Assembly (NCBI GenBank): GCA_947364045.1
Contig: CANARN010000003.1
Coordinates: 2,883-66,882, forward strand
From: an uncultured Clostridia bacterium
GTDB taxonomy: Bacteria; Bacillota; Clostridia; Oscillospirales; Acutalibacteraceae
Length of the DNA: 64,000 bases
Reading direction: 5' to 3'
Part shown: piece after piece, positions 1 to 64,000 of the stretch
Layout: every line of letters begins with the position of its first letter
Position numbering within the stretch: the first letter of the stretch is position 1
Made by a program: the position numbers and the translations under genes
The notes under the pieces: generated by a model
Seen by the model: only the letters and a program-made list of their open reading frames with translations
Database searches by the model: none
Told to the model about the DNA's origin: nothing

Positions 1-201
1 CTTGAAATGACAGAGGGCTACTGCACAAGAATGGCTCTTGACGAGAACGATGAGGTTATCGGCTATGAATTCGTTTCTCTCGGCAAGATGACCGACTTTA
101 TCAAAAAGGGTATGGAACCCAACGAAGCATACGAAAAATCAATCGGCACATACGGCAGATTCGCAGAAGCTGCAAAGTATATTGACCCGAGAAAAGAATA
201 A
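1..201 (+). CDS. 3' end of an unidentified protein-coding gene (5' part lies outside the window)
   Basis: Frame 1 is open from base 1 to the TAA at 199-201. It ends 18 nt before the GGGtGRT gene on the same strand. No family recognised from the visible residues. Confidence 0.4.
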   Translation, partial: LEMTEGYCTRMALDENDEVIGYEFVSLGKMTDFIKKGMEPNEAYEKSIGTYGRFAEAAKYIDPRKE

Positions 202-219
202 GAAAGGGAGGATTTCACA

Positions 220-1221
220 ATGGCACAGTTTGAAGGTTACGAAAGACGTGAGGCTAAAATCCTCGCAACTCTTAAGGAATACGGCATTTCATCAATTGAT
301 GAGTGCAAAGAAATTTGCGACGCTAAGGGTATTGACCCTTATACAATCGTACAGGAAACACAGCCTATCTGCTTTGAAAATGCAAAATGGGCTTACACAG
401 TAGGCGCTGCAATCGCTATTAAATCAGGCTGCAAAAAGGCTGCTGACGCTGCCGCCGCTATAGGCGTTGGTCTTCAGAGCTTCTGCATTCCCGGTTCTGT
501 TGCCGAAAACCGTAAGGTAGGTCTCGGTCACGGAAACTTAGGTAAAATGCTTCTTTCAGAAGAGACAGAGTGCTTCTGCTTCCTTGCAGGCCACGAAAGC
601 TTTGCCGCTGCTGAAGGCGCAATCAAAATTGCTCTTAACGCTAACAAGGTTCGTGAGAACAAGCTCCGCGTTATTCTTAACGGTCTCGGCAAGGACGCCG
701 CTTATATCATTTCAAGAATCAACGGCTTCACATATTGCGAAACCGAATTTGACCCCTATACCGAAACAGTTACCGTTACTGAGCAGAAGCCCTTCTCAAA
801 CGGTCCGAGAGCAGACGTTAAGTGCTACGGCGCTGACAACGTTCCCGAAGGCGTTGCAATTATGAAGCTTGAGAACGTAGGCGTTTCAATCACAGGTAAC
901 TCAACAAACCCGACACGTTTCCAGCACCCCGTTGCAGGCACATACAAGAAATGGTGCGTTGAGAACGGCGTTAACTATTTCTCAGTAGCTTCCGGCGGCG
1001 GTACAGGCAGAACGCTTCACCCCGACAATATGGCGGCAGGTCCCTCAAGCTACGGCTTAACCGACACTATGGGCAGAATGCACTCAGATGCTCAGTTCGC
1101 AGGTTCTTCATCAGTTCCCGCTCACGTTGAAATGATGGGACTTATCGGCATGGGTAACAACCCAATGGTTGGTGCAACCGTTGCAGTTGCAGTTGCAGTT
1201 GAAGAGGCAATGAAAGCATAA
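220..1221 (+). CDS. GGGtGRT-motif protein (conserved family of unknown function)
   Basis: 333 aa containing the eponymous ASGGGTGRTLHPDN motif. SD GGGAGG lies 8 nt upstream of the ATG. Confidence 0.85.
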   Translation: MAQFEGYERREAKILATLKEYGISSIDECKEICDAKGIDPYTIVQETQPICFENAKWAYTVGAAIAIKSGCKKAADAAAAIGVGLQSFCIPGSVAENRKVGLGHGNLGKMLLSEETECFCFLAGHESFAAAEGAIKIALNANKVRENKLRVILNGLGKDAAYIISRINGFTYCETEFDPYTETVTVTEQKPFSNGPRADVKCYGADNVPEGVAIMKLENVGVSITGNSTNPTRFQHPVAGTYKKWCVENGVNYFSVASGGGTGRTLHPDNMAAGPSSYGLTDTMGRMHSDAQFAGSSSVPAHVEMMGLIGMGNNPMVGATVAVAVAVEEAMKA

Positions 1222-1282
1222 TTTTGCTTTATCTGAATTCAATACTGTAAAACTCTGATTTGAGTTTTAGTGATAAGCTTAC

Positions 1283-1325
1283 ATTACCCGTTTCAATCAG
1301 AAACGGGTAATGATTTGCTTTTTTG
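1283..1325 (+). terminator. Rho-independent terminator after the GGGtGRT gene
   Basis: ATTACCCGTTT / AAACGGGTAAT 11-bp stem with a 7-nt loop, followed by a T6 run. Confidence 0.7.
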
Positions 1326-1375
1326 GGAAAAAACAAATTAAAATTATATACTTTACTTTTAAAGGCGATATTAAT

Positions 1376-1816
1376 ATGAAAAAGAAAATTGCAATTATGT
1401 GGATTTTGACTGCGCTTTGCTTTATTTCAGCAGTTGTTTTTTGGTTTTTAATGAACAATTCAAAGGTAACCTATACAGAAGTTGACGCCGTTGTTACAAG
1501 CACCGGCGTTAAACAAGTTATAAATAAAAGCACAGGCAATAAAACAGATTTTTATGAAGTTAAAGTAGAATATAACGGTGAAGAATATGAGCTTCAGAAT
1601 GTTCACGGACTGGCAGGATATTATAAAGGCAAAACAGTAAAAGCTCTGCTGTCAAACAACAAACTATATGCGAATGTTGAGGGAATAAAATCAACATCTC
1701 CCGTTGCAACTGTATATTTTGTATTTCTGTTCGGAACACTTATAATGCTTACGGTATCGGCTTCATATACATCAAAAGCCAAAAAGCAAAAGCAGAAAAA
1801 TCAAATAACAGATTAA
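1376..1816 (+). CDS. Small membrane protein (TM - soluble beta-rich segment - TM; DUF3592-like layout)
   Basis: The internal ATG at 1376 (MKKKIAIMW...) begins a hydrophobic helix. A second helix lies near the C-terminus, followed by a Lys-rich tail. The family call is tentative. Confidence 0.55.
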   Translation: MKKKIAIMWILTALCFISAVVFWFLMNNSKVTYTEVDAVVTSTGVKQVINKSTGNKTDFYEVKVEYNGEEYELQNVHGLAGYYKGKTVKALLSNNKLYANVEGIKSTSPVATVYFVFLFGTLIMLTVSASYTSKAKKQKQKNQITD

Positions 1817-1842
1817 AAAGCAATATTTTTAAATGCTCAAGG

Positions 1843-1873
1843 CCACCCGACAAATTCACAAACGGGTGGTTTT
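1843..1873 (+). terminator. Rho-independent terminator
   Basis: CCACCCG ... CGGGTGG stem followed by TTTT. Confidence 0.6.
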
Positions 1874-1915
1874 AATTTAACTTGTGAATTTTTCGGAAAT
1901 TTTTACCGTTGCGTA

Positions 1916-1972
1916 TTGACATATAAATTTTCGGTGATATAATGATTAAGCGATTAACAGTTAAGCGACTAA
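1916..1972 (+). promoter_or_regulatory. Sigma-A type promoter plus tandem 12-bp repeats (probable MarR operator)
   Basis: TTGACA (1916-1921), 16-nt spacer, TG-extended TATAAT (1938-1943). Two direct repeats follow: TTAAGCGATTAA (1946-1957) and TTAAGCGACTAA (1961-1972), each TTAA-N4-TTAA. They lie just upstream of the MarR gene. Confidence 0.5.
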
Positions 1973-1992
1973 TTATTTTTTTGAGGTAGTGT

Positions 1993-2481
1993 ATGGACAA
2001 CAAAAACGAAAAGGAAAAAGAGCTTTGTGATATGCTCCATTTCCTGAATATCTGCGAAAGACGCATAGTTGACCGTTTGCTTGAGGAGAAAGGCATTTAC
2101 TTCGGTCAGCCGCCGATTTTATGCTATTTAAGCCATAACCCGAATGCCACTCAAAAAGAGATTGCGGATTCTCTGAATATTTCTCCTGCTTCTGTGGCAG
2201 TGTCCGTTAAAAGATTGGAAAAATCGGGACTTATTTCACGTGAAACAGATAAGGCTGACGCCCGTCGCAACAATCTTTCTTTAACGGAAAAGGGCGCGGA
2301 GCTGGATTCTTTTGCGCGGCAAAGCTTTTCTTCGGTTGACAGCGCCAAAATTTCAGGTCTTTCCGACGATGAAATTTCTTTTATGCTGTCTGTAATAAAA
2401 AAGATGACAGACAATCTCACAGAGCATTTCCCCGAAAAAAACAAACATTCATTTAAGCAAAAGGAGGAAAATGATGTTTAA
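1993..2481 (+). CDS. MarR-family transcriptional regulator
   Basis: 162 aa with a winged-HTH signature (QKEIADSLNISPASVAVSVKRLEKSGLISRETDKADARRNNLSLTEKG). Overlaps the start of the ABC gene. Confidence 0.85.
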   Translation: MDNKNEKEKELCDMLHFLNICERRIVDRLLEEKGIYFGQPPILCYLSHNPNATQKEIADSLNISPASVAVSVKRLEKSGLISRETDKADARRNNLSLTEKGAELDSFARQSFSSVDSAKISGLSDDEISFMLSVIKKMTDNLTEHFPEKNKHSFKQKEENDV

Positions 2482-4243
2482 GCTTTTAAAATACGCTGAC
2501 AAATACAAGGTTTATGCATTTATCTGCCCTGTTTTGATGATAGGCGAGGTTATGTTTGAACTGCTTATTCCACAGGTTATGGCAGATATTGTTGAAACAA
2601 TTCTCTTAACCGAAAACGCAGACGCTGCAGCGCAGAGCGCCGCTATACACGACATTTTTGCATACGGCGGAAAAATGCTCATTTTTGCAATTTGCTCGCT
2701 TTGCTGCGGCTCGCTTGCCGCAAGAGTCGGTGCAGTGGCAGGAATGGGCTTCGGAGCAAGTCTGCGCCACGGACTTATGGAAAAATTGCAGACCTTTTCA
2801 TTCTCAAATATCGACAAATTCTCAACAGCGTCGCTCATTACGAGAATGACAACCGATGTCAATACGGTTCAAAACACATTTTTAATGCTGATTAGAATAT
2901 TTTTCCGCGCGCCGATTATGCTCGTATCCGCTTTGATACTTTGCATACGAATGAGTCCCGAGGTTGCAAGCGTATTTGCGGTTGCGCTCCCGATTATTGT
3001 TATTGTGCTTGCAATTTTTGCGCCCATTGCAATAAAGCGTTTCCGTATTATGCTGAAAAAATTCGATAAATTCAACGCGTCTATTCAGGAAAATTTCACC
3101 AATATCCGTGTTGTAAAGGCGTTTGTACGAACAGATTACGAAAAGAAGAAATTTAAGAACTCAAACGACAATCTTACCGAATCTGCAATCAGCGCAGAAA
3201 AAATAATGGTTTTGGGCGAGCCGGCTTTAATGCTTCTTATGTACCTTACCATTACGGCAATTGTTATTATCGCGACAAAATCAATATCCGAAATGAAGCT
3301 TGAAGTCGGTCAGTTTACGGCTATTTTCACTTACGCTTTCCAAATTTTAATGTCCTTCCTTATGACAATTATGATTTTGGCTCAGTTCTTTATGGCAGAG
3401 GCAAGCGCCAAGCGTATAGGTGAGGTGCTGAATGAAGAGCCGGATATTAAAGACCCTGAAAATCCGATTAAAGAAGTATCGGACGGCAGTGTGGAATTTA
3501 AAAATGTATCCTTCCGTTACGGCAGCGGCGGCGATGTTATTAAAGATGTTTCCTTTAAAATCAACAGCGGCGAAATGATTGGAATTATGGGCGCAACGGG
3601 CAGTTCAAAATCATCAGTAGTTCAGCTCATACCAAGGCTTTACGATACTGCCTCGGGTGAGGTGCTTGTCGGCGGAAGAAATGTTAAGGAATATTCCGTT
3701 TACGGTCTTCGTGAGGCGGTAAGTATGGTTCTTCAAAAGAATGTGCTTTTCTCAGGCACAATAGCAGAAAATCTTCGCTGGGGCAATAAAAATGCTACGG
3801 ACGAAGAGCTTAAAAAGGCTTGCGAAATTTCCGATGCGCTTTCCTTTGTTGAGTCCTTCCCCGACGGGTTTAATACAGACCTCGGTCAGGGCGGCGTTAA
3901 TGTTTCGGGCGGTCAGAAACAGCGTCTTTGCATTGCAAGGGCAATTCTTAAAAATCCGAAAATACTCATTCTTGACGACTCCACAAGCGCTGTTGACACG
4001 GCGACTGACGCACGCATAAGGTCTGCTCTTCGCAAATACACGCCCGACACCACAAAAATTATTATTGCGCAAAGAATTTCTTCCGTTTCTGACTGCGACA
4101 AGATAATTATTCTTGACGGCGGTGCTATTGCGGATATCGGAACGCACAAGGAGCTTTTAGAGCGCAGTGAAATTTACAGAGATATTTATGACGCGCAGCA
4201 AAAGGGCTGCGATGAATTTGAAGCTGAAAGGAGTGAGCAGTAA
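2471..4243 (+). CDS. ABC exporter, fused permease/ATPase subunit (multidrug/lipid type)
   Basis: 590 aa. N-terminal 6-TM domain, Walker A GATGSSKSS, signature VSGGQKQR, Walker B ILILDDSTSAVD. Confidence 0.9.
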   Translation: MMFKLLKYADKYKVYAFICPVLMIGEVMFELLIPQVMADIVETILLTENADAAAQSAAIHDIFAYGGKMLIFAICSLCCGSLAARVGAVAGMGFGASLRHGLMEKLQTFSFSNIDKFSTASLITRMTTDVNTVQNTFLMLIRIFFRAPIMLVSALILCIRMSPEVASVFAVALPIIVIVLAIFAPIAIKRFRIMLKKFDKFNASIQENFTNIRVVKAFVRTDYEKKKFKNSNDNLTESAISAEKIMVLGEPALMLLMYLTITAIVIIATKSISEMKLEVGQFTAIFTYAFQILMSFLMTIMILAQFFMAEASAKRIGEVLNEEPDIKDPENPIKEVSDGSVEFKNVSFRYGSGGDVIKDVSFKINSGEMIGIMGATGSSKSSVVQLIPRLYDTASGEVLVGGRNVKEYSVYGLREAVSMVLQKNVLFSGTIAENLRWGNKNATDEELKKACEISDALSFVESFPDGFNTDLGQGGVNVSGGQKQRLCIARAILKNPKILILDDSTSAVDTATDARIRSALRKYTPDTTKIIIAQRISSVSDCDKIIILDGGAIADIGTHKELLERSEIYRDIYDAQQKGCDEFEAERSEQ

Positions 4244-6144
4244 TGCCGGGACCCGAACGCAGAAACCGTCCGCCTGTGGCAAAGCCTAAAAACACAGGTG
4301 CAACGGTTAAAAGACTTCTGAAATATTTAGGCGAAGAAAAAAAGCTTCTTATCGGAGTAATTACTCTGGTAATTTTAAGTTCGCTGGCAACTGTTGCAAT
4401 ATCGGTTTTCATTGAGCCGATAGTTGACGATTTGCTTACTCCCGCCATAGGAAAGGGATTTTCATGGTCGCTTTTCAACGGAGTAAAAAAACAGATAATT
4501 CTTATGGCGATTATCTCCGTAGTCAGTGTTATCGCCTCATACGGCAAAGCAAAATGCTCGGTTTACCTTACGGCAAGAACAATGAATCTTTTCCGCAGGG
4601 ATATATTTGACTCGGTTTCGGATTTGCCGATAAAATTCTATGATTCACGTCCCAACGGCGAAATTATGAGCCGTTTCACAAACGATGTTGAGTCAGTAAG
4701 AATGTTTCTTTCCCAGGGGCTTCCTCAGCTTGTTTCCTCGACTATAACCATAGCAGGCTCGTTTATCGTAATGCTTTATTACAGCCCTGTTCTTACTCTT
4801 CTTGTAATAGTAATGGTCGCGCTTATGGTTTTCCTCACAAAAGTACTCGGCAAAAAAAGCTCATATTATTTCAAAAAGCAGCAGCAGGACTTAGGCGTTG
4901 TTAACGGCTATATTGAAGAAATGATAGAGGGGCAAAAGGTTGTTAAGGTTTTTAACCGTGAGGAAGAAACCGTAGAAAAATTCAATGAAATAAATGAAAA
5001 TTTACGTAAGGCTTCAACGGGCGCTAACACCTTTGCAAGCATACTTATGCCTCTTATGAACAACCTTTCCCATGTGAATTACGCAATAACAGCCGCAGTG
5101 GGCGGAATGTTAGCGGTAAGGGGTATTCTTTCACCGGGCAGTATAGTTGCGTTTTTGCAAAATTCAAAGAACTTTTCACAGCCCATTTCAAACCTTTCAC
5201 AGCAGTTTAACAATGCGATTATGGCAATTGCAGGCGCAGAGCGTATTTTTGAATACCTTGACGAACAGCCCGAAACAGACGAAGGCTATGTAACTCTTGT
5301 AAATGCCCGTAAGGACGAAAACGGCGTAATTGCAGAATGTCCCGAGCATACAGGAATTTGGGCGTGGAAGCACGTTCACCAGGCAGACGGCACTGTTGAA
5401 TACAAGGAGCTTCAGGGTAAGGTGGAATTTGAAAATGTTACCTTCTCCTATGACGGTAAAAAGACCGTGCTTAACGACATTTCGCTTTATGCAAAGCCCG
5501 GTCAGAAAATAGCCTTTGTCGGCTCAACGGGAGCGGGCAAAACAACCATAACAAATCTTATTAACCGTTTCTACGACATAAACAACGGCAAAATAAGATA
5601 TGACGGAATAAATATTCAGAAGATTAAAAAAGACGACCTTCGCCGTTCACTCGGTATGGTTTTACAGGATACGCATTTGTTCACCGGCACGGTAAGAGAC
5701 AATATCCGTTACGGTAATTTGGAGGCTACCGACGAGCAGATTGAAGCTGCCGCTCGGCTTGCAAACGCCCACGAATTCATTATGGCTCTGCCCAACGGCT
5801 ATGACACCGTTCTCGGCTCAGACGGCGGAAATCTTTCTCAGGGTCAACGCCAGCTTCTGTCCATTGCCCGTGCCGCTGTTTCAGACCCGCCCGTACTGAT
5901 TTTGGACGAGGCGACAAGCTCAATTGACACCAGAACAGAAAAGCTTATTGAGCAGGGTATGGATAAGCTTATGGCAGGCAGAACCGTGTTTGTTATTGCC
6001 CACCGTCTTTCAACCGTCCGCAATGCAAACGCCATTATGGTGCTTGAAAACGGAGAGATTATTGAACGCGGAGACCATGACGATTTGCTCTCTCAAAAGG
6101 GCAGATATTATCAGCTTTATACAGGTCAGTTTGAGCTTTCATAA
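4243..6144 (+). CDS. ABC exporter, fused permease/ATPase subunit (heterodimer partner)
   Basis: 633 aa. Walker A GSTGAGKTT, signature LSQGQRQ, Walker B LILDEATSSID. Its start overlaps the stop of the previous gene (ATG at the TAATG junction). Confidence 0.9.
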   Translation: MPGPERRNRPPVAKPKNTGATVKRLLKYLGEEKKLLIGVITLVILSSLATVAISVFIEPIVDDLLTPAIGKGFSWSLFNGVKKQIILMAIISVVSVIASYGKAKCSVYLTARTMNLFRRDIFDSVSDLPIKFYDSRPNGEIMSRFTNDVESVRMFLSQGLPQLVSSTITIAGSFIVMLYYSPVLTLLVIVMVALMVFLTKVLGKKSSYYFKKQQQDLGVVNGYIEEMIEGQKVVKVFNREEETVEKFNEINENLRKASTGANTFASILMPLMNNLSHVNYAITAAVGGMLAVRGILSPGSIVAFLQNSKNFSQPISNLSQQFNNAIMAIAGAERIFEYLDEQPETDEGYVTLVNARKDENGVIAECPEHTGIWAWKHVHQADGTVEYKELQGKVEFENVTFSYDGKKTVLNDISLYAKPGQKIAFVGSTGAGKTTITNLINRFYDINNGKIRYDGINIQKIKKDDLRRSLGMVLQDTHLFTGTVRDNIRYGNLEATDEQIEAAARLANAHEFIMALPNGYDTVLGSDGGNLSQGQRQLLSIARAAVSDPPVLILDEATSSIDTRTEKLIEQGMDKLMAGRTVFVIAHRLSTVRNANAIMVLENGEIIERGDHDDLLSQKGRYYQLYTGQFELS

Positions 6145-6184
6145 AGGAATATTTATATAAAATCAGCAGAAAGGCAGGTCTATT

Positions 6185-6514
6185 ATGAACGGAATGAAAA
6201 ATATTACCAAATCAGAGGTCACAGTATTAAAAAGCTTGGTTGAATACTGCGAGGGGCAGGTTGTCAGCAAAACGCTGGCTCAGAACGATGCTGTCAGCGT
6301 AACGCTTTTCTCTTTTGACAAGGGCGAGGAAATCAGCACCCACGAATCAGGCGGAGATGCGCTTGTAACCTGTCTTGATGGCGTAGGCAGAATAACAATT
6401 GACGGCAAAGAATATGAGCTTTGCGAGGGTCAGTCCATTGTAATGCCCGCAAAGCACCCCCACGCGGTTTTCGGTAAGGAGCAGTTCAAAATGCTACTTG
6501 TTGTTGTATTTTAA
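6185..6514 (+). CDS. Cupin domain protein
   Basis: 109 aa with cupin motifs (HESGGDALV ... G.SIVMPAKHPHAV). Confidence 0.75.
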   Translation: MNGMKNITKSEVTVLKSLVEYCEGQVVSKTLAQNDAVSVTLFSFDKGEEISTHESGGDALVTCLDGVGRITIDGKEYELCEGQSIVMPAKHPHAVFGKEQFKMLLVVVF

Positions 6515-6532
6515 TATACGGAGAAACGAAGA

Positions 6533-7369
6533 ATGAACAATTCAGAAGGCTTTACTATATCAAAAGAGGATTACGAGGAGCCGTGCTGTCCTCTTAAAAT
6601 GAATATAAATCAAACCGTGACGCCTATCCCCGTGGGCAGAGCGCTTGCCAAGGTAGATGAGCATTTAAGCCGAAACGACTATATTTCAGCTGAAAAAACG
6701 CTCGACTATTGGCACGAAGAGGCTAAATTCGGCAATGACAAACGGGGAGAATTAACAATTCTCAATGAAAAAGTCGGACTTTACAGAAAAACAGGACAAA
6801 AAGAAAAATGCTTTTCCGCAATAAACAGCTGTCTTGCCTTAGCAGAAGACTGTGAATTTGCAAACACGGTTACAAAGGGTACTACATTTCTTAACTGTGC
6901 TACGGGTTACTGCGCATTTGACGAATATGAAAAGGCATTGCTGCTTTACGAAAAAGCCGCTGAAATTTACGAAAAATATTTAAAAAGCACTGATGAACGC
7001 CTCGGCGGACTTTACAACAACACGGCAATCTGCCTTATGCGTCTTAATGAATATGAAAAAGCCCGACTTCTTTTCAATAAAGCAATTGAAATTATGTCGA
7101 AAGCAGAAAACGGTGAGGGCGAAATTGCTGTAACCTATTGTAATTTAGCCGATTTGGAAGCCGCGCAAAACGGGCTTGAGCAGGCTGAAAGCAAGATAAA
7201 CGAGTATCTTGAAAAGGCGGAGGAGCTTTTAAACACAAGCAGCCTGTCGCATGACGGCAACTATGCTTTTATCTGTGAAAAATGCGCAGGCACATTCGGT
7301 TATTACGGATTTTTTATGACAGAAAAGGAACTTTTAAAGCGTGCGGAGGAAATTTATGAACGGACTTGA
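6533..7369 (+). CDS. Tetratricopeptide-repeat protein
   Basis: 278 aa with repeated A..YEKA...Y.KA helical-pair motifs (ALLLYEKAAEIYEKY, ARLLFNKAIEIM). Confidence 0.7.
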   Translation: MNNSEGFTISKEDYEEPCCPLKMNINQTVTPIPVGRALAKVDEHLSRNDYISAEKTLDYWHEEAKFGNDKRGELTILNEKVGLYRKTGQKEKCFSAINSCLALAEDCEFANTVTKGTTFLNCATGYCAFDEYEKALLLYEKAAEIYEKYLKSTDERLGGLYNNTAICLMRLNEYEKARLLFNKAIEIMSKAENGEGEIAVTYCNLADLEAAQNGLEQAESKINEYLEKAEELLNTSSLSHDGNYAFICEKCAGTFGYYGFFMTEKELLKRAEEIYERT

Positions 7370-8300
7370 GCTTTCAAAGGGATTTTATGAGGAGTACGGA
7401 AAACCGATGCTGGAACATGATTTTGCCGACATTCTGCCGTTCCTTGCCGCAGGGTTTGCGGGCAGCGGCTCAGAGCATTTGGGATATGACGATGAAATTT
7501 CACAGGATCACGATTTTGAACCCGGGTTCTGCATTTTTCTGCCCTCTGAGGACATTGTCGACCGCAGAACTGCATTTCTTTTGGAGCGCGCATACGAAAA
7601 ACTGCCTAAAGAGTATATGGGTGTTAAAAGGCAGAGAATTTCTCCCGTCGGCGGTAACAGAAACGGAGTTTTGCGAACATCCGAATTTTACATTTCAAAA
7701 ACAGGCGCACCTGACGGCGTTCTTTCAAATGAAGCTTGGCTTAATTTGCCGGACTACGCGCTTTTGGAAGCGACAAACGGCGAAGTGTATTTTGACAATT
7801 TGGGCGAATTTACAAAAATACGCAATATACTTCAAAATCAGCCTGATGACGTAAAATTGAAAAAGCTTGCGGGTAATCTTCTTTTAATGGCGCAGTCGGG
7901 GCAGTACAATTTCACCCGTTGTCTGAATCACGGCGAAAAGCAGGCGGCGCAGCTTGCGCTGTTTGAATTTGTAAATGCAGCGATGAAAGCTGTTTTCATT
8001 TTAAATAACCGATATATGCCCTACTACAAATGGAGCTTCCGCGCGCTCAGTGAGCTTGACACAGACGACTTTTACAATGATAATCTGTCTCTTCTGCTTT
8101 ACGGCGACAACAACGATTTTGACGTTGCCGATTTAAAATATGAGGCAGTCGAAAAAATTGCGGGCAGAATAATTGATATTTTACAGGAAAGAAATCTTAC
8201 AAAGGCAATCTGCGGCGATTTGGAAAAACACGCATACAGCGTTAATGACAGAATATCAGACTCACAATTGCGCAATCTTAACATATTAGCAGGTGTATAG
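7356..8300 (+). CDS. DUF4037-like (nucleotidyltransferase-associated) protein
   Basis: ATG at 7356 is preferred because GGAGG lies 6 nt upstream. The N-terminus MNGLELSKGFYEEYGKPML...GSGSEHLGYDDEISQDHDF resembles DUF4037 proteins, which often follow a TPR gene. The call comes from memory of the family only. Confidence 0.55.
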   Translation: MNGLELSKGFYEEYGKPMLEHDFADILPFLAAGFAGSGSEHLGYDDEISQDHDFEPGFCIFLPSEDIVDRRTAFLLERAYEKLPKEYMGVKRQRISPVGGNRNGVLRTSEFYISKTGAPDGVLSNEAWLNLPDYALLEATNGEVYFDNLGEFTKIRNILQNQPDDVKLKKLAGNLLLMAQSGQYNFTRCLNHGEKQAAQLALFEFVNAAMKAVFILNNRYMPYYKWSFRALSELDTDDFYNDNLSLLLYGDNNDFDVADLKYEAVEKIAGRIIDILQERNLTKAICGDLEKHAYSVNDRISDSQLRNLNILAGV

Positions 8301-8354
8301 TCCAAAATTCAATACAGTAAAAGGAATCGTTTTCACATAAATTATATTAAGCAA

Positions 8355-8393
8355 AACCGGCAGTTCAAAATCGAACCGCCGGTTAATACTTTT
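8355..8393. terminator. Hairpin between convergent genes (possible bidirectional terminator)
   Basis: AACCGGC ... GCCGGTT stem with a 16-nt loop. A T5 run lies a few nt downstream. Confidence 0.4.
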
Positions 8394-8404
8394 TAATGTT
8401 AGCT

Positions 8405-9391
8405 TTATATGGAGTTTGCAAATTCAAGTATTTCCTCTGCAAAAATCTTATTCCACTTTTCGCTTTCTTCCCACTGAGGTGTATGCCCCGACTTTTCAAA
8501 CAGATAGAATTTTTTATATGGGGCGTCAAGCTGTTCAAGCCACTTCTCTGCTAAACTTGATACGGTATTATAATCGTATTTTCCCATAGTTATGAAAACA
8601 GGAACTTGGAGCGTCTTAACCTCGTTAAGAAAATCCACCTTTTCGTGACCGAGAGGCTGTGAAAGGCAGTATGTATTTGCACTTACGTAATTCAGCATTG
8701 TGAAAAATGAGTATTCCTTGAACATACACGGTATTTTAGGCAGTGTATTTATAACGGAGTTACCGTATTTCCCGTACAGAATACCGCCGAATTTGTTAAG
8801 ATAATTCCGCTGAAGCAGTAGCTTATCATCCTTATAAAATCCGTTAACAGGCGGACCGATTTCTTTCAAAACCTTTAATGCCCTTTTGTCGTTCCTTTTC
8901 TCAGCTTGTTCAACAGTGTATTTCCACGAAATTGTTTCATTATTTGCTGCGTCAATAACCTGCCCTATGCCGACATAAGTTAAAATGTTTTCAGGGTGAA
9001 TTTGAGCATACCAAACGCCAAGCTGTGAGCCAAACGAGTGACCGACAATTATAATTTTGTCTTTGTTAAATCTCTTCTTTAAATATTCAACCACACTGTG
9101 CAGGTCATTGAGATATAACTCTTTCGTTAGGATTTCTTTCTTTGCAGTTTTGCGGTTATACGCAAGTCCTGCGCCGCGCTGGTCCCAACAAACCATCGTG
9201 CATTTTTCTGATAATGAGGAGTTCCATTTCATAATAAACGGCCGGTCAGCAGCACCGTAACCGCCGTGCAGAAACAGAACAACTGGGTTAGATATATCCT
9301 GCGAGCGAATTCGCAAACAGTAATCTGTGCCGTCAATATAAACGGTTTCCGCCGAATCGTATTTGTAGTTTGTTTTATAGCTCTTTCCCAT
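8405..9391 (-). CDS. Alpha/beta-fold hydrolase (proline iminopeptidase-like)
   Basis: 328 aa. Oxyanion LFLHGG, nucleophile elbow GHSFGS, C-terminal GH. Confidence 0.8.
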   Translation of the reverse strand: MGKSYKTNYKYDSAETVYIDGTDYCLRIRSQDISNPVVLFLHGGYGAADRPFIMKWNSSLSEKCTMVCWDQRGAGLAYNRKTAKKEILTKELYLNDLHSVVEYLKKRFNKDKIIIVGHSFGSQLGVWYAQIHPENILTYVGIGQVIDAANNETISWKYTVEQAEKRNDKRALKVLKEIGPPVNGFYKDDKLLLQRNYLNKFGGILYGKYGNSVINTLPKIPCMFKEYSFFTMLNYVSANTYCLSQPLGHEKVDFLNEVKTLQVPVFITMGKYDYNTVSSLAEKWLEQLDAPYKKFYLFEKSGHTPQWEESEKWNKIFAEEILEFANSI

Positions 9392-9478
9392 ATACCCACC
9401 CCGTAAATTATGTTATTTTTATATTAACACATAATAATAATTTCAATAAATTAAATGATTAGTAATTAAGTTGCGGGC

Positions 9479-9511
9479 AAAAAACTAACGCACCCCACTT
9501 CGTGAGGTGCG
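9479..9511 (-). terminator. Rho-independent terminator closing the ssrA-repeat region
   Basis: In minus sense: CGCACC-TCACGAAGTGG-GGTGCG followed by TTAGTTTTTT. Confidence 0.55.
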
Positions 9512-9535
9512 CAACTTGTATGTGGCACTTGCCGC

Positions 9536-9714
9536 TGGTGGAGATGGCGGAAACCGAAGCTGCGCTTCGTTCAGTTGCTTCGCAACCCTTCGCATTTTTG
9601 TGTCCGTACGGCTCTGCCTTGCGGCATACCGCCGTACATGGACTGTCGCGGTTTCGATTATCTAACTGTAATTTACGATATAAAAAAGGCGCCCAAAAGG
9701 ACGCCTTATTTATA
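9536..9714 (-). repeat. ssrA-3'-end-bearing tandem unit 1 (179 bp)
   Basis: In minus sense it begins with a copy of the ssrA terminator hairpin (9682-9707) and ends with CCGCCATCTCCACCA (9536-9550), which is identical to the last 15 nt of tmRNA. Confidence 0.85.
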
Positions 9715-9891
9715 TGGTGGAGATGGCGGAAACCGAAGCTTCGCTTCGTACGGTTGCTTTGCAACCCTTCGCATTTTTATGTCCGCCTCGCTCTGCTGCC
9801 GCAAACCGCTCGGCATGGACTTATACGGTTTCGATTACCTAACTGTAATTTACGATATAAAAAAGGCGCCCAAAAGGACGCCTTATTTATA
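9715..9891 (-). repeat. ssrA-3'-end-bearing tandem unit 2 (177 bp)
   Basis: Same architecture as unit 1. The ends are near-identical and the central ~45 nt have diverged. The 15-mer lies at 9715-9729. Confidence 0.85.
9859..9884 (-). terminator. ssrA terminator
   Basis: In minus sense: AAGGCGTCC-TTTT-GGGCGCCTT followed by T6, beginning 8 nt after the tmRNA CCA end. Confidence 0.7.
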
Positions 9892-10242
9892 TGGTGGAGA
9901 TGGCGGTAATCGAAACCGCGTCCGAAAATCTATTCCCAAAGTTTTCTACGAGCGTAGCCTTTTTATAAAATTCCCTTTATTTTTAGCCAAAAGGCAGGCT
10001 GAAAATATCGGTAGCCCTATTGTGTATGACGGGTTATAAGGCGGTTGCCCGTTCACATTTACCGCTCTATGACATTCCTGACCGAACCGCGGTGCTTTCG
10101 GTGGAACGCTCACTGCGATTAAGCAGCGAGAAGTACTTTATTATCTTTGTCGTTTATTTCTAAACTTGAAGCTTTTATTGTGGTGCCTCGCCACAGCTCG
10201 CTTACCAAGGTTCAAAATCCCCGTCGAAATCCTTTCATCCCC
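9892..10242 (-). ncRNA. ssrA: tmRNA (transfer-messenger RNA)
   Basis: 5' end GGGGATGAAAGGATTTCGACGGGG. 3' end GGACGCGGTTTCGATTACCGCCATCTCCACCA (T-arm plus acceptor with a G3:U pair). The internal tag frame ends ...AAT AAA GTA CTT CTC GCT GCT TAA (..NKVLLAA stop). Length is 351 nt, and smpB lies 2.2 kb upstream. Confidence 0.92.
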
Positions 10243-10288
10243 GTATATTCAGATTTTGAAAACGAAAAGAGATTCGCTCTCTCAAAGT

Positions 10289-10316
10289 ATTGTAACATAT
10301 TTTATAAATTATTCAA
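10289..10316 (-). promoter_or_regulatory. Candidate ssrA promoter
   Basis: In minus sense: TTGAAT, 16 nt, TGT-TACAAT extended -10. This is about 45 nt upstream of the mature 5' end, so a processed precursor would be required. Confidence 0.4.
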
Positions 10317-10434
10317 GCGGAAAATTTTATAAAAATGTTTTTCTTTTTTGAACTGAACAGTTTAATCCGAAGCTTCTCCCTGCAAAAAATGTTCATTTTT
10401 ACAGGGAGTTTTCACATTTAACTTTTTTAAAACT

Positions 10435-11523
10435 CTACCATTTTGAAAAAATGACGCCAGCAAGAGGAGAGAGTACAATCATTACAGATGAAAACAGAAA
10501 GGATTCAACTGAAGTCAGTGTTGCTCTTTGCTCGGACGGTATCATATCCTGTATTTTCGCATTTGTACGCACCTGCAAGGCATCGTCTGCCAATGCAGAC
10601 AGAAATCCGCCGAAAATCATAATCAAATATATTGACGAATGTTCAGCCAAATATCCGACAAATACAAGAAAAATTGTAATTAAAAATACATTTTTATATT
10701 TTAGATTTTTGAGCTTTAAAATAAGCTTTGAACCGACAATTCCGCCCAGTTCCATAAACATCAGAGAGGTGCCGAGCCATCTTTCGGGTATTCCGCTTTT
10801 GGGCAGCTTTGCCTGCAGAAAGAACAAGAGCAATGTTGCCGCCGCGCCGATTAGGGCATTGCACAGCATAAGGCACATTACCGCTTTTGAATTTTTTATA
10901 AACCGTAGGCTTTCTTTAAAACACTCATATAAATTATTCCAAATACTTTTCCCGTTTGCCTTTTCTTTACCGTAAATTTCATGCAAAGATAAAAGTATGA
11001 ACCCGGTCACAATGCTGAAAATTACGTCAATTCCGTATGCCGTTTTGTATCCCAAAGAAAGTGAAAGTCCCACGCACAGGGTGGAAAGTCCGCCGCAAAC
11101 AGCATAAATTATAAGTTGATTTGATGCATATTTCTCAAAGCATCTTTCAAGCTGAACCTCTTTCAGCGAATCGTACGCCAAAGCGTCATTTGAACCTGAC
11201 GCAAAATTATAGCTCAGTGCCTGAAAAGCCATAGACAGACACACTGTGCAAAAATTACGGGAACATATCATAACAATATTGCCGGTAAATCGCATAACGG
11301 AGCTTACAATCAGCATTTTCTTTCTGCCGAAAATGTCAGCAAACACGCCCGAAGGAATTTCAAATAACAGGCTCGTTATATGGAATACAGTTTCTGCAAT
11401 GCCGATTTCAACAAGATTGTAGCCTCTTGCGGCTAAGATTGCCACCCACGCACCTGTCAGTGACAAATTGCCGAATATCAGGGATAAATAAAGTCCCAGC
11501 ATCTGCTTTTTAATTTTAAACAT
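10435..11523 (-). CDS. MFS transporter
   Basis: 362 aa, hydrophobic throughout with multiple predicted TM helices. Contains the typical loop motif DIFGRKKML. Confidence 0.8.
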   Translation of the reverse strand: MFKIKKQMLGLYLSLIFGNLSLTGAWVAILAARGYNLVEIGIAETVFHITSLLFEIPSGVFADIFGRKKMLIVSSVMRFTGNIVMICSRNFCTVCLSMAFQALSYNFASGSNDALAYDSLKEVQLERCFEKYASNQLIIYAVCGGLSTLCVGLSLSLGYKTAYGIDVIFSIVTGFILLSLHEIYGKEKANGKSIWNNLYECFKESLRFIKNSKAVMCLMLCNALIGAAATLLLFFLQAKLPKSGIPERWLGTSLMFMELGGIVGSKLILKLKNLKYKNVFLITIFLVFVGYLAEHSSIYLIMIFGGFLSALADDALQVRTNAKIQDMIPSEQRATLTSVESFLFSSVMIVLSPLAGVIFSKW

Positions 11524-11813
11524 AAAAAATCTCCTTAACTTAATTTGAAATACAGTTAAGAAGATAATGCGACGTTTTATATGGTTTTGTCATAGCGAAT
11601 TAACCGCTTTTTCTGTAAAAAACGGCTCTGTTTACGACAAATGTCCTGCAAAAAGGCGCACTATCCCCGTAAACAGAAAAAATGCAACCTTTTTGTAGCT
11701 TTATATTTGTCATTCTCCAAACCATAACAGTAACCTCTTAATGCAGGCTTTATGTCTGCTTACAACCGTTTAGATAAATATTAACTTAAATTTCATTTTC
11801 AGTTAAAAACTAT

Positions 11814-12437
11814 CTATTGCTTATTAAAGTAATGTAAATCTGCTTTAAAATATGTTCTGATATAACCTGCTTTTGCAACAACGGCAAAGTCGCCTGTCGG
11901 CTGATAAAAATACGCCGTGTCGCCGTCCTCTTTCTGTATCTTTTTAAGCGCTTTGGGATTTTTTATGAGTGAATTTGCCTTATAAAGATAATTTTCCATA
12001 CTGTCGCAGCCGACTTCTTTTCCGTGCTTTACATAATGCGAAACCATGGATGCTGTGTCGTAAAAGGTATATGTATAAGGCGCGGTGTCAAATTCCTCAA
12101 TTTCGATTTTACGCCCTGCGAACAGATAAATGAGAACCGCAGAAATAACTGCCGAAGCAAGCGACACAATAAATGCTGTAGTCACAGAAATGTTTATTTC
12201 CAACAGCAGAAAAAGTACGAGAAATCCGACAACGGAACCAGTCGGCGCGCTGACTTTTTCGCTTGCCTTTGTTCTTTTCGTATATCTGTTATATTCGGAC
12301 TTTTTGCCTTTATTTATTTCACGGCAGGTTTTACATCGCTTAGGCAAATCCAGATTTTTGGAATTGTAAAAGTCAATTTCGCTGTCGCTGAGCGTAAAGT
12401 GCTTGCCGCACTGTATGCAAATACGATTCAGAGCCAT
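11814..12437 (-). CDS. Zinc-ribbon / two-TM protein with an uncharacterised C-terminal domain
   Basis: 207 aa. N-terminal CxxC...CxxC (CIQCGKHF...RCKTC), two hydrophobic helices, and a C-terminal ~95 aa with the motif SHYVKHGKEVG ... GYIRTYFK. Its start lies 1 nt after the smpB stop. Confidence 0.6.
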   Translation of the reverse strand: MALNRICIQCGKHFTLSDSEIDFYNSKNLDLPKRCKTCREINKGKKSEYNRYTKRTKASEKVSAPTGSVVGFLVLFLLLEINISVTTAFIVSLASAVISAVLIYLFAGRKIEIEEFDTAPYTYTFYDTASMVSHYVKHGKEVGCDSMENYLYKANSLIKNPKALKKIQKEDGDTAYFYQPTGDFAVVAKAGYIRTYFKADLHYFNKQ

Positions 12438-12438
12438 T

Positions 12439-12909
12439 TTATCTCAATCTTTCCTTCATACCGCGTTCAATATTACGCTGGGCCTCTTTTTTTGCGGCAG
12501 TGTCACGCTTGTCATAAAGCTTTTTACCCTTGCAAAGACCTATTTGTACCTTTGCTCTGCCCTTTTTAAAATAGACTGAAAGGGGAATGAGAGTTAAACC
12601 GTCCTGCTTTATTGTGCCGAAAAGTTTCATTATTTCTTTTTTATGCATCAGCAGTTTTCTTGAGCGCAACGGGTCACGGTTAAAAATATTGCCATGCTCA
12701 TAAGGGCTTATATGCATTCCGTTCACAAAAATTTCACCGCTGTCAATGTTGCACCAAGAGTCCTTAAGATTACATTTGCCCTGACGAAGCGACTTAACCT
12801 CCGTGCCGACAAGCTCAATGCCTGCTTCATACGTTTCCAGCACGAAATAGTCATGATATGCTTTTTTATTCTGCGCAACGGTGTTGCTACCTGTATTTTT
12901 CTCTGACAT
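12439..12909 (-). CDS. smpB: SsrA-binding protein SmpB
   Basis: 156 aa with canonical [25 protein letters not shown] and GLTLIPL..YFK.GRAKV..GL.KGKK motifs. Confidence 0.95.
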
Positions 12910-13142
12910 TATTATTCTCCGTATTGATTTTGGCTACGCCCATCGTGTAGAGATAGGTTTCCACGACTATCCGTTTTTTGTGTCACCTATACACAATTTA
13001 TGCGGTAGGGCGGGGGCTTGCTTCCGCCGTAAATGAACATGATTACTATGATTTGGTATTTCGGTGTAAACCTCTGTTTGCGACAGCAAGCAGAAACTTA
13101 AATCAAGCCAAGAAATAAGAAGTATATACTTAGCGACATTTT

Positions 13143-13169
13143 GGGCAGATGTGGGCATCTGCCCCTACA
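13143..13169 (-). repeat. GTAGGGG-hairpin repeat copy
   Basis: In minus sense: TGTAGGGGCAGATG-CCC-ACATCTGCCC. Intergenic, downstream of recR. Confidence 0.6.
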
Positions 13170-13209
13170 AACATATAATTTCCAAACCGACATTATTCAT
13201 TAAACAGCA

Positions 13210-13806
13210 TTATAATAATTGTCTGCCGTCAAGGGCGCGGGAAAGGGTTACCTCATCAGCATACTCCAAATCGCTCCCCACGGGTACGCCGTAGGCAAGC
13301 CTTGTAACCTTAATACCCATTGGCTTTAAAAGCTTTGAAATATACATAGCTGTTGCCTCGCCCTCGGCTGTGGGGTTAGTTGCCATAATAACCTCGTTTA
13401 CCGTGTCATCTGAAAGGCGGGAAATCAGCTCCTTAATTCGAATATCGTTAGGACCTATTCCGTTCATAGGCGACATCACGCCGTGCAAAACGTGATAAAC
13501 CCCTCTGTATTCGTGAGTGCGCTCAAAGGCGGTAATATCCCTCGGGTTTTCAACCACGCAAATTACCGAGCTGTCACGCTTGGGGTTGTTGCAGATATTG
13601 CATTTTTCATCTTCTGTCAAATTACAGCAGACCGAGCAGGTATGAATTTTTTCGTGTGCATTGTTTATGGCGTCTGTAAGGCTTTTTACCTGATTGTCAT
13701 CAAGCCCCAAAACATAATAAGCAAACCGCTCTGCCGATTTCAGACCGACAGAGGGCATTTTACGAAATTCTTCAATAAGCCTTTGAAGTGATACAATATC
13801 CGCCAT
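13210..13806 (-). CDS. recR: Recombination protein RecR
   Basis: 198 aa. C4 zinc finger (CSVCCNLTEDEKCNIC) and Toprim segment (ICVVENPRD). Confidence 0.95.
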   Translation of the reverse strand: MADIVSLQRLIEEFRKMPSVGLKSAERFAYYVLGLDDNQVKSLTDAINNAHEKIHTCSVCCNLTEDEKCNICNNPKRDSSVICVVENPRDITAFERTHEYRGVYHVLHGVMSPMNGIGPNDIRIKELISRLSDDTVNEVIMATNPTAEGEATAMYISKLLKPMGIKVTRLAYGVPVGSDLEYADEVTLSRALDGRQLL

Positions 13807-13839
13807 TTATTTCTCCGAAAAATAAGTATTTAATAAATA

Positions 13840-14181
13840 TTAAAGTCCGAGTCCGGGAATGCCGAGATTCATTCCGCCCGTTACCTTGCCCATTTCACGC
13901 TCTGCTGTTTCGTCAGCCTTGCGCATTGCCTCATTAAGAGCGGCTATGAGCATATCCTCAAGCATTTCCGTATCTTCAGGGTCAACAACTTCAGGCTTTA
14001 TTTTGATTGACTTTATTTCGTGTGAGCCGTTAACTGTAACCTCAACAGCTCCGCCGCCAGACGAAGCTGAATATTCAGCCTCCTGACACTCGGACTGAAC
14101 ACGTTCCATTTCCTCCTGCATCTGCTGAATTTTTTTCATCATATCGGCTCTTCCGCTCTGGTTAGGTATTCTTGCTTTCAT
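13840..14181 (-). CDS. ybaB: YbaB/EbfC nucleoid-associated protein
   Basis: 113 aa in the conserved dnaX-ybaB-recR position. Contains MMKKIQQMQEEM ... GGGAVEVTVNG..E...I.I.PEVVDPED.EMLEDMI..A.N.A. Confidence 0.9.
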   Translation of the reverse strand: MKARIPNQSGRADMMKKIQQMQEEMERVQSECQEAEYSASSGGGAVEVTVNGSHEIKSIKIKPEVVDPEDTEMLEDMLIAALNEAMRKADETAEREMGKVTGGMNLGIPGLGL

Positions 14182-14186
14182 AATAT

Positions 14187-15866
14187 TTATTCTCCTTCAA
14201 CTTTAATTCCAAGCTGTTTTGCCCTCGACACAAGGTCGCTGAGGGGATTTTTTTCTGTTTCCTGCGGCGCGTTGTTGTAAACGCCGAGGGAATAGGATTT
14301 ACCCGTTACGTCAAAAACTGCCTGTTTGATTATTTTTGAGTATTCGCCTGTTTTAAGATAAAGCTCTAAAACGGGCGAGCCTTTTATAAGTAAAAATTTA
14401 TTACCGTAAATGTAGGCTGACGAGCCTGTGAGCATTGCAATAAGGCTCTTGTTTTCGGCGAAAAGCTTTTCCGTAACCTCCGGCCATTTGGTAAACGGTA
14501 CTGTTTCACCCGCATTTGACTGCATAGGCGCTGCCGTTTCCGCTTTTTTCGGCTCAAATACAGGAGCGGCATACTCTTTCGACGGCTCAGTCTGAATTTC
14601 TGCCTTATTTTCTTCTTTCGGCGATGCAGCTTGTACTGTTTCTGTTTCTTTTTTTATTTCAATCGGTTTTTCAGCAGGCTTCGGAGCGGGAGCTGCCGCT
14701 TTTTGCGGCGCAACCGAAATACCGTTGGCAACTGCTTTTTCAAGCTCGCTTATTCTGCGGACAAGAGAATTTACATCAGCATCCAGCGAAGGTGTGCAAA
14801 GGCGGATGATGCTAAGCTCTGCAACTGTTCTTCGGTTTGCCCCCTGCTTCATATTAGCCGCTGAGGATGTCAAAATGTCAATACAGGACATAATAACGGC
14901 GAGAGTTGTGCTGTCGGACTGCCTGCGGATAATTTCAATTTCATTCTGCGAACAGATAAGCATTTTGTGGAAATCCTTAACCGCCTTTGAAATCATAAGA
15001 TTTCTGAAATGATTTGTAAGCTCGGTTATAAGACGTTCCATATCACACGAGTCATTATAAAGTCTGTTAATTATTTCCAATGCCTTTGCGGCATCCTTTT
15101 GCAAAATGCAGTCAGACAGAGTGAAAATGTATTCTCTTCCCGCAAGCCCTGAATTTTCAGCGACAACTGCGGAGTCGATAACACCGTCATGCGATACACA
15201 TCGGTCAAGAAGCGAAAGCGCGTCACGCATTGCGCCGTCTGCAATTCGGGCTATAAGCATAGCGCCGTCGTCTGAGAGCTGCATATTCTCTTTTTCCGCA
15301 ACCTCTTTAAGCCTTTCGGCAATGCTTTCGGGAGGAATTCGTTTAAAATCGAACCGCTGACAGCGTGAAAGGATAGTCGACGGGAGCTTGTGTACCTCAG
15401 TGGTAGCTAAAATAAACTTAACATGCTCAGGAGGCTCCTCAAGTGTTTTTAAAAGCGAGTTGAATGCTCCGACAGAGAGCATATGCACCTCGTCAATAAT
15501 GTAAACTCTGTACCTTGCGTTTGCAGGAGTAAAATTAGCTTCTTCGCGAAGGTCGCGGATATTGTCAACGCTGTTGTTCGATGCAGCGTCAATCTCAACA
15601 ACGTCAAGGATTGAACCGTTATCAATTCCCTTGCAGATTGAGCATTCGTTGCACGGATTGCCGTTTACCGTATGCTCACAGTTAACTGCCTTTGCCAAAA
15701 TCTTGGCGCAGGAGGTTTTTCCCGTACCTCTTGAGCCTGTAAAAAGATAAGCATGGCTCGTTTTGCCGGCAGACACAGCATTCATAAGCGTCTGCGTAAT
15801 GTGATTTTGCCCGACAACATCCGAAAACGTGCTTGGTCTGTATTTACGGTATAAAGCGCGGTACAT
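14187..15866 (-). CDS. dnaX: DNA polymerase III subunits gamma/tau
   Basis: 559 aa. Walker A GSRGTGKTS, zinc module C..C..C, DEVHMLS, SRC sensor motif (ILSRCQRF). Confidence 0.95.
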   Translation of the reverse strand: MYRALYRKYRPSTFSDVVGQNHITQTLMNAVSAGKTSHAYLFTGSRGTGKTSCAKILAKAVNCEHTVNGNPCNECSICKGIDNGSILDVVEIDAASNNSVDNIRDLREEANFTPANARYRVYIIDEVHMLSVGAFNSLLKTLEEPPEHVKFILATTEVHKLPSTILSRCQRFDFKRIPPESIAERLKEVAEKENMQLSDDGAMLIARIADGAMRDALSLLDRCVSHDGVIDSAVVAENSGLAGREYIFTLSDCILQKDAAKALEIINRLYNDSCDMERLITELTNHFRNLMISKAVKDFHKMLICSQNEIEIIRRQSDSTTLAVIMSCIDILTSSAANMKQGANRRTVAELSIIRLCTPSLDADVNSLVRRISELEKAVANGISVAPQKAAAPAPKPAEKPIEIKKETETVQAASPKEENKAEIQTEPSKEYAAPVFEPKKAETAAPMQSNAGETVPFTKWPEVTEKLFAENKSLIAMLTGSSAYIYGNKFLLIKGSPVLELYLKTGEYSKIIKQAVFDVTGKSYSLGVYNNAPQETEKNPLSDLVSRAKQLGIKVEGE

Positions 15867-15900
15867 ACTGCCTGCCTCCCTTTAATTAAATATTAAAAGC

Positions 15901-16038
15901 GCCTTAACTTAGTCATGCACCGTGCAGGCGGACTGTGGCGCCCGGTGTGGTCCGCTTAATGCTGCTCGGTTCCCCGCCTGACATGGTTCGCAGCTCACCG
16001 CCGCACAGGACCCGCACGGCACACGACTAAATTAAGGC
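15901..16038 (-). ncRNA. ffs: Signal recognition particle RNA (small bacterial type)
   Basis: One long imperfect hairpin (GCCTTAATTTAGTCGTG...CATGACTAAGTTAAGGC). The apical region CATGTCAGGCGGGGAACCGAGCAGC matches the conserved GUCAGGUCCGGAAGGAAGCAGC domain-IV motif. It sits in the conserved position upstream of dnaX, and a perfect promoter places the TSS at 16038. Confidence 0.8.
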
Positions 16039-16045
16039 TTTGAAT

Positions 16046-16074
16046 ATTATACTATATTGTTGTTATTATTTCAA
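16046..16074 (-). promoter_or_regulatory. ffs promoter
   Basis: In minus sense: TTGAAA (16069-16074), 17 nt, TATAAT (16046-16051), then 7 nt to the first G of the SRP RNA. Confidence 0.65.
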
Positions 16075-16288
16075 GAGAAAAGATAAAAAATATCGTAATA
16101 TATCGGAATATAAATTACTGATTTTTAATTAAGCCGAGGAAAACCGAAGCAAATATGCCGTAAATACAGCTCTTCGGAGTGATTTTTCCTTTCGCACCCT
16201 ATGTGTTATTACTGTCTGCATACCGTTGTAATAAAGGGTAATATGTGATAAAATTATAATATAATAAATAAAACTCAGGGGATTTGCC

Positions 16289-17857
16289 ATGCTTAACATT
16301 ATACCGCAGCCTGTCCGTATTTTTGAAGACAGCTCTAAAGAGGGCTTTGAAATTTTTGCAGAGGATTTTGTAACCGACATACCCTGCGCGCACGACTTTA
16401 TTTTGTTTAAGAATAATTTTTTTGCAGACCGTGTTAAAGGGTCTTCGGGCGAAGAAAGCGTTGTTCTGACTATTGACAGCTCCGTACAGCATAACGAGGG
16501 CTATGTTCTTTCCTGCCGCGGCGGTAAGGCTTACATAACCGCTAAAACCGAAACGGGACTTTTTTGGGGACTTCAGACTTTAAAGCAAATGCTTTTACAG
16601 TGTAAAGGAAAAGTGCCGTATACTGAAATTACGGATTATCCCCGTTTTTCTTACCGTGGGTTTATGCTTGACACGGGCAGATATTTTTATGGCAAAGAAA
16701 ATGTAAAACGGATTATTGATTTGATGGCTCTGCACAAGCTGAATGTTTTTCACTGGCATTTAACCGAAGACCAAGGGTGGCGGGTTGAAATAAAGAAATA
16801 TCCGCTTCTTACCGAAAAAGGCTCATACAGAAGCCATACAAATTTCGGAATTAAGTCTCACTGCGGATATTATACACAGGACGACATAAAAGAAATTGTC
16901 GCATACTGTCACAAGCGGAAAATTAAGGTTATTCCTGAATTTGACATACCCGGACACTGCGTTTCGGCAATAGCCTGCTACCCGTATCTGTCCTGCTTTG
17001 ACCGCAAGCTCTCGGTTGCAACGCACTGGGGCGTTAAGCACGATATTCTTTGCGCGGGAAAAGAAAGCACATATCAGTTTGTTTATGATGTGCTTGACGA
17101 ACTTATGGAGCTTTTTCCCGATAAAATTATTCACATCGGCGGCGATGAAGCCGTAAAAACACGGTGGAAGCTTTGCCCTCACTGTCAGGCTGAGATGAAA
17201 AAACACTCTCTTAAAACAGAAGACGAGCTTCAAATGCACTTTATGACAAAAGTAAACAGCTATTTGAAGGAACATGGATTTTCATCTGTTATGTGGAATT
17301 ACAACAAGCTTGGTGGAGCGGATTTACTAACGCCCGAAATTGCATGGACAGTCTGCGGGATTGACGACGGCGAAGATATTATCAAAAACGAAATCTGCCG
17401 CGGCAGACGTTTGATAAACACAAATGCTTTTCCGTTTTACCTTGATTTTCCTTATGGGTGGAATTCGCTCGAGAGCGTTTGCAATGCAGACGGCGCGCTG
17501 ACCGAAAATGACAGCGAAACGCAGGGGATTGAGGGCTGTATGTGGACGGAATATGTTCCGAATATGAAACGACTTGAATTTCTTACATTCCCACGTCTTA
17601 GCGCAATAGCTGAAAAGGCTTGGTCGGAAAAGGGAAAAACGTCGTTTAAAACTTTTTCGCTTAAACTTAGCGATTATTACAGCTTGCTGGATAAATTCGG
17701 CGTGAATTACGCAAAGGAAAACAAGTCTTGCCCGTCCGCAGTTTACAAAGCTCTTTCTTCCCTTTGGTTTAACAGAAGAGTATTACACTGGCAGGGACTT
17801 CACAACCTTATTGACAACAAAAAAGTTGAAATAAAGGCGAAAAAATTGAATAAATAA
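16289..17857 (+). CDS. Beta-N-acetylhexosaminidase (GH20)
   Basis: 522 aa. HWHLTEDQGWR and IHIGGDEA catalytic motifs. No signal peptide is evident. Confidence 0.85.
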   Translation: MLNIIPQPVRIFEDSSKEGFEIFAEDFVTDIPCAHDFILFKNNFFADRVKGSSGEESVVLTIDSSVQHNEGYVLSCRGGKAYITAKTETGLFWGLQTLKQMLLQCKGKVPYTEITDYPRFSYRGFMLDTGRYFYGKENVKRIIDLMALHKLNVFHWHLTEDQGWRVEIKKYPLLTEKGSYRSHTNFGIKSHCGYYTQDDIKEIVAYCHKRKIKVIPEFDIPGHCVSAIACYPYLSCFDRKLSVATHWGVKHDILCAGKESTYQFVYDVLDELMELFPDKIIHIGGDEAVKTRWKLCPHCQAEMKKHSLKTEDELQMHFMTKVNSYLKEHGFSSVMWNYNKLGGADLLTPEIAWTVCGIDDGEDIIKNEICRGRRLINTNAFPFYLDFPYGWNSLESVCNADGALTENDSETQGIEGCMWTEYVPNMKRLEFLTFPRLSAIAEKAWSEKGKTSFKTFSLKLSDYYSLLDKFGVNYAKENKSCPSAVYKALSSLWFNRRVLHWQGLHNLIDNKKVEIKAKKLNK

Positions 17858-17869
17858 TTTTGATTAAAT

Positions 17870-17895
17870 TGTAGGGGACGATGCCTCATCGTCCC
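17870..17895 (+). repeat. GTAGGGG-hairpin repeat copy
   Basis: TGTAGGGGACGATG-CCT-CATCGTCCC, 13 nt after the GH20 stop. Confidence 0.6.
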
Positions 17896-17998
17896 GAGAA
17901 AAAATGCTGATAACGTTACGGGCTGATAAGGGTTGCGGGTGTTTTGTGAACATTTTTCGAATGAAACGGGGGGAAGCAATGACCGAGCAGGCAAACTA

Positions 17999-18085
17999 GG
18001 CGAAGCCTGGAGTGCCGTCCTGTGATGAAACGCATAGCCGAAATGATGTGAAAAAACAAGGAGCAGTGCGACTATGTTTTCTAGG
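17999..18085 (+). repeat. Dispersed ~90-110 bp element, copy A
   Basis: GGCGAAG...GTGAAAAAACAAGGAGCAGTGCGACTATGTTTTCTAGG. The 3' 33 nt are near-identical to 38401-38424 and 38437-38457. It is embedded in a 460-bp non-coding stretch rich in GC hairpins (for example GCTCCCTCGCCGAGGGAGC). Confidence 0.6.
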
Positions 18086-18330
18086 TGACAAGCTCCCTCA
18101 GTCTTTGCTATCGCAAAGCCTGCTCCCTCGCCGAGGGAGCGAAAAAACGGCGGGAGCAAGCCCCCGCCCTGCTTTTTACTGTTTTTATTTTATAAGGTAC
18201 AAACATACATTTTTACAGTTATTTTTTATGCAGAATTAAATAATTTACGGTGTTGTTATTAAAGTAAATTTGTGTTAAAATACATATTAGGGAAAAAATT
18301 ACAAAATTATATTACAGGGGTGTTTTATTT

Positions 18331-19839
18331 ATGAAAAAATATGTTATGGCGTTAGACCAGGGGACGACTAGCTCACGCGCAATTCTTTTTGACAATAACG
18401 GAAAGATTTTTGCAAAGGCTCAGCACGAATTTACACAAATTTACCCTCAGGCAGGGTGGGTTGAGCACAGCCCTATGTCTATTCTTTTCTCACAGCTTCA
18501 GTCCGCAACCGAGGTTATGGCGACAAGCGGAGTTACTGCTGACGAAATTGCCGCAATAGGCATCACAAATCAGCGTGAAACAACGCTCGTTTGGGATAAA
18601 GCGACAGGTAAGCCCGTTTATAACGCTATTGTGTGGCAGTGCAGGCGAACCGCCCAAATGTGCGAAGAGATAAAAAAAGACAAAGAGCTTACGGATTACA
18701 TAAAAAAGCACACAGGTCTTGTGGTTGACGCTTACTTTTCGGCAACGAAAATTAAGTGGATTCTTGACAATGTTGAGGGTGCAATGGAGCAGGCACAAAA
18801 GGGCGAATTGCTGTTCGGCACGGTAGAAACATGGCTTATCTGGAATTTAACAGGCGGCAGAGTTCACGTTACCGACTATTCAAACGCTTCCCGAACAATG
18901 CTTTTTGACGTTGACAAGCTTTGCTGGGACGAATATCTTTGCGAAAAATTAGGTATTCCGATGTCAATGTTACCTGAGGTTAAGCCCTCAAGTATGGTTT
19001 ACGGCGAGGTAGCGTCAGGCGTTATGGGACTTGAAGAGTTAGCAGGCGTTCCTATTGCAGGCGCAATCGGCGACCAGCCCGCCGCGCTGTTCGGTCAGGG
19101 CTGCATTAAACCCGGTCAGGCAAAAAACACATACGGCACAGGCTGTTTCCTTCTTATGAACACGGGCGAAAAGAGAGTCGAATCCCAAAACAATCTTGTT
19201 ACAGGCGTTGCTTGGGGGCTTGACGGCAAGGTGACCTATGCTATTGAAGGCTCTGCCTTTAACGCAGGCTCGGTTATCAAATGGCTTCGTGACGATTTAC
19301 ACGTAATCGACCACGCCGCACGCTGTGACGAATTGGCGGAAAGCGTTAAGGACGCAAACGGAATTTATTTTGTCCCCGCATTCACGGGTCTGGGCGCGCC
19401 GTACTGGGATATGTACGCAAGGGGTACTATTGTGGGAATGACAAGGGGCGTTAACCGCGCGCACATCTGCCGCTCTGTTTTAGAGGCAATCGCTTATCAG
19501 ATGACGGATTTACTTGAAGCTATGAAGCAGGATTCCGATATTGACCTTTTCGAGCTTAGAGTTGACGGCGGCGCGTCTGTTTCAGACGTAATGATGCAGA
19601 TTCAGGCAGACCTTATCAGAACCCCCGTTAACAGACCGAAAATGGTTGAAACAACGGCAATCGGCGCGGCTTACCTTGCAGGTCTTGCGGTAGGATTTTG
19701 GAAAGATATTGACGAAATTGCACAAATACGCCAGGTTGATAAGCTTTTCGAGCCGCAAATGGCTATTGAGGACAGAAACCGTTATTATCACGGCTGGCTT
19801 CGCGCCGTTGAACGCTCAAGAGATTGGATTGAACATTAA
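18331..19839 (+). CDS. glpK: Glycerol kinase
   Basis: 502 aa. N-terminus [19 protein letters not shown]-kinase motifs throughout ([18 protein letters not shown]). Confidence 0.95.
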
Positions 19840-19878
19840 GTTTATAATTGATTTAACATAAAGGAGCAAAAAACACCA

Positions 19879-21051
19879 ATGGATTATGCAAAAGAAAGTT
19901 TAAGACTGCATTACGAATGGCAGGGCAAAATTGAAATTCAGACAAGAGCAAAGGCTGGCGACAAAGAGGCTCTCTCCCTCGCCTACACCCCCGGCGTTGC
20001 GCAGCCATGTCTTGAAATTCAGAAGGACATCAACAAATCTTACGAGCTTACACGCCGTTGGAATACGGTTGCCGTTGTAACTGACGGCACAGCGGTTTTA
20101 GGTCTTGGGGACATTGGCCCTGAGGCGGGTATGCCCGTTATGGAGGGTAAGTGCGTTCTCTTCAAGGAATTCGGCGGAGTTGACGCAATTCCCCTTTGCG
20201 TGCGTTCAAAGGATGTGGACGAAATTGTTAACTGCATTGCCCTTTTGTCAGGCTCCTTCGGCGGAGTTAACCTTGAGGATATTGCGGCGCCCAGATGCTT
20301 TGAAATTGAAAGAAAATTAAAGGAAAAGACGGATATTCCGATTTTCCATGACGACCAGCACGGCACGGCGGTTGTTGTTGCGGCGGCGGTTATCAACGCT
20401 CTGCGAGTTGTCGGCAAAAAAATTGAGGACTGCTCTGTTGTATTCTCAGGCGCAGGCGCGGCAGGCATTGCCATTGCAAAGCTTCTTATAAGTCAGGGCA
20501 TAAAGAGCGTTATTATGTGCGACAGCAAGGGAATTATCTGCAAGGGCGATGAAAGGCTTAACAGCGCAAAACAGGCCATCGCTGAATTTACAAATACGGA
20601 AAGAAAAACAGGAACGCTTGCAGACGCTATGAGCGGCGCTGACATATTTATAGGCGTTTCTGCTCCCGGAATTGTGACTGAGGATATGGTTCGTTCCATG
20701 GCGAAGGACCCGATAGTTCTTCCCATGGCAAATCCCACTCCCGAAATTATGCCCGACCTTGCAAAGAAGGCAGGCGCGGCAGTTGTGGGAACGGGCAGAA
20801 GCGACTTCCCCAATCAGATAAACAACGTGCTTTGCTTCCCCGGTCTCTTCAGAGGCGTTCTTGACTGCCGGGCGAGTGACATTAACGAAGAAATGAAAAT
20901 TGCGGCGGCAAAGGCTATCGCCTCGCTTGTATCGGACGAGGAATTAAATGCTGAGTACATTTTGCCGAAAGCCTTTGACGAAAGAGTCGGCAAAACCGTT
21001 GCCGAGGCTGTTATGAAAGCGGCAATGGAAACGGGCGTTGCGAGAATATAA
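19879..21051 (+). CDS. NAD(P)-dependent malic enzyme (short, YtsJ/MaeA-like)
   Basis: 390 aa. LAYTPGVA, VVTDGTAVLGLGDIGP, GAGAAGIA Rossmann motif. Confidence 0.9.
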   Translation: MDYAKESLRLHYEWQGKIEIQTRAKAGDKEALSLAYTPGVAQPCLEIQKDINKSYELTRRWNTVAVVTDGTAVLGLGDIGPEAGMPVMEGKCVLFKEFGGVDAIPLCVRSKDVDEIVNCIALLSGSFGGVNLEDIAAPRCFEIERKLKEKTDIPIFHDDQHGTAVVVAAAVINALRVVGKKIEDCSVVFSGAGAAGIAIAKLLISQGIKSVIMCDSKGIICKGDERLNSAKQAIAEFTNTERKTGTLADAMSGADIFIGVSAPGIVTEDMVRSMAKDPIVLPMANPTPEIMPDLAKKAGAAVVGTGRSDFPNQINNVLCFPGLFRGVLDCRASDINEEMKIAAAKAIASLVSDEELNAEYILPKAFDERVGKTVAEAVMKAAMETGVARI

Positions 21052-21116
21052 CATCAGTATTTACGACGCGAACGCATAAGAAGCCTTTTGCACATTAATG
21101 TCACAGGAGGGATTTT

Positions 21117-21815
21117 ATGGAGCCGAATGACAAAAGCAGTCTCGAAAGCAGACAAAAAGAACTGCTTGATATGGCGTATAACAAGGTGCCTGAGGGCGCT
21201 GAGTATGATGTTTTTTCGGAAAATACAAGAGAAGCTACGCCGTCTTTGATTTATGATGACATTCCGTATGCAAATTCCACTGAGGTTCGGGAAGAGAAAA
21301 GGGATGAAATCGGCGAGCCGTACGATATGTTTGCGGAAAATAACGGAACTGTAAAGCCGCCTGAGCAAAATTTGGAGCGGGAATACTTAAATGTTCTTTA
21401 TCCGGGAGGAATTGACCTTTCAAAAGACGAAATCCGTATGACACGTTCGCAGTATGTTGCCGAATACAACGAAATAAACGAATATTATGACAAAGAGAAA
21501 AGAAAAACCATACTCAATTTTCTTTGGATTGTAATTATAGCCGCATTCGGCTTATCTGTATTAAAAATCATAGAGCTTTTTCAGGTTAATACAAATGTTT
21601 ATATACTGCCGAGAGTGGTAAACCCCCTTTACAGACTTTGGAACGGACTCAGAGCGGGCGCTTTTGTTGCAACCCCCGTAATCTGCGGAGCTTTTTTTGT
21701 AAGTATGCTTAAAAGAATAAAAAAAATAAAAACATCACATAAAAAAGCTCTGAAACGTCTTGAAGAAAAAAAACAAGAGCTTATGTTATCAGGACTTTAC
21801 GACACGGCGAATTAA
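21117..21815 (+). CDS. Hypothetical membrane protein, paralogue 1
   Basis: 232 aa. Acidic N-terminal half with EGAEYDVFSENT, REYL and MTRSQY motifs, then TM helices and a C-terminal LEEKKQELMLSGLYD. Confidence 0.6.
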   Translation: MEPNDKSSLESRQKELLDMAYNKVPEGAEYDVFSENTREATPSLIYDDIPYANSTEVREEKRDEIGEPYDMFAENNGTVKPPEQNLEREYLNVLYPGGIDLSKDEIRMTRSQYVAEYNEINEYYDKEKRKTILNFLWIVIIAAFGLSVLKIIELFQVNTNVYILPRVVNPLYRLWNGLRAGAFVATPVICGAFFVSMLKRIKKIKTSHKKALKRLEEKKQELMLSGLYDTAN

Positions 21816-21848
21816 ATTTTAAATTAAATTTGAGGGTTGTGACGGTTT

Positions 21849-22469
21849 ATGAACAAAAACGAAAATGAAAATAATGCTGTTTTTTCGGAAACGGTTAACA
21901 ATACTTTACCCGATGGAGACCATTATGACGTTTTCTCAGAAAATACTGCAAAGAATAAAATTGAAGCAGAGCAAATAAACCGTGACTACCTTAAGCATAT
22001 TTACAACGAGGATATGAGCTTTCTTAACAAAGATGTCCGAATGACAAGAATGCAGTATCTTCGCGAAACAGATAAACTGAATACTTACTTTAAGTCCGAG
22101 CGAAAGAAATATAAAATGAATTTTATTTTCATTGGAATTGTTCTCGTTATTTTTCTCGGTGTAGGAATTTGGGCAATACACGAATGGTATTTGCTGTGGC
22201 AGTTTTATAAAGCTCTTTACGGTGAAGCAGTTTTTGAAAGAATATCTGTTACTGAAGAGGAAATGAAAGGCTTTTTAATGATGACAACCTTTTACGGAAC
22301 TATCGGCATTGCCTCTGCTTTAGTCGGAATTTCTCAGTTCTGCTTTTTCGGACTGGGCTACTACAAAAAGCTTAAAAGTCTGGAGCGTTACAGAGCAAGA
22401 GCGCTCAATTCGCTTGAAACAAGAAAAAAAGAGTCTATGCTTTTAGGTCACTATGACTCCTTGAAATAA
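21849..22469 (+). CDS. Hypothetical membrane protein, paralogue 2
   Basis: 206 aa with the same motif order as the upstream gene (DGDHYDVFSENT, RDYL, MTRMQY, LETRKKESMLLGHYD). Confidence 0.6.
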   Translation: MNKNENENNAVFSETVNNTLPDGDHYDVFSENTAKNKIEAEQINRDYLKHIYNEDMSFLNKDVRMTRMQYLRETDKLNTYFKSERKKYKMNFIFIGIVLVIFLGVGIWAIHEWYLLWQFYKALYGEAVFERISVTEEEMKGFLMMTTFYGTIGIASALVGISQFCFFGLGYYKKLKSLERYRARALNSLETRKKESMLLGHYDSLK

Positions 22470-22484
22470 TATATTCAGATAAAC

Positions 22485-22527
22485 AAAGACAGACACACAA
22501 AATTCAGTATGTGTCTGTCTTTTTGCT
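22485..22527. terminator. Terminator between convergent genes
   Basis: AAAGACAGACAC / GTGTCTGTCTTT 12-bp stem followed by T-rich sequence. Confidence 0.7.
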
Positions 22528-22548
22528 GTACGTATTTTGTATTTACCG

Positions 22549-23133
22549 TTACGAATATTCCCTTATAATACTGTCTGCAATTTCACGCTTTGATTTTGAA
22601 GTGTCCATAGCTTGTTTTTCAATGTAACGGTGCGCGTCAGGCTCTGACATATTCTTTTTTTCTATAAGCAGCCATTTAGCCCTATTAACAATTCTTATTT
22701 CTTCCATTTTTTCTTCGATTGTCACTGTCTTTTTATCAATTCTTCTAAGCTTTTCACGGGCGGACACCATCCAGATAATTCCCTGTGACACCATTGCGGC
22801 AGAGGTCGGCTTTGCAAGCGGAAACACGCCGTATTCTGCTGTTTTGGCGCATATATCCTCAAAAAGCTCTGTCTTTACAAGCTGCATACACACGGTGTTT
22901 TTTCCTGTTGAGGCGTCAATTGCAAGCTTTGTGCCGAAATCGTCGGGAAGAGGCGAATTTATTATTACAAAGTCATAGCTGTTCTCAAGAAGCAGTCGGT
23001 TTGCAGAAGCAACGCTTCCCGCAAAAGTGACCTTTTTAAAATTCTTGCCCGTCAGAAGAGGTTTTATCGCCGTATTCATCTTCTCTGAGGATGAAACAAC
23101 CAAGACGCAGTAAGAACGCCCTTCATAAATCAT
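22549..23133 (-). CDS. ANTAR-domain RNA-binding regulator with a degenerate receiver domain
   Basis: 194 aa. C-terminal ANTAR helices (IVNRAKWLLIEKKNMSEPDAHRYIEKQAMDTSKSKREIA). The receiver-like N-terminus lacks the acidic pocket: VLVVSSSEK where DD is expected, and DFVIINSPLP where ...D is expected. Confidence 0.8.
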   Translation of the reverse strand: MIYEGRSYCVLVVSSSEKMNTAIKPLLTGKNFKKVTFAGSVASANRLLLENSYDFVIINSPLPDDFGTKLAIDASTGKNTVCMQLVKTELFEDICAKTAEYGVFPLAKPTSAAMVSQGIIWMVSAREKLRRIDKKTVTIEEKMEEIRIVNRAKWLLIEKKNMSEPDAHRYIEKQAMDTSKSKREIADSIIREYS

Positions 23134-23190
23134 ATCTGTTTCACCCTCCTCTTTGAGAATATTTTTAAATTATCGGTTAAATGCCCGTTT

Positions 23191-24399
23191 CTATTTACAG
23201 TAGGTTTTTATCATCATTTCAGGCAAATGCTCTGCAATAAATTTGCTTGACTGCGCTATTTCAACAGCCTCTTTTCTTGTTTTCGGCAAGCTCTTATACT
23301 CTGAAAGTGTTTTTTCATCTGCCTTATAGAAATTAATATTTGCAGGTCTGGGAAGCTCCGTATTATTCTTAATTCCGTCAAGTCCTGCGTAAATAAGCAG
23401 CGCAAAAGCTAAATACGGATTTGCAGACGGGTCCGGCGAGCGAAGCTCTGCGCGCTTGTACTCACCGTATGCGGCAGGTATTCTCACAAGCTGAGAACGG
23501 TTTTCGCTTGACCATGAAATAAACTTAGGCGCTTTGTCACTGCCCAGTCTTTCATAAGACTTTTCAGTGGGATTAAGAAAAGCCGTCATCTCCGAAACAT
23601 GCTCTAAAACACCCGCAATCATTGAAGTCTTTCTGTCAGCGCCGTCTTTACTCCTTACGGATATGTTAATATGAAGTCCGTTACCCGGCTTATCTTTAAT
23701 GGGCTTTGGGCAAAACGAAGCATAAAGCCCGTTTCTTGCAGCAATGGCGCTTACAACATTGGCAAAAGCTATCGTATTGTCTGCTGCCGAAAGAGCGTCG
23801 GAATATCTGAAATCTATTTCATTCTGACCGGGTCCTTCCTCGTGATGCGAGCTTTCGGGGTGAATACCCATCTGCTCAAGAGTTAAGCAGATTTCACGTC
23901 TTACATTTTCGCCCTTATCTGCAATTGCAACATCCATATAACCGGCTTTATCGTAAGGAATATCCGTAGGCTCGCCGTTTTCGTCAAGTTTAAACAGATA
24001 AAACTCCATTTCCGCGCCGAAGAAAAATTCGTAGCCCTCTTTTTTTGCGTCCTCAACTGCCTTGATTAAAATACTTCTTGTATCATTCTCAAACTGTCTG
24101 CCGTCAGAATAAGTCACCGTACAAAACATTCTTACAACCTTACCGTGCTCGGGACGCCACGGCAGAATTGAAAGAGTATCCGGGTCAGGATGAAGCAGTA
24201 AATCTGAATAAACATCTCCGCCGAAGCCCTCAACCGCAGATGCGTCAATCGCAATGCCGAATTCAAATGCGCGTTTAAGCTCATCGGGCATAAGCGATAT
24301 GTTTTTCTGCTTTCCGAATACATCGCAAAATGCAAGACGGATGAATTTCACATCCTCTTCCCTCACGAACTGCATTATTTCCTCTTTTGTATATTTCAT
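23191..24399 (-). CDS. glnA: Glutamine synthetase (type I family, short form)
   Basis: 402 aa. N-terminal beta-grasp (VKFIRLAFCDVFG) and catalytic-domain motifs (EMEFYLF, HHEEGPGQNEIDF, NGLHINIS, RIP..YGEYKRAELRSPD). Confidence 0.9.
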   Translation of the reverse strand: MKYTKEEIMQFVREEDVKFIRLAFCDVFGKQKNISLMPDELKRAFEFGIAIDASAVEGFGGDVYSDLLLHPDPDTLSILPWRPEHGKVVRMFCTVTYSDGRQFENDTRSILIKAVEDAKKEGYEFFFGAEMEFYLFKLDENGEPTDIPYDKAGYMDVAIADKGENVRREICLTLEQMGIHPESSHHEEGPGQNEIDFRYSDALSAADNTIAFANVVSAIAARNGLYASFCPKPIKDKPGNGLHINISVRSKDGADRKTSMIAGVLEHVSEMTAFLNPTEKSYERLGSDKAPKFISWSSENRSQLVRIPAAYGEYKRAELRSPDPSANPYLAFALLIYAGLDGIKNNTELPRPANINFYKADEKTLSEYKSLPKTRKEAVEIAQSSKFIAEHLPEMMIKTYCK

Positions 24400-24498
24400 A
24401 ACGCACCTGCTTTCTGAATTTTAAAAATAAAACGCCCATCTTGACAAACGGACTGCTTGCCCGAAATCAAAATGAACGCCATTGCTCATATATAAAGA

Positions 24499-24527
24499 AT
24501 TATACAGAATATATAACAAATTGTCAA
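24499..24527 (-). promoter_or_regulatory. Candidate glnA promoter
   Basis: In minus sense: TTGACA (24522-24527), 17 nt, TATAAT (24499-24504). This gives a ~90-nt leader. Confidence 0.5.
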
Positions 24528-24584
24528 TAACCGCGTTTAAAAATCAGTGTCTTTTACAAATTTTTTCAAGTTGAAAAATTCTTA

Positions 24585-24613
24585 TTGACAAAACAAATAT
24601 ACAAATGTATAAT
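24585..24613 (+). promoter_or_regulatory. Candidate gdhA promoter
   Basis: TTGACA (24585-24590), 17 nt, TATAAT (24608-24613). Confidence 0.55.
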
Positions 24614-24629
24614 TATCTTCGATAAAGGC

Positions 24630-24678
24630 AAAGGCGTCTTTGAGTCATAAGGCTCAATGGCGCCTTTTTTGCGTTTTT
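24630..24678 (+). terminator. Terminator-like hairpin inside the gdhA 5' leader (attenuator candidate)
   Basis: AAAGGCG-TC-TTTGAG-loop-CTCAA-TGG-CGCCTTT followed by TTTGCGTTTTT. It sits between the predicted -10 box and the gdhA SD. Confidence 0.55.
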
Positions 24679-24680
24679 AG

Positions 24681-26027
<1,347 letters not shown>

Positions 26028-26090
26028 GCCCGATTAAATTGTCTAAACCTCCTTTAAGGCAAAAACCTTAGGAGTTAGAATCATAACAGC

Positions 26091-26141
26091 ATAAAGGCAA
26101 TGACGTCTTTGATTTTTATATCAAGGTGCCGTTGCCTTTAT
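26091..26141 (+). terminator. Long hairpin after gdhA (weak terminator candidate)
   Basis: ATAAAGGCAA ... TTGCCTTTAT outer stem with an inner TCTTTGAT/ATCAAGG helix. The downstream T-tract is poor. Confidence 0.4.
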
Positions 26142-26177
26142 GTATTCTTAAAAACAAAAATAAACGGGAGGCACAGT

Positions 26178-26330
26178 ATGAGCAATGATGACAATAATAT
26201 AAATATACAGTATTTTTACATTAAAAGTCCCGATTTGACTTTTAATGCGTACAGCGCAGAAGGCGCATTTTCAGACTGTTATTCAGACAAATGCGAATAC
26301 TGCGAGGACACTTCTGTATACGACTATTAA
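26178..26330 (+). CDS. Candidate 50-aa acidic, Asn/Cys-containing small protein or leader peptide
   Basis: GGGAGG lies 6 nt upstream of the ATG. Sequence: MSNDDNNINIQYFYIKSPDLTFNAYSAEGAFSDCYSDKCEYCEDTSVYDY. The stop lies immediately before the T-box leader. Confidence 0.4.
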   Translation: MSNDDNNINIQYFYIKSPDLTFNAYSAEGAFSDCYSDKCEYCEDTSVYDY

Positions 26331-26334
26331 AAGC

Positions 26335-26578
26335 GTTTGAGAAAAGAGAAGTAACAAAGAAAGCCGCTTTCAGAGAGCGCCGTTTGCTGAAAAGGCGCAG
26401 CGAGTCCTTTGCGAATAACACTTTTCGAGCTGCAAGCTGAAAGAGAAATCAAATAAGCGAGCCGTCCGCCGCGCGTTAATCGGCAGTCAATTAAAATAAG
26501 TAAAAAAATAGGTGGCACCGCGAGAACAGCACTTGCCCTATTGAATGCTGATTACTACTTGTATAAGGAGAGAGTTTT
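26335..26578 (+). promoter_or_regulatory. T-box leader RNA (probable Asn specifier) upstream of asnB
   Basis: T-box sequence AAATAGGTGGCACCGCG at 26506-22, followed by AGAACAGCACTTGCCCTATT (antiterminator 3' strand). CAGAGAG-stem-GCTGAAA distal stem-I elements at 26371-26395. CGTTA F-box-like element at 26474-78. Candidate specifier AAC-A at 26417-20. Confidence 0.65.
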
Positions 26579-28155
26579 ATGTGTTCAATTATCGGCTTTT
26601 GCGACAGCGGCGCTGCCTTTGATTTATTTAAAGAAGGCTTTGAAAAAACAAAGTCAAGAGGTCCTGACGACAGCAGAATTATAGATACGGGAAAAGGTCT
26701 TTTAGGCTTTCACCGCCTTGCGATTATGGGGCTTACCCCTGACGGTATGCAGCCGTTTAAATTCGAAAACAGCTATGTAGTATGCAACGGCGAAATTTAC
26801 GGTTTTCATTCTCTCAAAGAGGATTTAATTAAAAAAGGATATACATTTGTCAGCGACAGCGACTGCGAAATTCTTTTGCCGCTTTACAAGGAATACGGCA
26901 CGGATATGTTCAAAATGCTGGACGCTGAATTTGCGCTCATCATCTATGACGGCGACAAACAGGAATATATTGCCGCCCGCGACCCGATAGGAATCCGCCC
27001 GCTTTATTACGGATACAGCGAAAACGGCGCAATTGTTTTTGCCAGCGAGGCTAAAAACCTAATAACGCTTGTAAAGAAAATAATGCCATTTCCGCCGGGA
27101 CACTATTATAAGGACGGAAAATTCATTTGCTACTGTGATATTACAAAGGTTGAAAAGGTTTGTAATGACTCTTTGGAAACCGTATGCAAAAATATTCGTG
27201 AAAAACTCGTTGCAGGCATTGACAAACGCCTGATTTCAGATGCTAAGGTAGGTTTTCTGCTTTCGGGCGGACTTGATTCCTCTCTTGTATGCGCTGTGGC
27301 TCAGAAGCAGAGCCGCGAGCCTATTAAAACCTTTGCAATAGGTATGAGCGAGGACGCCATTGACCTTAAATATGCAAAACAGGTTGCAGACTACATCGGC
27401 AGCGATCACACAGAGGTTATTATTACTAAAGAAGACGTTTTAGAGAGCCTTGAAACTGTCATTGCGCTTCTCGGAACATACGATATTACAACAATCCGCG
27501 CGAGTATGGGTATGTACCTTGTGTGCAAATATATTCACGAAAATACCGATATTCGTGTTTTGCTTACAGGCGAAATTTCCGATGAGCTTTTCGGATACAA
27601 ATATACCGATTTTGCGCCGAGCGCAGATGCCTTTCAAAAAGAGGCGGAAAAGCGTGTCCGTGAACTGCATATGTACGATGTGCTTCGTGCCGACCGCTGT
27701 ATTTCCGTAAACTCACTTGAAGCAAGAGTACCCTTCGGCGACCTTGATTTTGTTCATTATGTAATGTCGGTTGACCCTGAAATTAAGCTCAATAAATACG
27801 GTAAGGGAAAATATCTTCTCCGCCGCGCATTTGAAGGCGACTACCTTCCGCACGATATTTTATACCGTGAAAAAGCGGCATTTTCAGACGCAGTAGGTCA
27901 TTCAATGGTGGACGATTTGAAGGAATATGCCGAAAGCTGTTATACAGACGAAGAGTTTGCAGAGAAAAAAGAAAAATACAGCCACGCAAAGCCGTTTACA
28001 AAAGAATCGCTTCTTTACCGTGAAATATTTGAAAAATATTATGAAGGTCAGTCGGAAATGGTAAAAGATTTCTGGATGCCCAACAAGGAATGGGAAGGCT
28101 GTAACGTTGACGACCCGTCGGCGCGTGTACTTTCAAACTACGGAGCGAGCGGAAA

Positions 28156-28159
<4 letters not shown>
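26579..28159 (+). CDS. asnB: Asparagine synthase (glutamine-hydrolysing)
   Basis: 526 aa. N-terminal MCSI(I)G nucleophile Cys2 and SGGLDSS PP-loop. Confidence 0.95.
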
Positions 28160-31222
<3,063 letters not shown>

Positions 31223-31223
<1 letters not shown>

Positions 31224-32317
31224 TGTTACCTTTATTAAACAGAAAAATTATTTTGGAGAACGGCTCTGAATATTTCGGAGCCGCTTTCGGAGAAAAAAGC
31301 GAAAAATTAATAGAAATAGTATTTAATACCTCGCCCGTCGGCTATCAGGAAATTTTGTCCGACCCGTCATACACCTATCAGGGAGTTGTATTTACATATA
31401 CGCTGATAGGCAATTACGGTATGGCAGACGACGACTACGAAACCGAAACGCCGAGCATCAGCGCTATGATTGTAAGAGAAATCAATTTTGAACCGTCAAA
31501 TTTCAGAAGCACAAAAACGCTTGACGAGGTAATGAAGCAATACGGCATTGTCGGCGTGAGCGGTGTTGACACACGAAAGCTTACAAGAGAAATAAGAAAT
31601 TACGGCAGCTGTAAGGCGCTGATTACAGATATTGACACACCGACCCTGAAAGCGTTGGAAATTCTTAAAAATTCAGATTTACCGACTGACGCCGTAAAAA
31701 GAGTCAGCCGAAAAGAAAAAGTGCAATACACCGCTCCCGACAGTAAATTTCACGTTGTTGCAATAGACTGCGGAATGAAGCAAAACATTGTAAGAGAGCT
31801 TATAAGAGTCGGCTGCAATGTTACCGTTGTCCCCTTTAACACCACTGCCGACGAAATTAAGGCGCTTTGCCCTGACGGAATTTTCATCTCCAACGGACCC
31901 GGCGACCCTACCGATGTACCCGAAACTATTGAAACCGTGAAAAATCTTCACGGCTTTTGTCCTATATTCGGCATTTGCTTAGGGCATCAGATAATTTCAC
32001 TGTCCTACGGCGCAAAGACCTATAAACTGAAATTCGGTCACAGGGGAGGCAACCATCCCGTTAAAAACCTTGCAACCGATAAAATTGAGATAACCTCGCA
32101 GAACCATTCCTTCGCCGTCGACTTAGACAGCATAAAAAATACGCCATTGACCGTTACTCACATAAATCTGCTGGACGAAACCGCCGAAGGCGTTGAATGT
32201 AAAAAAGATAAAGTTTTCGGCGTTCAGTATCACCCCGAAAGCGCCCCAGGCCCTCAGGACAGCGCATATCTTTTTGACAAATTTATCAGTTTAATGGAGG
32301 AGAGCCGAAATGCCTAA
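31223..32317 (+). CDS. carA: Carbamoyl-phosphate synthase small (glutaminase) subunit
   Basis: 364 aa. GICLGHQ and VQYHPE. The start shares a base with the pyrG stop (TAATG). Confidence 0.95.
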
Positions 32318-35300
32318 AAGAACCGATATACACAAAATTCTCGTCATAGGCTCAGGACCTATTGTAATAGGTCAGGCGGCAGAGTTTGACTATGCAGGCA
32401 CACAAGCTTGCCTTGCTTTAAAGGAAGAGGGCTATGAAGTAATTCTGTGTAACTCAAACCCCGCAACCATAATGACCGACCCGTCAATTGCCGACAAGGT
32501 ATATATGGAACCTCTGACCCTTGAATACATAGCAAAAATCGTCAGAAAAGAGCGCCCTGACGCAATTCTCCCCGGAATAGGCGGTCAGACAGGGCTTAAC
32601 CTTGCAATGCAGTTAGAGTCAAAGGGAATTTTAAAAGAATGTAATACAGAATTGCTCGGCACTCCGGGCGACAGTATTGAAAAAGCCGAGGACAGAGAAC
32701 TGTTTAAAGAGCTTTGCCTTTCCCTCGGCGAGCCAATTTTACCCTCTGAAATTGCAAATTCAGAGGATGAGGGTTATGAAGTGGCAAAAAAAATCGGCTA
32801 TCCTGTCGTTCTCCGCCCTGCATTCACCTTAGGAGGAACCGGCGGCGGCTTTGCCGAAAACGAGGAAGAACTGTCACATCTTTTGAAAAATGCCCTGACT
32901 CTCTCCCCTGTTCATCAGGTATTGATTGAAAAAAGCGTTAAAGGATATAAAGAGATTGAATATGAGGTAATAAGAGATGCAAATGACACGGCAATAACGG
33001 TCTGCAATATGGAAAATCTTGACCCTGTCGGTATTCACACAGGCGACTCAATTGTAGTCTGCCCGTCGCAGACGCTTACCAACAAAGAGTACCATATGCT
33101 TCGCGACAGCGCTCTTAAAATTATCCGCGCGCTGAAAATTGAGGGCGGCTGCAATGTTCAGTTTGCCCTTGACCCGAAATCCTTTCAGTATTATTTAATT
33201 GAGGTAAATCCCCGCGTTTCACGCTCGTCCGCTCTTGCTTCAAAGGCGAGCGGATACCCCATTGCGCACGTTTCGGCAAAAATCAGCGTGGGACTGCGCC
33301 TTGACGAAATAAGGCTTGCCAACACACTTGCTTCCTTTGAGCCTGCGCTCGATTATGTTGTCACGAAAATCCCCCGTTTCCCCTTCGACAAATTTGCAGA
33401 TGCAAATAATTCTCTCAGCACGCAAATGAAAGCTACGGGCGAGGTTATGAGTGTGGGCAGAACAATGGAGGAAAGTCTTTTAAAGGCTGTGCGCTCGCTT
33501 GAAACGGGTGTTGACCGACTTCATATGAAGAAATTTGACAACGAGAACACAGAAGCCTTAACAGAATACATTAAAATCGGCACGGACGACCGAATTTTTG
33601 CTCTTGCAGAGCTTTTACGCCGCGGAAAAAGCGTTGAAGAAATAGCTGATATTACAAAAATCGATGCATTTTTCCTTAGAAAAATCAGAAATATAATTTC
33701 CGCTGAAAATGAGCTTAAAGAGCATAAAAACGACCCTGAATATCTGAAATATGCCAAAAGACTCGGCTTTTCCGACTCGGCAATAGGTCATATCTGGGGC
33801 AAGACTCAGAAAGAAATATTTGAATTACGTCAACAGCACAAAATTTTACCAACCTACAAGATGATTGACACCTGCGCTTCGGAATTTAAAAGCTATGTGC
33901 CGTATTTTTATTCAACCTATGAAGAGGAAAACGAGTCGATTATCTCAGACCGCAAAAAAATTGTAGTACTCGGCTCAGGTCCTATTCGCATAGGTCAGGG
34001 CGTTGAATTTGACTACTCAACTGTTCACGCAGTTAAAACCATTAAGGAGTCCGGCTACGAAGCAATAATAATCAACAACAATCCCGAAACCGTTTCGACC
34101 GATTACACTACCTCTGACAAGCTGTATTTTGAACCGCTGACACCAGAAGACGTTATGAACGTAATTGCCCTTGAAAAGCCCGACGGCGTTATTGTGTCCC
34201 TCGGCGGTCAGACAGCCGTAAACCTTGCAGAGCCGTTAAACGAATACGGCGTAAAGCTTGTAGGCACAGACTGCGCGGCTATTGAAAAAGCAGAAAACCG
34301 TAAATCCTTTGAAAAGCTCCTGTCAGAGCTTAACATTCCCCAGCCTAAAGGTCAGGCGGTTACAAGCATTGAGGAGGGCATTGCGGCGGCAGAGGAAATC
34401 GGCTACCCTGTGCTTGTACGTCCGTCCTTTGTTTTAGGCGGCAGAGCAATGCAGATTGTGGCAAAGGAAGCCGATTTAAAACATTACCTCAGAACAGCCG
34501 TTGAAATTGACAAGGATAAGCCTGTGCTTGTTGACAAGTACATTAAAGGCAAGGAGCTTGAGGTGGACGCAATATGCGACGGCGCCGACGTTTTCGTTCC
34601 GGGAATTATGGAATTAGTTGAGCGGACGGGCGTACATTCCGGCGACTCTATGAGCGTTTACCCCACCTTCAGCGTTTCGGACAAGGTTAAAGGGACTATC
34701 CTTGAGTACACCAAAAAGCTGGGTGTAGGCATAGGCATTATCGGTCTTTACAACATTCAGTTCATTGTAGACGAAAATGAGAATGTGTATATTATCGAGG
34801 TAAATCCACGCTCATCAAGAACCGTTCCGTTCCTGTCAAAAGCAACGGGATATTCGCTTGCCGACATTGCAACTAATGTAATCCTCGGCAAAAGTCTAAA
34901 GGAGCAGGGCTTTTTCAGACTGTATCCCGAAGAGAAAAAGCGTTATTACGTTAAAGCGCCTGCATTTTCATTTTCAAAGCTTCGCGGAATGGACGCTTAC
35001 CTCTCCCCTGAAATGAAATCCACAGGCGAGGCAATAGGCTATGACAAAACTCTTCACAGAGCGCTTTATAAGGCGCTTATCGCTTCGGGACTTAAGATTC
35101 TGAATTACGGCACCGTAATAGTAACCCTTGCAGACGAGGACAAGGAAGAGGCTCTGCCCCTTGTTAAACGCTTTTACGATATGGGCTTTAATATTGAAGC
35201 GACAGTAGGCACGGCGGATTTCCTTAAAAATCACGGAATAAGAACAAGAATCCGCAGAAAAATCAGCGAAGGCAGTACGGAAATTCTTGAGGCAATACGC

Positions 35301-35492
35301 GCGGGCTATGTAAGCTATGTAATAAACACAAGAGCCATTCTTTCGGGAGTGCATTATGAGGACGGCGTTGCAATCCGCAACTGCGCAGTTGAAAACGGAA
35401 TTACAACATTTACATCTCTTGACACCGTTAAGGTTTTGCTTGACGTATTAGAGGAAATAACAATGGGCATTTCAACTATTGACGAGTTTTAA
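32310..35492 (+). CDS. carB: Carbamoyl-phosphate synthase large subunit
   Basis: 1060 aa with duplicated ATP-grasp halves ([19 protein letters not shown] / [19 protein letters not shown]) and a C-terminal MGS-like domain. 8-nt overlap with carA. Confidence 0.97.
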
Positions 35493-35564
35493 AAAATATA
35501 GCACAACTTGTAGAGGTAACTTTCCGCTCCCTCTTAGAGTTTAGTGGAGTTTTTGCTCTCACCT

Positions 35565-35591
35565 TGTAGGGTGCGACGACCTCGGCGCACC
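35565..35591 (+). repeat. GTAGGG-hairpin repeat copy
   Basis: TGTAGGGTGCGACGACCTCGGCGCACC in the carB downstream spacer. Confidence 0.5.
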
Positions 35592-35729
35592 GTTGTAATA
35601 AAATTAATAAATATCGCAAATTCTGTTACTTTTTCCACCTCGGCTCAGTATGAGGATTCTCGGCTCTCCTGAAAGGGGAGCTGTCAAGCGTCAGCGAGAC
35701 TGAGGGGTTAAATTTTGTTACTGTAACGA

Positions 35730-35752
35730 GCTGTCGGGTCGACAGCCCCTAC
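35730..35752 (-). repeat. GTAGGGG-hairpin repeat copy
   Basis: In minus sense: GTAGGGGCTGTCG-ACC-CGACAGC. Confidence 0.5.
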
Positions 35753-35780
35753 TGTTCGATGAGTATAGTCTCCCCACGAA

Positions 35781-35816
35781 TAAAACAAACAGGACAGGCG
35801 ATTTTTTCACCTGCCC
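35781..35816 (-). terminator. Terminator of the surface-protein gene
   Basis: In minus sense: GGGCAGG-TGAAAAAATCG-CCTGTCC (one G.U pair) followed by TGTTTGTTTT. Confidence 0.55.
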
Positions 35817-35842
35817 TTTTTCTTATGTGTATTTTTAAATAA

Positions 35843-37003
35843 TTATTTTCTTAATCTTTTCTTTTTATTATATGCGATTACGGCTGTTCCGCTGAGTGCC
35901 ATAACTGCAAAGACTGCGGTTACGGGTGACGAACCGTCTGTATTGGGAATTTCAACATTGGGTTTTGATGGCTTATCGGTTTTGTCGGAACTGCTCGGGT
36001 TACCGCTCTTTTTTACCTCAAGCTGCGTTGTCGCTTTGCCGTCTGTAAAGCATATTTCAACCGTGTGAGTGCCTTCGCTGAGCGTTTTGAGGTATTCGCT
36101 CTTAAACTCCACTACCGTACTGCCCTTTGAGGCGGTGTAATTACTGCTGTCAACGGTTTTGCCGTCCACATTAACGCCCGTAAACTTGCTGAAATCACCG
36201 TCCGCCGTGATTTTAAGGGATTTTGTATCTGCATTTACAACAGCATTTGCCCCGTCTGTAATTTTATATTCTTCATCGGGAGTATAATTTACATCTAATG
36301 TTGAGATGTCAATGGATTTGTCACACTTATCAAACAGATAAAAACTTTCATTAAAATTAGAATTGCCATAAAAATCAAATTTACCATTATTATTTAGACA
36401 CAAAATTTCAACAACGGCAACTGGATTATTAAATTTTCCGTCTCTGAAATCAAACGTACTGTGACAAACATTGTTTGAATCAATAACTATTTCATATCCG
36501 TCAGCTAAACTATTTCTTGTATTATAATATCCCTCACTGGAACACTGGTATTCCATATCAATAATCTTATCATAAGAACAACCATCTATTTCTTCCAAAT
36601 TTGAAAAACCGCAATAGTGACCCTCACCCATATTAATGTTTTCATACTTGAAATAACTACCAAACCACTCATTCTGGTTAATCTTTGCTTTTCCCTCTAA
36701 TTCAAAAATAGTAAATCGATATGTGGGAATATCATATCTACCTTTATATGCATCTTCACTATATGCGTCGTACCTATGTTCATATGTTTCATTGAATAGA
36801 ACAAAATCCGCAACTTTTTCCAAATCAAAAGTCACGTTAGTTCCGGGGATTTTTACCGTTATGTTTTCGACATAATTATACGTCCTGTTTGTGCCGGGGA
36901 TTGTTGACGGAACTCTTTTATGCGTGTCCGCCGCAAAAGCGGAAACAATAAAGGATAAACCCATTATAACCGCCAATAATAACGCTGTAATTTTCTTTTT
37001 CAT
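35843..37003 (-). CDS. Secreted surface protein with a C-terminal sortase-type sorting signal
   Basis: 386 aa. Signal peptide MKKKITALLLAVIMGLSFIVSAFA, a C-terminal Ig-like segment, then IPNTD-G + hydrophobic helix + KKKRLRK tail. Confidence 0.75.
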   Translation of the reverse strand: MKKKITALLLAVIMGLSFIVSAFAADTHKRVPSTIPGTNRTYNYVENITVKIPGTNVTFDLEKVADFVLFNETYEHRYDAYSEDAYKGRYDIPTYRFTIFELEGKAKINQNEWFGSYFKYENINMGEGHYCGFSNLEEIDGCSYDKIIDMEYQCSSEGYYNTRNSLADGYEIVIDSNNVCHSTFDFRDGKFNNPVAVVEILCLNNNGKFDFYGNSNFNESFYLFDKCDKSIDISTLDVNYTPDEEYKITDGANAVVNADTKSLKITADGDFSKFTGVNVDGKTVDSSNYTASKGSTVVEFKSEYLKTLSEGTHTVEICFTDGKATTQLEVKKSGNPSSSDKTDKPSKPNVEIPNTDGSSPVTAVFAVMALSGTAVIAYNKKKRLRK

Positions 37004-37025
37004 AAAATTTCTCCTCTAATTTCGT

Positions 37026-37070
37026 ATTGTAACAAATTGTTACATTTTTATTGTAACAGATTGTTACAAT
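37026..37070. promoter_or_regulatory. Twin palindromic operators overlapping two divergent extended -10 boxes
   Basis: TGTAACA-AAT-TGTTACA (37028-37044) and TGTAACA-GAT-TGTTACA (37052-37068), with centres 24 bp apart. The outer half-sites read TGTTACAAT outward on each strand (37026-37034 minus, 37062-37070 plus). Confidence 0.6.
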
Positions 37071-37105
37071 AAAGTCAAGAATTTTTTGAGGTGATTTTTT
37101 TGAAA

Positions 37106-37309
37106 ATGAAGGGTTTATCAAACATAAGAAAAGAAAGAAACCTTAATCAGCAAAAGGTAGCAATGGATCTTTCCATAAGCAGAGAATCACTTTCATATTA
37201 TGAAAACGGAAAAAGAAGTCCCGACATTGAAATGCTTTGCAGACTTTCCGAATACTTTAACGTATCCATTGATTATTTGATAAGAGGCGAAGATTTTCAA
37301 AATAAATAA
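37106..37309 (+). CDS. XRE-family HTH transcriptional regulator
   Basis: ~67 aa (ATG at 37106; TTG at 37100 is also possible). Contains QQKVAMDLSISRESLSYYENGKRSPDIEMLCRLSEYFNVSIDYLI. Confidence 0.8.
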   Translation: MKGLSNIRKERNLNQQKVAMDLSISRESLSYYENGKRSPDIEMLCRLSEYFNVSIDYLIRGEDFQNK

Positions 37310-37321
37310 TTTATATATAAA

Positions 37322-37351
37322 TTAAAAACGGACAGGAATAAAATCCTGCCC
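37322..37351 (-). terminator. Terminator of the SDR gene (also closes the XRE gene)
   Basis: In minus sense: GGGCAGGA-TTTTAT-TCCTGTCC followed by GTTTTT. A T-run also lies on the plus side. Confidence 0.55.
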
Positions 37352-37410
37352 ATAATTTTTTTTATACTGTTTTACATTTTAACAAAAAATTTTTCCTGCT
37401 ATATATTACT

Positions 37411-38139
37411 TTATATATTCATTCCGCCGTTGACCGCAATGTCCTGCCCCGTTATGAAATCTGCATCCGCTGAAACGAGAAACGCCACCGCACCTGCCAC
37501 ATCCTCAGGAGTGCCTATTCTTCCCAGGGGCGTTTCGTCTTTAAGCGTGTTCATCGTATCCTCATCAAAATGCGAGGTCATATCGGTCAGTATTACCCCC
37601 GGCGACACGCAGTTGACCGTAATCCCCGAAGGCCCGACCTCTTTGGCAAGCGCCTTTGTCATACCGATAATTCCAGCCTTCGCCGCTGAATAATGCACCT
37701 CGCACGAGCCGCCCGTTTCGCCCCAAATTGAAGCGATATTTATAATTTTGCCCATCTTTCTGTGAATCATAAACGGCAAAACCGCCCTCGCACAGTAAAA
37801 TGCGCCGCCGAGGTTTGTGTCAATCATTTTATGCCACATTTCATCGGTAATATCTGTAAAAAGCGACTGCTCCGCAATTCCTGCATTGTTAACAAGCACC
37901 GCAATTTCGCCGAAAGCATTTTCAATATCCGCAATTACGAAATTCACATTAACGCTGTCCGTTACATCAAGCCGAAAAGCTCTTGCAGTACCCCCTGCCG
38001 CAATAATATCCGCCGCAGTTTTTTCTGCCGCCGCCCCTGAATTATTATAGCAAACAGCGATTTTGTATCCGTCCTTTGCAAGCCGCAGGGCAATTGCTCT
38101 GCCTATTCCCTTTCCTGCTCCTGTAATAACCGCAACCAT
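37411..38139 (-). CDS. SDR-family oxidoreductase (3-oxoacyl-ACP reductase-like)
   Basis: 242 aa. TGAGKGIG, NNAG and YSAAK motifs. Confidence 0.85.
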   Translation of the reverse strand: MVAVITGAGKGIGRAIALRLAKDGYKIAVCYNNSGAAAEKTAADIIAAGGTARAFRLDVTDSVNVNFVIADIENAFGEIAVLVNNAGIAEQSLFTDITDEMWHKMIDTNLGGAFYCARAVLPFMIHRKMGKIINIASIWGETGGSCEVHYSAAKAGIIGMTKALAKEVGPSGITVNCVSPGVILTDMTSHFDEDTMNTLKDETPLGRIGTPEDVAGAVAFLVSADADFITGQDIAVNGGMNI

Positions 38140-38334
38140 TTTTTCGCCCCGTTTCGTTTAAAATCTTTCGGAAAATATTTATATTAGTTTAACATAAAAT
38201 TTAATAAATTGCACTAAAAGACTTGAAAAAATCAAAGAATTATTTTATAATATCTTCCGCTGATAAATTTCTGCGTTATTCAATAGCTTTTATCGCTTAC
38301 ATAAACAACAAAATAAGTTTTCTTATTTTTATAT

Positions 38335-38510
38335 GCTGATATGGCTCAGTTGGGCGAAGAACGAGCTGCTGCCGATGACAGATGCAAGCGAAGTTCTGAG
38401 GTGAAAAAACAAGGAGCAATGCGAAACGCCACAAGTGAGCAGTGCGACTATGTTTTTGAGGGAAGAGCAGCGCATTCGTAATGAACAGGTCTTTGGATGT
38501 CGTTAAGAAT
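38335..38510 (+). pseudogene. tRNA-Thr-like pseudogene interrupted in the D-loop by a dispersed repeat
   Basis: GCTGATATGGCTCAGTTGGG (acceptor + D-arm), then a 109-bp insert (38353-38461), then AGAGCAGCGCATTCGTAATGAACAGGTC. That last segment matches 24/27 nt of the downstream tRNA-Thr D/anticodon arm. The anticodon stem, T-arm and 3' acceptor are degenerate. Confidence 0.5.
38353..38461 (+). repeat. Dispersed ~90-110 bp element, copy B (with an internal ~25-bp duplication)
   Basis: GGCGAAG...GTGAAAAAACAAGGAGCAATGCGA...GAGCAGTGCGACTATGTTTTTGAGG. Collinear with 17999-18085. Confidence 0.6.
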
Positions 38511-38559
38511 ACTTTTCAAAACCACAGCACAGAAATATAAAAACAACAAAACTAAATAC

Positions 38560-38635
38560 GCTACTGTGGCTCAGCAGGTAGAGCAGCTCACTCGTAATGA
38601 GCAGGTCGTCCGTTCGAATCGGATCAGTAGCTCCA
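38560..38635 (+). tRNA. tRNA-Thr (anticodon CGT)
   Basis: 76-nt cloverleaf folded by hand: acceptor GCTACTG/CAGTAGC, D-arm GCTC-AGCAGGTA-GAGC, anticodon arm GCTCA-CTCGTAA-TGAGC, T-arm GTCCG-TTCGAAT-CGGAT, encoded CCA. Confidence 0.93.
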
Positions 38636-38637
38636 AA

Positions 38638-38671
38638 AAATCCCTATCCCGTTTTCTTGGAATAGGGATTT
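38638..38671 (+). terminator. Hairpin after tRNA-Thr
   Basis: AAATCCCTAT ... ATAGGGATTT 10-bp stem. The T-tract is short. Confidence 0.5.
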
Positions 38672-38761
38672 ATAATGTTGTTCATCTTTTTTATTTTCAA
38701 CAAATTAATTTTTCTGTTTGTTTTTTCTGTTTCAATAAACTAAAATACAGCCTGTATAATG

Positions 38762-39901
38762 TTAAGGTTTGCTATCCTCAAAAACATCAGAGATTTCAGT
38801 CGAAACAACAATAATTTGTGTTGCAGACTCCGTTGTGCTGTCAGTTACCGTGGAAGCTGTACTCTCCGTTGTACTTGCCGTATTGCTTTCAGGTGTACTT
38901 ACAGTTGGTTTTTGGGTTGTGCTTTCTGTCGGTTTTGCTGTTGACGGGTCAGTAGACGGAACATAGCTTTCAAGAACAATTGCCTGTCTGCCCAATAAAA
39001 CCCATTTATCGTTAAAGGCAGAGTATGTATACTTTACCTTTCCGTAATAAGGATCCGTAATATAAACATAACTTCCGTCATAACCGGAGAGAACCATAAC
39101 GTGCGTTCCTCTTGGATACTCAAAATACTTGTCGCTGCCGTCAGGTTGTTTAATATACCAGCTGTTGACATATTTGGGAGTTTTCATATTATCCGTTGCC
39201 CAAACTATAACAGGCTTATTACTGTCTAACTGTGAAAGCAGGTCCTTAAAACTGCATCCTGTTATATTTTTGGCTATATGCCGAGAACCCTTGCGTCCGA
39301 TTACGCTGTTCAGCGCTCTTGTGATAACGGGCGAAAACGCGCCGTATCCGGGTCGGTCGTCTGTATGTGTTTTTGTTGGGTCACCAACGAATTTTTCATA
39401 TATGCTCGGTCCGTAAACCTTACCGTTTTCTTTATATAAATCATCTCGCGGGATTGCAGCTATCATCTCGTCAAGTGTTACATTATAGCCGTGATATTTT
39501 AACAGCATAGTGGCGGACGCACCCTCACAGCCTGTCGGATATTTGGGATTCTGCTTAACAATCGGAACATCAAGTATAACCTTCTTACTCTTAGATGCAG
39601 GCTTTTTCGGAGGCGGAGCAGGATTTTTCTTTGGCTTATATACCTTAGTTACAGGCGCCGCCGGCGGTTTAGTTACCTTTTCTGTTGTAGATTCTTCGGT
39701 TGTGCTTTCAGACGAACTTTCGGTAACTGATTCAGTAATAGAATCCGTAACAGTTTGTGAAAGCTTTTCGGGGGACGTGGGAACTTTGCCGCCGAATGTG
39801 CCGTGCTTATACAGCACGCAAACAGCTACAACCGCTATCATCAGCACTCCGCCTATGACACTGCCTATCACCGCTTTTTGCTTTTTACTTAATTTTTTCA
39901 C
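38762..39901 (-). CDS. Membrane-anchored C39-like (papain-fold) cysteine peptidase with Ser/Thr-rich linkers
   Basis: Peptidase_C39_2-type core (LDVPIVKQNPKYPTGCEGASATMLLKYHGYNV ... GTHVMVLSGYDG). N-terminal KK-rich segment + TM. S/T/E/P-rich regions flank the core. There is no ATG near the N-terminus; GTG at 39901 is preferred (GAAGGAG upstream), and the track ORF extends to 39973. Confidence 0.7.
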   Translation of the reverse strand: MKKLSKKQKAVIGSVIGGVLMIAVVAVCVLYKHGTFGGKVPTSPEKLSQTVTDSITESVTESSSESTTEESTTEKVTKPPAAPVTKVYKPKKNPAPPPKKPASKSKKVILDVPIVKQNPKYPTGCEGASATMLLKYHGYNVTLDEMIAAIPRDDLYKENGKVYGPSIYEKFVGDPTKTHTDDRPGYGAFSPVITRALNSVIGRKGSRHIAKNITGCSFKDLLSQLDSNKPVIVWATDNMKTPKYVNSWYIKQPDGSDKYFEYPRGTHVMVLSGYDGSYVYITDPYYGKVKYTYSAFNDKWVLLGRQAIVLESYVPSTDPSTAKPTESTTQKPTVSTPESNTASTTESTASTVTDSTTESATQIIVVSTEISDVFEDSKP

Positions 39902-40073
39902 TTCTAATTTTATTGCTCCTTCTCTCACATTCCTTATGTTGCATATGAATCTTACTGTACGTCGGTACAACAATACGGCGAAAGGGTATCCGAAAATCTT
40001 CCTCCGCCGTACTGCTTATTTGAATATAATTAATAAGCTCTCAATATGCACCGATAATCTTATTAGTTTTCAG

Positions 40074-40214
40074 TTAATTTGCTTTTTTGAGCTTGTAAAC
40101 AAAAGCGCCGACCACAGTGAATAGCATCATAGCCCCGAAAACCGAAGCAACTGTATAAACATCTGCATTCTCTGTTGTGTTTGGAATTGCAGTGTATATA
40201 ACGAGTCTGATGTT
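40074..40214 (-). pseudogene. Orphan C-terminal sorting signal (remnant of a surface-protein gene)
   Basis: 46 codons open after an in-frame TAA: ...YTAIPNTTENADVYTVASVFGAMMLFTVVGAFVYKLKKAN-stop. The layout (IPNT motif + TM + basic tail) matches the end of the 35843-37003 protein. No start codon or upstream ORF. Confidence 0.5.
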
Positions 40215-40613
40215 TTATCGTTAATCTATTCCGCAGCAAACACATTTCTGTCTTTAAAATAATTTATACTTCTGCATCTCTTACAATGCTCTATTTTAAA
40301 ATTTTACCAAACGAAAATATAAATTTCTATATTCTGTCAGCATACAGTACGAAATAATTTCTGCTTATTCAAACGGATTTGAGAGTTTTTCATATTATTA
40401 TATATTGATGCTTGATGATACCAGCGGACTTTCGAATTTTATTGTTGCTTTTCAAGATTTATATCATAAATAATGCGATATAATTTAAAATAAAATATAT
40501 AAAAAAATTGTATGAAAACAGTATCTGCCGTAATGTAGCAATAAGAAATAATATAATTAAACACTGAGGACAAACGCCGAAATTAATAAAAACCGCCAGT
40601 TGAATGAATTTGT

Positions 40614-40650
40614 CAAAAAAATCACTGCAAAGTTGTATCTCCACAGTGAT
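40614..40650 (-). terminator. Rho-independent terminator ending the cohesin/dockerin transcription unit
   Basis: In minus sense: ATCACTG-16 nt-CAGTGAT followed by T7. Confidence 0.6.
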
Positions 40651-40900
40651 CAAAGATTAAAGTATACATTCCAAGCATACTTTATAATCTAACACAATCA
40701 TACGGTATTACGACATCAATCTCAAGACGTGTTAATCCATATAACTATGCATTAGCAGAAAAAATTCTTTTCTATGCATAAAACAGAATGTATTTTCAGA
40801 GTCAAACTCTCCCGCTATGAGAAAGCAAGCCTCCTCATAGTTAAAAACCTCGTTTCTGCAATAGCTCCAAATAAAACTAATTCCGCTTTTTATTATAAAA

Positions 40901-41029
40901 TTACTGCTGCCAATTTGCATCATTAGCAAAAGTTAAATCCGGAGTTTCTATTCCGCCGCTTAAAGTAATAATGTTTTCGATTTCAAAACAAATAACAGTG
41001 AAATCCGGCTTTTCATAACTGTTTTTCAT
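40901..41029 (-). CDS. 42-aa peptide with a double-glycine leader-like N-terminus
   Basis: AAAGGAG lies 8 nt upstream of the ATG. Sequence: MKNSYEKPDFTVICFEIENIITLSGG-IETPDLTFANDANWQQ. Hydrophobic residues fall at -4, -7, -12 and -15 relative to GG. Overlaps the 3' end of the upstream cohesin gene by 17 nt. Confidence 0.55.
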   Translation of the reverse strand: MKNSYEKPDFTVICFEIENIITLSGGIETPDLTFANDANWQQ

Positions 41030-42170
41030 TTTTTCCACTCCTTTGATTAAATTTAGTTTTATACTTATTTTTTTTGCAATAAGCAAATATGCTTATTATC
41101 CCCAGTATAATAGCAATCAAAACAATATAAAAAATATTTTTTCCAATATTATTTTTGTTTTCAATTGCATTTCCTGATTCAGAAATATGTGTGTCCTGTG
41201 CATTATATATTTTTCCTATAATGCCCAATGCCGTTTCTGTATCTAAATCCGTCGAAAGACTTGGTATTTCATTGTCATATTGTTTAAGATTTTTTTCAAC
41301 CTTTTCAATAAACGCTGATTTATCTTTATTTTGAAGTTTGTCTACCGACTGAGCATTACAGTCTTTAAGGGCATTCTCAATAGAAGCTTGTATTTTGTAG
41401 GAATCCACATTATTGCTAACCTCTTTAATAAACTCTCCTTCATATGCGCTGTTGTACATACTTATAATTGTTTCAAATGATGTGACATTATGTGCATCTG
41501 TGCCCGTAATCGTTTCAAGGTTTTTGTTAAAGTTTTCAACAAATTCATCTTTGCTTATTACTTTACTCAAACTATCAACTTTGTTTTGATTAAGAGTTAT
41601 TTTTATAGCTTCCAGTACCTGAGAATTGTCTATTGACAAATTCTTGTTTATTGTACTGTCATTTTGAGTATTACTTTCTTCTATTGATGGCTCAATATAA
41701 TATGAACTGATTACCATGTTATTACATTCAATATATACATCCTCGTATTTTTCATCAAATGTATCACGTTGGCTAAATGACAGTTTAATTGTAACGTCCT
41801 CTTTAATTTCTGTTTTCAACTGTGCCGAAACAAGAAACAATGTTCCGTCTCTTTCAACTTCATTTGTGTTGTTCCAAAGCACGTCAAACTTTCCGTCATT
41901 TATCCCGAAATTAGTACTAAAATTACCGACAGATGTAAAATCACCTCTTGATACAGATCTGATATCTATTTTGTCTGTCGGATATTCAACCGTTATTCTA
42001 AACCCCATTAAACCGCTGTTGTTTTTTATCTTTATGGGAATAAGAGTCAACTGTTCCTTCGTTAAATATGTCGTATCTGCAGAAACAGTTACAACGTCAA
42101 CAGCAAACGAAATAGTATTTATTTGAAGAAACAGTATTAACGACAAAAGGATTATGAGACTTTTTTTCAT
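41013..42170 (-). CDS. Membrane-anchored single-cohesin protein (anchoring scaffoldin candidate)
   Basis: 385 aa. Signal peptide, cohesin-like module (~aa 25-160: LIPIKIKNNSGLMGFRITVEYPTDKI ... SFSQRDTFDEKYEDV), helical linker, C-terminal TM (IFYIVLIAIILGIISIFAY) plus a basic tail. Confidence 0.8.
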   Translation of the reverse strand: MKKSLIILLSLILFLQINTISFAVDVVTVSADTTYLTKEQLTLIPIKIKNNSGLMGFRITVEYPTDKIDIRSVSRGDFTSVGNFSTNFGINDGKFDVLWNNTNEVERDGTLFLVSAQLKTEIKEDVTIKLSFSQRDTFDEKYEDVYIECNNMVISSYYIEPSIEESNTQNDSTINKNLSIDNSQVLEAIKITLNQNKVDSLSKVISKDEFVENFNKNLETITGTDAHNVTSFETIISMYNSAYEGEFIKEVSNNVDSYKIQASIENALKDCNAQSVDKLQNKDKSAFIEKVEKNLKQYDNEIPSLSTDLDTETALGIIGKIYNAQDTHISESGNAIENKNNIGKNIFYIVLIAIILGIISIFAYCKKNKYKTKFNQRSGKNEKQL

Positions 42171-42226
42171 AAAAACACCTCTGAAATGTCAGCCGAACTT
42201 AAAGCACGGCTGACATTTGCTAATTA

Positions 42227-45200
42227 TTAAAACGTCTCTTTGCCTACAAGATACCGTGCAACCATTGCTGCGTCCTTATTATCAACATAGCCGTCACCGT
42301 TAACATCAACGGCAAGATTTTGACATTCGTGCACTTCTACTTTTCCTACAAGCTTTTTGTTCATCATTGCAACATCACGGTTATTAATAACACCGTCTCC
42401 CGTCATGTCGCCGGTTACTACAATTGTTTTCATGTCAACAGCATTTTCGCCGTTAAACAGTTTTATCTGTGTTCCGGTTCCGATATAATCAGTTGCTCCC
42501 AGTTCTGTACCCGCTATATTAAAATAGTGTAAATTATCGTTAGCAAATTCTTTCGACGCTTTTTCAACAGAAGTTTTAATAGTAATTCTTCTTAAATAGC
42601 CGAGAGAGTCATAATTCAAGGTCGAATCTGATTTAAGAATTATAAAGTTTGATTTATCAGGTGATACAGTAACATTGCATGATGCTGTTTCTTTTGTGCG
42701 AACAACCTGTACGGTAATAGTTGCTGTACCGGCAGACAATGCTGTAATTTTACCGTTATCATCAACGCTGACAATACTTGGTTCACTTGATGTCCATTCA
42801 ATCTTTTCACCAACCAAATTGCTTGGCGTAACAGTCGGAACAAGAATTACTGTATTTCCCTGATACATATCAACATTAGTTTTGTCCAAAGAAATTCTTG
42901 CGTACTCAGATTCTTTGAAATATTTACCTGTGATTACAGTATCTTCGGTAATGCAATCAAAATCTTTATCCCAACCGCCGAATACATATCCCGGAACAAT
43001 ATCCGTCTCAGGCGCTTTTGCCGCCTGCATATACTCAACAGACTGAGCATCAAGTTCTGTACCGTCCTGCATTTGAAAAATTACAGTATATTCTTTAGGA
43101 GAATATTTAGTAAATAATGTTAAACTTTCTGTTACAGGTGTTGAAAGATCAAACTTGTTTGTAAGTTCTTCATCTGTATATAAACCTACAAAATTATATC
43201 CCTCAATATTATCAAGTTGAGTCGTATCAATTGTTTTGCCCTCTTCAACTAATAAAACATCCCCATAGATATTAATATAAACTATATGATAATTCTTATT
43301 GGAATATCTGTAAACATCATCACTCGTATATTCACGCTTTTCATTTGATGTTGGAGCATCGGTAGTCCAATCAGTCCACTTATAATACTCCGCTACCTGA
43401 TAACGCGAACGATACTGCGTTTTCAAGCCATTTACTCTTGATTGATTAAACCAACGCTGATTATTATGGTTGTAATAGCTTATATTATCATCTGTAAATC
43501 CTGCAATGCTTAATCTGTTTTCAAGTGTAACAGTTTCGTACTCACAACTATATCCGTCAACGGCTGTTGGTGAATATTGAACATCACCATTGCTGTCAGT
43601 ATATTTATAATGAGAATACTGATACCATTTAACAGATGTATCATCGGTTTCCTGAGTGTCAACCTCAAAACCGATTAAGCTGTTATCAACAACAATTTCT
43701 TCATCCTGCCAATTTGTGTACTCTGTATAAGATGTTTTATTAAGAGTCCAACCACTATCCCGAAGATTATTTATTTCATCTGAATTAGAAGTCTTTTGAA
43801 CATCTTTATACTTATATCCTGCTTCAGACTCAAGAACATAATCGTCTAAATTATTCTTTACATCATCAGGAATTTCAGAATAGAGCATCCATTCACTTGG
43901 CTTGTCGCCCGTGTTTATGCAATAGTATTCAGTAGATACCTCGCTGTCATTCTTACCTAAACTTGTTGCATAGTAGGTTACCGAGCAAGATTTATCTATT
44001 TCAATAGGTCCTGTATAAATCTGTTCCGTTATTTCATCGCCGTTTAAGAAATAGTAAATAACAGCGTTTGGATCGTTTGATGTAAGCATAAGCTGAATTT
44101 TATCATTATATTCGCCGGTAGTATAATTTGCAACCGGAGTGTCTGCTGTCTCATCAAAATAATATGAAGGATAAATAATTGCATCGTGCTTAACATACTG
44201 GTAATCCTCAGGATTAAACCAGTCGGCAAAATTCACGCCTTCCTCCTCCGGATCATCAGGTACAACTGCTGTTTCTCCATGCTTAACTGTTTGAGTATCA
44301 ATTACATTGTTATTCCAATCATAGAATTTAACGGTATATTCATTTGCCTCATACTGAGCAGTTACCACCATATCCTGAGTAACAATAGTATTTTCAGAAT
44401 CCCAACCCTTAAAGGCATATCCTTCAACAGTTTCAGCCTCGGGTGCAACCAATACATCACCATGATTGAATTTCTTTATTTCTATCTGCTGATTTTCCCA
44501 ATCAACAAAAACAACTGTATACTGTTTCTTTTCAAAATCAGCATAAAACTCAGTATCTTCTTTTATGTTTGATACGCTCTTATCCCAACCCAAGAAATTA
44601 TATCCATCCTTAGTCGGATTTTCAGGAAGGACCGCGCTTTCTCCCTCTGTTACGGCTTGCGTACTGATAACGGTTCCGTCCCAATCATAAAATTTTACCG
44701 TATAAGTCGGTTTCGGCGCCTCAATAGTATCAATAACAGTTCTGTCTGTTGTACCCTCTATACCGATAGCAACTGTAAAATCGCCCGTTTTTACAGTAGG
44801 TTCTTCACGAAGTTTAAAGGTAAAAGAATATGAGCCGTCATTGGCAACAGTTGACTGACCGATATATTGGTTCGTATAGTCAGATGCGCCCGTGTAACCG
44901 TAAACATAAAGCGTAATCTGCTTTCCTGCAAAAGATGTATCAAGTTTACCGTTAACAGTTCTTAGCTTACCCGAATTATCCTCCGGCTGAACAGCATTAC
45001 TCTTATATCTGTAAACAGTTCTTGTATTTACATCACGATTACCGTTTGCTGTAACCTCTGTGTCACTCCATTCAGACCATGTTTTCCAGCGATAGAAATT
45101 GTAAATATAGTTTATATCTCTATATCTGTACTGTGTTCCATATATTGGAGAATTGTAATCAGGTTCATACCACTGATAATCTCCGCGTCTATACCAAACA

Positions 45201-47404
45201 TTCTTACAGCTACCATCCTTATAGTAGCCATACATTGGTGTGTTGCCCACACTGGAAGTACCAACACGTCCTAAATCGTAATCAAGATTTGCGTAATGAA
45301 CAGTATTGCTATTCCATGTTGGTGTAACATTACCATTACTTAAATGGCAATGATAAAAATGATACACCAATTTTTGATTATAATTACCAGTAAGTGCTGT
45401 TTGCGTCTCTACTTCTCTTCTTTGGCTTTCATTTTCATATCCGCCAATAAAATTCCAGCCCCAGCCTGACCATCCGCCTTCCTGTTCAGTTCTGTTTCCT
45501 GTATAAGTCCAACCCTCTTTTGTTTTGGTATTACCAGTTGAAAATTCTTTATCTCTATAACTATACTGTGTTACTTCCTGAATATCCAGCGTTCCGTCAC
45601 TATTATCCGGTTTGACAGTAGATTCTGCATACATCAAGCCTTCTTTGATAGTAGTATTCACACTTGGAGAAATAGGGACACCTGATGAATAATCAGAAAC
45701 CATAAATACTTCAATAGAAGAAGCTACTTTGTTACAAGGAATGAAAACTTCTACGCCGCTTTTGGTTTTTCCGGCGGGAATACTGAATGCTGTTGACTCA
45801 GTCATATCGACAAGCTTTCCTTCTGCCGTTTTTAACGCAACAACTGCACGACCCGTTGTGGGTTTTGAATCGTTATTTTCAATATCAAATGTTACATAAT
45901 ATCCGTCATACTGACGTGTAGCAGATTTAATTGTACATATTGTCGGCAAATCATAATTGTACCAAGAATATATACCGTCAATATTTATAGTTTTATCTGT
46001 TCTATCGGTGTAAACATTGATATAATCCGTACTGTTCCAGCCTAAAAATTTGTATTTACTGTTTTCGTTTGTATTTGTCGGCGGTGTAGCGTCACTGCCG
46101 TAATTTACCTTTTGACTGTCAATTAATGTTCCTTCTCTATCAAAGAAATTAACTGTATATGTATTAATTTTATAAGTAGCTTTGATTGTTTTATCCGCTG
46201 TTACATTATAAAACGAATCGGTCCATCCCTGAAAAGTATACCCCTTCCTTTGCGGTGCAGATGGCGCTGTTGCACTTGCACCGTAATCAATTGTCTGAGT
46301 GCCTAACAGAGTATCATCCCAGTCAACAAAATTAACCGTTACAGGATTATGTGCTGTACAGTTTCTCGGAGAAGACCAGTTGCTTGAGCCTGAAACATTT
46401 GACGCCTTAACATAAAAGTCATATTTTTCTGCATTTGAAAGAACAAAAGAGTATGAGGTTGTATTGCCAACGTCGATATCCTGATTTAAGCTTGAACTTC
46501 TAATACCTACTGTATAATCGGTTGCACCGCTGACGGCATTCCAGCTAAATGTTATAGTCTTACCTTTTGCAATATTCTCCGAGCTTATATTGCTGATAGA
46601 CGGCGTTGCGGGAACAGGTATGTTTACCTTGGTAAAGTAATCAAGACATACCCAGCCGACTTTACCGGCAAAGGTTATCTTTCCCCAGTTACCGTTTGTT
46701 TCATAAACATAAACTTCTGCATTTTTAGGAACTGTACAACCAATTTTATTTCCAACTTTAACACCGGCAGAACTTCTCATATTTACGCCTGAGTTACAAG
46801 TGTTTTTATATGTACCATTACTATTTTTAGCATTAGCATTATAATAAGTATTATTTACAGGTGATTCTTTATTTGAAAAATCATCTTCAATTACACCTTT
46901 ATTAGAAAAATCTGGTCTTATTACTCCATAAAATCCGGTAGAATATCTCCAATTTCCACGATGAACTTTATAACCATAAGATTTACCTTGATCAACTAGA
47001 GTCATACTTGTTGAGTCTGCAGAAATCACAAGACCCACATGCCCATATTTAGAGCCTAATGAAGTAGAAGTAGCAGTCCACACAGCTATATCTCCAGGCT
47101 GTGCCGAAAAACCTTTATAATACGCTATTCTTGTCCATCCATTCGGTAAACGATTATATGCATAATCTTTTCCGTGACCTCCTGGACAAGTAACTCCTAA
47201 ATATTCATAATAAGCTTTAATCAAGGCTGGACATTGACCATCACCTACTTTTGAACCTACTTTAGAAGAAATCCAATTAACAGCTTCTTGCTGTGAATGT
47301 GACGTAGCCGCACTTGCAGTAATAGTACCAACAGGCAGGATTGACATTACCATTAACAGTGACAAAAATGTCGAAAGAATTTTTACGCTTATTTTCTTTT
47401 TCAT
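42227..47404 (-). CDS. Giant secreted CHAP amidase/peptidase - SH3b - FN3 - InlB-B-type repeats - Big_2 - dockerin protein
   Basis: ~1725 aa from the second ATG (AAAGGAG 7 nt upstream). Signal peptide. CHAP with GQC...GHVGLV. SH3b. FN3. At least 7 YTV.F.D..G......V..G....P..P...GY.F.GW repeats. Two W-rich modules (..QYRYR..Y.W..WSEWS...VYRY). Big_2. C-terminal dockerin. Confidence 0.85.
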   Translation of the reverse strand: MKKKISVKILSTFLSLLMVMSILPVGTITASAATSHSQQEAVNWISSKVGSKVGDGQCPALIKAYYEYLGVTCPGGHGKDYAYNRLPNGWTRIAYYKGFSAQPGDIAVWTATSTSLGSKYGHVGLVISADSTSMTLVDQGKSYGYKVHRGNWRYSTGFYGVIRPDFSNKGVIEDDFSNKESPVNNTYYNANAKNSNGTYKNTCNSGVNMRSSAGVKVGNKIGCTVPKNAEVYVYETNGNWGKITFAGKVGWVCLDYFTKVNIPVPATPSISNISSENIAKGKTITFSWNAVSGATDYTVGIRSSSLNQDIDVGNTTSYSFVLSNAEKYDFYVKASNVSGSSNWSSPRNCTAHNPVTVNFVDWDDTLLGTQTIDYGASATAPSAPQRKGYTFQGWTDSFYNVTADKTIKATYKINTYTVNFFDREGTLIDSQKVNYGSDATPPTNTNENSKYKFLGWNSTDYINVYTDRTDKTINIDGIYSWYNYDLPTICTIKSATRQYDGYYVTFDIENNDSKPTTGRAVVALKTAEGKLVDMTESTAFSIPAGKTKSGVEVFIPCNKVASSIEVFMVSDYSSGVPISPSVNTTIKEGLMYAESTVKPDNSDGTLDIQEVTQYSYRDKEFSTGNTKTKEGWTYTGNRTEQEGGWSGWGWNFIGGYENESQRREVETQTALTGNYNQKLVYHFYHCHLSNGNVTPTWNSNTVHYANLDYDLGRVGTSSVGNTPMYGYYKDGSCKNVWYRRGDYQWYEPDYNSPIYGTQYRYRDINYIYNFYRWKTWSEWSDTEVTANGNRDVNTRTVYRYKSNAVQPEDNSGKLRTVNGKLDTSFAGKQITLYVYGYTGASDYTNQYIGQSTVANDGSYSFTFKLREEPTVKTGDFTVAIGIEGTTDRTVIDTIEAPKPTYTVKFYDWDGTVISTQAVTEGESAVLPENPTKDGYNFLGWDKSVSNIKEDTEFYADFEKKQYTVVFVDWENQQIEIKKFNHGDVLVAPEAETVEGYAFKGWDSENTIVTQDMVVTAQYEANEYTVKFYDWNNNVIDTQTVKHGETAVVPDDPEEEGVNFADWFNPEDYQYVKHDAIIYPSYYFDETADTPVANYTTGEYNDKIQLMLTSNDPNAVIYYFLNGDEITEQIYTGPIEIDKSCSVTYYATSLGKNDSEVSTEYYCINTGDKPSEWMLYSEIPDDVKNNLDDYVLESEAGYKYKDVQKTSNSDEINNLRDSGWTLNKTSYTEYTNWQDEEIVVDNSLIGFEVDTQETDDTSVKWYQYSHYKYTDSNGDVQYSPTAVDGYSCEYETVTLENRLSIAGFTDDNISYYNHNNQRWFNQSRVNGLKTQYRSRYQVAEYYKWTDWTTDAPTSNEKREYTSDDVYRYSNKNYHIVYINIYGDVLLVEEGKTIDTTQLDNIEGYNFVGLYTDEELTNKFDLSTPVTESLTLFTKYSPKEYTVIFQMQDGTELDAQSVEYMQAAKAPETDIVPGYVFGGWDKDFDCITEDTVITGKYFKESEYARISLDKTNVDMYQGNTVILVPTVTPSNLVGEKIEWTSSEPSIVSVDDNGKITALSAGTATITVQVVRTKETASCNVTVSPDKSNFIILKSDSTLNYDSLGYLRRITIKTSVEKASKEFANDNLHYFNIAGTELGATDYIGTGTQIKLFNGENAVDMKTIVVTGDMTGDGVINNRDVAMMNKKLVGKVEVHECQNLAVDVNGDGYVDNKDAAMVARYLVGKETF
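42230..42460 (-). other. Dockerin module of the giant protein (approximate bounds)
   Basis: Two Ca-binding F-hand repeats: GDMTGDGVINNRDVAMMNKKLVG and VDVNGDGYVDNKDAAMVARYLVG. Confidence 0.8.
46913..47290 (-). other. CHAP catalytic domain of the giant protein (approximate bounds)
   Basis: Cys in DGQCPALIKAYYEY and His in KYGHVGLVIS, directly after the signal peptide. Confidence 0.75.
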
Positions 47405-47469
47405 TGTTTTACTCCTTTTCATAAATTTATTTTTAATATAATTAAATTATAAATTTCATTCCCCTTTCT

Positions 47470-49692
47470 CTATAATACCTTGCCGTATGCATTGGCAGAT
47501 TGTCCGTAACGCATCATTGCCTGCAGCATATTATCAAGGGCTGTTCCGGCATATGCACTGCCTTGAACATCCTTTGCATAGGATTCAACGCTGTACCTCA
47601 TAGTGTTACTGCACGGTTCACCGTTATCATACACCGTTACAAGCATTTCTTCGCCCATTTGATGCGCTAAGATTTTATCAAAATACACATAATAAGTTCC
47701 GTCGCCGTTCGCAACAAAATCATTCTTCGTATATGTATAAGTTCTTCCGCAAAAAACCACTTTAACTGATACATTTTCAATATTCGCAATTGCAAATTTA
47801 CTTCTCACTTGAACTGAATCTATTAAATACAGCCCTACTGCCTTCCATTCCGCAGTAGGATTATCAATTGTTTTGTATTTTATATCTGCGATACTTACAA
47901 GTTCGGGTGTTTTTGCCGTGCCCCACGCTTTTTGTTCAGCTGTTAAGCCTGCGTCAACAAGTGCGTCTGTTTTATAGTTTGTGTATATCTGCGCTTTTGC
48001 TCCGTAATCCAACAAATCAACAAGAAGTGTTCTGAATTTTTGACCGGCTTCGGTATTAATCGTCGCATACGCATCTAACATTGCATACGCGTACATTTTT
48101 ATGCTCATTTTTCTTGCGCTGCTCGAATACATCTTGCCGTTTGCTTTATATGTGGCTCGAAGCGTAGCTGAAACCTCATTATTCATCATTTTCGGGGATA
48201 TTCCCTCAAATGAAAACACATAATAATCGCCCTGTTCTGTATATTTTGTAACAGTAGTTGTGTTAAAGCCCTCACAGTCAAATACCATATACGGATTTTC
48301 AAAGTCGGCAACTGCAGTTTTTAACACCTTATAATTCATTTGTATATTATTTTGAAGCGAAAGCGACACCGCTTTAATCATAAAATCACTTAAATTCGGC
48401 TCTAACGGATTTAATAAAAAACTTATATCTTTGCAATTAAAAATAACATCTTCATATTTCTCATTGAAAGTATCTCTTTGACTGTAATTTACAATAACAG
48501 AAGTATCAGTCTTTTTCTCTGTCAACACCTTAAATGTTAAAGTACACAAAATACCGTTTGCATATATTTCATCTGTGTTGTTCCACAAAACGATAAATTT
48601 ACCTTCATTAACGCCGATAGAGTCGCTGAATCTAACATTGTTTGTCAAAAACGCTTCACCGCATGAGGCGGATATTGGCTGAAGCAAAGCAGGGTCATAA
48701 GTAAACTCAAGACTATACCCCATAATTCCGTGATTATTTTCAATATAAATCGGAACAGTTATTTCGTTATTATATGACGCGCTGACATCATTCACATAAA
48801 GCTCTGCAATTTCACTGGTTTCAGACGGAATTATCTTTAAACTGCATCCTTTACAAACAATTCCTTGATTTTCCGAAGAAACAGCAAAATTATAGCTGCC
48901 GGACACTGCTTTATCTTTTGCTTTAAAGGTCAATGTTACAAAAACAGTATTATTGACAGACATTGTAATTCCGGAAATGTCCAATACCAGTTTTCCGTTT
49001 GTCTCGGTTTTCTTAACATCAAGCCCGTTTGCTGCATCAATTACTTTAAATTCAAAATTATCCGCATTGTAATTAACTGTTGTTTGAAGTTCTGTAACTC
49101 CACTGATTTCTGAAATATTCAGTTTCAGTCTAACATCGTTTCCTGCTATTGTGTCCTCTGCACTTGCATTTATTTTTGCATATTTTGAGTACTCACTGTT
49201 TGCAATAAAAAAGTCAATCGGCTTACATTCTAAACGAACATCGTTATAACTGTTATCAAATGTATCTTCCTGTGAATAAGAAATATCAATACGAGCGTTA
49301 CCTACAGCAGACGCACTGACTTCAAAAACAAGATAAATCATAACCCCGTTATAATTTTTTCCTTCCCCATCTGAGCTTGCCCAGTAAACATTAAATTTTC
49401 CGGGAACCATATCACCTTTAATATTATCTTGCAAGCCGCCGACAAATACATCTCCGTTTTCAATCGAAACGGGGGTTAAGATATCTTTATCGTATTCAAA
49501 AACCAATTTCCATCCGAGAATATCCTTGTTGTTTTTTATAGAAATAGGTACCCTGATTTGTCCCCCTGCATTAGCGTTTTTAAAATCGCTGTAAACCGTA
49601 ACAGCGTCTTGGGCATAAACAGAAACATTCAATCCCAAAACCATACTAAATAACATTATTGCAGATAAAATTAAACTTATTGACTTTTTCAC
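47470..49692 (-). CDS. Secreted protein with three cohesin-like modules and an uncharacterised ~310-aa C-terminal domain
   Basis: 740 aa. Signal peptide (..VYA/QD). Modules at ~aa 29-163, 172-288 and 296-427; the first and third carry the same ..SYSQ(E/R)DTF(D/N)..Y(N/E)DV signature as the 385-aa protein. No TM, dockerin or sorting signal seen. Confidence 0.8.
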   Translation of the reverse strand: MKKSISLILSAIMLFSMVLGLNVSVYAQDAVTVYSDFKNANAGGQIRVPISIKNNKDILGWKLVFEYDKDILTPVSIENGDVFVGGLQDNIKGDMVPGKFNVYWASSDGEGKNYNGVMIYLVFEVSASAVGNARIDISYSQEDTFDNSYNDVRLECKPIDFFIANSEYSKYAKINASAEDTIAGNDVRLKLNISEISGVTELQTTVNYNADNFEFKVIDAANGLDVKKTETNGKLVLDISGITMSVNNTVFVTLTFKAKDKAVSGSYNFAVSSENQGIVCKGCSLKIIPSETSEIAELYVNDVSASYNNEITVPIYIENNHGIMGYSLEFTYDPALLQPISASCGEAFLTNNVRFSDSIGVNEGKFIVLWNNTDEIYANGILCTLTFKVLTEKKTDTSVIVNYSQRDTFNEKYEDVIFNCKDISFLLNPLEPNLSDFMIKAVSLSLQNNIQMNYKVLKTAVADFENPYMVFDCEGFNTTTVTKYTEQGDYYVFSFEGISPKMMNNEVSATLRATYKANGKMYSSSARKMSIKMYAYAMLDAYATINTEAGQKFRTLLVDLLDYGAKAQIYTNYKTDALVDAGLTAEQKAWGTAKTPELVSIADIKYKTIDNPTAEWKAVGLYLIDSVQVRSKFAIANIENVSVKVVFCGRTYTYTKNDFVANGDGTYYVYFDKILAHQMGEEMLVTVYDNGEPCSNTMRYSVESYAKDVQGSAYAGTALDNMLQAMMRYGQSANAYGKVL

Positions 49693-49822
49693 TTTTTCAC
49701 CCTCTAAAATAACACTTTTTTACTGTATTAAGCAGCACACAAATCCATTATTTGTAATATTTTATCACAATAAAAATAAAAATCTATATGCTAACAGAGT
49801 ATAGGTTTTTGGCAAATTCCTA

Positions 49823-51373
49823 TTGCAAAAAATGTCAAAAAGTGGCATTATATATGTATCTTTTAAATATAGGGGTTGTAAAAACTTGAAAAACTGCAAA
49901 TTTTGTAATGCTTCATTGCCTGACGAAGCCTCATTTTGCTTACACTGTTCTTCGCCGTTAAACGGCTGTGAAAAATCAGAGCCTAAAGCTCCAAAGAGGT
50001 TTATTCGCAAAAGGTATGTTGAGGTTTTTATTGTACTGCTGTTTATTTTTTCTTTATCGATATTTTCGGCATACAGGATTAAAAAACTGCCGACTAAAGC
50101 TCAAACAAATGCACCTGAAACAGTTTTAATTCCTGTAACCGAAGAAAACGGCGAAACTGTGACGAATCCGCAAGGCGATACAGTTTTTGAAGCCGTTACG
50201 GTTGAAACGACTACAAAGAAGCCCACCATTATCGGAGTAATCGGAAGTTTATTAGGCGTAGACAAGGATAAAGAAAACGATAAAGATAATAACAATGTCA
50301 GCAGTTCAAATACAACCGATTATTCAGGTTCGGATATTGGCAGCAAGCCTCCCTCAACCGAGACAGATATAAGTGATTTTTCAGAAATTTCTTCTACGGA
50401 CAGCGGCAGCGTTAACGAACCCACACAGAACAGTCCCACTACAGAAACAGAACCCCCGACAAAGAAAGAAGAATCTATTAAAGAAAATCCTGCCGAAGTT
50501 TTTGAATTTGCCCCTTATTCTTCAAACAAGTCATATTTATCCATTGCTAAATATAAAGGCAACGCCGAACATGTAGTAATACCCGCATCATATAACGGTC
50601 AGTACATTGTTGAAATACAAAGAAATGCATTCAAAGATAATGATAAAGTCAAAATTATAAGTATTGATGAAAACAGACCGTATTTTGATCTCAAATCCGA
50701 ATGCTTTTATAACTGCCAGAATCTTCATACAATAAATTTGCCCAATGTACTTTTAGAGATATCTAGTAATTTTGCCAAATACTGTTATGCAATGAAGACA
50801 ATTGTTATAAACAACAATCGATATAAATTTGAAAACGGAGGATTATATTATTACAACAGCAGAATATGGTATTTGTTATATTGCTGTCCTGCTTCATTTC
50901 CTGATACATTTACAATTCCCTTGTGGTCTGCAGGCATCGTAGATGCGTGTAATCTTTCTGAACTGTCACAGTTAAGAGTTATTAATTGTCATCAATATGT
51001 TAGTAGTTTTCCCCATCAAACAAGTTTGCCAAAAAATCTCGAAGCCATCTATGTTGATGATAAAAATAAAAACGGTTATGACGTCAACGGAATAGCATTT
51101 GGACTTCGAAATGGTAAATACTATTGTTCATATCCGCCCTCAAACCCCACTAAAGAGTTTACTCTTCCAAATAATTCTTACTTAATCACTAGTTGGCTAA
51201 AAAATCCGTATCTTGAAACTTTAAGAATTGAAGAAACGGCCGAAATACTAAGTTCCTATTCTATTGCAGATAAATTTACATTCACAAATTTGAAAACCAT
51301 CTACATAAAAAGCGGTCATAAAGATGAAGCTGATATAAAAAGAAAATTTAAAGGAACCGTATATACCTATTAA
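49823..51373 (+). CDS. Zinc-ribbon - TM - Ser/Thr/Pro/Glu-rich linker - BspA-type leucine-rich-repeat surface protein
   Basis: CKFCNASLPDEASFCLHCSSPL, TM VEVFIVLLFIFSLSIFSAY, low-complexity linker, then LRR-like repeats (VVIPASYNG..IVEIQRNAF.., LHTINLPN..LEISSNFA..). The true start is uncertain (TTG at 49886 is possible). Confidence 0.65.
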   Translation: MQKMSKSGIIYVSFKYRGCKNLKNCKFCNASLPDEASFCLHCSSPLNGCEKSEPKAPKRFIRKRYVEVFIVLLFIFSLSIFSAYRIKKLPTKAQTNAPETVLIPVTEENGETVTNPQGDTVFEAVTVETTTKKPTIIGVIGSLLGVDKDKENDKDNNNVSSSNTTDYSGSDIGSKPPSTETDISDFSEISSTDSGSVNEPTQNSPTTETEPPTKKEESIKENPAEVFEFAPYSSNKSYLSIAKYKGNAEHVVIPASYNGQYIVEIQRNAFKDNDKVKIISIDENRPYFDLKSECFYNCQNLHTINLPNVLLEISSNFAKYCYAMKTIVINNNRYKFENGGLYYYNSRIWYLLYCCPASFPDTFTIPLWSAGIVDACNLSELSQLRVINCHQYVSSFPHQTSLPKNLEAIYVDDKNKNGYDVNGIAFGLRNGKYYCSYPPSNPTKEFTLPNNSYLITSWLKNPYLETLRIEETAEILSSYSIADKFTFTNLKTIYIKSGHKDEADIKRKFKGTVYTY

Positions 51374-51446
51374 TTTGATGATATAAGACTTAAATTTATG
51401 GGTGAAAAATCAGTATAAAAAATAATGAAAGTATCAGGTGTGTATT

Positions 51447-51866
51447 ATGACTACTGACGAGCTTATGAACACTTTATCAGAGGAAAACTGTTCTTTGGAC
51501 AACTTTTTATCCGATAATGACGATTCTTTCGTAAATGAAGATATTAAAGAATTCTGGGACGGTATTATCAATTCAAAAGGCTACTCAAAATCAAATATAA
51601 TTAACAAATCGGATTTCAGCTACTGCTATTTTTACGATATTATTAACGGGCGTAAAATGCCTACGAAAGATAAGGTAGTAAGACTGTCGCTCGCTATGAG
51701 AATGAGCCTTGAGGAATGTCAGAAAGCCCTAAAAATTTCAGGAAGATGTGCTTTGTACCCAAGAATTCGCAGAGACAGCATTTTAATTTACGCTCTTGAA
51801 AATCAGCTGACAATTTTCAAGACTGACGAGCTTTTAAAAAAATACGGAGAGGAATGTTTGAAATAG
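51447..51866 (+). CDS. XRE-like HTH protein paired with the kinase
   Basis: 139 aa from ATG 51447 (AGGTG 7 nt upstream). HTH segment SKSNIINKSDFSYCYFYDIINGRKMPTKDKVVRLSLAMRMSLEECQKAL. The 3' end overlaps the kinase start by 13 nt. Confidence 0.65.
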   Translation: MTTDELMNTLSEENCSLDNFLSDNDDSFVNEDIKEFWDGIINSKGYSKSNIINKSDFSYCYFYDIINGRKMPTKDKVVRLSLAMRMSLEECQKALKISGRCALYPRIRRDSILIYALENQLTIFKTDELLKKYGEECLK

Positions 51867-52612
51867 ACGGGAGCTGTAACGAGTTATTAAACTACATTGA
51901 AAATTCACTTGAAAAAAACTATGTAAAAAAATCCACATATAAAAACAATTTAAACTCTAAGGTTATTCTCTATCAAAACAAAGATAACGGTAAATATATT
52001 ATTAAAAGATTTACAAAAAATCTTAACGATGACGTTTTCAGGCTGTTAAAAAATAATACTCATACAAACATAGTTCAGATTTATGAGGTTTGCGCCGATG
52101 ACGGAGATGCAATCATTGTTTTGGAAGAATATGTTGAGGGAAAAACCTTGTCAGAAATTCTTTCGGAAGGAAAATTCGACAAAAAAACAGCCTGCCGCAT
52201 TGCCGTACAAATTTGCGACGCTCTGATTTGCCTTCATTCAATAGGCATTATTCACCGTGATATTAAACCTGAAAACATAATTATTAAAGATGACGGCACA
52301 GCTGTTCTTATTGACTTTTCAATTGCGCGGCTTATGAACAATCACGATAAAGACACGCAGGCACTGGGAACACCCGGATATGCCGCACCCGAACAATTTG
52401 GTATTTCTCAGTCGGGCAGTACAACTGACATTTACAGCTTGGGAATTCTTATGAATATTATGCTGACAGGCGTTCACCCGTCTGTTGATTTGCCGAAAGG
52501 ACTGTTACGGCATATTATAAAAAAATGCACCAATGTCCAGATTTCAAAACGGTATTCAAATGCAAGGAAGCTTAAAAGAGCAATCAAATTAACATTTAAT
52601 TTTTTAAAATAA
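51854..52612 (+). CDS. Minimal Hanks-type Ser/Thr protein kinase (catalytic domain only)
   Basis: 252 aa. YIIKRF (VAIK-like Lys), HRDIKPENIII, DFSIAR, GTPGYAAPE. No TM, PASTA or other sensor domain. Confidence 0.85.
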   Translation: MFEIDGSCNELLNYIENSLEKNYVKKSTYKNNLNSKVILYQNKDNGKYIIKRFTKNLNDDVFRLLKNNTHTNIVQIYEVCADDGDAIIVLEEYVEGKTLSEILSEGKFDKKTACRIAVQICDALICLHSIGIIHRDIKPENIIIKDDGTAVLIDFSIARLMNNHDKDTQALGTPGYAAPEQFGISQSGSTTDIYSLGILMNIMLTGVHPSVDLPKGLLRHIIKKCTNVQISKRYSNARKLKRAIKLTFNFLK

Positions 52613-52985
52613 AAAATCTTTCTGCTCTTGGATTTTTGCACAAAAAATGCAGTTAAGATAACAATGATTACATTGTTGTTTCACTGCAAATTGATAAAAA
52701 AGCATCACTTATGAAAGCGATTTATTCTTATTTAACCTTTTAGGCGAATACAAATTAATAAAATCAAAGCATTAGAGTAAATTTCCGATTAAAAAAATAT
52801 CAAGACGTTGAGATATATTATAAATTAATGTAATAATCTTCAAAAACAGCTAACAATACCTTCTGATTTGATAAAAGTCTGTTCATAGCAGGCGGTTCGA
52901 TAAAATAGCAGTGAAAATCGACTGTATTTTAAAATTAAATGAATAAAGCCTTATTTTCCGCTGAAAATATTACGGGTGATTAAAA

Positions 52986-53291
52986 ATGGAAAACAAAAAA
53001 ATCTCAGACAAAAATCAATCAGACAAAAATCAAAAGGATAAAAAGAAAGTTTCTGCCGGTAAAAATGAAAATGTAAACATCAACAGCAATAATCGAAACG
53101 GCATAAAAATCGATATATCTGCCGACCCGGTTTACGGCGAACCGTTTGACTCCTTTGATATGGTCAACAAATACGGCACATACAACATTCAGCCTACGGC
53201 AGACACACATCACGATTACCCGAAAATTGCGCAGGGGCTTTCTAAAGCAGCAAACGAAGAGAGCAAAAGGAAAAATTTCGGACAAAAGTAA
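52986..53291 (+). CDS. Hypothetical Lys/Asn-rich small protein
   Basis: 101 aa. Low-complexity N-terminus, then DPVYGEPFDSFDMVNKYGTYNIQPTADTHHDYPKIAQG. No family recognised. Confidence 0.5.
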   Translation: MENKKISDKNQSDKNQKDKKKVSAGKNENVNINSNNRNGIKIDISADPVYGEPFDSFDMVNKYGTYNIQPTADTHHDYPKIAQGLSKAANEESKRKNFGQK

Positions 53292-53306
53292 ATAGAATTT
53301 GTAAAA

Positions 53307-53343
53307 ACGGTAAAAGCTTCGGCTTTTGCCGTCTTTATTTTTT
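53307..53343 (+). terminator. Rho-independent terminator
   Basis: ACGGTAAAAGC-TTCG-GCTTTTGCCGT followed by CTTTATTTTTT. Confidence 0.75.
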
Positions 53344-53442
53344 GAGGAAACCGATAAAGCACTTGAAATAGCTGTAAAAATTTATTAAAATAGGATTATC
53401 TTATTAAAAAGACGTTGGGCGTCACCGGAAAAGGGTGGTTTT

Positions 53443-55458
53443 ATGGGAAATGAATTAAAATTTGACAAAAGGAAAAAGGCACTGCCGATAGCATTTGCGG
53501 TTTTGGGCGTGATTTTGTTTGCGGTACAGCTGGTAACAAGGCAAAATCTTGTTGCGGTTGTCAATCTTGTTTATATGATAATAACCTCAGTGCTCATATT
53601 CCTCGGCATTCTGATTATGAAAAAGGTATACGCATTTATGCTGGCGGGCTACGGCTCGTCTCTTGCCGGGCTTATACTTTTTCACATTATTTTCGGCGCA
53701 GACGCAGGCTTCGGCGCATTTACAACGGGTAAGGCGGGCTGGTCCTCGGCTGAGCATTCGCTCTGGGCGGGGGAAGGCTCATTTTTAACAAGGCTTGCGG
53801 GCAACATTCTTTTGTCTTTGCCCTTAATTTTGCCCCTTGCGCTCCTTTATTTTTCGGGTAAGCGCAATTTTAAGTCGGGCTTTACCAAAAAGCTTATATG
53901 CTCATTTTTAAGCTTTGCCTTAATCGGCTCTACCGTTTATTACGTTCTTTTTATGAATATGCGCACAAAGCCCGTTACCCAAAGATTGTGGGACGGGCAT
54001 GACAATTATCTCAATTCTGTTGAAAAGAACGCTAAGGGCAAGCCCAATGTACTGGTTATTCTTATGGACGATTTGGGATACGGCGACGTGGGTCTTAACG
54101 GTGCAATTTACGACACGCCCAACATTGACAGCATAGGCGAAAACGGTCTTAACTTTGAAAATTACTATTCAAGCTATTCGGTTTGCTCCCCTGCACGCTT
54201 TGCGGCACTGACAGGCAGATACCCCTACCGAGGCTATGCCGACAATGTAATTTACCCCACAGCAAACTGCACGACTCCCTTTGCGCAGACAAGAATATTC
54301 AACAGCATTGAAATGCTCAACAATACCGACGGTATGCTGGGCGATGAAATCACAATTGCGGAAACCCTTAAGGCGGCAGGCTACAATACGGGACTTTTCG
54401 GCAAATGGCATTTGGGCGATTACGGCGAATATCTGCCCACAAATCAGGGCTTTGATTATTTCTACGGAGGATACTCCGTAAACGATATGAAACCCTTCTA
54501 CCATGTCCGTGAAGAGAACGGCGAGTACACCATTGCCCGCGGTACGGACGAATTGAAGGACCAGTCCAATGCAACAAGGTGGATTCACGACGAAATATCA
54601 TCTTGGATAACCGATAAGGTAACAAATTCAGACCAGCCGTTTTTTGCATATTACACTACTCCGTGGCCGCACGCTCCGATTTTTGCAGGCGACGATTTTG
54701 ACGGAATAAGCGGAATGGGCACATATGTTGACTGTGTAACCGAATTTGATACATATCTCGGAAAGCTGTTTGCAACTCTTGAGGAGCTGGGCGTACTTGA
54801 AGACACAATTATTGTATTTACCAGCGACAACGGCCCTGCTCTTGAAGGCTCCACGGGCGAGCTCAGAGGAGGTAAATACCTTGCTTATGACGGCGGGCAA
54901 AAGGTGCCCTTTATGATCAGGTGGGACAATAACGGCGGAATTTTTGAGGCGGGCGAAACACGTGAGCAGACCTCAACTCTTGTTGACCTGTACCCCACGC
55001 TTATTGAGCTTTGCGGAATTATCTGCAAGGATAATCCCACAGCATTGCCCAAGGACAGAGTAATAGACGGTGTTTCAATGGTTCCGCTTTTAAAGAATGA
55101 CGCTGTAATCCACACTCCCGAGCATCCCATTCTTCATATGAAGCGCCGTAAGGTTAAAGCAATTTCCTATACCGTGCCTACAAGCAGTATAAAATCACGG
55201 GCGGAATACAGCTCATATAACTATGACGTTCTAAACGATAACGAGTACATAACCTTTAAATATTTTAAAAATATTCAGAATGACAACAGCGCATTCTTTG
55301 ACAAGTACAGAAAGAATTGGCTGCACATTTTAACCGATGATGCAGGCGAAAACTATAACAGAACGCCTGTTTACCCCACGGTTTCAGATGAAATGAGTAA
55401 ACAGCTTACCGAAATTCAAAAGGATTTTGAAAACAATCCAAGAGGAATGATTAAATAA
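53443..55458 (+). CDS. Membrane-anchored Cys-type (formylglycine) sulfatase
   Basis: 671 aa. Five N-terminal TM helices (~aa 10-175), then a sulfatase domain with MDDLGYGD and the CSPARFAALTGRYP FGly motif. Confidence 0.85.
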   Translation: MGNELKFDKRKKALPIAFAVLGVILFAVQLVTRQNLVAVVNLVYMIITSVLIFLGILIMKKVYAFMLAGYGSSLAGLILFHIIFGADAGFGAFTTGKAGWSSAEHSLWAGEGSFLTRLAGNILLSLPLILPLALLYFSGKRNFKSGFTKKLICSFLSFALIGSTVYYVLFMNMRTKPVTQRLWDGHDNYLNSVEKNAKGKPNVLVILMDDLGYGDVGLNGAIYDTPNIDSIGENGLNFENYYSSYSVCSPARFAALTGRYPYRGYADNVIYPTANCTTPFAQTRIFNSIEMLNNTDGMLGDEITIAETLKAAGYNTGLFGKWHLGDYGEYLPTNQGFDYFYGGYSVNDMKPFYHVREENGEYTIARGTDELKDQSNATRWIHDEISSWITDKVTNSDQPFFAYYTTPWPHAPIFAGDDFDGISGMGTYVDCVTEFDTYLGKLFATLEELGVLEDTIIVFTSDNGPALEGSTGELRGGKYLAYDGGQKVPFMIRWDNNGGIFEAGETREQTSTLVDLYPTLIELCGIICKDNPTALPKDRVIDGVSMVPLLKNDAVIHTPEHPILHMKRRKVKAISYTVPTSSIKSRAEYSSYNYDVLNDNEYITFKYFKNIQNDNSAFFDKYRKNWLHILTDDAGENYNRTPVYPTVSDEMSKQLTEIQKDFENNPRGMIK

Positions 55459-56540
55459 TGCCGCCACTTTCAATAATGGTAAAGCCTGCATCCTGCGCCT
55501 GTAACTTAAAATGTGAATACTGCTTTTACAGCGATGTTACCTCGAAAAGAGAATTTTCGAATTTAGGCATTATGAGCTTAGATACCGCTCAAAAGCTTAT
55601 TACCTCGGCTCTTGAATTTGCAGACGGCGAGAGTATTTCCTTTGCTTTTCAGGGCGGCGAGCCGCTTATTGCGGGGCTTGACTATTTTAAAAATTTTACA
55701 GATACCGTTAAAAGAATCAACAGGAAAAATTCAAAAATTTTTTATTCTCTTCAGACAAACGGTACTTTAATTGACTGCGAAATTGCTGAATTTTTCAAAA
55801 AAAACGAGTTTTTAATAGGCTTGAGTCTTGACGGCGATTTTGAAAACAATTCTTTCAGAAAAGATGCAAACGGGCAAAATTCCTATTACAAAATAATCAG
55901 AGCGGCAGACATTCTCAAAAGCTGCGGCGTTGAATTCAACATTTTGACTGTACTTACGGGCAGAGCGGCTGACAACTGCGAGAAAATATATAAGCATTTC
56001 AGGGATAAGGGCTATAAATATCTGCAGTTTATCCCGTGCCTTCGCCCCTTTGAAAGCGATGAGGAGAGCGAGCTTTATATGACGGCGGAGCAGTATGCAA
56101 ATTTCCTGATTAGAACCTTTAATTTGTATGTTAAGGATTTTGTGCGGGGTAATTATGTAAGCATACGCCAATTTGACAATCTTGTGCGGATGTACTTGGG
56201 TGAAAATCCCGAGCAGTGCGGAATGTGCGGTCATTGCACGCATCAGTTTGTGGCAGAGGGCAACGGGAATATATACCCCTGTGATTTTTACTGCACGGAT
56301 AAATATTTGCTCGGAAATATCTGCGATACATCTTTAGAAAAAATGGCCAACAGCGAAAAGGCTAAGAGTTTTATCAGGGAAAGTCTGAAAATTCCAGACA
56401 AATGCAGACACTGCCGCTTCTTTGCGCTGTGCCGAGCGGGCGGTTGCAAGCGGCAAAGGGCAGACAAAGATTACTGCGAAAGCTATCAAAAATTCTTCTC
56501 CTCCTGTCTGCCGCTGTTCAGAGTATTTCACAAGATATGA
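55458..56540 (+). CDS. Anaerobic sulfatase-maturating enzyme (radical SAM/SPASM)
   Basis: 360 aa. CNLKCEYCFY radical-SAM cluster and C-terminal Cys-rich SPASM region. The start overlaps the sulfatase stop. Confidence 0.9.
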   Translation: MPPLSIMVKPASCACNLKCEYCFYSDVTSKREFSNLGIMSLDTAQKLITSALEFADGESISFAFQGGEPLIAGLDYFKNFTDTVKRINRKNSKIFYSLQTNGTLIDCEIAEFFKKNEFLIGLSLDGDFENNSFRKDANGQNSYYKIIRAADILKSCGVEFNILTVLTGRAADNCEKIYKHFRDKGYKYLQFIPCLRPFESDEESELYMTAEQYANFLIRTFNLYVKDFVRGNYVSIRQFDNLVRMYLGENPEQCGMCGHCTHQFVAEGNGNIYPCDFYCTDKYLLGNICDTSLEKMANSEKAKSFIRESLKIPDKCRHCRFFALCRAGGCKRQRADKDYCESYQKFFSSCLPLFRVFHKI

Positions 56541-56561
56541 AAAAAGATATCCGTATAAAAT

Positions 56562-56583
56562 GGGACGATGCCTACATCGTCCC
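56562..56583 (+). repeat. Hairpin repeat copy (GGGACGATG type)
   Basis: GGGACGATG-CCTA-CATCGTCCC, near-identical to the stem at 17874-17895. Confidence 0.55.
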
Positions 56584-56601
56584 ATACTGTTTTATGCTAA
56601 A

Positions 56602-56633
56602 AAACAAGGGGCTGTGAAAACAGTCCCTTGTTT
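56602..56633. terminator. Bidirectional terminator between convergent operons
   Basis: AAACAAGGGGCTG-TGAAAA-CAGTCCCTTGTTT. Confidence 0.7.
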
Positions 56634-56661
56634 GTGATATTAAATATTTTATTTGCCTTTC

Positions 56662-57471
56662 TTATTTCGCCAGCGCGCCGATTTCAAGCATAAAGCCGCC
56701 GAACTGACCGCCGAATTCGGGAGCGCCGTCCATAATGATATGTCCCTGCTTCACGGCAGTTAACATATCGTCCTTGCCGAGAAGTGTTCCGAGCGCTGAG
56801 TCAAACGAGTCAAAACGAAGGGTGAAGAACGGCATTGCACGCTTGTATTCGCCCCTGCCTGCCCTTGATTTTCCGGCTTTTATGCGGATAAACGCCGAAA
56901 CCTCGGGGTGGTCGTTTACTGCAAGCGCATAAACACGGTCGGGGGACTTTGCCGCCCAATCGTGAATTTCCGGGTGACCCATTTTGTTAAGCTGGCTTAT
57001 GCCGCTTGTAAGAAGATAGAACATACACTTAACCATAAGCGTTTTGTCCTCTTCATTTTCGGGAATTTCAGTCGCCGAAAGCACGCTTGACATTTTTAAA
57101 AGTGACATAAGAAATGCCTTAAATGCGCCGAAATGCTTAATAACGCCCTTCATTTTCGGGAGCGTTGCAGGTGACATTTTGCCCTTAAAGAATGCATTCA
57201 TTGCCTCAACCGATTTAAATTCAAGCTCAACGTGAGGGTTCGGGTCAACAGCGTTTAAATGAACAAGCCAATCCTGCGAACCGTTGACAACGTAGTGCAT
57301 TCCGATTTTTCCGCCCTCGGCGTCGGGGTCAAGAGCGCTTACCTGAATTACGGCGTGCACCTTTTCATACTGTTTTTTAAGGGACGGAACGTCCTGCGCC
57401 AACACCTTAATTAAAGGCAGTGCCGCATTAAAAAATATTTTATTTGAATAAAGCTCTTCCTGTGTGTGCAT
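56662..57471 (-). CDS. Uncharacterised protein with a C-terminal SCP2-like segment, paralogue A
   Basis: 269 aa. C-terminus FDSFDSALGTLLGKDDMLTAVKQGHIIMDGAPEF resembles the SCP2 sterol-carrier fold signature. Collinear motif similarity to the 60759-61520 product. Confidence 0.55.
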   Translation of the reverse strand: MHTQEELYSNKIFFNAALPLIKVLAQDVPSLKKQYEKVHAVIQVSALDPDAEGGKIGMHYVVNGSQDWLVHLNAVDPNPHVELEFKSVEAMNAFFKGKMSPATLPKMKGVIKHFGAFKAFLMSLLKMSSVLSATEIPENEEDKTLMVKCMFYLLTSGISQLNKMGHPEIHDWAAKSPDRVYALAVNDHPEVSAFIRIKAGKSRAGRGEYKRAMPFFTLRFDSFDSALGTLLGKDDMLTAVKQGHIIMDGAPEFGGQFGGFMLEIGALAK

Positions 57472-57514
57472 TTAATCAGACTCCTTTCCGATTTATAAAC
57501 TGTTAAGTACGATA

Positions 57515-58522
57515 TTAAACATCGTCGTCCCAGTTGTCGTCTTCCTCAAAGTCAGCCTTCATAACCTCACGCACAGCGGAGATAATTCCGTTTGCGTCAA
57601 TGCCCACTGCGGACATAATATCCTCGTGAAGTCCTATGGGAGCGAAGCCTTGGTGACCGAGCATCTTAAACGCACAGCCCTTGCCGGACTTCGCCATAAC
57701 CTCTGAGACGGCAGAGCCGAGTCCGCCTATTACAGAATGGTCTTCAACGGTTATAATTCTTCTTGTGTCCATAACGGCTTTCAGAATAGCTTCTTCGTCA
57801 ATGGGTTTAATTGTGTGCATATTAAGAACTCTAACTTTGAGTCCGTCAGCATTTTCAAGAAATTCAGCCGCCTGCTTTGCCTGGAACACACAAGAGCCGC
57901 AGGCAATAACGGTGATGTCGGTGCCGGGGTGAATTTCAACCGCCTTGCCGACCTCAAAGCCGTAATCCTGAGTGTCGTAAAGCACACGGTCAAATCCGCG
58001 GTTAATTCTTATATAGTAAGGGCCGTTGTTAGCGTATGCCGCATTAACTGCATTTGCAGTTTCAATTCCGTCAGCGGGAACAATAACGGTTAAATTCGGC
58101 ATTGCTCTTGTGATTGCAAGGTCAACTATGGCATGGTGTGTTGAGCCTGCCTGACCGAAGGATGTACCTGCGTGTGTAGCAATAATTTTTGCATTTACAT
58201 TCTGATAGCAAATATCAGTGTGAAGCTGGTCGCATGCGCGCATTGAAGTGAATGCGGAAAATCCCGAAATGAACGGAATCATACCTGCCCTTGCCATACC
58301 TGCGCCAACGCCGAACATATCCTGCTCGGCAATGCCGACATTTATAACTCTTTCGGGGCAAACCTTTAAAACGTCGCCGAGCTTTGTTGATTTTGCAAGG
58401 TCTGCCGTAATGGCAACAACCTTGGGGTCTTTTAACATTATATCGGTAATCGCTTTACCGTAAATTTCCGCAGTGGCAACCTCTGTCTGATCAATTGCGT
58501 TATAAACAAATCCGCCTGCCAT
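57515..58522 (-). CDS. Transketolase, C-terminal (Pyr + C-terminal domain) subunit
   Basis: 335 aa with typical split-transketolase subunit B motifs (NVGIAEQDMFGVGAGMA, GSTHH). Confidence 0.9.
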   Translation of the reverse strand: MAGGFVYNAIDQTEVATAEIYGKAITDIMLKDPKVVAITADLAKSTKLGDVLKVCPERVINVGIAEQDMFGVGAGMARAGMIPFISGFSAFTSMRACDQLHTDICYQNVNAKIIATHAGTSFGQAGSTHHAIVDLAITRAMPNLTVIVPADGIETANAVNAAYANNGPYYIRINRGFDRVLYDTQDYGFEVGKAVEIHPGTDITVIACGSCVFQAKQAAEFLENADGLKVRVLNMHTIKPIDEEAILKAVMDTRRIITVEDHSVIGGLGSAVSEVMAKSGKGCAFKMLGHQGFAPIGLHEDIMSAVGIDANGIISAVREVMKADFEEDDNWDDDV

Positions 58523-58524
58523 AA

Positions 58525-59406
58525 TTATTTGCCCTCCTTTTCTACTCTCGCAAGTCTGTTCCTGTAATCCTCTTCAAGCTCCTTGCTGTATTTTGTAAAT
58601 GTATCGTCGTCAAGCGCCATATAGTGACAATGGTAATCGCCTGCAACAGACTTAATACCTGCGCCTTTTAAGGTATCCATAAGAATACAGGTGGGAGCGC
58701 ATTTCTCTTTGCTTCTGGCAATTGCTACGTCAATAGCATCGCAAAGCTCGCCGATGTTGTTGCCGTCAACGCATATTGTGTTAAAGCCGAATGCGCGCAT
58801 TTTGTCAGCGACGGGTTCAAGTTTCATAACCTCTTCCGTAGGTCCGTCAATCATACAGTGGTTGCGGTCGATAAACACTATGCAGTTTGAAAGCTCATAA
58901 TGGTTAATCGTCATAAAGCCTTCCCAGTTTGAGCCTTCGCCAAGCTCACCGTCGCCTGTTACGACATAGGTTAAATAATCCTTATTCTGAAGTCTTGCCG
59001 CAAGAGCAGTACCCGCCGCAATAGAAACGCCGTGACCGAGCGAACCTGTTGAAGCGTCAACGCCGACTATTTTGTTTGAGTCAAGGTGCATACCCATTTT
59101 TGAACCTGAAAGATTAAAGGTTTTAAGCATTTCGGGGTCATTAAAGCCTTTGTCGCAAAGAACGGGCGCATAAGCAATTGCCGCATGACCCTTGCTTAAA
59201 ATAAACCTGTCCCTGTCCTCCCACTGCGGCTCGTCAACCTTAATGTTGAGATACTTGTAGTAGAGAACCGTCAGAAGATCCATAACGCTCAGGCCCCCGC
59301 CAATGTGTCCGCTTCCTGCCCACATTGTTGTCTGCATACACATTTTTCTAAGCTCATAAGCCTTATTCTCAAGCGCGGTCCATTCCTGCTTTGATAAATT
59401 AGCCAT
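58525..59406 (-). CDS. Transketolase, N-terminal (ThDP-binding) subunit
   Basis: 293 aa. SGHIGGGLS, SKGHA and the GDGELGEGSNWE ThDP motif. Confidence 0.9.
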   Translation of the reverse strand: MANLSKQEWTALENKAYELRKMCMQTTMWAGSGHIGGGLSVMDLLTVLYYKYLNIKVDEPQWEDRDRFILSKGHAAIAYAPVLCDKGFNDPEMLKTFNLSGSKMGMHLDSNKIVGVDASTGSLGHGVSIAAGTALAARLQNKDYLTYVVTGDGELGEGSNWEGFMTINHYELSNCIVFIDRNHCMIDGPTEEVMKLEPVADKMRAFGFNTICVDGNNIGELCDAIDVAIARSKEKCAPTCILMDTLKGAGIKSVAGDYHCHYMALDDDTFTKYSKELEEDYRNRLARVEKEGK

Positions 59407-59461
59407 GAAAAATTCCTCCTTTTTTAATATAACACTTTATTTTATTATCGCTCAAAATAAA

Positions 59462-60727
59462 TTATCTCAGCTCCGGGTGATTTTTGCGCAATACGTTAAA
59501 CGCATCCTCCGCAATGTCAACCGAAAGCTTAATGTCATCCTCCGTGAGAGACGCATTGATGAAATGGTTGTGGTGTGAAGCTAAGAAAAGACCTCTCGAA
59601 ACACATTCCGCAATCCACTCCTGATGAAGCATAAGGCTGTCGTCGTCTGCAATTCTTAAATAGAAAAGCGCAGGCTCGCCTGATACAACAAGATTGAATC
59701 CGTTATTTGCCGCCGCTGCTTTAAAGCCCTCCGTAACCTGTGTGCCGAGCTTACGGAAAAGCGTTGGAGTGTCAAGAGCCTTCATTTTGTTTATGCACGC
59801 AATGCAAGCCGCAAAGGGTACGGCGCTCATCCAATAAGAGCCTGTGTAGGTCATACCGGAAACGGTAGCCTTCATATGCTCTCCGCCGCAAAGAGCTGAC
59901 ATATTATAGCCGTTTGCAAGCGCCTTGCAGAAGCAGATAAGGTCTGCCTTTATGCCGTAATAGTGGTCTGAGCCTGCGAGGTCAAGACGGAAGCCTGTGC
60001 GGACATCGTCAAAAATAAGCACAACGCCGTGGTCGTCGCACCATTTACGGACAGACTGCCAATATTCTCTTGAAGCAATTTCATTATCCTTGAAATTGCC
60101 GTGGTCATAGGGCTGAGCAATAAGACCTGCAATGTCGCCGTCATTTTCGTCGTAAAGCTTTTGTAAAGCGTCAATGTCAAACCACGGAGCTACAAGGTTA
60201 TGACAAACGTCTTCGGGTAAAATACCGGGATAATCCACCTTCTGCGCCCACTGAAAATCGCCGTGATAATAGCCTTTAAGGAAAATTATCTTTCTTTTAT
60301 GTGTATGCGCACGGGCGCTCATAACAGCAAGCGTAGTTGTGTCAGAGCCGTTCTTGCAGAAAAATGCCCAATCGGCAGAAGCTACCGTATTTACAAGATT
60401 TTCGGCACATTCAACCATTATTGTTGACGGCGCTGTTGTGCAGTTGCCTTTTTCAAGCTGGGCCTTTGCCGCAGCGTCAACATCAGGGTCATTGTAGCCG
60501 AGTACATTCGGGCCGTAAGCGCACATATAGTCAATATATTTGTTGCCGTCTGCATCCCAGAAATATGAACCCTGAGCCTTTACGGAATAATAAGGCCATT
60601 TCTGAATCGGAATCCAAAGACCCTCAGAGGGACCTAAATGCCCGTAAATACCTGCGGGAATTACCTTTAAAGCTCTGTCGAAAAACTCTCGGCCTTTATC
60701 GTGATTGTATTCGGGATATTTACTCAT
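59462..60727 (-). CDS. Class-III PLP aminotransferase (glutamate-1-semialdehyde aminomutase-like)
   Basis: 421 aa. GSYFWDADGNKYIDY, DDVRTGFR and the CFCKALANG PLP-lysine context. Confidence 0.85.
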   Translation of the reverse strand: MSKYPEYNHDKGREFFDRALKVIPAGIYGHLGPSEGLWIPIQKWPYYSVKAQGSYFWDADGNKYIDYMCAYGPNVLGYNDPDVDAAAKAQLEKGNCTTAPSTIMVECAENLVNTVASADWAFFCKNGSDTTTLAVMSARAHTHKRKIIFLKGYYHGDFQWAQKVDYPGILPEDVCHNLVAPWFDIDALQKLYDENDGDIAGLIAQPYDHGNFKDNEIASREYWQSVRKWCDDHGVVLIFDDVRTGFRLDLAGSDHYYGIKADLICFCKALANGYNMSALCGGEHMKATVSGMTYTGSYWMSAVPFAACIACINKMKALDTPTLFRKLGTQVTEGFKAAAANNGFNLVVSGEPALFYLRIADDDSLMLHQEWIAECVSRGLFLASHHNHFINASLTEDDIKLSVDIAEDAFNVLRKNHPELR

Positions 60728-60758
60728 TGTTCTTCCTCCTGCTTAGTTAAAACTTTTT

Positions 60759-61520
60759 TTATGCCAAATAAAGACCGACTCTGTCGAGAAGTCTGTTCAT
60801 ATTGTCTATCATTGAAGCCATACCGTGAATTTCAACCGTTCCTCTGCAAAGCTCCTCAAGGGCATTTACTTTTCCGCCGAAAAGCGCCGCCGCCAAATCA
60901 TAATCGGCAAAGGACATAATTGCTCTCGGTTTTTCAGGAGCTTTTTTAATTGTAACAAGTCGATGGTCTTTTACCCGTATGGTTGCTGTGTCGCAGTTCT
61001 TTATGCCTATGGAAATGTCGCCGTCTACCATATAAGAAGCACTGGCTTTTCCGATTGCGTCCTGATTTGCTATCTGCGAAATGGCAACTGCAATTGTGTA
61101 AAAAGTCAAACGGGTTGAAAGAACAAAGAAATCTCTGTCCCTGAGCGCTTCTTCGCTCGGGCGCATAAGCTCAGTCAGCCTGTCTGTAAGAGCTGTAAAG
61201 GTTTTAAGAAGAAAACCTATTTTTGCAATTCCCTTTGTGGGAACGGGCGTTGCCTTTCCGTCAATAATATTGTTGAATTTTTCGCAGGAAGAAACGGGAA
61301 TTTTAATGTCAGGGTTGTTTACTCCGTCTTCCATACGGCAGCCTTTTGAACTGAAGAAAAGCGTTGCGGCAGGTCCGTCCTTTACCTCAAACGCCAAAGA
61401 AACGGGCTTTGTGAGAGAAGAAAGAATCTCTTTAGCCTTGAAGTCAAGCTCACAAAGGTTTTCCAATGTTCCGAGTACTGCATACATATTTATATATGCC
61501 ATGGTCTTTGCATCAGTCAT
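60759..61520 (-). CDS. Uncharacterised protein with a C-terminal SCP2-like segment, paralogue B
   Basis: 253 aa from ATG 61520 (GGAGG 8 nt upstream). C-terminus ADYDLAAALFGGKVNALEELCRGTVEIHGMASMIDNMNRLL is SCP2-like. Confidence 0.55.
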   Translation of the reverse strand: MTDAKTMAYINMYAVLGTLENLCELDFKAKEILSSLTKPVSLAFEVKDGPAATLFFSSKGCRMEDGVNNPDIKIPVSSCEKFNNIIDGKATPVPTKGIAKIGFLLKTFTALTDRLTELMRPSEEALRDRDFFVLSTRLTFYTIAVAISQIANQDAIGKASASYMVDGDISIGIKNCDTATIRVKDHRLVTIKKAPEKPRAIMSFADYDLAAALFGGKVNALEELCRGTVEIHGMASMIDNMNRLLDRVGLYLA

Positions 61521-61746
61521 AAGTAGTACCTCCGTTTTAAATTTAAAATATATACATCTAAATAATACCAAAAATCCGCTTGCTTTGCAAGAAAAATTAT
61601 ACATATTTACATAAATAAATTTATAAATTGTTAATGATTTTTGTAAAAATATATGTTATACTTAATACTGTATAATTGGAAAATTGCGTAAAATTTTAAA
61701 AAAAATACCCGCTGCCTTTAAAAATGCGGCATGAAAGGAATTATAA

Positions 61747-64000
61747 ATGTCACTTTTAAAAAAGATTTTCGGAGATTACTCCAGCCGTGAAATTAAAAAA
61801 GTTATACCTATTCAAAAAAAGGTTCTCGCCCTTGAGGAAGACTACAAAAAGCTTTCCGACGAAGAGCTTCAGGCAAAAACGCCTGAGTTTAAGGAAAGAC
61901 TGCAAAACGGCGAAACCCTTGACGATATTTTGCCCGAGGCTTTTGCGGCGCTCAGAGAAGCGTCAGCGCGTGTACTTAATATGAGGCACTTCCCCGTGCA
62001 GATTATCGGCGGTATTGTTCTTCATCAGGGAAGAATTGCAGAGATGAGAACAGGTGAAGGTAAAACGCTTGTTGCAACTCTCCCCGCATACCTCAACGCG
62101 CTTTCGGGAAAGGGCGTTCACATTGTTACTGTCAATGACTATCTTGCTCGCCGCGACTCGGAGTGGATGGGCAAGCTTTACAAATTTATGGGTCTTTCCG
62201 TAGGTCTTATTGTTCACGATTTGGACGGTGACGCTCGCCGCGCGGCTTATGCCTGCGACATAACCTACGGTACAAACAACGAAATGGGCTTTGACTATCT
62301 TCGTGATAATATGGTCATTTACGCCGAGCAGCGTGTTCAGAGGGGACACAACTTTGCCATTGTCGATGAGGTTGACTCAATCCTTATTGATGAGGCGAGA
62401 ACTCCCCTTATAATTTCGGGTATGGGCGACAAGTCCACAGACCTTTACAAAATCACCAATGACTTTGCCAAAAAGCTTAAAATGTTTAAGGTTAAAGAGA
62501 TTGAGGCAAAAACCAATTATGAGGATATTGTAGGCGAGGATGACGATTACATTGTCGACGAGAAAGCAAAAACCGCGTCCCTTACCAAAAACGGTATTAA
62601 AAAGGCGGAAGCCTTCTTCGGCATTGAAAACCTTGCCGATATGGAAAACCTTACAATTCAGCACCACATTGACCTTGCCATTAAAGCAATCGGCGTTATG
62701 AAGCGTGACGTTGACTACGTTGTAAATGACGGTCAGGTACTTATTGTCGACGAATTTACAGGCCGAATTATGCACGGCAGACGTTATTCAGACGGTCTGC
62801 ACCAAGCAATTGAAGCTAAAGAGAATGTTAAGGTTGAACGCGAATCCAAAACGCTCGCAACAATTACTTTCCAGAACTATTTCAGACTTTACAAAAAGCT
62901 TTCCGGTATGACGGGTACAGCAATGACCGAAGAGGGTGAGTTTCAGGAAATTTACACTCTTGATGTTATTGAAATTCCGACAAACAAGCCTATGATAAGA
63001 GTCGACGAGCCTGATGTTCTTTTCAAGACAGAAAGCGCGAAATTCAACGCAATTATTGAACAGATTCTTGAATGTAACGCAAAGGGTCAGCCTGTGCTTG
63101 TAGGTACAATAAGCATTGAAAAGAGCGAGGCGCTCTCCGCCGCTCTTAAGCGCAGAGGCATTAAGCATACCGTTCTTAATGCAAAGCACCACGAAAAAGA
63201 GGCTGAGATTGTCGCTCAGGCAGGCGCATTCGGCGCAGTTACAATTGCCACCAATATGGCAGGACGAGGCACGGATATTATTCTCGGCGGCAACCCCGAC
63301 TTTATGGCAAAGGCGGAAATGCGCCGCATGCAGTTTCCTGAAGAGCTTATTGAAGAAGCGACAGGCTTTGCAGAGACTGACAATGAGGATATTATAAATG
63401 CAAGAAACACTTACCGTGAGCTTGAAAACAAATACAAGGAGCAGCTTCGCGACGAGGCAGAAAAGGTAAGAAATGCAGGCGGTCTTTTCATTATCGGTAC
63501 AGAACGTCATGAGTCAAGACGAATTGACAACCAGCTCAGAGGACGTTCGGGACGTCAGGGCGACCCCGGAAGAAGCAAGTTCTACCTTTCGGCAGAGGAT
63601 GAGCTTTTAAGACTCTTTGCCGGTGACAGATTCTATAAAATACTTGACACCTTCGGCGCGGCAGGCGAGCTTCCCCTTGAAACAAAAATGTTCACAAATA
63701 CCATTGAAGGCGCGCAAAAACGCGTTGAGGGCAACAACTTTGCGGCAAGACGTAATGTTCTTCGCTTTGACGACGTTATGAGCAAGCAGAGAGAGGTTAT
63801 TTACGGCGAGCGTAACAAGGTGCTTGACGGCGCAGACATTCACGGCACAATTCTTTCAATGATTGAGAAATATATCACCGAAACAGTTGATTTCTTCTGT
63901 CCTGCGGCAAATAACTCTGAGGATTGGAATAAAGCCGGTCTTATTTCAAAGCTTAAATTTCTTTGCGGAGATGAAGCTCCTGAATTTAACACGGCAGAAG
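61747..64000 (+). CDS. secA: Preprotein translocase ATPase SecA (3' end outside the window)
   Basis: Open from ATG 61747 to the window end, so it is absent from the ORF track. [18 protein letters not shown]..., [51 protein letters not shown]. Confidence 0.95.

Follow-up and report, generated by a model that had tools for sequence, protein, structure and literature searches.

A mobile cohesin-dockerin cassette of gut Clostridia that probably displays a giant peptidoglycan hydrolase with a swappable head towards neighbouring bacteria

In DNA of an uncultured gut Clostridia bacterium we find a locus that, judging from its gene content and its relatives, probably encodes a surface-tethered, polymorphic peptidoglycan-hydrolase "lance" whose target would be neighbouring bacteria. 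The most telling feature of the locus is the swapping of the catalytic head between near-identical strains. As far as the structure goes, we are rather confident that the locus is dedicated to displaying a swappable-head peptidoglycan hydrolase through cohesin-dockerin contacts; we hold with moderate confidence the wider reading that a dedicated, mobile cohesin-dockerin module displays a giant rod-like hydrolase that would cut the walls of neighbours, antagonism included.

The window, the whole stretch of 64 kb that was analysed, contains a minus-strand set of four co-oriented ORFs encoding products of 740, ~1725, 385 and 42 aa, which confirms the four-gene unit proposed in an earlier sequence-only reading. 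The ORF of the 740-aa three-cohesin protein (47470-49692) has a GTG start with a GAGGGTG ribosome-binding site in the intergenic region 5' of it (49693..49822, minus strand), where promoter-like sites in divergent orientation (TTGCCA..TAGCAT with TG; TGTGATAAAAT) are seen as consensus matches only. The giant dockerin ORF (42227-47422/47404) has two candidate ATG starts. The gaps of 47 and 56 nt reported earlier stand with the upstream ATG at 47422; the likely start is the ATG at 47404, which has an AAAGGAG site and agrees with the start in all homologues, so that the protein has 1725 aa and the first gap, to the 740-aa ORF, becomes 65 nt. The 385-aa single-cohesin ORF (41013-42170) and the 42-aa ORF (40901-41029, with an AAAGGAG site) overlap by 17 nt, as had been described. 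The 42-aa product is acidic (MKNSYEKPDFTVICFEIENIITLSGG...), and relatives of it occur in two other cassette lineages, differently positioned. At the place of the proposed terminator 3' of the unit we find a terminator-like hairpin with a T run after it (40620..40651, minus strand; a consensus match only). The G+C content of the cassette is 0.31-0.37 versus 0.42-0.46 in the flanks.

The giant protein (42227..47404, minus strand) is predicted to be a dockerin-bearing peptidoglycan hydrolase, and its domain order was read correctly from the letters: signal peptide, CHAP, SH3b, FN3, seven Flg_new repeats, W-rich modules, Big_2 and dockerin. Pfam matches CHAP (29.8 bits, cut-off 26), Flg_new seven times, CHB_HEX_C_1/Fn3_assoc, Big_2 and Dockerin_1. 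The swappable head cassette (46790..47328) comprises the signal-peptide cleavage region, the predicted CHAP catalytic domain (about 46988-47242) and a linker. The assignment of the catalytic residues is supported, as the Cys of GQC and the His of YGHV line up with the phage lysin PDB 5d74; the head shares ~35% identity with lysins of staphylococcal and lactococcal phages. Adjoining the head is a peptidoglycan-binding-type SH3b (SH3_3, 46619..46819; 33.2 bits, cut-off 27), and fn3 stays just under its cut-off with 23.9 bits, both scores being those of the regions scanned alone. The stalk (42914..46618, module boundaries approximate) runs through an FN3-like module (46340-46618), two Flg_new repeats, an Ig-like module, W-rich module 1 (44969-45643), a small beta module, three Flg_new repeats (about 44150-44713), CHB_HEX_C_1 (about 43931-44119), W-rich module 2 (about 43280-43897) and two further Flg_new repeats, with both W-rich modules lying where they had been placed before. 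The AF2 model of the W-rich module (pLDDT 83.5) has very long beta strands and gave no PDB match. The C-terminal part (42230..42895) consists of Big_2 (about 42674-42895, Pfam E 1.1e-13), a small pre-dockerin module (about 42425-42652) and a two-F-hand dockerin, DMTGDGVINNRD / DVNGDGYVDNKD (about 42248-42412, Dockerin_1 1.4e-10), which matches solved dockerins.

The secreted, scaffoldin-like 740-aa protein carries a signal peptide (about aa 1-27) and the three cohesins expected of it (Pfam Cohesin x3, E 2.4e-30): cohesin 1 (49198-49611), the divergent cohesin 2 (48823-49197) and cohesin 3 (48388-48822). They are followed by a 305-aa C-terminal domain (47473..48387) of two units, each a beta-sandwich plus helices (AF2 pLDDT 93.9), for which a fold comparison gave no match (TM about 0.2). 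This domain is found at the extreme C-terminus of all its carriers, terminating LRR_5/BspA and GLUG proteins as well, and may have a role in surface attachment or targeting. In 89 homologues of the 740-aa protein the three-cohesin part is kept while the C-termini vary, and some of these scaffoldins are fused to a BspA-type LRR adhesin domain. The 385-aa protein is predicted to be membrane-anchored. It has no Pfam match above cut-off (Cohesin 22.2 bits vs 24.1), but residues 44-165 match cohesin 3 at 39% identity (E 1e-24), and we agree that it holds one cohesin (41676-42098, 3' of the signal peptide) and, after a ~180-aa linker, a C-terminal hydrophobic transmembrane helix (about 41076-41135) with a basic, predicted cytoplasmic tail. 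As claimed, cohesins 1 and 3 and the anchor all carry the motif SQxDTF..Y.DV; it is conserved across loci and marks a cohesin subfamily in distant loci, hence it is not private to this one. All these cohesins are highly divergent, the best match among solved structures having E 4.7e-5. The earlier count of four cohesin modules and exactly one dockerin enzyme is the same over the 64-kb window.

The giant protein belongs to an unnamed dockerin family of gut Clostridia with about 100 clusters (1570-1860 aa), whose members have the whole body and the dockerin in common. A survey of co-occurrence covered 14 related loci from species only 28-50% identical, and in all 14 the giant gene adjoins a gene for a membrane-anchored single-cohesin protein as well as further cohesin genes; the adjacent anchors (316-406 aa) all have a single cohesin, a C-terminal transmembrane helix and a basic tail, and wherever a related locus has enough flank, cohesin genes border the giant gene. 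The cassette is found in four unrelated genomic contexts with its genes staying together, which indicates a dedicated, mobile module; within the species of the window its chromosomal position is stable. In none of the contexts seen were phage structural genes found near it, and no carbohydrate-active enzyme is linked to it. The inference of a dedicated, carbohydrate-independent module is thus supported by gene association, joint movement and the peptidoglycan-hydrolase heads, and the gene association suggests that the dockerin pairs with the local cohesins. Alternatively, the partners of the dockerin could be cohesins from other parts of the genome; the protein would then be a member of a genome-wide cellulosome or amylosome docked to general scaffoldins, with the adjacency incidental and the local cohesin genes serving other dockerin proteins. 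Peptidase- and LRR-type dockerin proteins of R. bromii and R. flavefaciens do bind general scaffoldins (PMC4611034, PMC3573020), and the window is only 64 kb of a genome that may hold other dockerins and cohesins. Adjacency in 14 of 14 such distant loci, the joint movement of giant and anchor genes between unrelated contexts and the lack of a linked carbohydrate-active enzyme make this very unlikely.

At least 13 unrelated head classes occur in the family, among them CHAP, M23, NlpC/P60, amidases, C39-like and, as a double head in one member, lysozyme+M23; all recognisable heads belong to peptidoglycan-hydrolase families. Unrelated heads are carried on bodies 97-99.7% identical and, conversely, near-identical heads on bodies 53-66% identical. 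Strain L001, which is 99% identical, has a Peptidase_M23 head where the window has its CHAP cassette, and in an independent replicate (L083 vs L084) 25 kb are 99.1-99.3% identical bar about 525 nt, so that across 13-25 kb the differences within the two independent strain pairs are confined to about 525-540 nt. The exchanged segment is sharply bounded, beginning where the signal-peptide core ends and stopping where SH3b starts. Unrelated tips on near-identical strains are a pattern usual for bacterial weapons.

The variation is limited to the most exposed end, and tip domain, Flg_new/Big_2/FN3 repeat stalk and surface anchor together resemble a fibrillar adhesin. The complex might then be mainly an adhesin or colonisation factor whose tip is swapped against phage adsorption or host antibodies, its hydrolase activity being secondary or lost. 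This seems improbable to us, as the incoming heads always have peptidoglycan-hydrolase folds, a peptidoglycan-binding module often adjoins them (SH3b in about 45 of 99 family members, PG_binding_1 in its place in some distant relatives), and catalytic motifs are kept in the three heads inspected (GQC/YGHV in the window's CHAP, HxxxD and HxH in the L001 M23, DCSS..GH in one NlpC-type head), which pure antigenic variation would not preserve. Escape from phage or host IgA could nevertheless account for the tip variation and weighs against an attack on neighbours.

No neighbouring gene co-varies with the head in either of the strain pairs compared, hence there is no linked immunity gene. This is as expected if the complex were a tethered autolysin cutting the producer's own wall, for daughter-cell separation, wall turnover or the opening of the wall for large surface structures, with the cohesin-anchor membrane tether limiting the damage; the missing gene is equally compatible with that and counts against the weapon reading. 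CHAP, NlpC/P60 and M23 heads are also found in known membrane-controlled division hydrolases (PcsB, CwlO/RipC, EnvC), and the stable position of the locus within the species fits as well. A stalk of 1450 residues from anchor to head is however unexpected for membrane-proximal wall work, as are a mobile, low-G+C cassette and LRR adhesin domains on some scaffoldins. The catalytic domain is, moreover, often replaced by unrelated ones between 99%-identical strains, and we know of no such frequent replacement in housekeeping autolysins. We therefore consider an autolysin possible but doubtful.

A surface-gathered set of hydrolases might also serve nutrition, as a "murosome" harvesting wall fragments of dead or living bacteria for carbon and nitrogen. 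Enzyme synergy through cohesin-dockerin assembly is established for cellulosomes and gives a precedent, the locus has a multivalent cohesin scaffold, and some loci have two tandem enzymes of different bond specificities, such as the L015 paralogues with Amidase_6 and M23 heads; the lysozyme+M23 double head points the same way. Most loci, the window included, have a single enzyme, though; the heads are mostly peptidases and amidases with glycosidases almost absent, none of the four contexts has muropeptide uptake or catabolic genes linked to the cassette, and strain-level head swapping is not obviously required for harvesting. Such a role is, in our view, unlikely.

Individual parts of the locus have published precedent. 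Papain-like/peptidase modules and LRR proteins have been described with dockerins (PMC3573020, PMC2930009, PMC4611034), among them an R. flavefaciens NlpC/P60 protein (PMC3573020) and peptidases of R. bromii (PMC4611034). RflaF_05439 of R. flavefaciens has two NlpC/P60 modules and an XDoc and is bound to ScaE. Passages of a preprint (bioRxiv 10.64898/2026.02.05.704116) describe scaffoldins with, like our anchor, a single cohesin and a predicted C-terminal transmembrane helix in R. difficilis, R. sp. HUN007, JE7B6, zg921 and zg924, gut and rumen relatives of R. bromii. Scaffoldin-like proteins are shown in its figure legends with Flg, endopeptidase and SH3 domains; the preprint reads these systems as starch- or fibre-oriented and cellulosome-like, and its keyword-matched passages contain no discussion of a dedicated hydrolase cassette or of head polymorphism. 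With the Ruminococcus assemblies (R. flavefaciens cellulosome, R. bromii amylosome) the locus shares secreted proteins with a C-terminal two-F-hand dockerin, cohesin scaffoldins and a single-cohesin anchoring protein. Unlike them, it has a cargo that is not carbohydrate-active, namely a 1725-aa stalk-like enzyme whose peptidoglycan-hydrolase tip is polymorphic. It is anchored by a transmembrane helix and not by a sortase LPXTG signal or SLH domains, its cohesins have diverged strongly, and a single small mobile cassette comprises the enzyme, the anchor and the scaffold.

Gram-positive polymorphic toxins (LXG/T7SSb and the wall-attached WapA; also CDI and Rhs) likewise combine a conserved stalk or delivery region with a recombining effector cassette and show unrelated effectors in near-identical strains. 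Cohesin and dockerin domains have been noted in some PT-TG toxins (PMC13483458). Here, in contrast, the variable domain is N-terminal, right after the signal peptide, the effectors are predicted extracellular wall hydrolases instead of intracellular toxins, the head is without a cognate immunity gene, and the 64-kb window holds no orphan head cassettes. Bacteriolysins or class III bacteriocins (lysostaphin, zoocin A, enterolysin A) are secreted and similarly join M23/CHAP-type catalytic domains to a wall-binding SH3b. They are small, mostly diffusible and have wall-modifying immunity genes adjacent, and since an immunity gene is normally present in them and in polymorphic toxins, its absence from a giant, supposedly cohesin-dockerin-docked stalk tells against the weapon reading. 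The wall-bound bacteriolysin LYSO of Lactococcus carnosus is implicated in contact-dependent antagonism (PMC12116727). Modular phage lysins and tail-associated lysins shuffle cassettes from the same pool of catalytic modules (CHAP, M23, NlpC/P60, amidases, Phage_lysozyme2), but the locus is chromosomal and not a prophage, and its enzyme would be exported by a signal peptide and anchored via the dockerin.

Our reading as a whole, from display to attack, is favoured by the CHAP residues aligned to phage lysins, the body and dockerin shared family-wide, the conserved cohesin neighbours and SQxDTF motif, the four contexts, the low G+C, the adhesin domains on some scaffoldins and the different heads of the L015 paralogues, with LYSO as a precedent. 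In the assembly we propose, Sec would export all three proteins, and the C-terminal dockerin of the giant protein would dock onto the cohesin of the 385-aa protein, a type-I membrane protein whose ~180-residue linker would span the wall; the 740-aa protein with its three cohesins would be an alternative or additional partner. The stalk, with ~1450 residues and ~16 beta modules, would keep the CHAP+SH3b head tens of nanometres off the membrane. The producer might be spared by the tethering geometry and/or an insensitive wall chemistry and not by a linked immunity protein. On contact the head would most likely cut the peptidoglycan of Gram-positive neighbours, in antagonism or prey lysis, and recombination of the head as a cassette, with CHAP, M23, NlpC/P60, amidase, C39-like and lysozyme types replacing one another, would alter the range of wall chemistries that can be attacked.

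ORF and domain analysis confirmed the cassette of four open reading frames described by the sequence-only reading, all of them in the same orientation on the minus strand (40901-49692), with a slight correction to the start codon of the giant ORF. The 740-aa ORF (47470-49692, -) has a GTG start behind a GAGGGTG ribosome-binding site and is followed by the ORF of the giant dockerin protein (42227-47404/47422, -), for which there are two candidate ATG starts. ATG 47404, giving 1725 aa, is the most likely start as it has a ribosome-binding site and agrees with all homologues. The 385-aa ORF (41013-42170, -) is overlapped by 17 nt by a 42-aa ORF (40901-41029, -) with an AAAGGAG site, and a terminator-like hairpin is found at 40651-40620. 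The 64 kb of the window hold exactly one dockerin and four cohesins, and the rest of the genome may encode more of either. An exact look-up of the giant and the 740-aa proteins in the contig index gave no match.

The N-terminal enzyme domain, or head, of the giant protein follows a signal peptide and is a CHAP domain (PF05257) scoring 29.8 bits against a curated cut-off of 26. Over its full length it shares about 35% identity with lysins of staphylococcal and lactococcal phages, and its GQC (catalytic Cys) and YGHV (His) line up with the motifs of the phage lysin PDB 5d74, only the Cys and the His being assigned. SH3_3 scores 33.2 bits when its module is scanned alone, and a FN3-like module falls slightly under the cut-off with 23.9 bits. 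Further, the protein carries seven Flg_new repeats, CHB_HEX_C_1, Big_2 and a two-F-hand dockerin. The dockerin matches Dockerin_1 (E 1.4e-10) along with solved dockerins, and its Ca2+-binding-type F-hand loops are DMTGDGVINNRD and DVNGDGYVDNKD. Judged from the sequence, the signal peptide, CHAP and SH3_3 would together give the secreted catalytic plus wall-targeting arrangement of a bacteriolysin.

Two W-rich modules with the pattern "YRYR...W..WS.WS...YRY" (44969-45643 and 43280-43897, -) gave no Pfam match in the copy used. The AF2 model of the first module has very long beta strands (pLDDT 83.5), and no PDB fold matched it at E<=0.001. A profile search found 916 representatives of the module at E<=1e-10. 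Of 57 sampled carriers from outside the giant-protein family, 22 are kinases of the Ser/Thr type in which the module is extracellular; PASTA is also present in 4, SLH in 3 and LRR_5 in 3; the module was also seen with zinc-ribbon or TIR proteins. By association, this suggests that the W-rich module is a wall-associated extracellular rod or sensor.

The scaffoldin-like 740-aa protein consists of a signal peptide, three Pfam Cohesin matches (E 2.4e-30) and a 305-aa C-terminal domain (47473-48387, -). This domain was modelled by AF2 as two beta-sandwich-plus-helix units (pLDDT 93.9), and searches of PDB and BFVD returned only generic tandem-Ig fold matches with TM of about 0.2. It is a mobile module which is always found at the extreme C-terminus and which also ends LRR_5/BspA and GLUG proteins that have no cohesins; we infer a role in surface attachment or targeting. 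The 385-aa protein had no Pfam match above cut-off. Its cohesin module taken alone reached 22.2 bits for Cohesin against a cut-off of 24.1, and an alignment of residues 44-165 with cohesin 3 of the 740-aa protein gave 39% identity (E 1e-24). A hydrophobic helix and then a basic tail close its C-terminus, from which we predict a membrane protein of type I that exposes its cohesin on the outside.

To see the cassette in its family we turned to the giant protein, where a homologue search gave about 100 clusters (at 90% identity) of 1570-1860 aa, with the whole body and the dockerin in common at 40-90% identity. A single cluster of this family holds 1056 member sequences; nearly all clusters come from metagenome assemblies, and no source names them. 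With one genome per species scanned, full-length or near-full-length relatives, 28-50% identical, were found in at least 17 gut MAGs (human, goat, rabbit and ruminant), and the matches listed include two further relatives (L021 and L069) which are more distant or partial. Many cassette relatives are labelled Acutalibacteraceae.

In every related locus with enough flank, cohesin genes adjoin the big gene. Directly beside it, 14/14 loci encode a protein of 316-406 aa that has one cohesin and ends in a hydrophobic helix and basic tail; 12 of these were found by pattern search and 2 (L007 and L014) by eye. The anchoring thus differs from that by a sortase (LPXTG) signal or SLH domains: an LPXTG motif was not found, and in all 14 loci the anchor is the transmembrane helix with its basic tail. 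The second cohesin component differs from locus to locus: in the window it is the protein with three cohesins and the 305-aa domain, in the distant locus L007 it has three cohesins and a dockerin, and in other loci we found cohesins with FN3, a short single-cohesin protein, or giant proteins with two or three cohesins. The sequence-only reading had regarded an SQxDTF signature on the cohesins as private to this locus. This did not hold, as SQxDTF(N/D)E..(E/N)DV is also present on cohesins of distant loci, and we reject the motif as a locus-private matching code since it is family-wide. Taken together, the conserved association, the mobility of the cassette and the family-wide motif speak for a joint function of the dockerin protein with the local cohesins, as far as gene association can tell.

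The genomic settings of the cassette are unrelated between lineages. In the window, G+C is 0.31-0.37 over about 40-54 kb and 0.42-0.46 in the flanks, and the low-G+C island (about 40000-54000) spans the cassette along with LRR, HTH and kinase genes; a C39-like gene also adjoins the cassette. As the flanks carry the core genes carAB, pyrG and dnaX, we regard the region as a chromosomal island. The closest named CarB proteins, 82-84% identical, are MAG proteins with the labels Clostridia, Oscillospiraceae or Acetatifactor. Relaxase, NikA and resolvase genes accompany the cassette in L078-L080, in L081 it is flanked by sbcCD and a MatE gene, and in L083 by MFS and DUF3089 genes. We rejected an origin from a prophage or by conjugation, as no phage genes were seen in any context and relaxases are near only in the L078-L080 lineage.

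Adjoining the cassette in the window is a divergent trio (49823-52612, +) of a zinc-ribbon/transmembrane/BspA-type LRR_5 protein (516 aa), an HTH-like protein of 142 aa and a Ser/Thr kinase of 252 aa. The same trio also lies beside the cassette in L007, and a regulatory or targeting link may exist. Just downstream of the cassette a 403-aa ORF (38762-39973, -) encodes a membrane-anchored Peptidase_C39_2 protein with Ser/Thr/Pro-rich linkers. A sulfatase (671 aa) and then a radical SAM/SPASM protein (360 aa) are encoded at 53443-56540 (+); sulfatase and anaerobic maturase are a usual pairing. Upstream of the cassette in L078, beside the relaxase and NikA genes, a 1087-aa protein (1289-4552, +) matches Pfam RdRP (PF05183), the family of RNA-dependent RNA polymerases of eukaryotic type.

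Comparison with L001, a locus from another sample, revealed that the head is exchanged between strains. Over 13.5 kb (window 38565-52096) the two are 98.8-99.5% identical and only 46820-47328 differs, where L001 has a Peptidase_M23 head (HYGID...HLHFE) in place of CHAP. Nucleotide identity is complete to 47329, at the end of the signal-peptide core, and is then lost; it reappears at about 46800 and is full again by about 46790, where SH3b begins. An independent replicate was found in L083 and L084. Their 25 kb agree at 99.1-99.3% identity apart from about 525 nt, where one encodes a head of the ELLD/Amidase_5 type and the other a CHAP head. Most of the sequences compared are metagenome assemblies, but the two alleles of the head were in each case, in the window species and in the second pair, recovered from independent assemblies.

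The same pattern is seen across the family, where the heads sort into at least 13 classes between which no similarity was detected. By Pfam these include several CHAP subtypes, M23, NlpC/P60, ELLD/Amidase_5, Amidase_6, Peptidase_C39_2-like and Phage_lysozyme2+M23 heads; several other classes had no Pfam match, some of them showing paired Cys...His motifs by eye. Like bodies with unlike heads occur in the window protein and P0001 (98.8%), in P0012, P0015 and P0016 (98-99%, three different heads), in P0022 and P0024 (99.7%) and in P0057 and P0069 (99%). The reverse was also found, with near-identical heads on bodies sharing only 53-66% identity. The family has a constant putative delivery region and a recombining variable domain, with unrelated heads on bodies 97-99.7% identical, as is expected of polymorphic toxins.

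All recognisable heads are assigned by sequence to peptidoglycan-hydrolase families. The head is followed by SH3b in about 45 of 99 members and by PG_binding_1 in distant relatives, both being peptidoglycan-binding module types. A carbohydrate-active cargo was not found in the window or the fetched related loci, and the sole dockerin protein of the window has CHAP. Some distant loci have tandem giant dockerin genes (L015, 1616-11988; L009, 7193-17292); the L015 pair carries unlike heads, Amidase_6 and M23, and one L009 copy has PG_binding_1 in place of SH3b. Double heads occur in some members, namely Phage_lysozyme2+M23 (P0071) and CHAP+NlpC/P60 (P0100), and among P0071, P0100, P0105, P0106 and P0108 there are relatives of about 1500-2500 aa with cohesin and dockerin both on the enzyme chain.

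Small acidic peptides of one family (M.K.AY..P....V..F...D/N-I-I-T-T/L-S-G/P-G...) were found at differing positions in three cassette lineages (window 40901-41029, -; L078 9785-9901; L083 9774-9911). They gave no family match, and are the same or nearly the same between strains with different heads.

As the head alone differs in both strain pairs, there is no linked head-specific immunity gene. The 42-aa peptide and the anchor were considered for this role and rejected, both being identical in the CHAP and M23 strains. A FemABX-type wall modifier was absent among the neighbour genes in four contexts, as judged by Pfam scans or by existing Pfam annotations. Tblastn of all head classes against the window found the resident head only, and the neighbouring C39-like gene was rejected as an orphan head, being dissimilar to every head class.

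What was observed is the domain composition, the conserved gene association, the exchange of heads and the lack of a gene varying along with them; the remaining steps of the mechanism we infer. All three proteins would be exported by Sec. The dockerin would then plug into the cohesin of the membrane anchor, which could traverse the wall with its linker of about 180 residues, and the dockerin may bind the three-cohesin protein as well. A stalk of about 16 modules would keep the producer at a distance from the head and the adjoining peptidoglycan-binding module, and the head would cleave peptidoglycan.

The missing immunity gene is the main difficulty for a role directed at neighbours, and would be met if tethering or the wall chemistry of the producer protects. 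On this point a self-directed autolysin, cutting the wall of the producer itself, fits equally well. Action on neighbouring cells is favoured by the swapping, by cassette mobility, by how far the head lies from the anchor and by the LRR adhesin fusions on some scaffoldins, and such cells are, from these sequence features, the most likely target. The fusions join an LRR_5/BspA-type domain to the three-cohesin scaffoldin in some lineages (e.g. L078).

Further, we speculate that the neighbour-directed complex might be a contact-dependent "lytic lance", an unrecognised weapon class of gut Clostridia, a reading which we hold to be possible rather than probable. Such a lance would be mounted by cohesin and dockerin, reach tens of nm, and have its tip swapped to retarget wall chemistries. 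An immunity protein would be dispensable, since the enzyme would be kept off the wall of the producer and/or be unable to cut it. On prey, the lances would be gripped or clustered by the three-cohesin partner, to which a BspA-type LRR domain is fused in some cases.

To our knowledge, cohesin-dockerin assembly has been studied almost only for plant-fibre and starch enzymes. With those assemblies the cassette shares cohesins on scaffoldin and anchor and a two-F-hand dockerin cargo, but it differs in the cargo, which is not carbohydrate-active, and in the anchoring, which has no LPXTG. It shares a variable effector with polymorphic toxins, yet the variable end is N-terminal and not C-terminal as in the classical case, and neither an adjacent co-varying immunity gene in the two strain pairs nor orphan effector cassettes in the window were seen. 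The secreted catalytic and wall-targeting layout is that of bacteriolysins, whereas the FemABX-type immunity factor is missing from the neighbour genes of the four contexts. We know of no description of strain-level tip swapping without linked immunity for autolysins, bacteriolysins or polymorphic toxins.

Parts of the arrangement have been reported before. In R. flavefaciens, dockerins are found on papain-like/peptidase modules and LRR proteins, and RflaF_05439, with two NlpC/P60 and XDoc, is bound by ScaE (PMC3573020; PMC2930009). Sca2 of R. bromii binds the dockerins of one peptidase and one LRR protein (PMC4611034). A 2026 preprint on ruminococcal cellulosomes draws TM-anchored single cohesins and scaffoldin-like proteins with Flg, endopeptidase and SH3, and reads both as starch- or fibre-oriented (10.64898/2026.02.05.704116). 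Some PT-TG polymorphic toxins bear cohesin and dockerin domains (PMC13483458), and a wall-bound bacteriolysin has been implicated in contact-dependent inhibition in Lactococcus carnosus (PMC12116727). In the papers found on dockerins in connection with bacteriolysins, polymorphic toxins, CHAP or antagonism between bacteria there was no description of a dedicated cassette of this kind or of the head polymorphism.

If true, the present reading would mean that a compact cassette, found widely among uncultured gut Clostridia from humans and herbivores, reserves the cohesin-dockerin plug-and-socket for a cell-wall hydrolase. The CHAP and M23 alleles in otherwise 99%-identical strains, with four cohesins and one dockerin, provide natural test material. 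Should the complex kill or lyse neighbours, it would represent Sec-dependent, immunity-free contact antagonism among Gram-positive gut commensals, and the family would offer a natural collection of lytic domains that can be exchanged on a common chassis.
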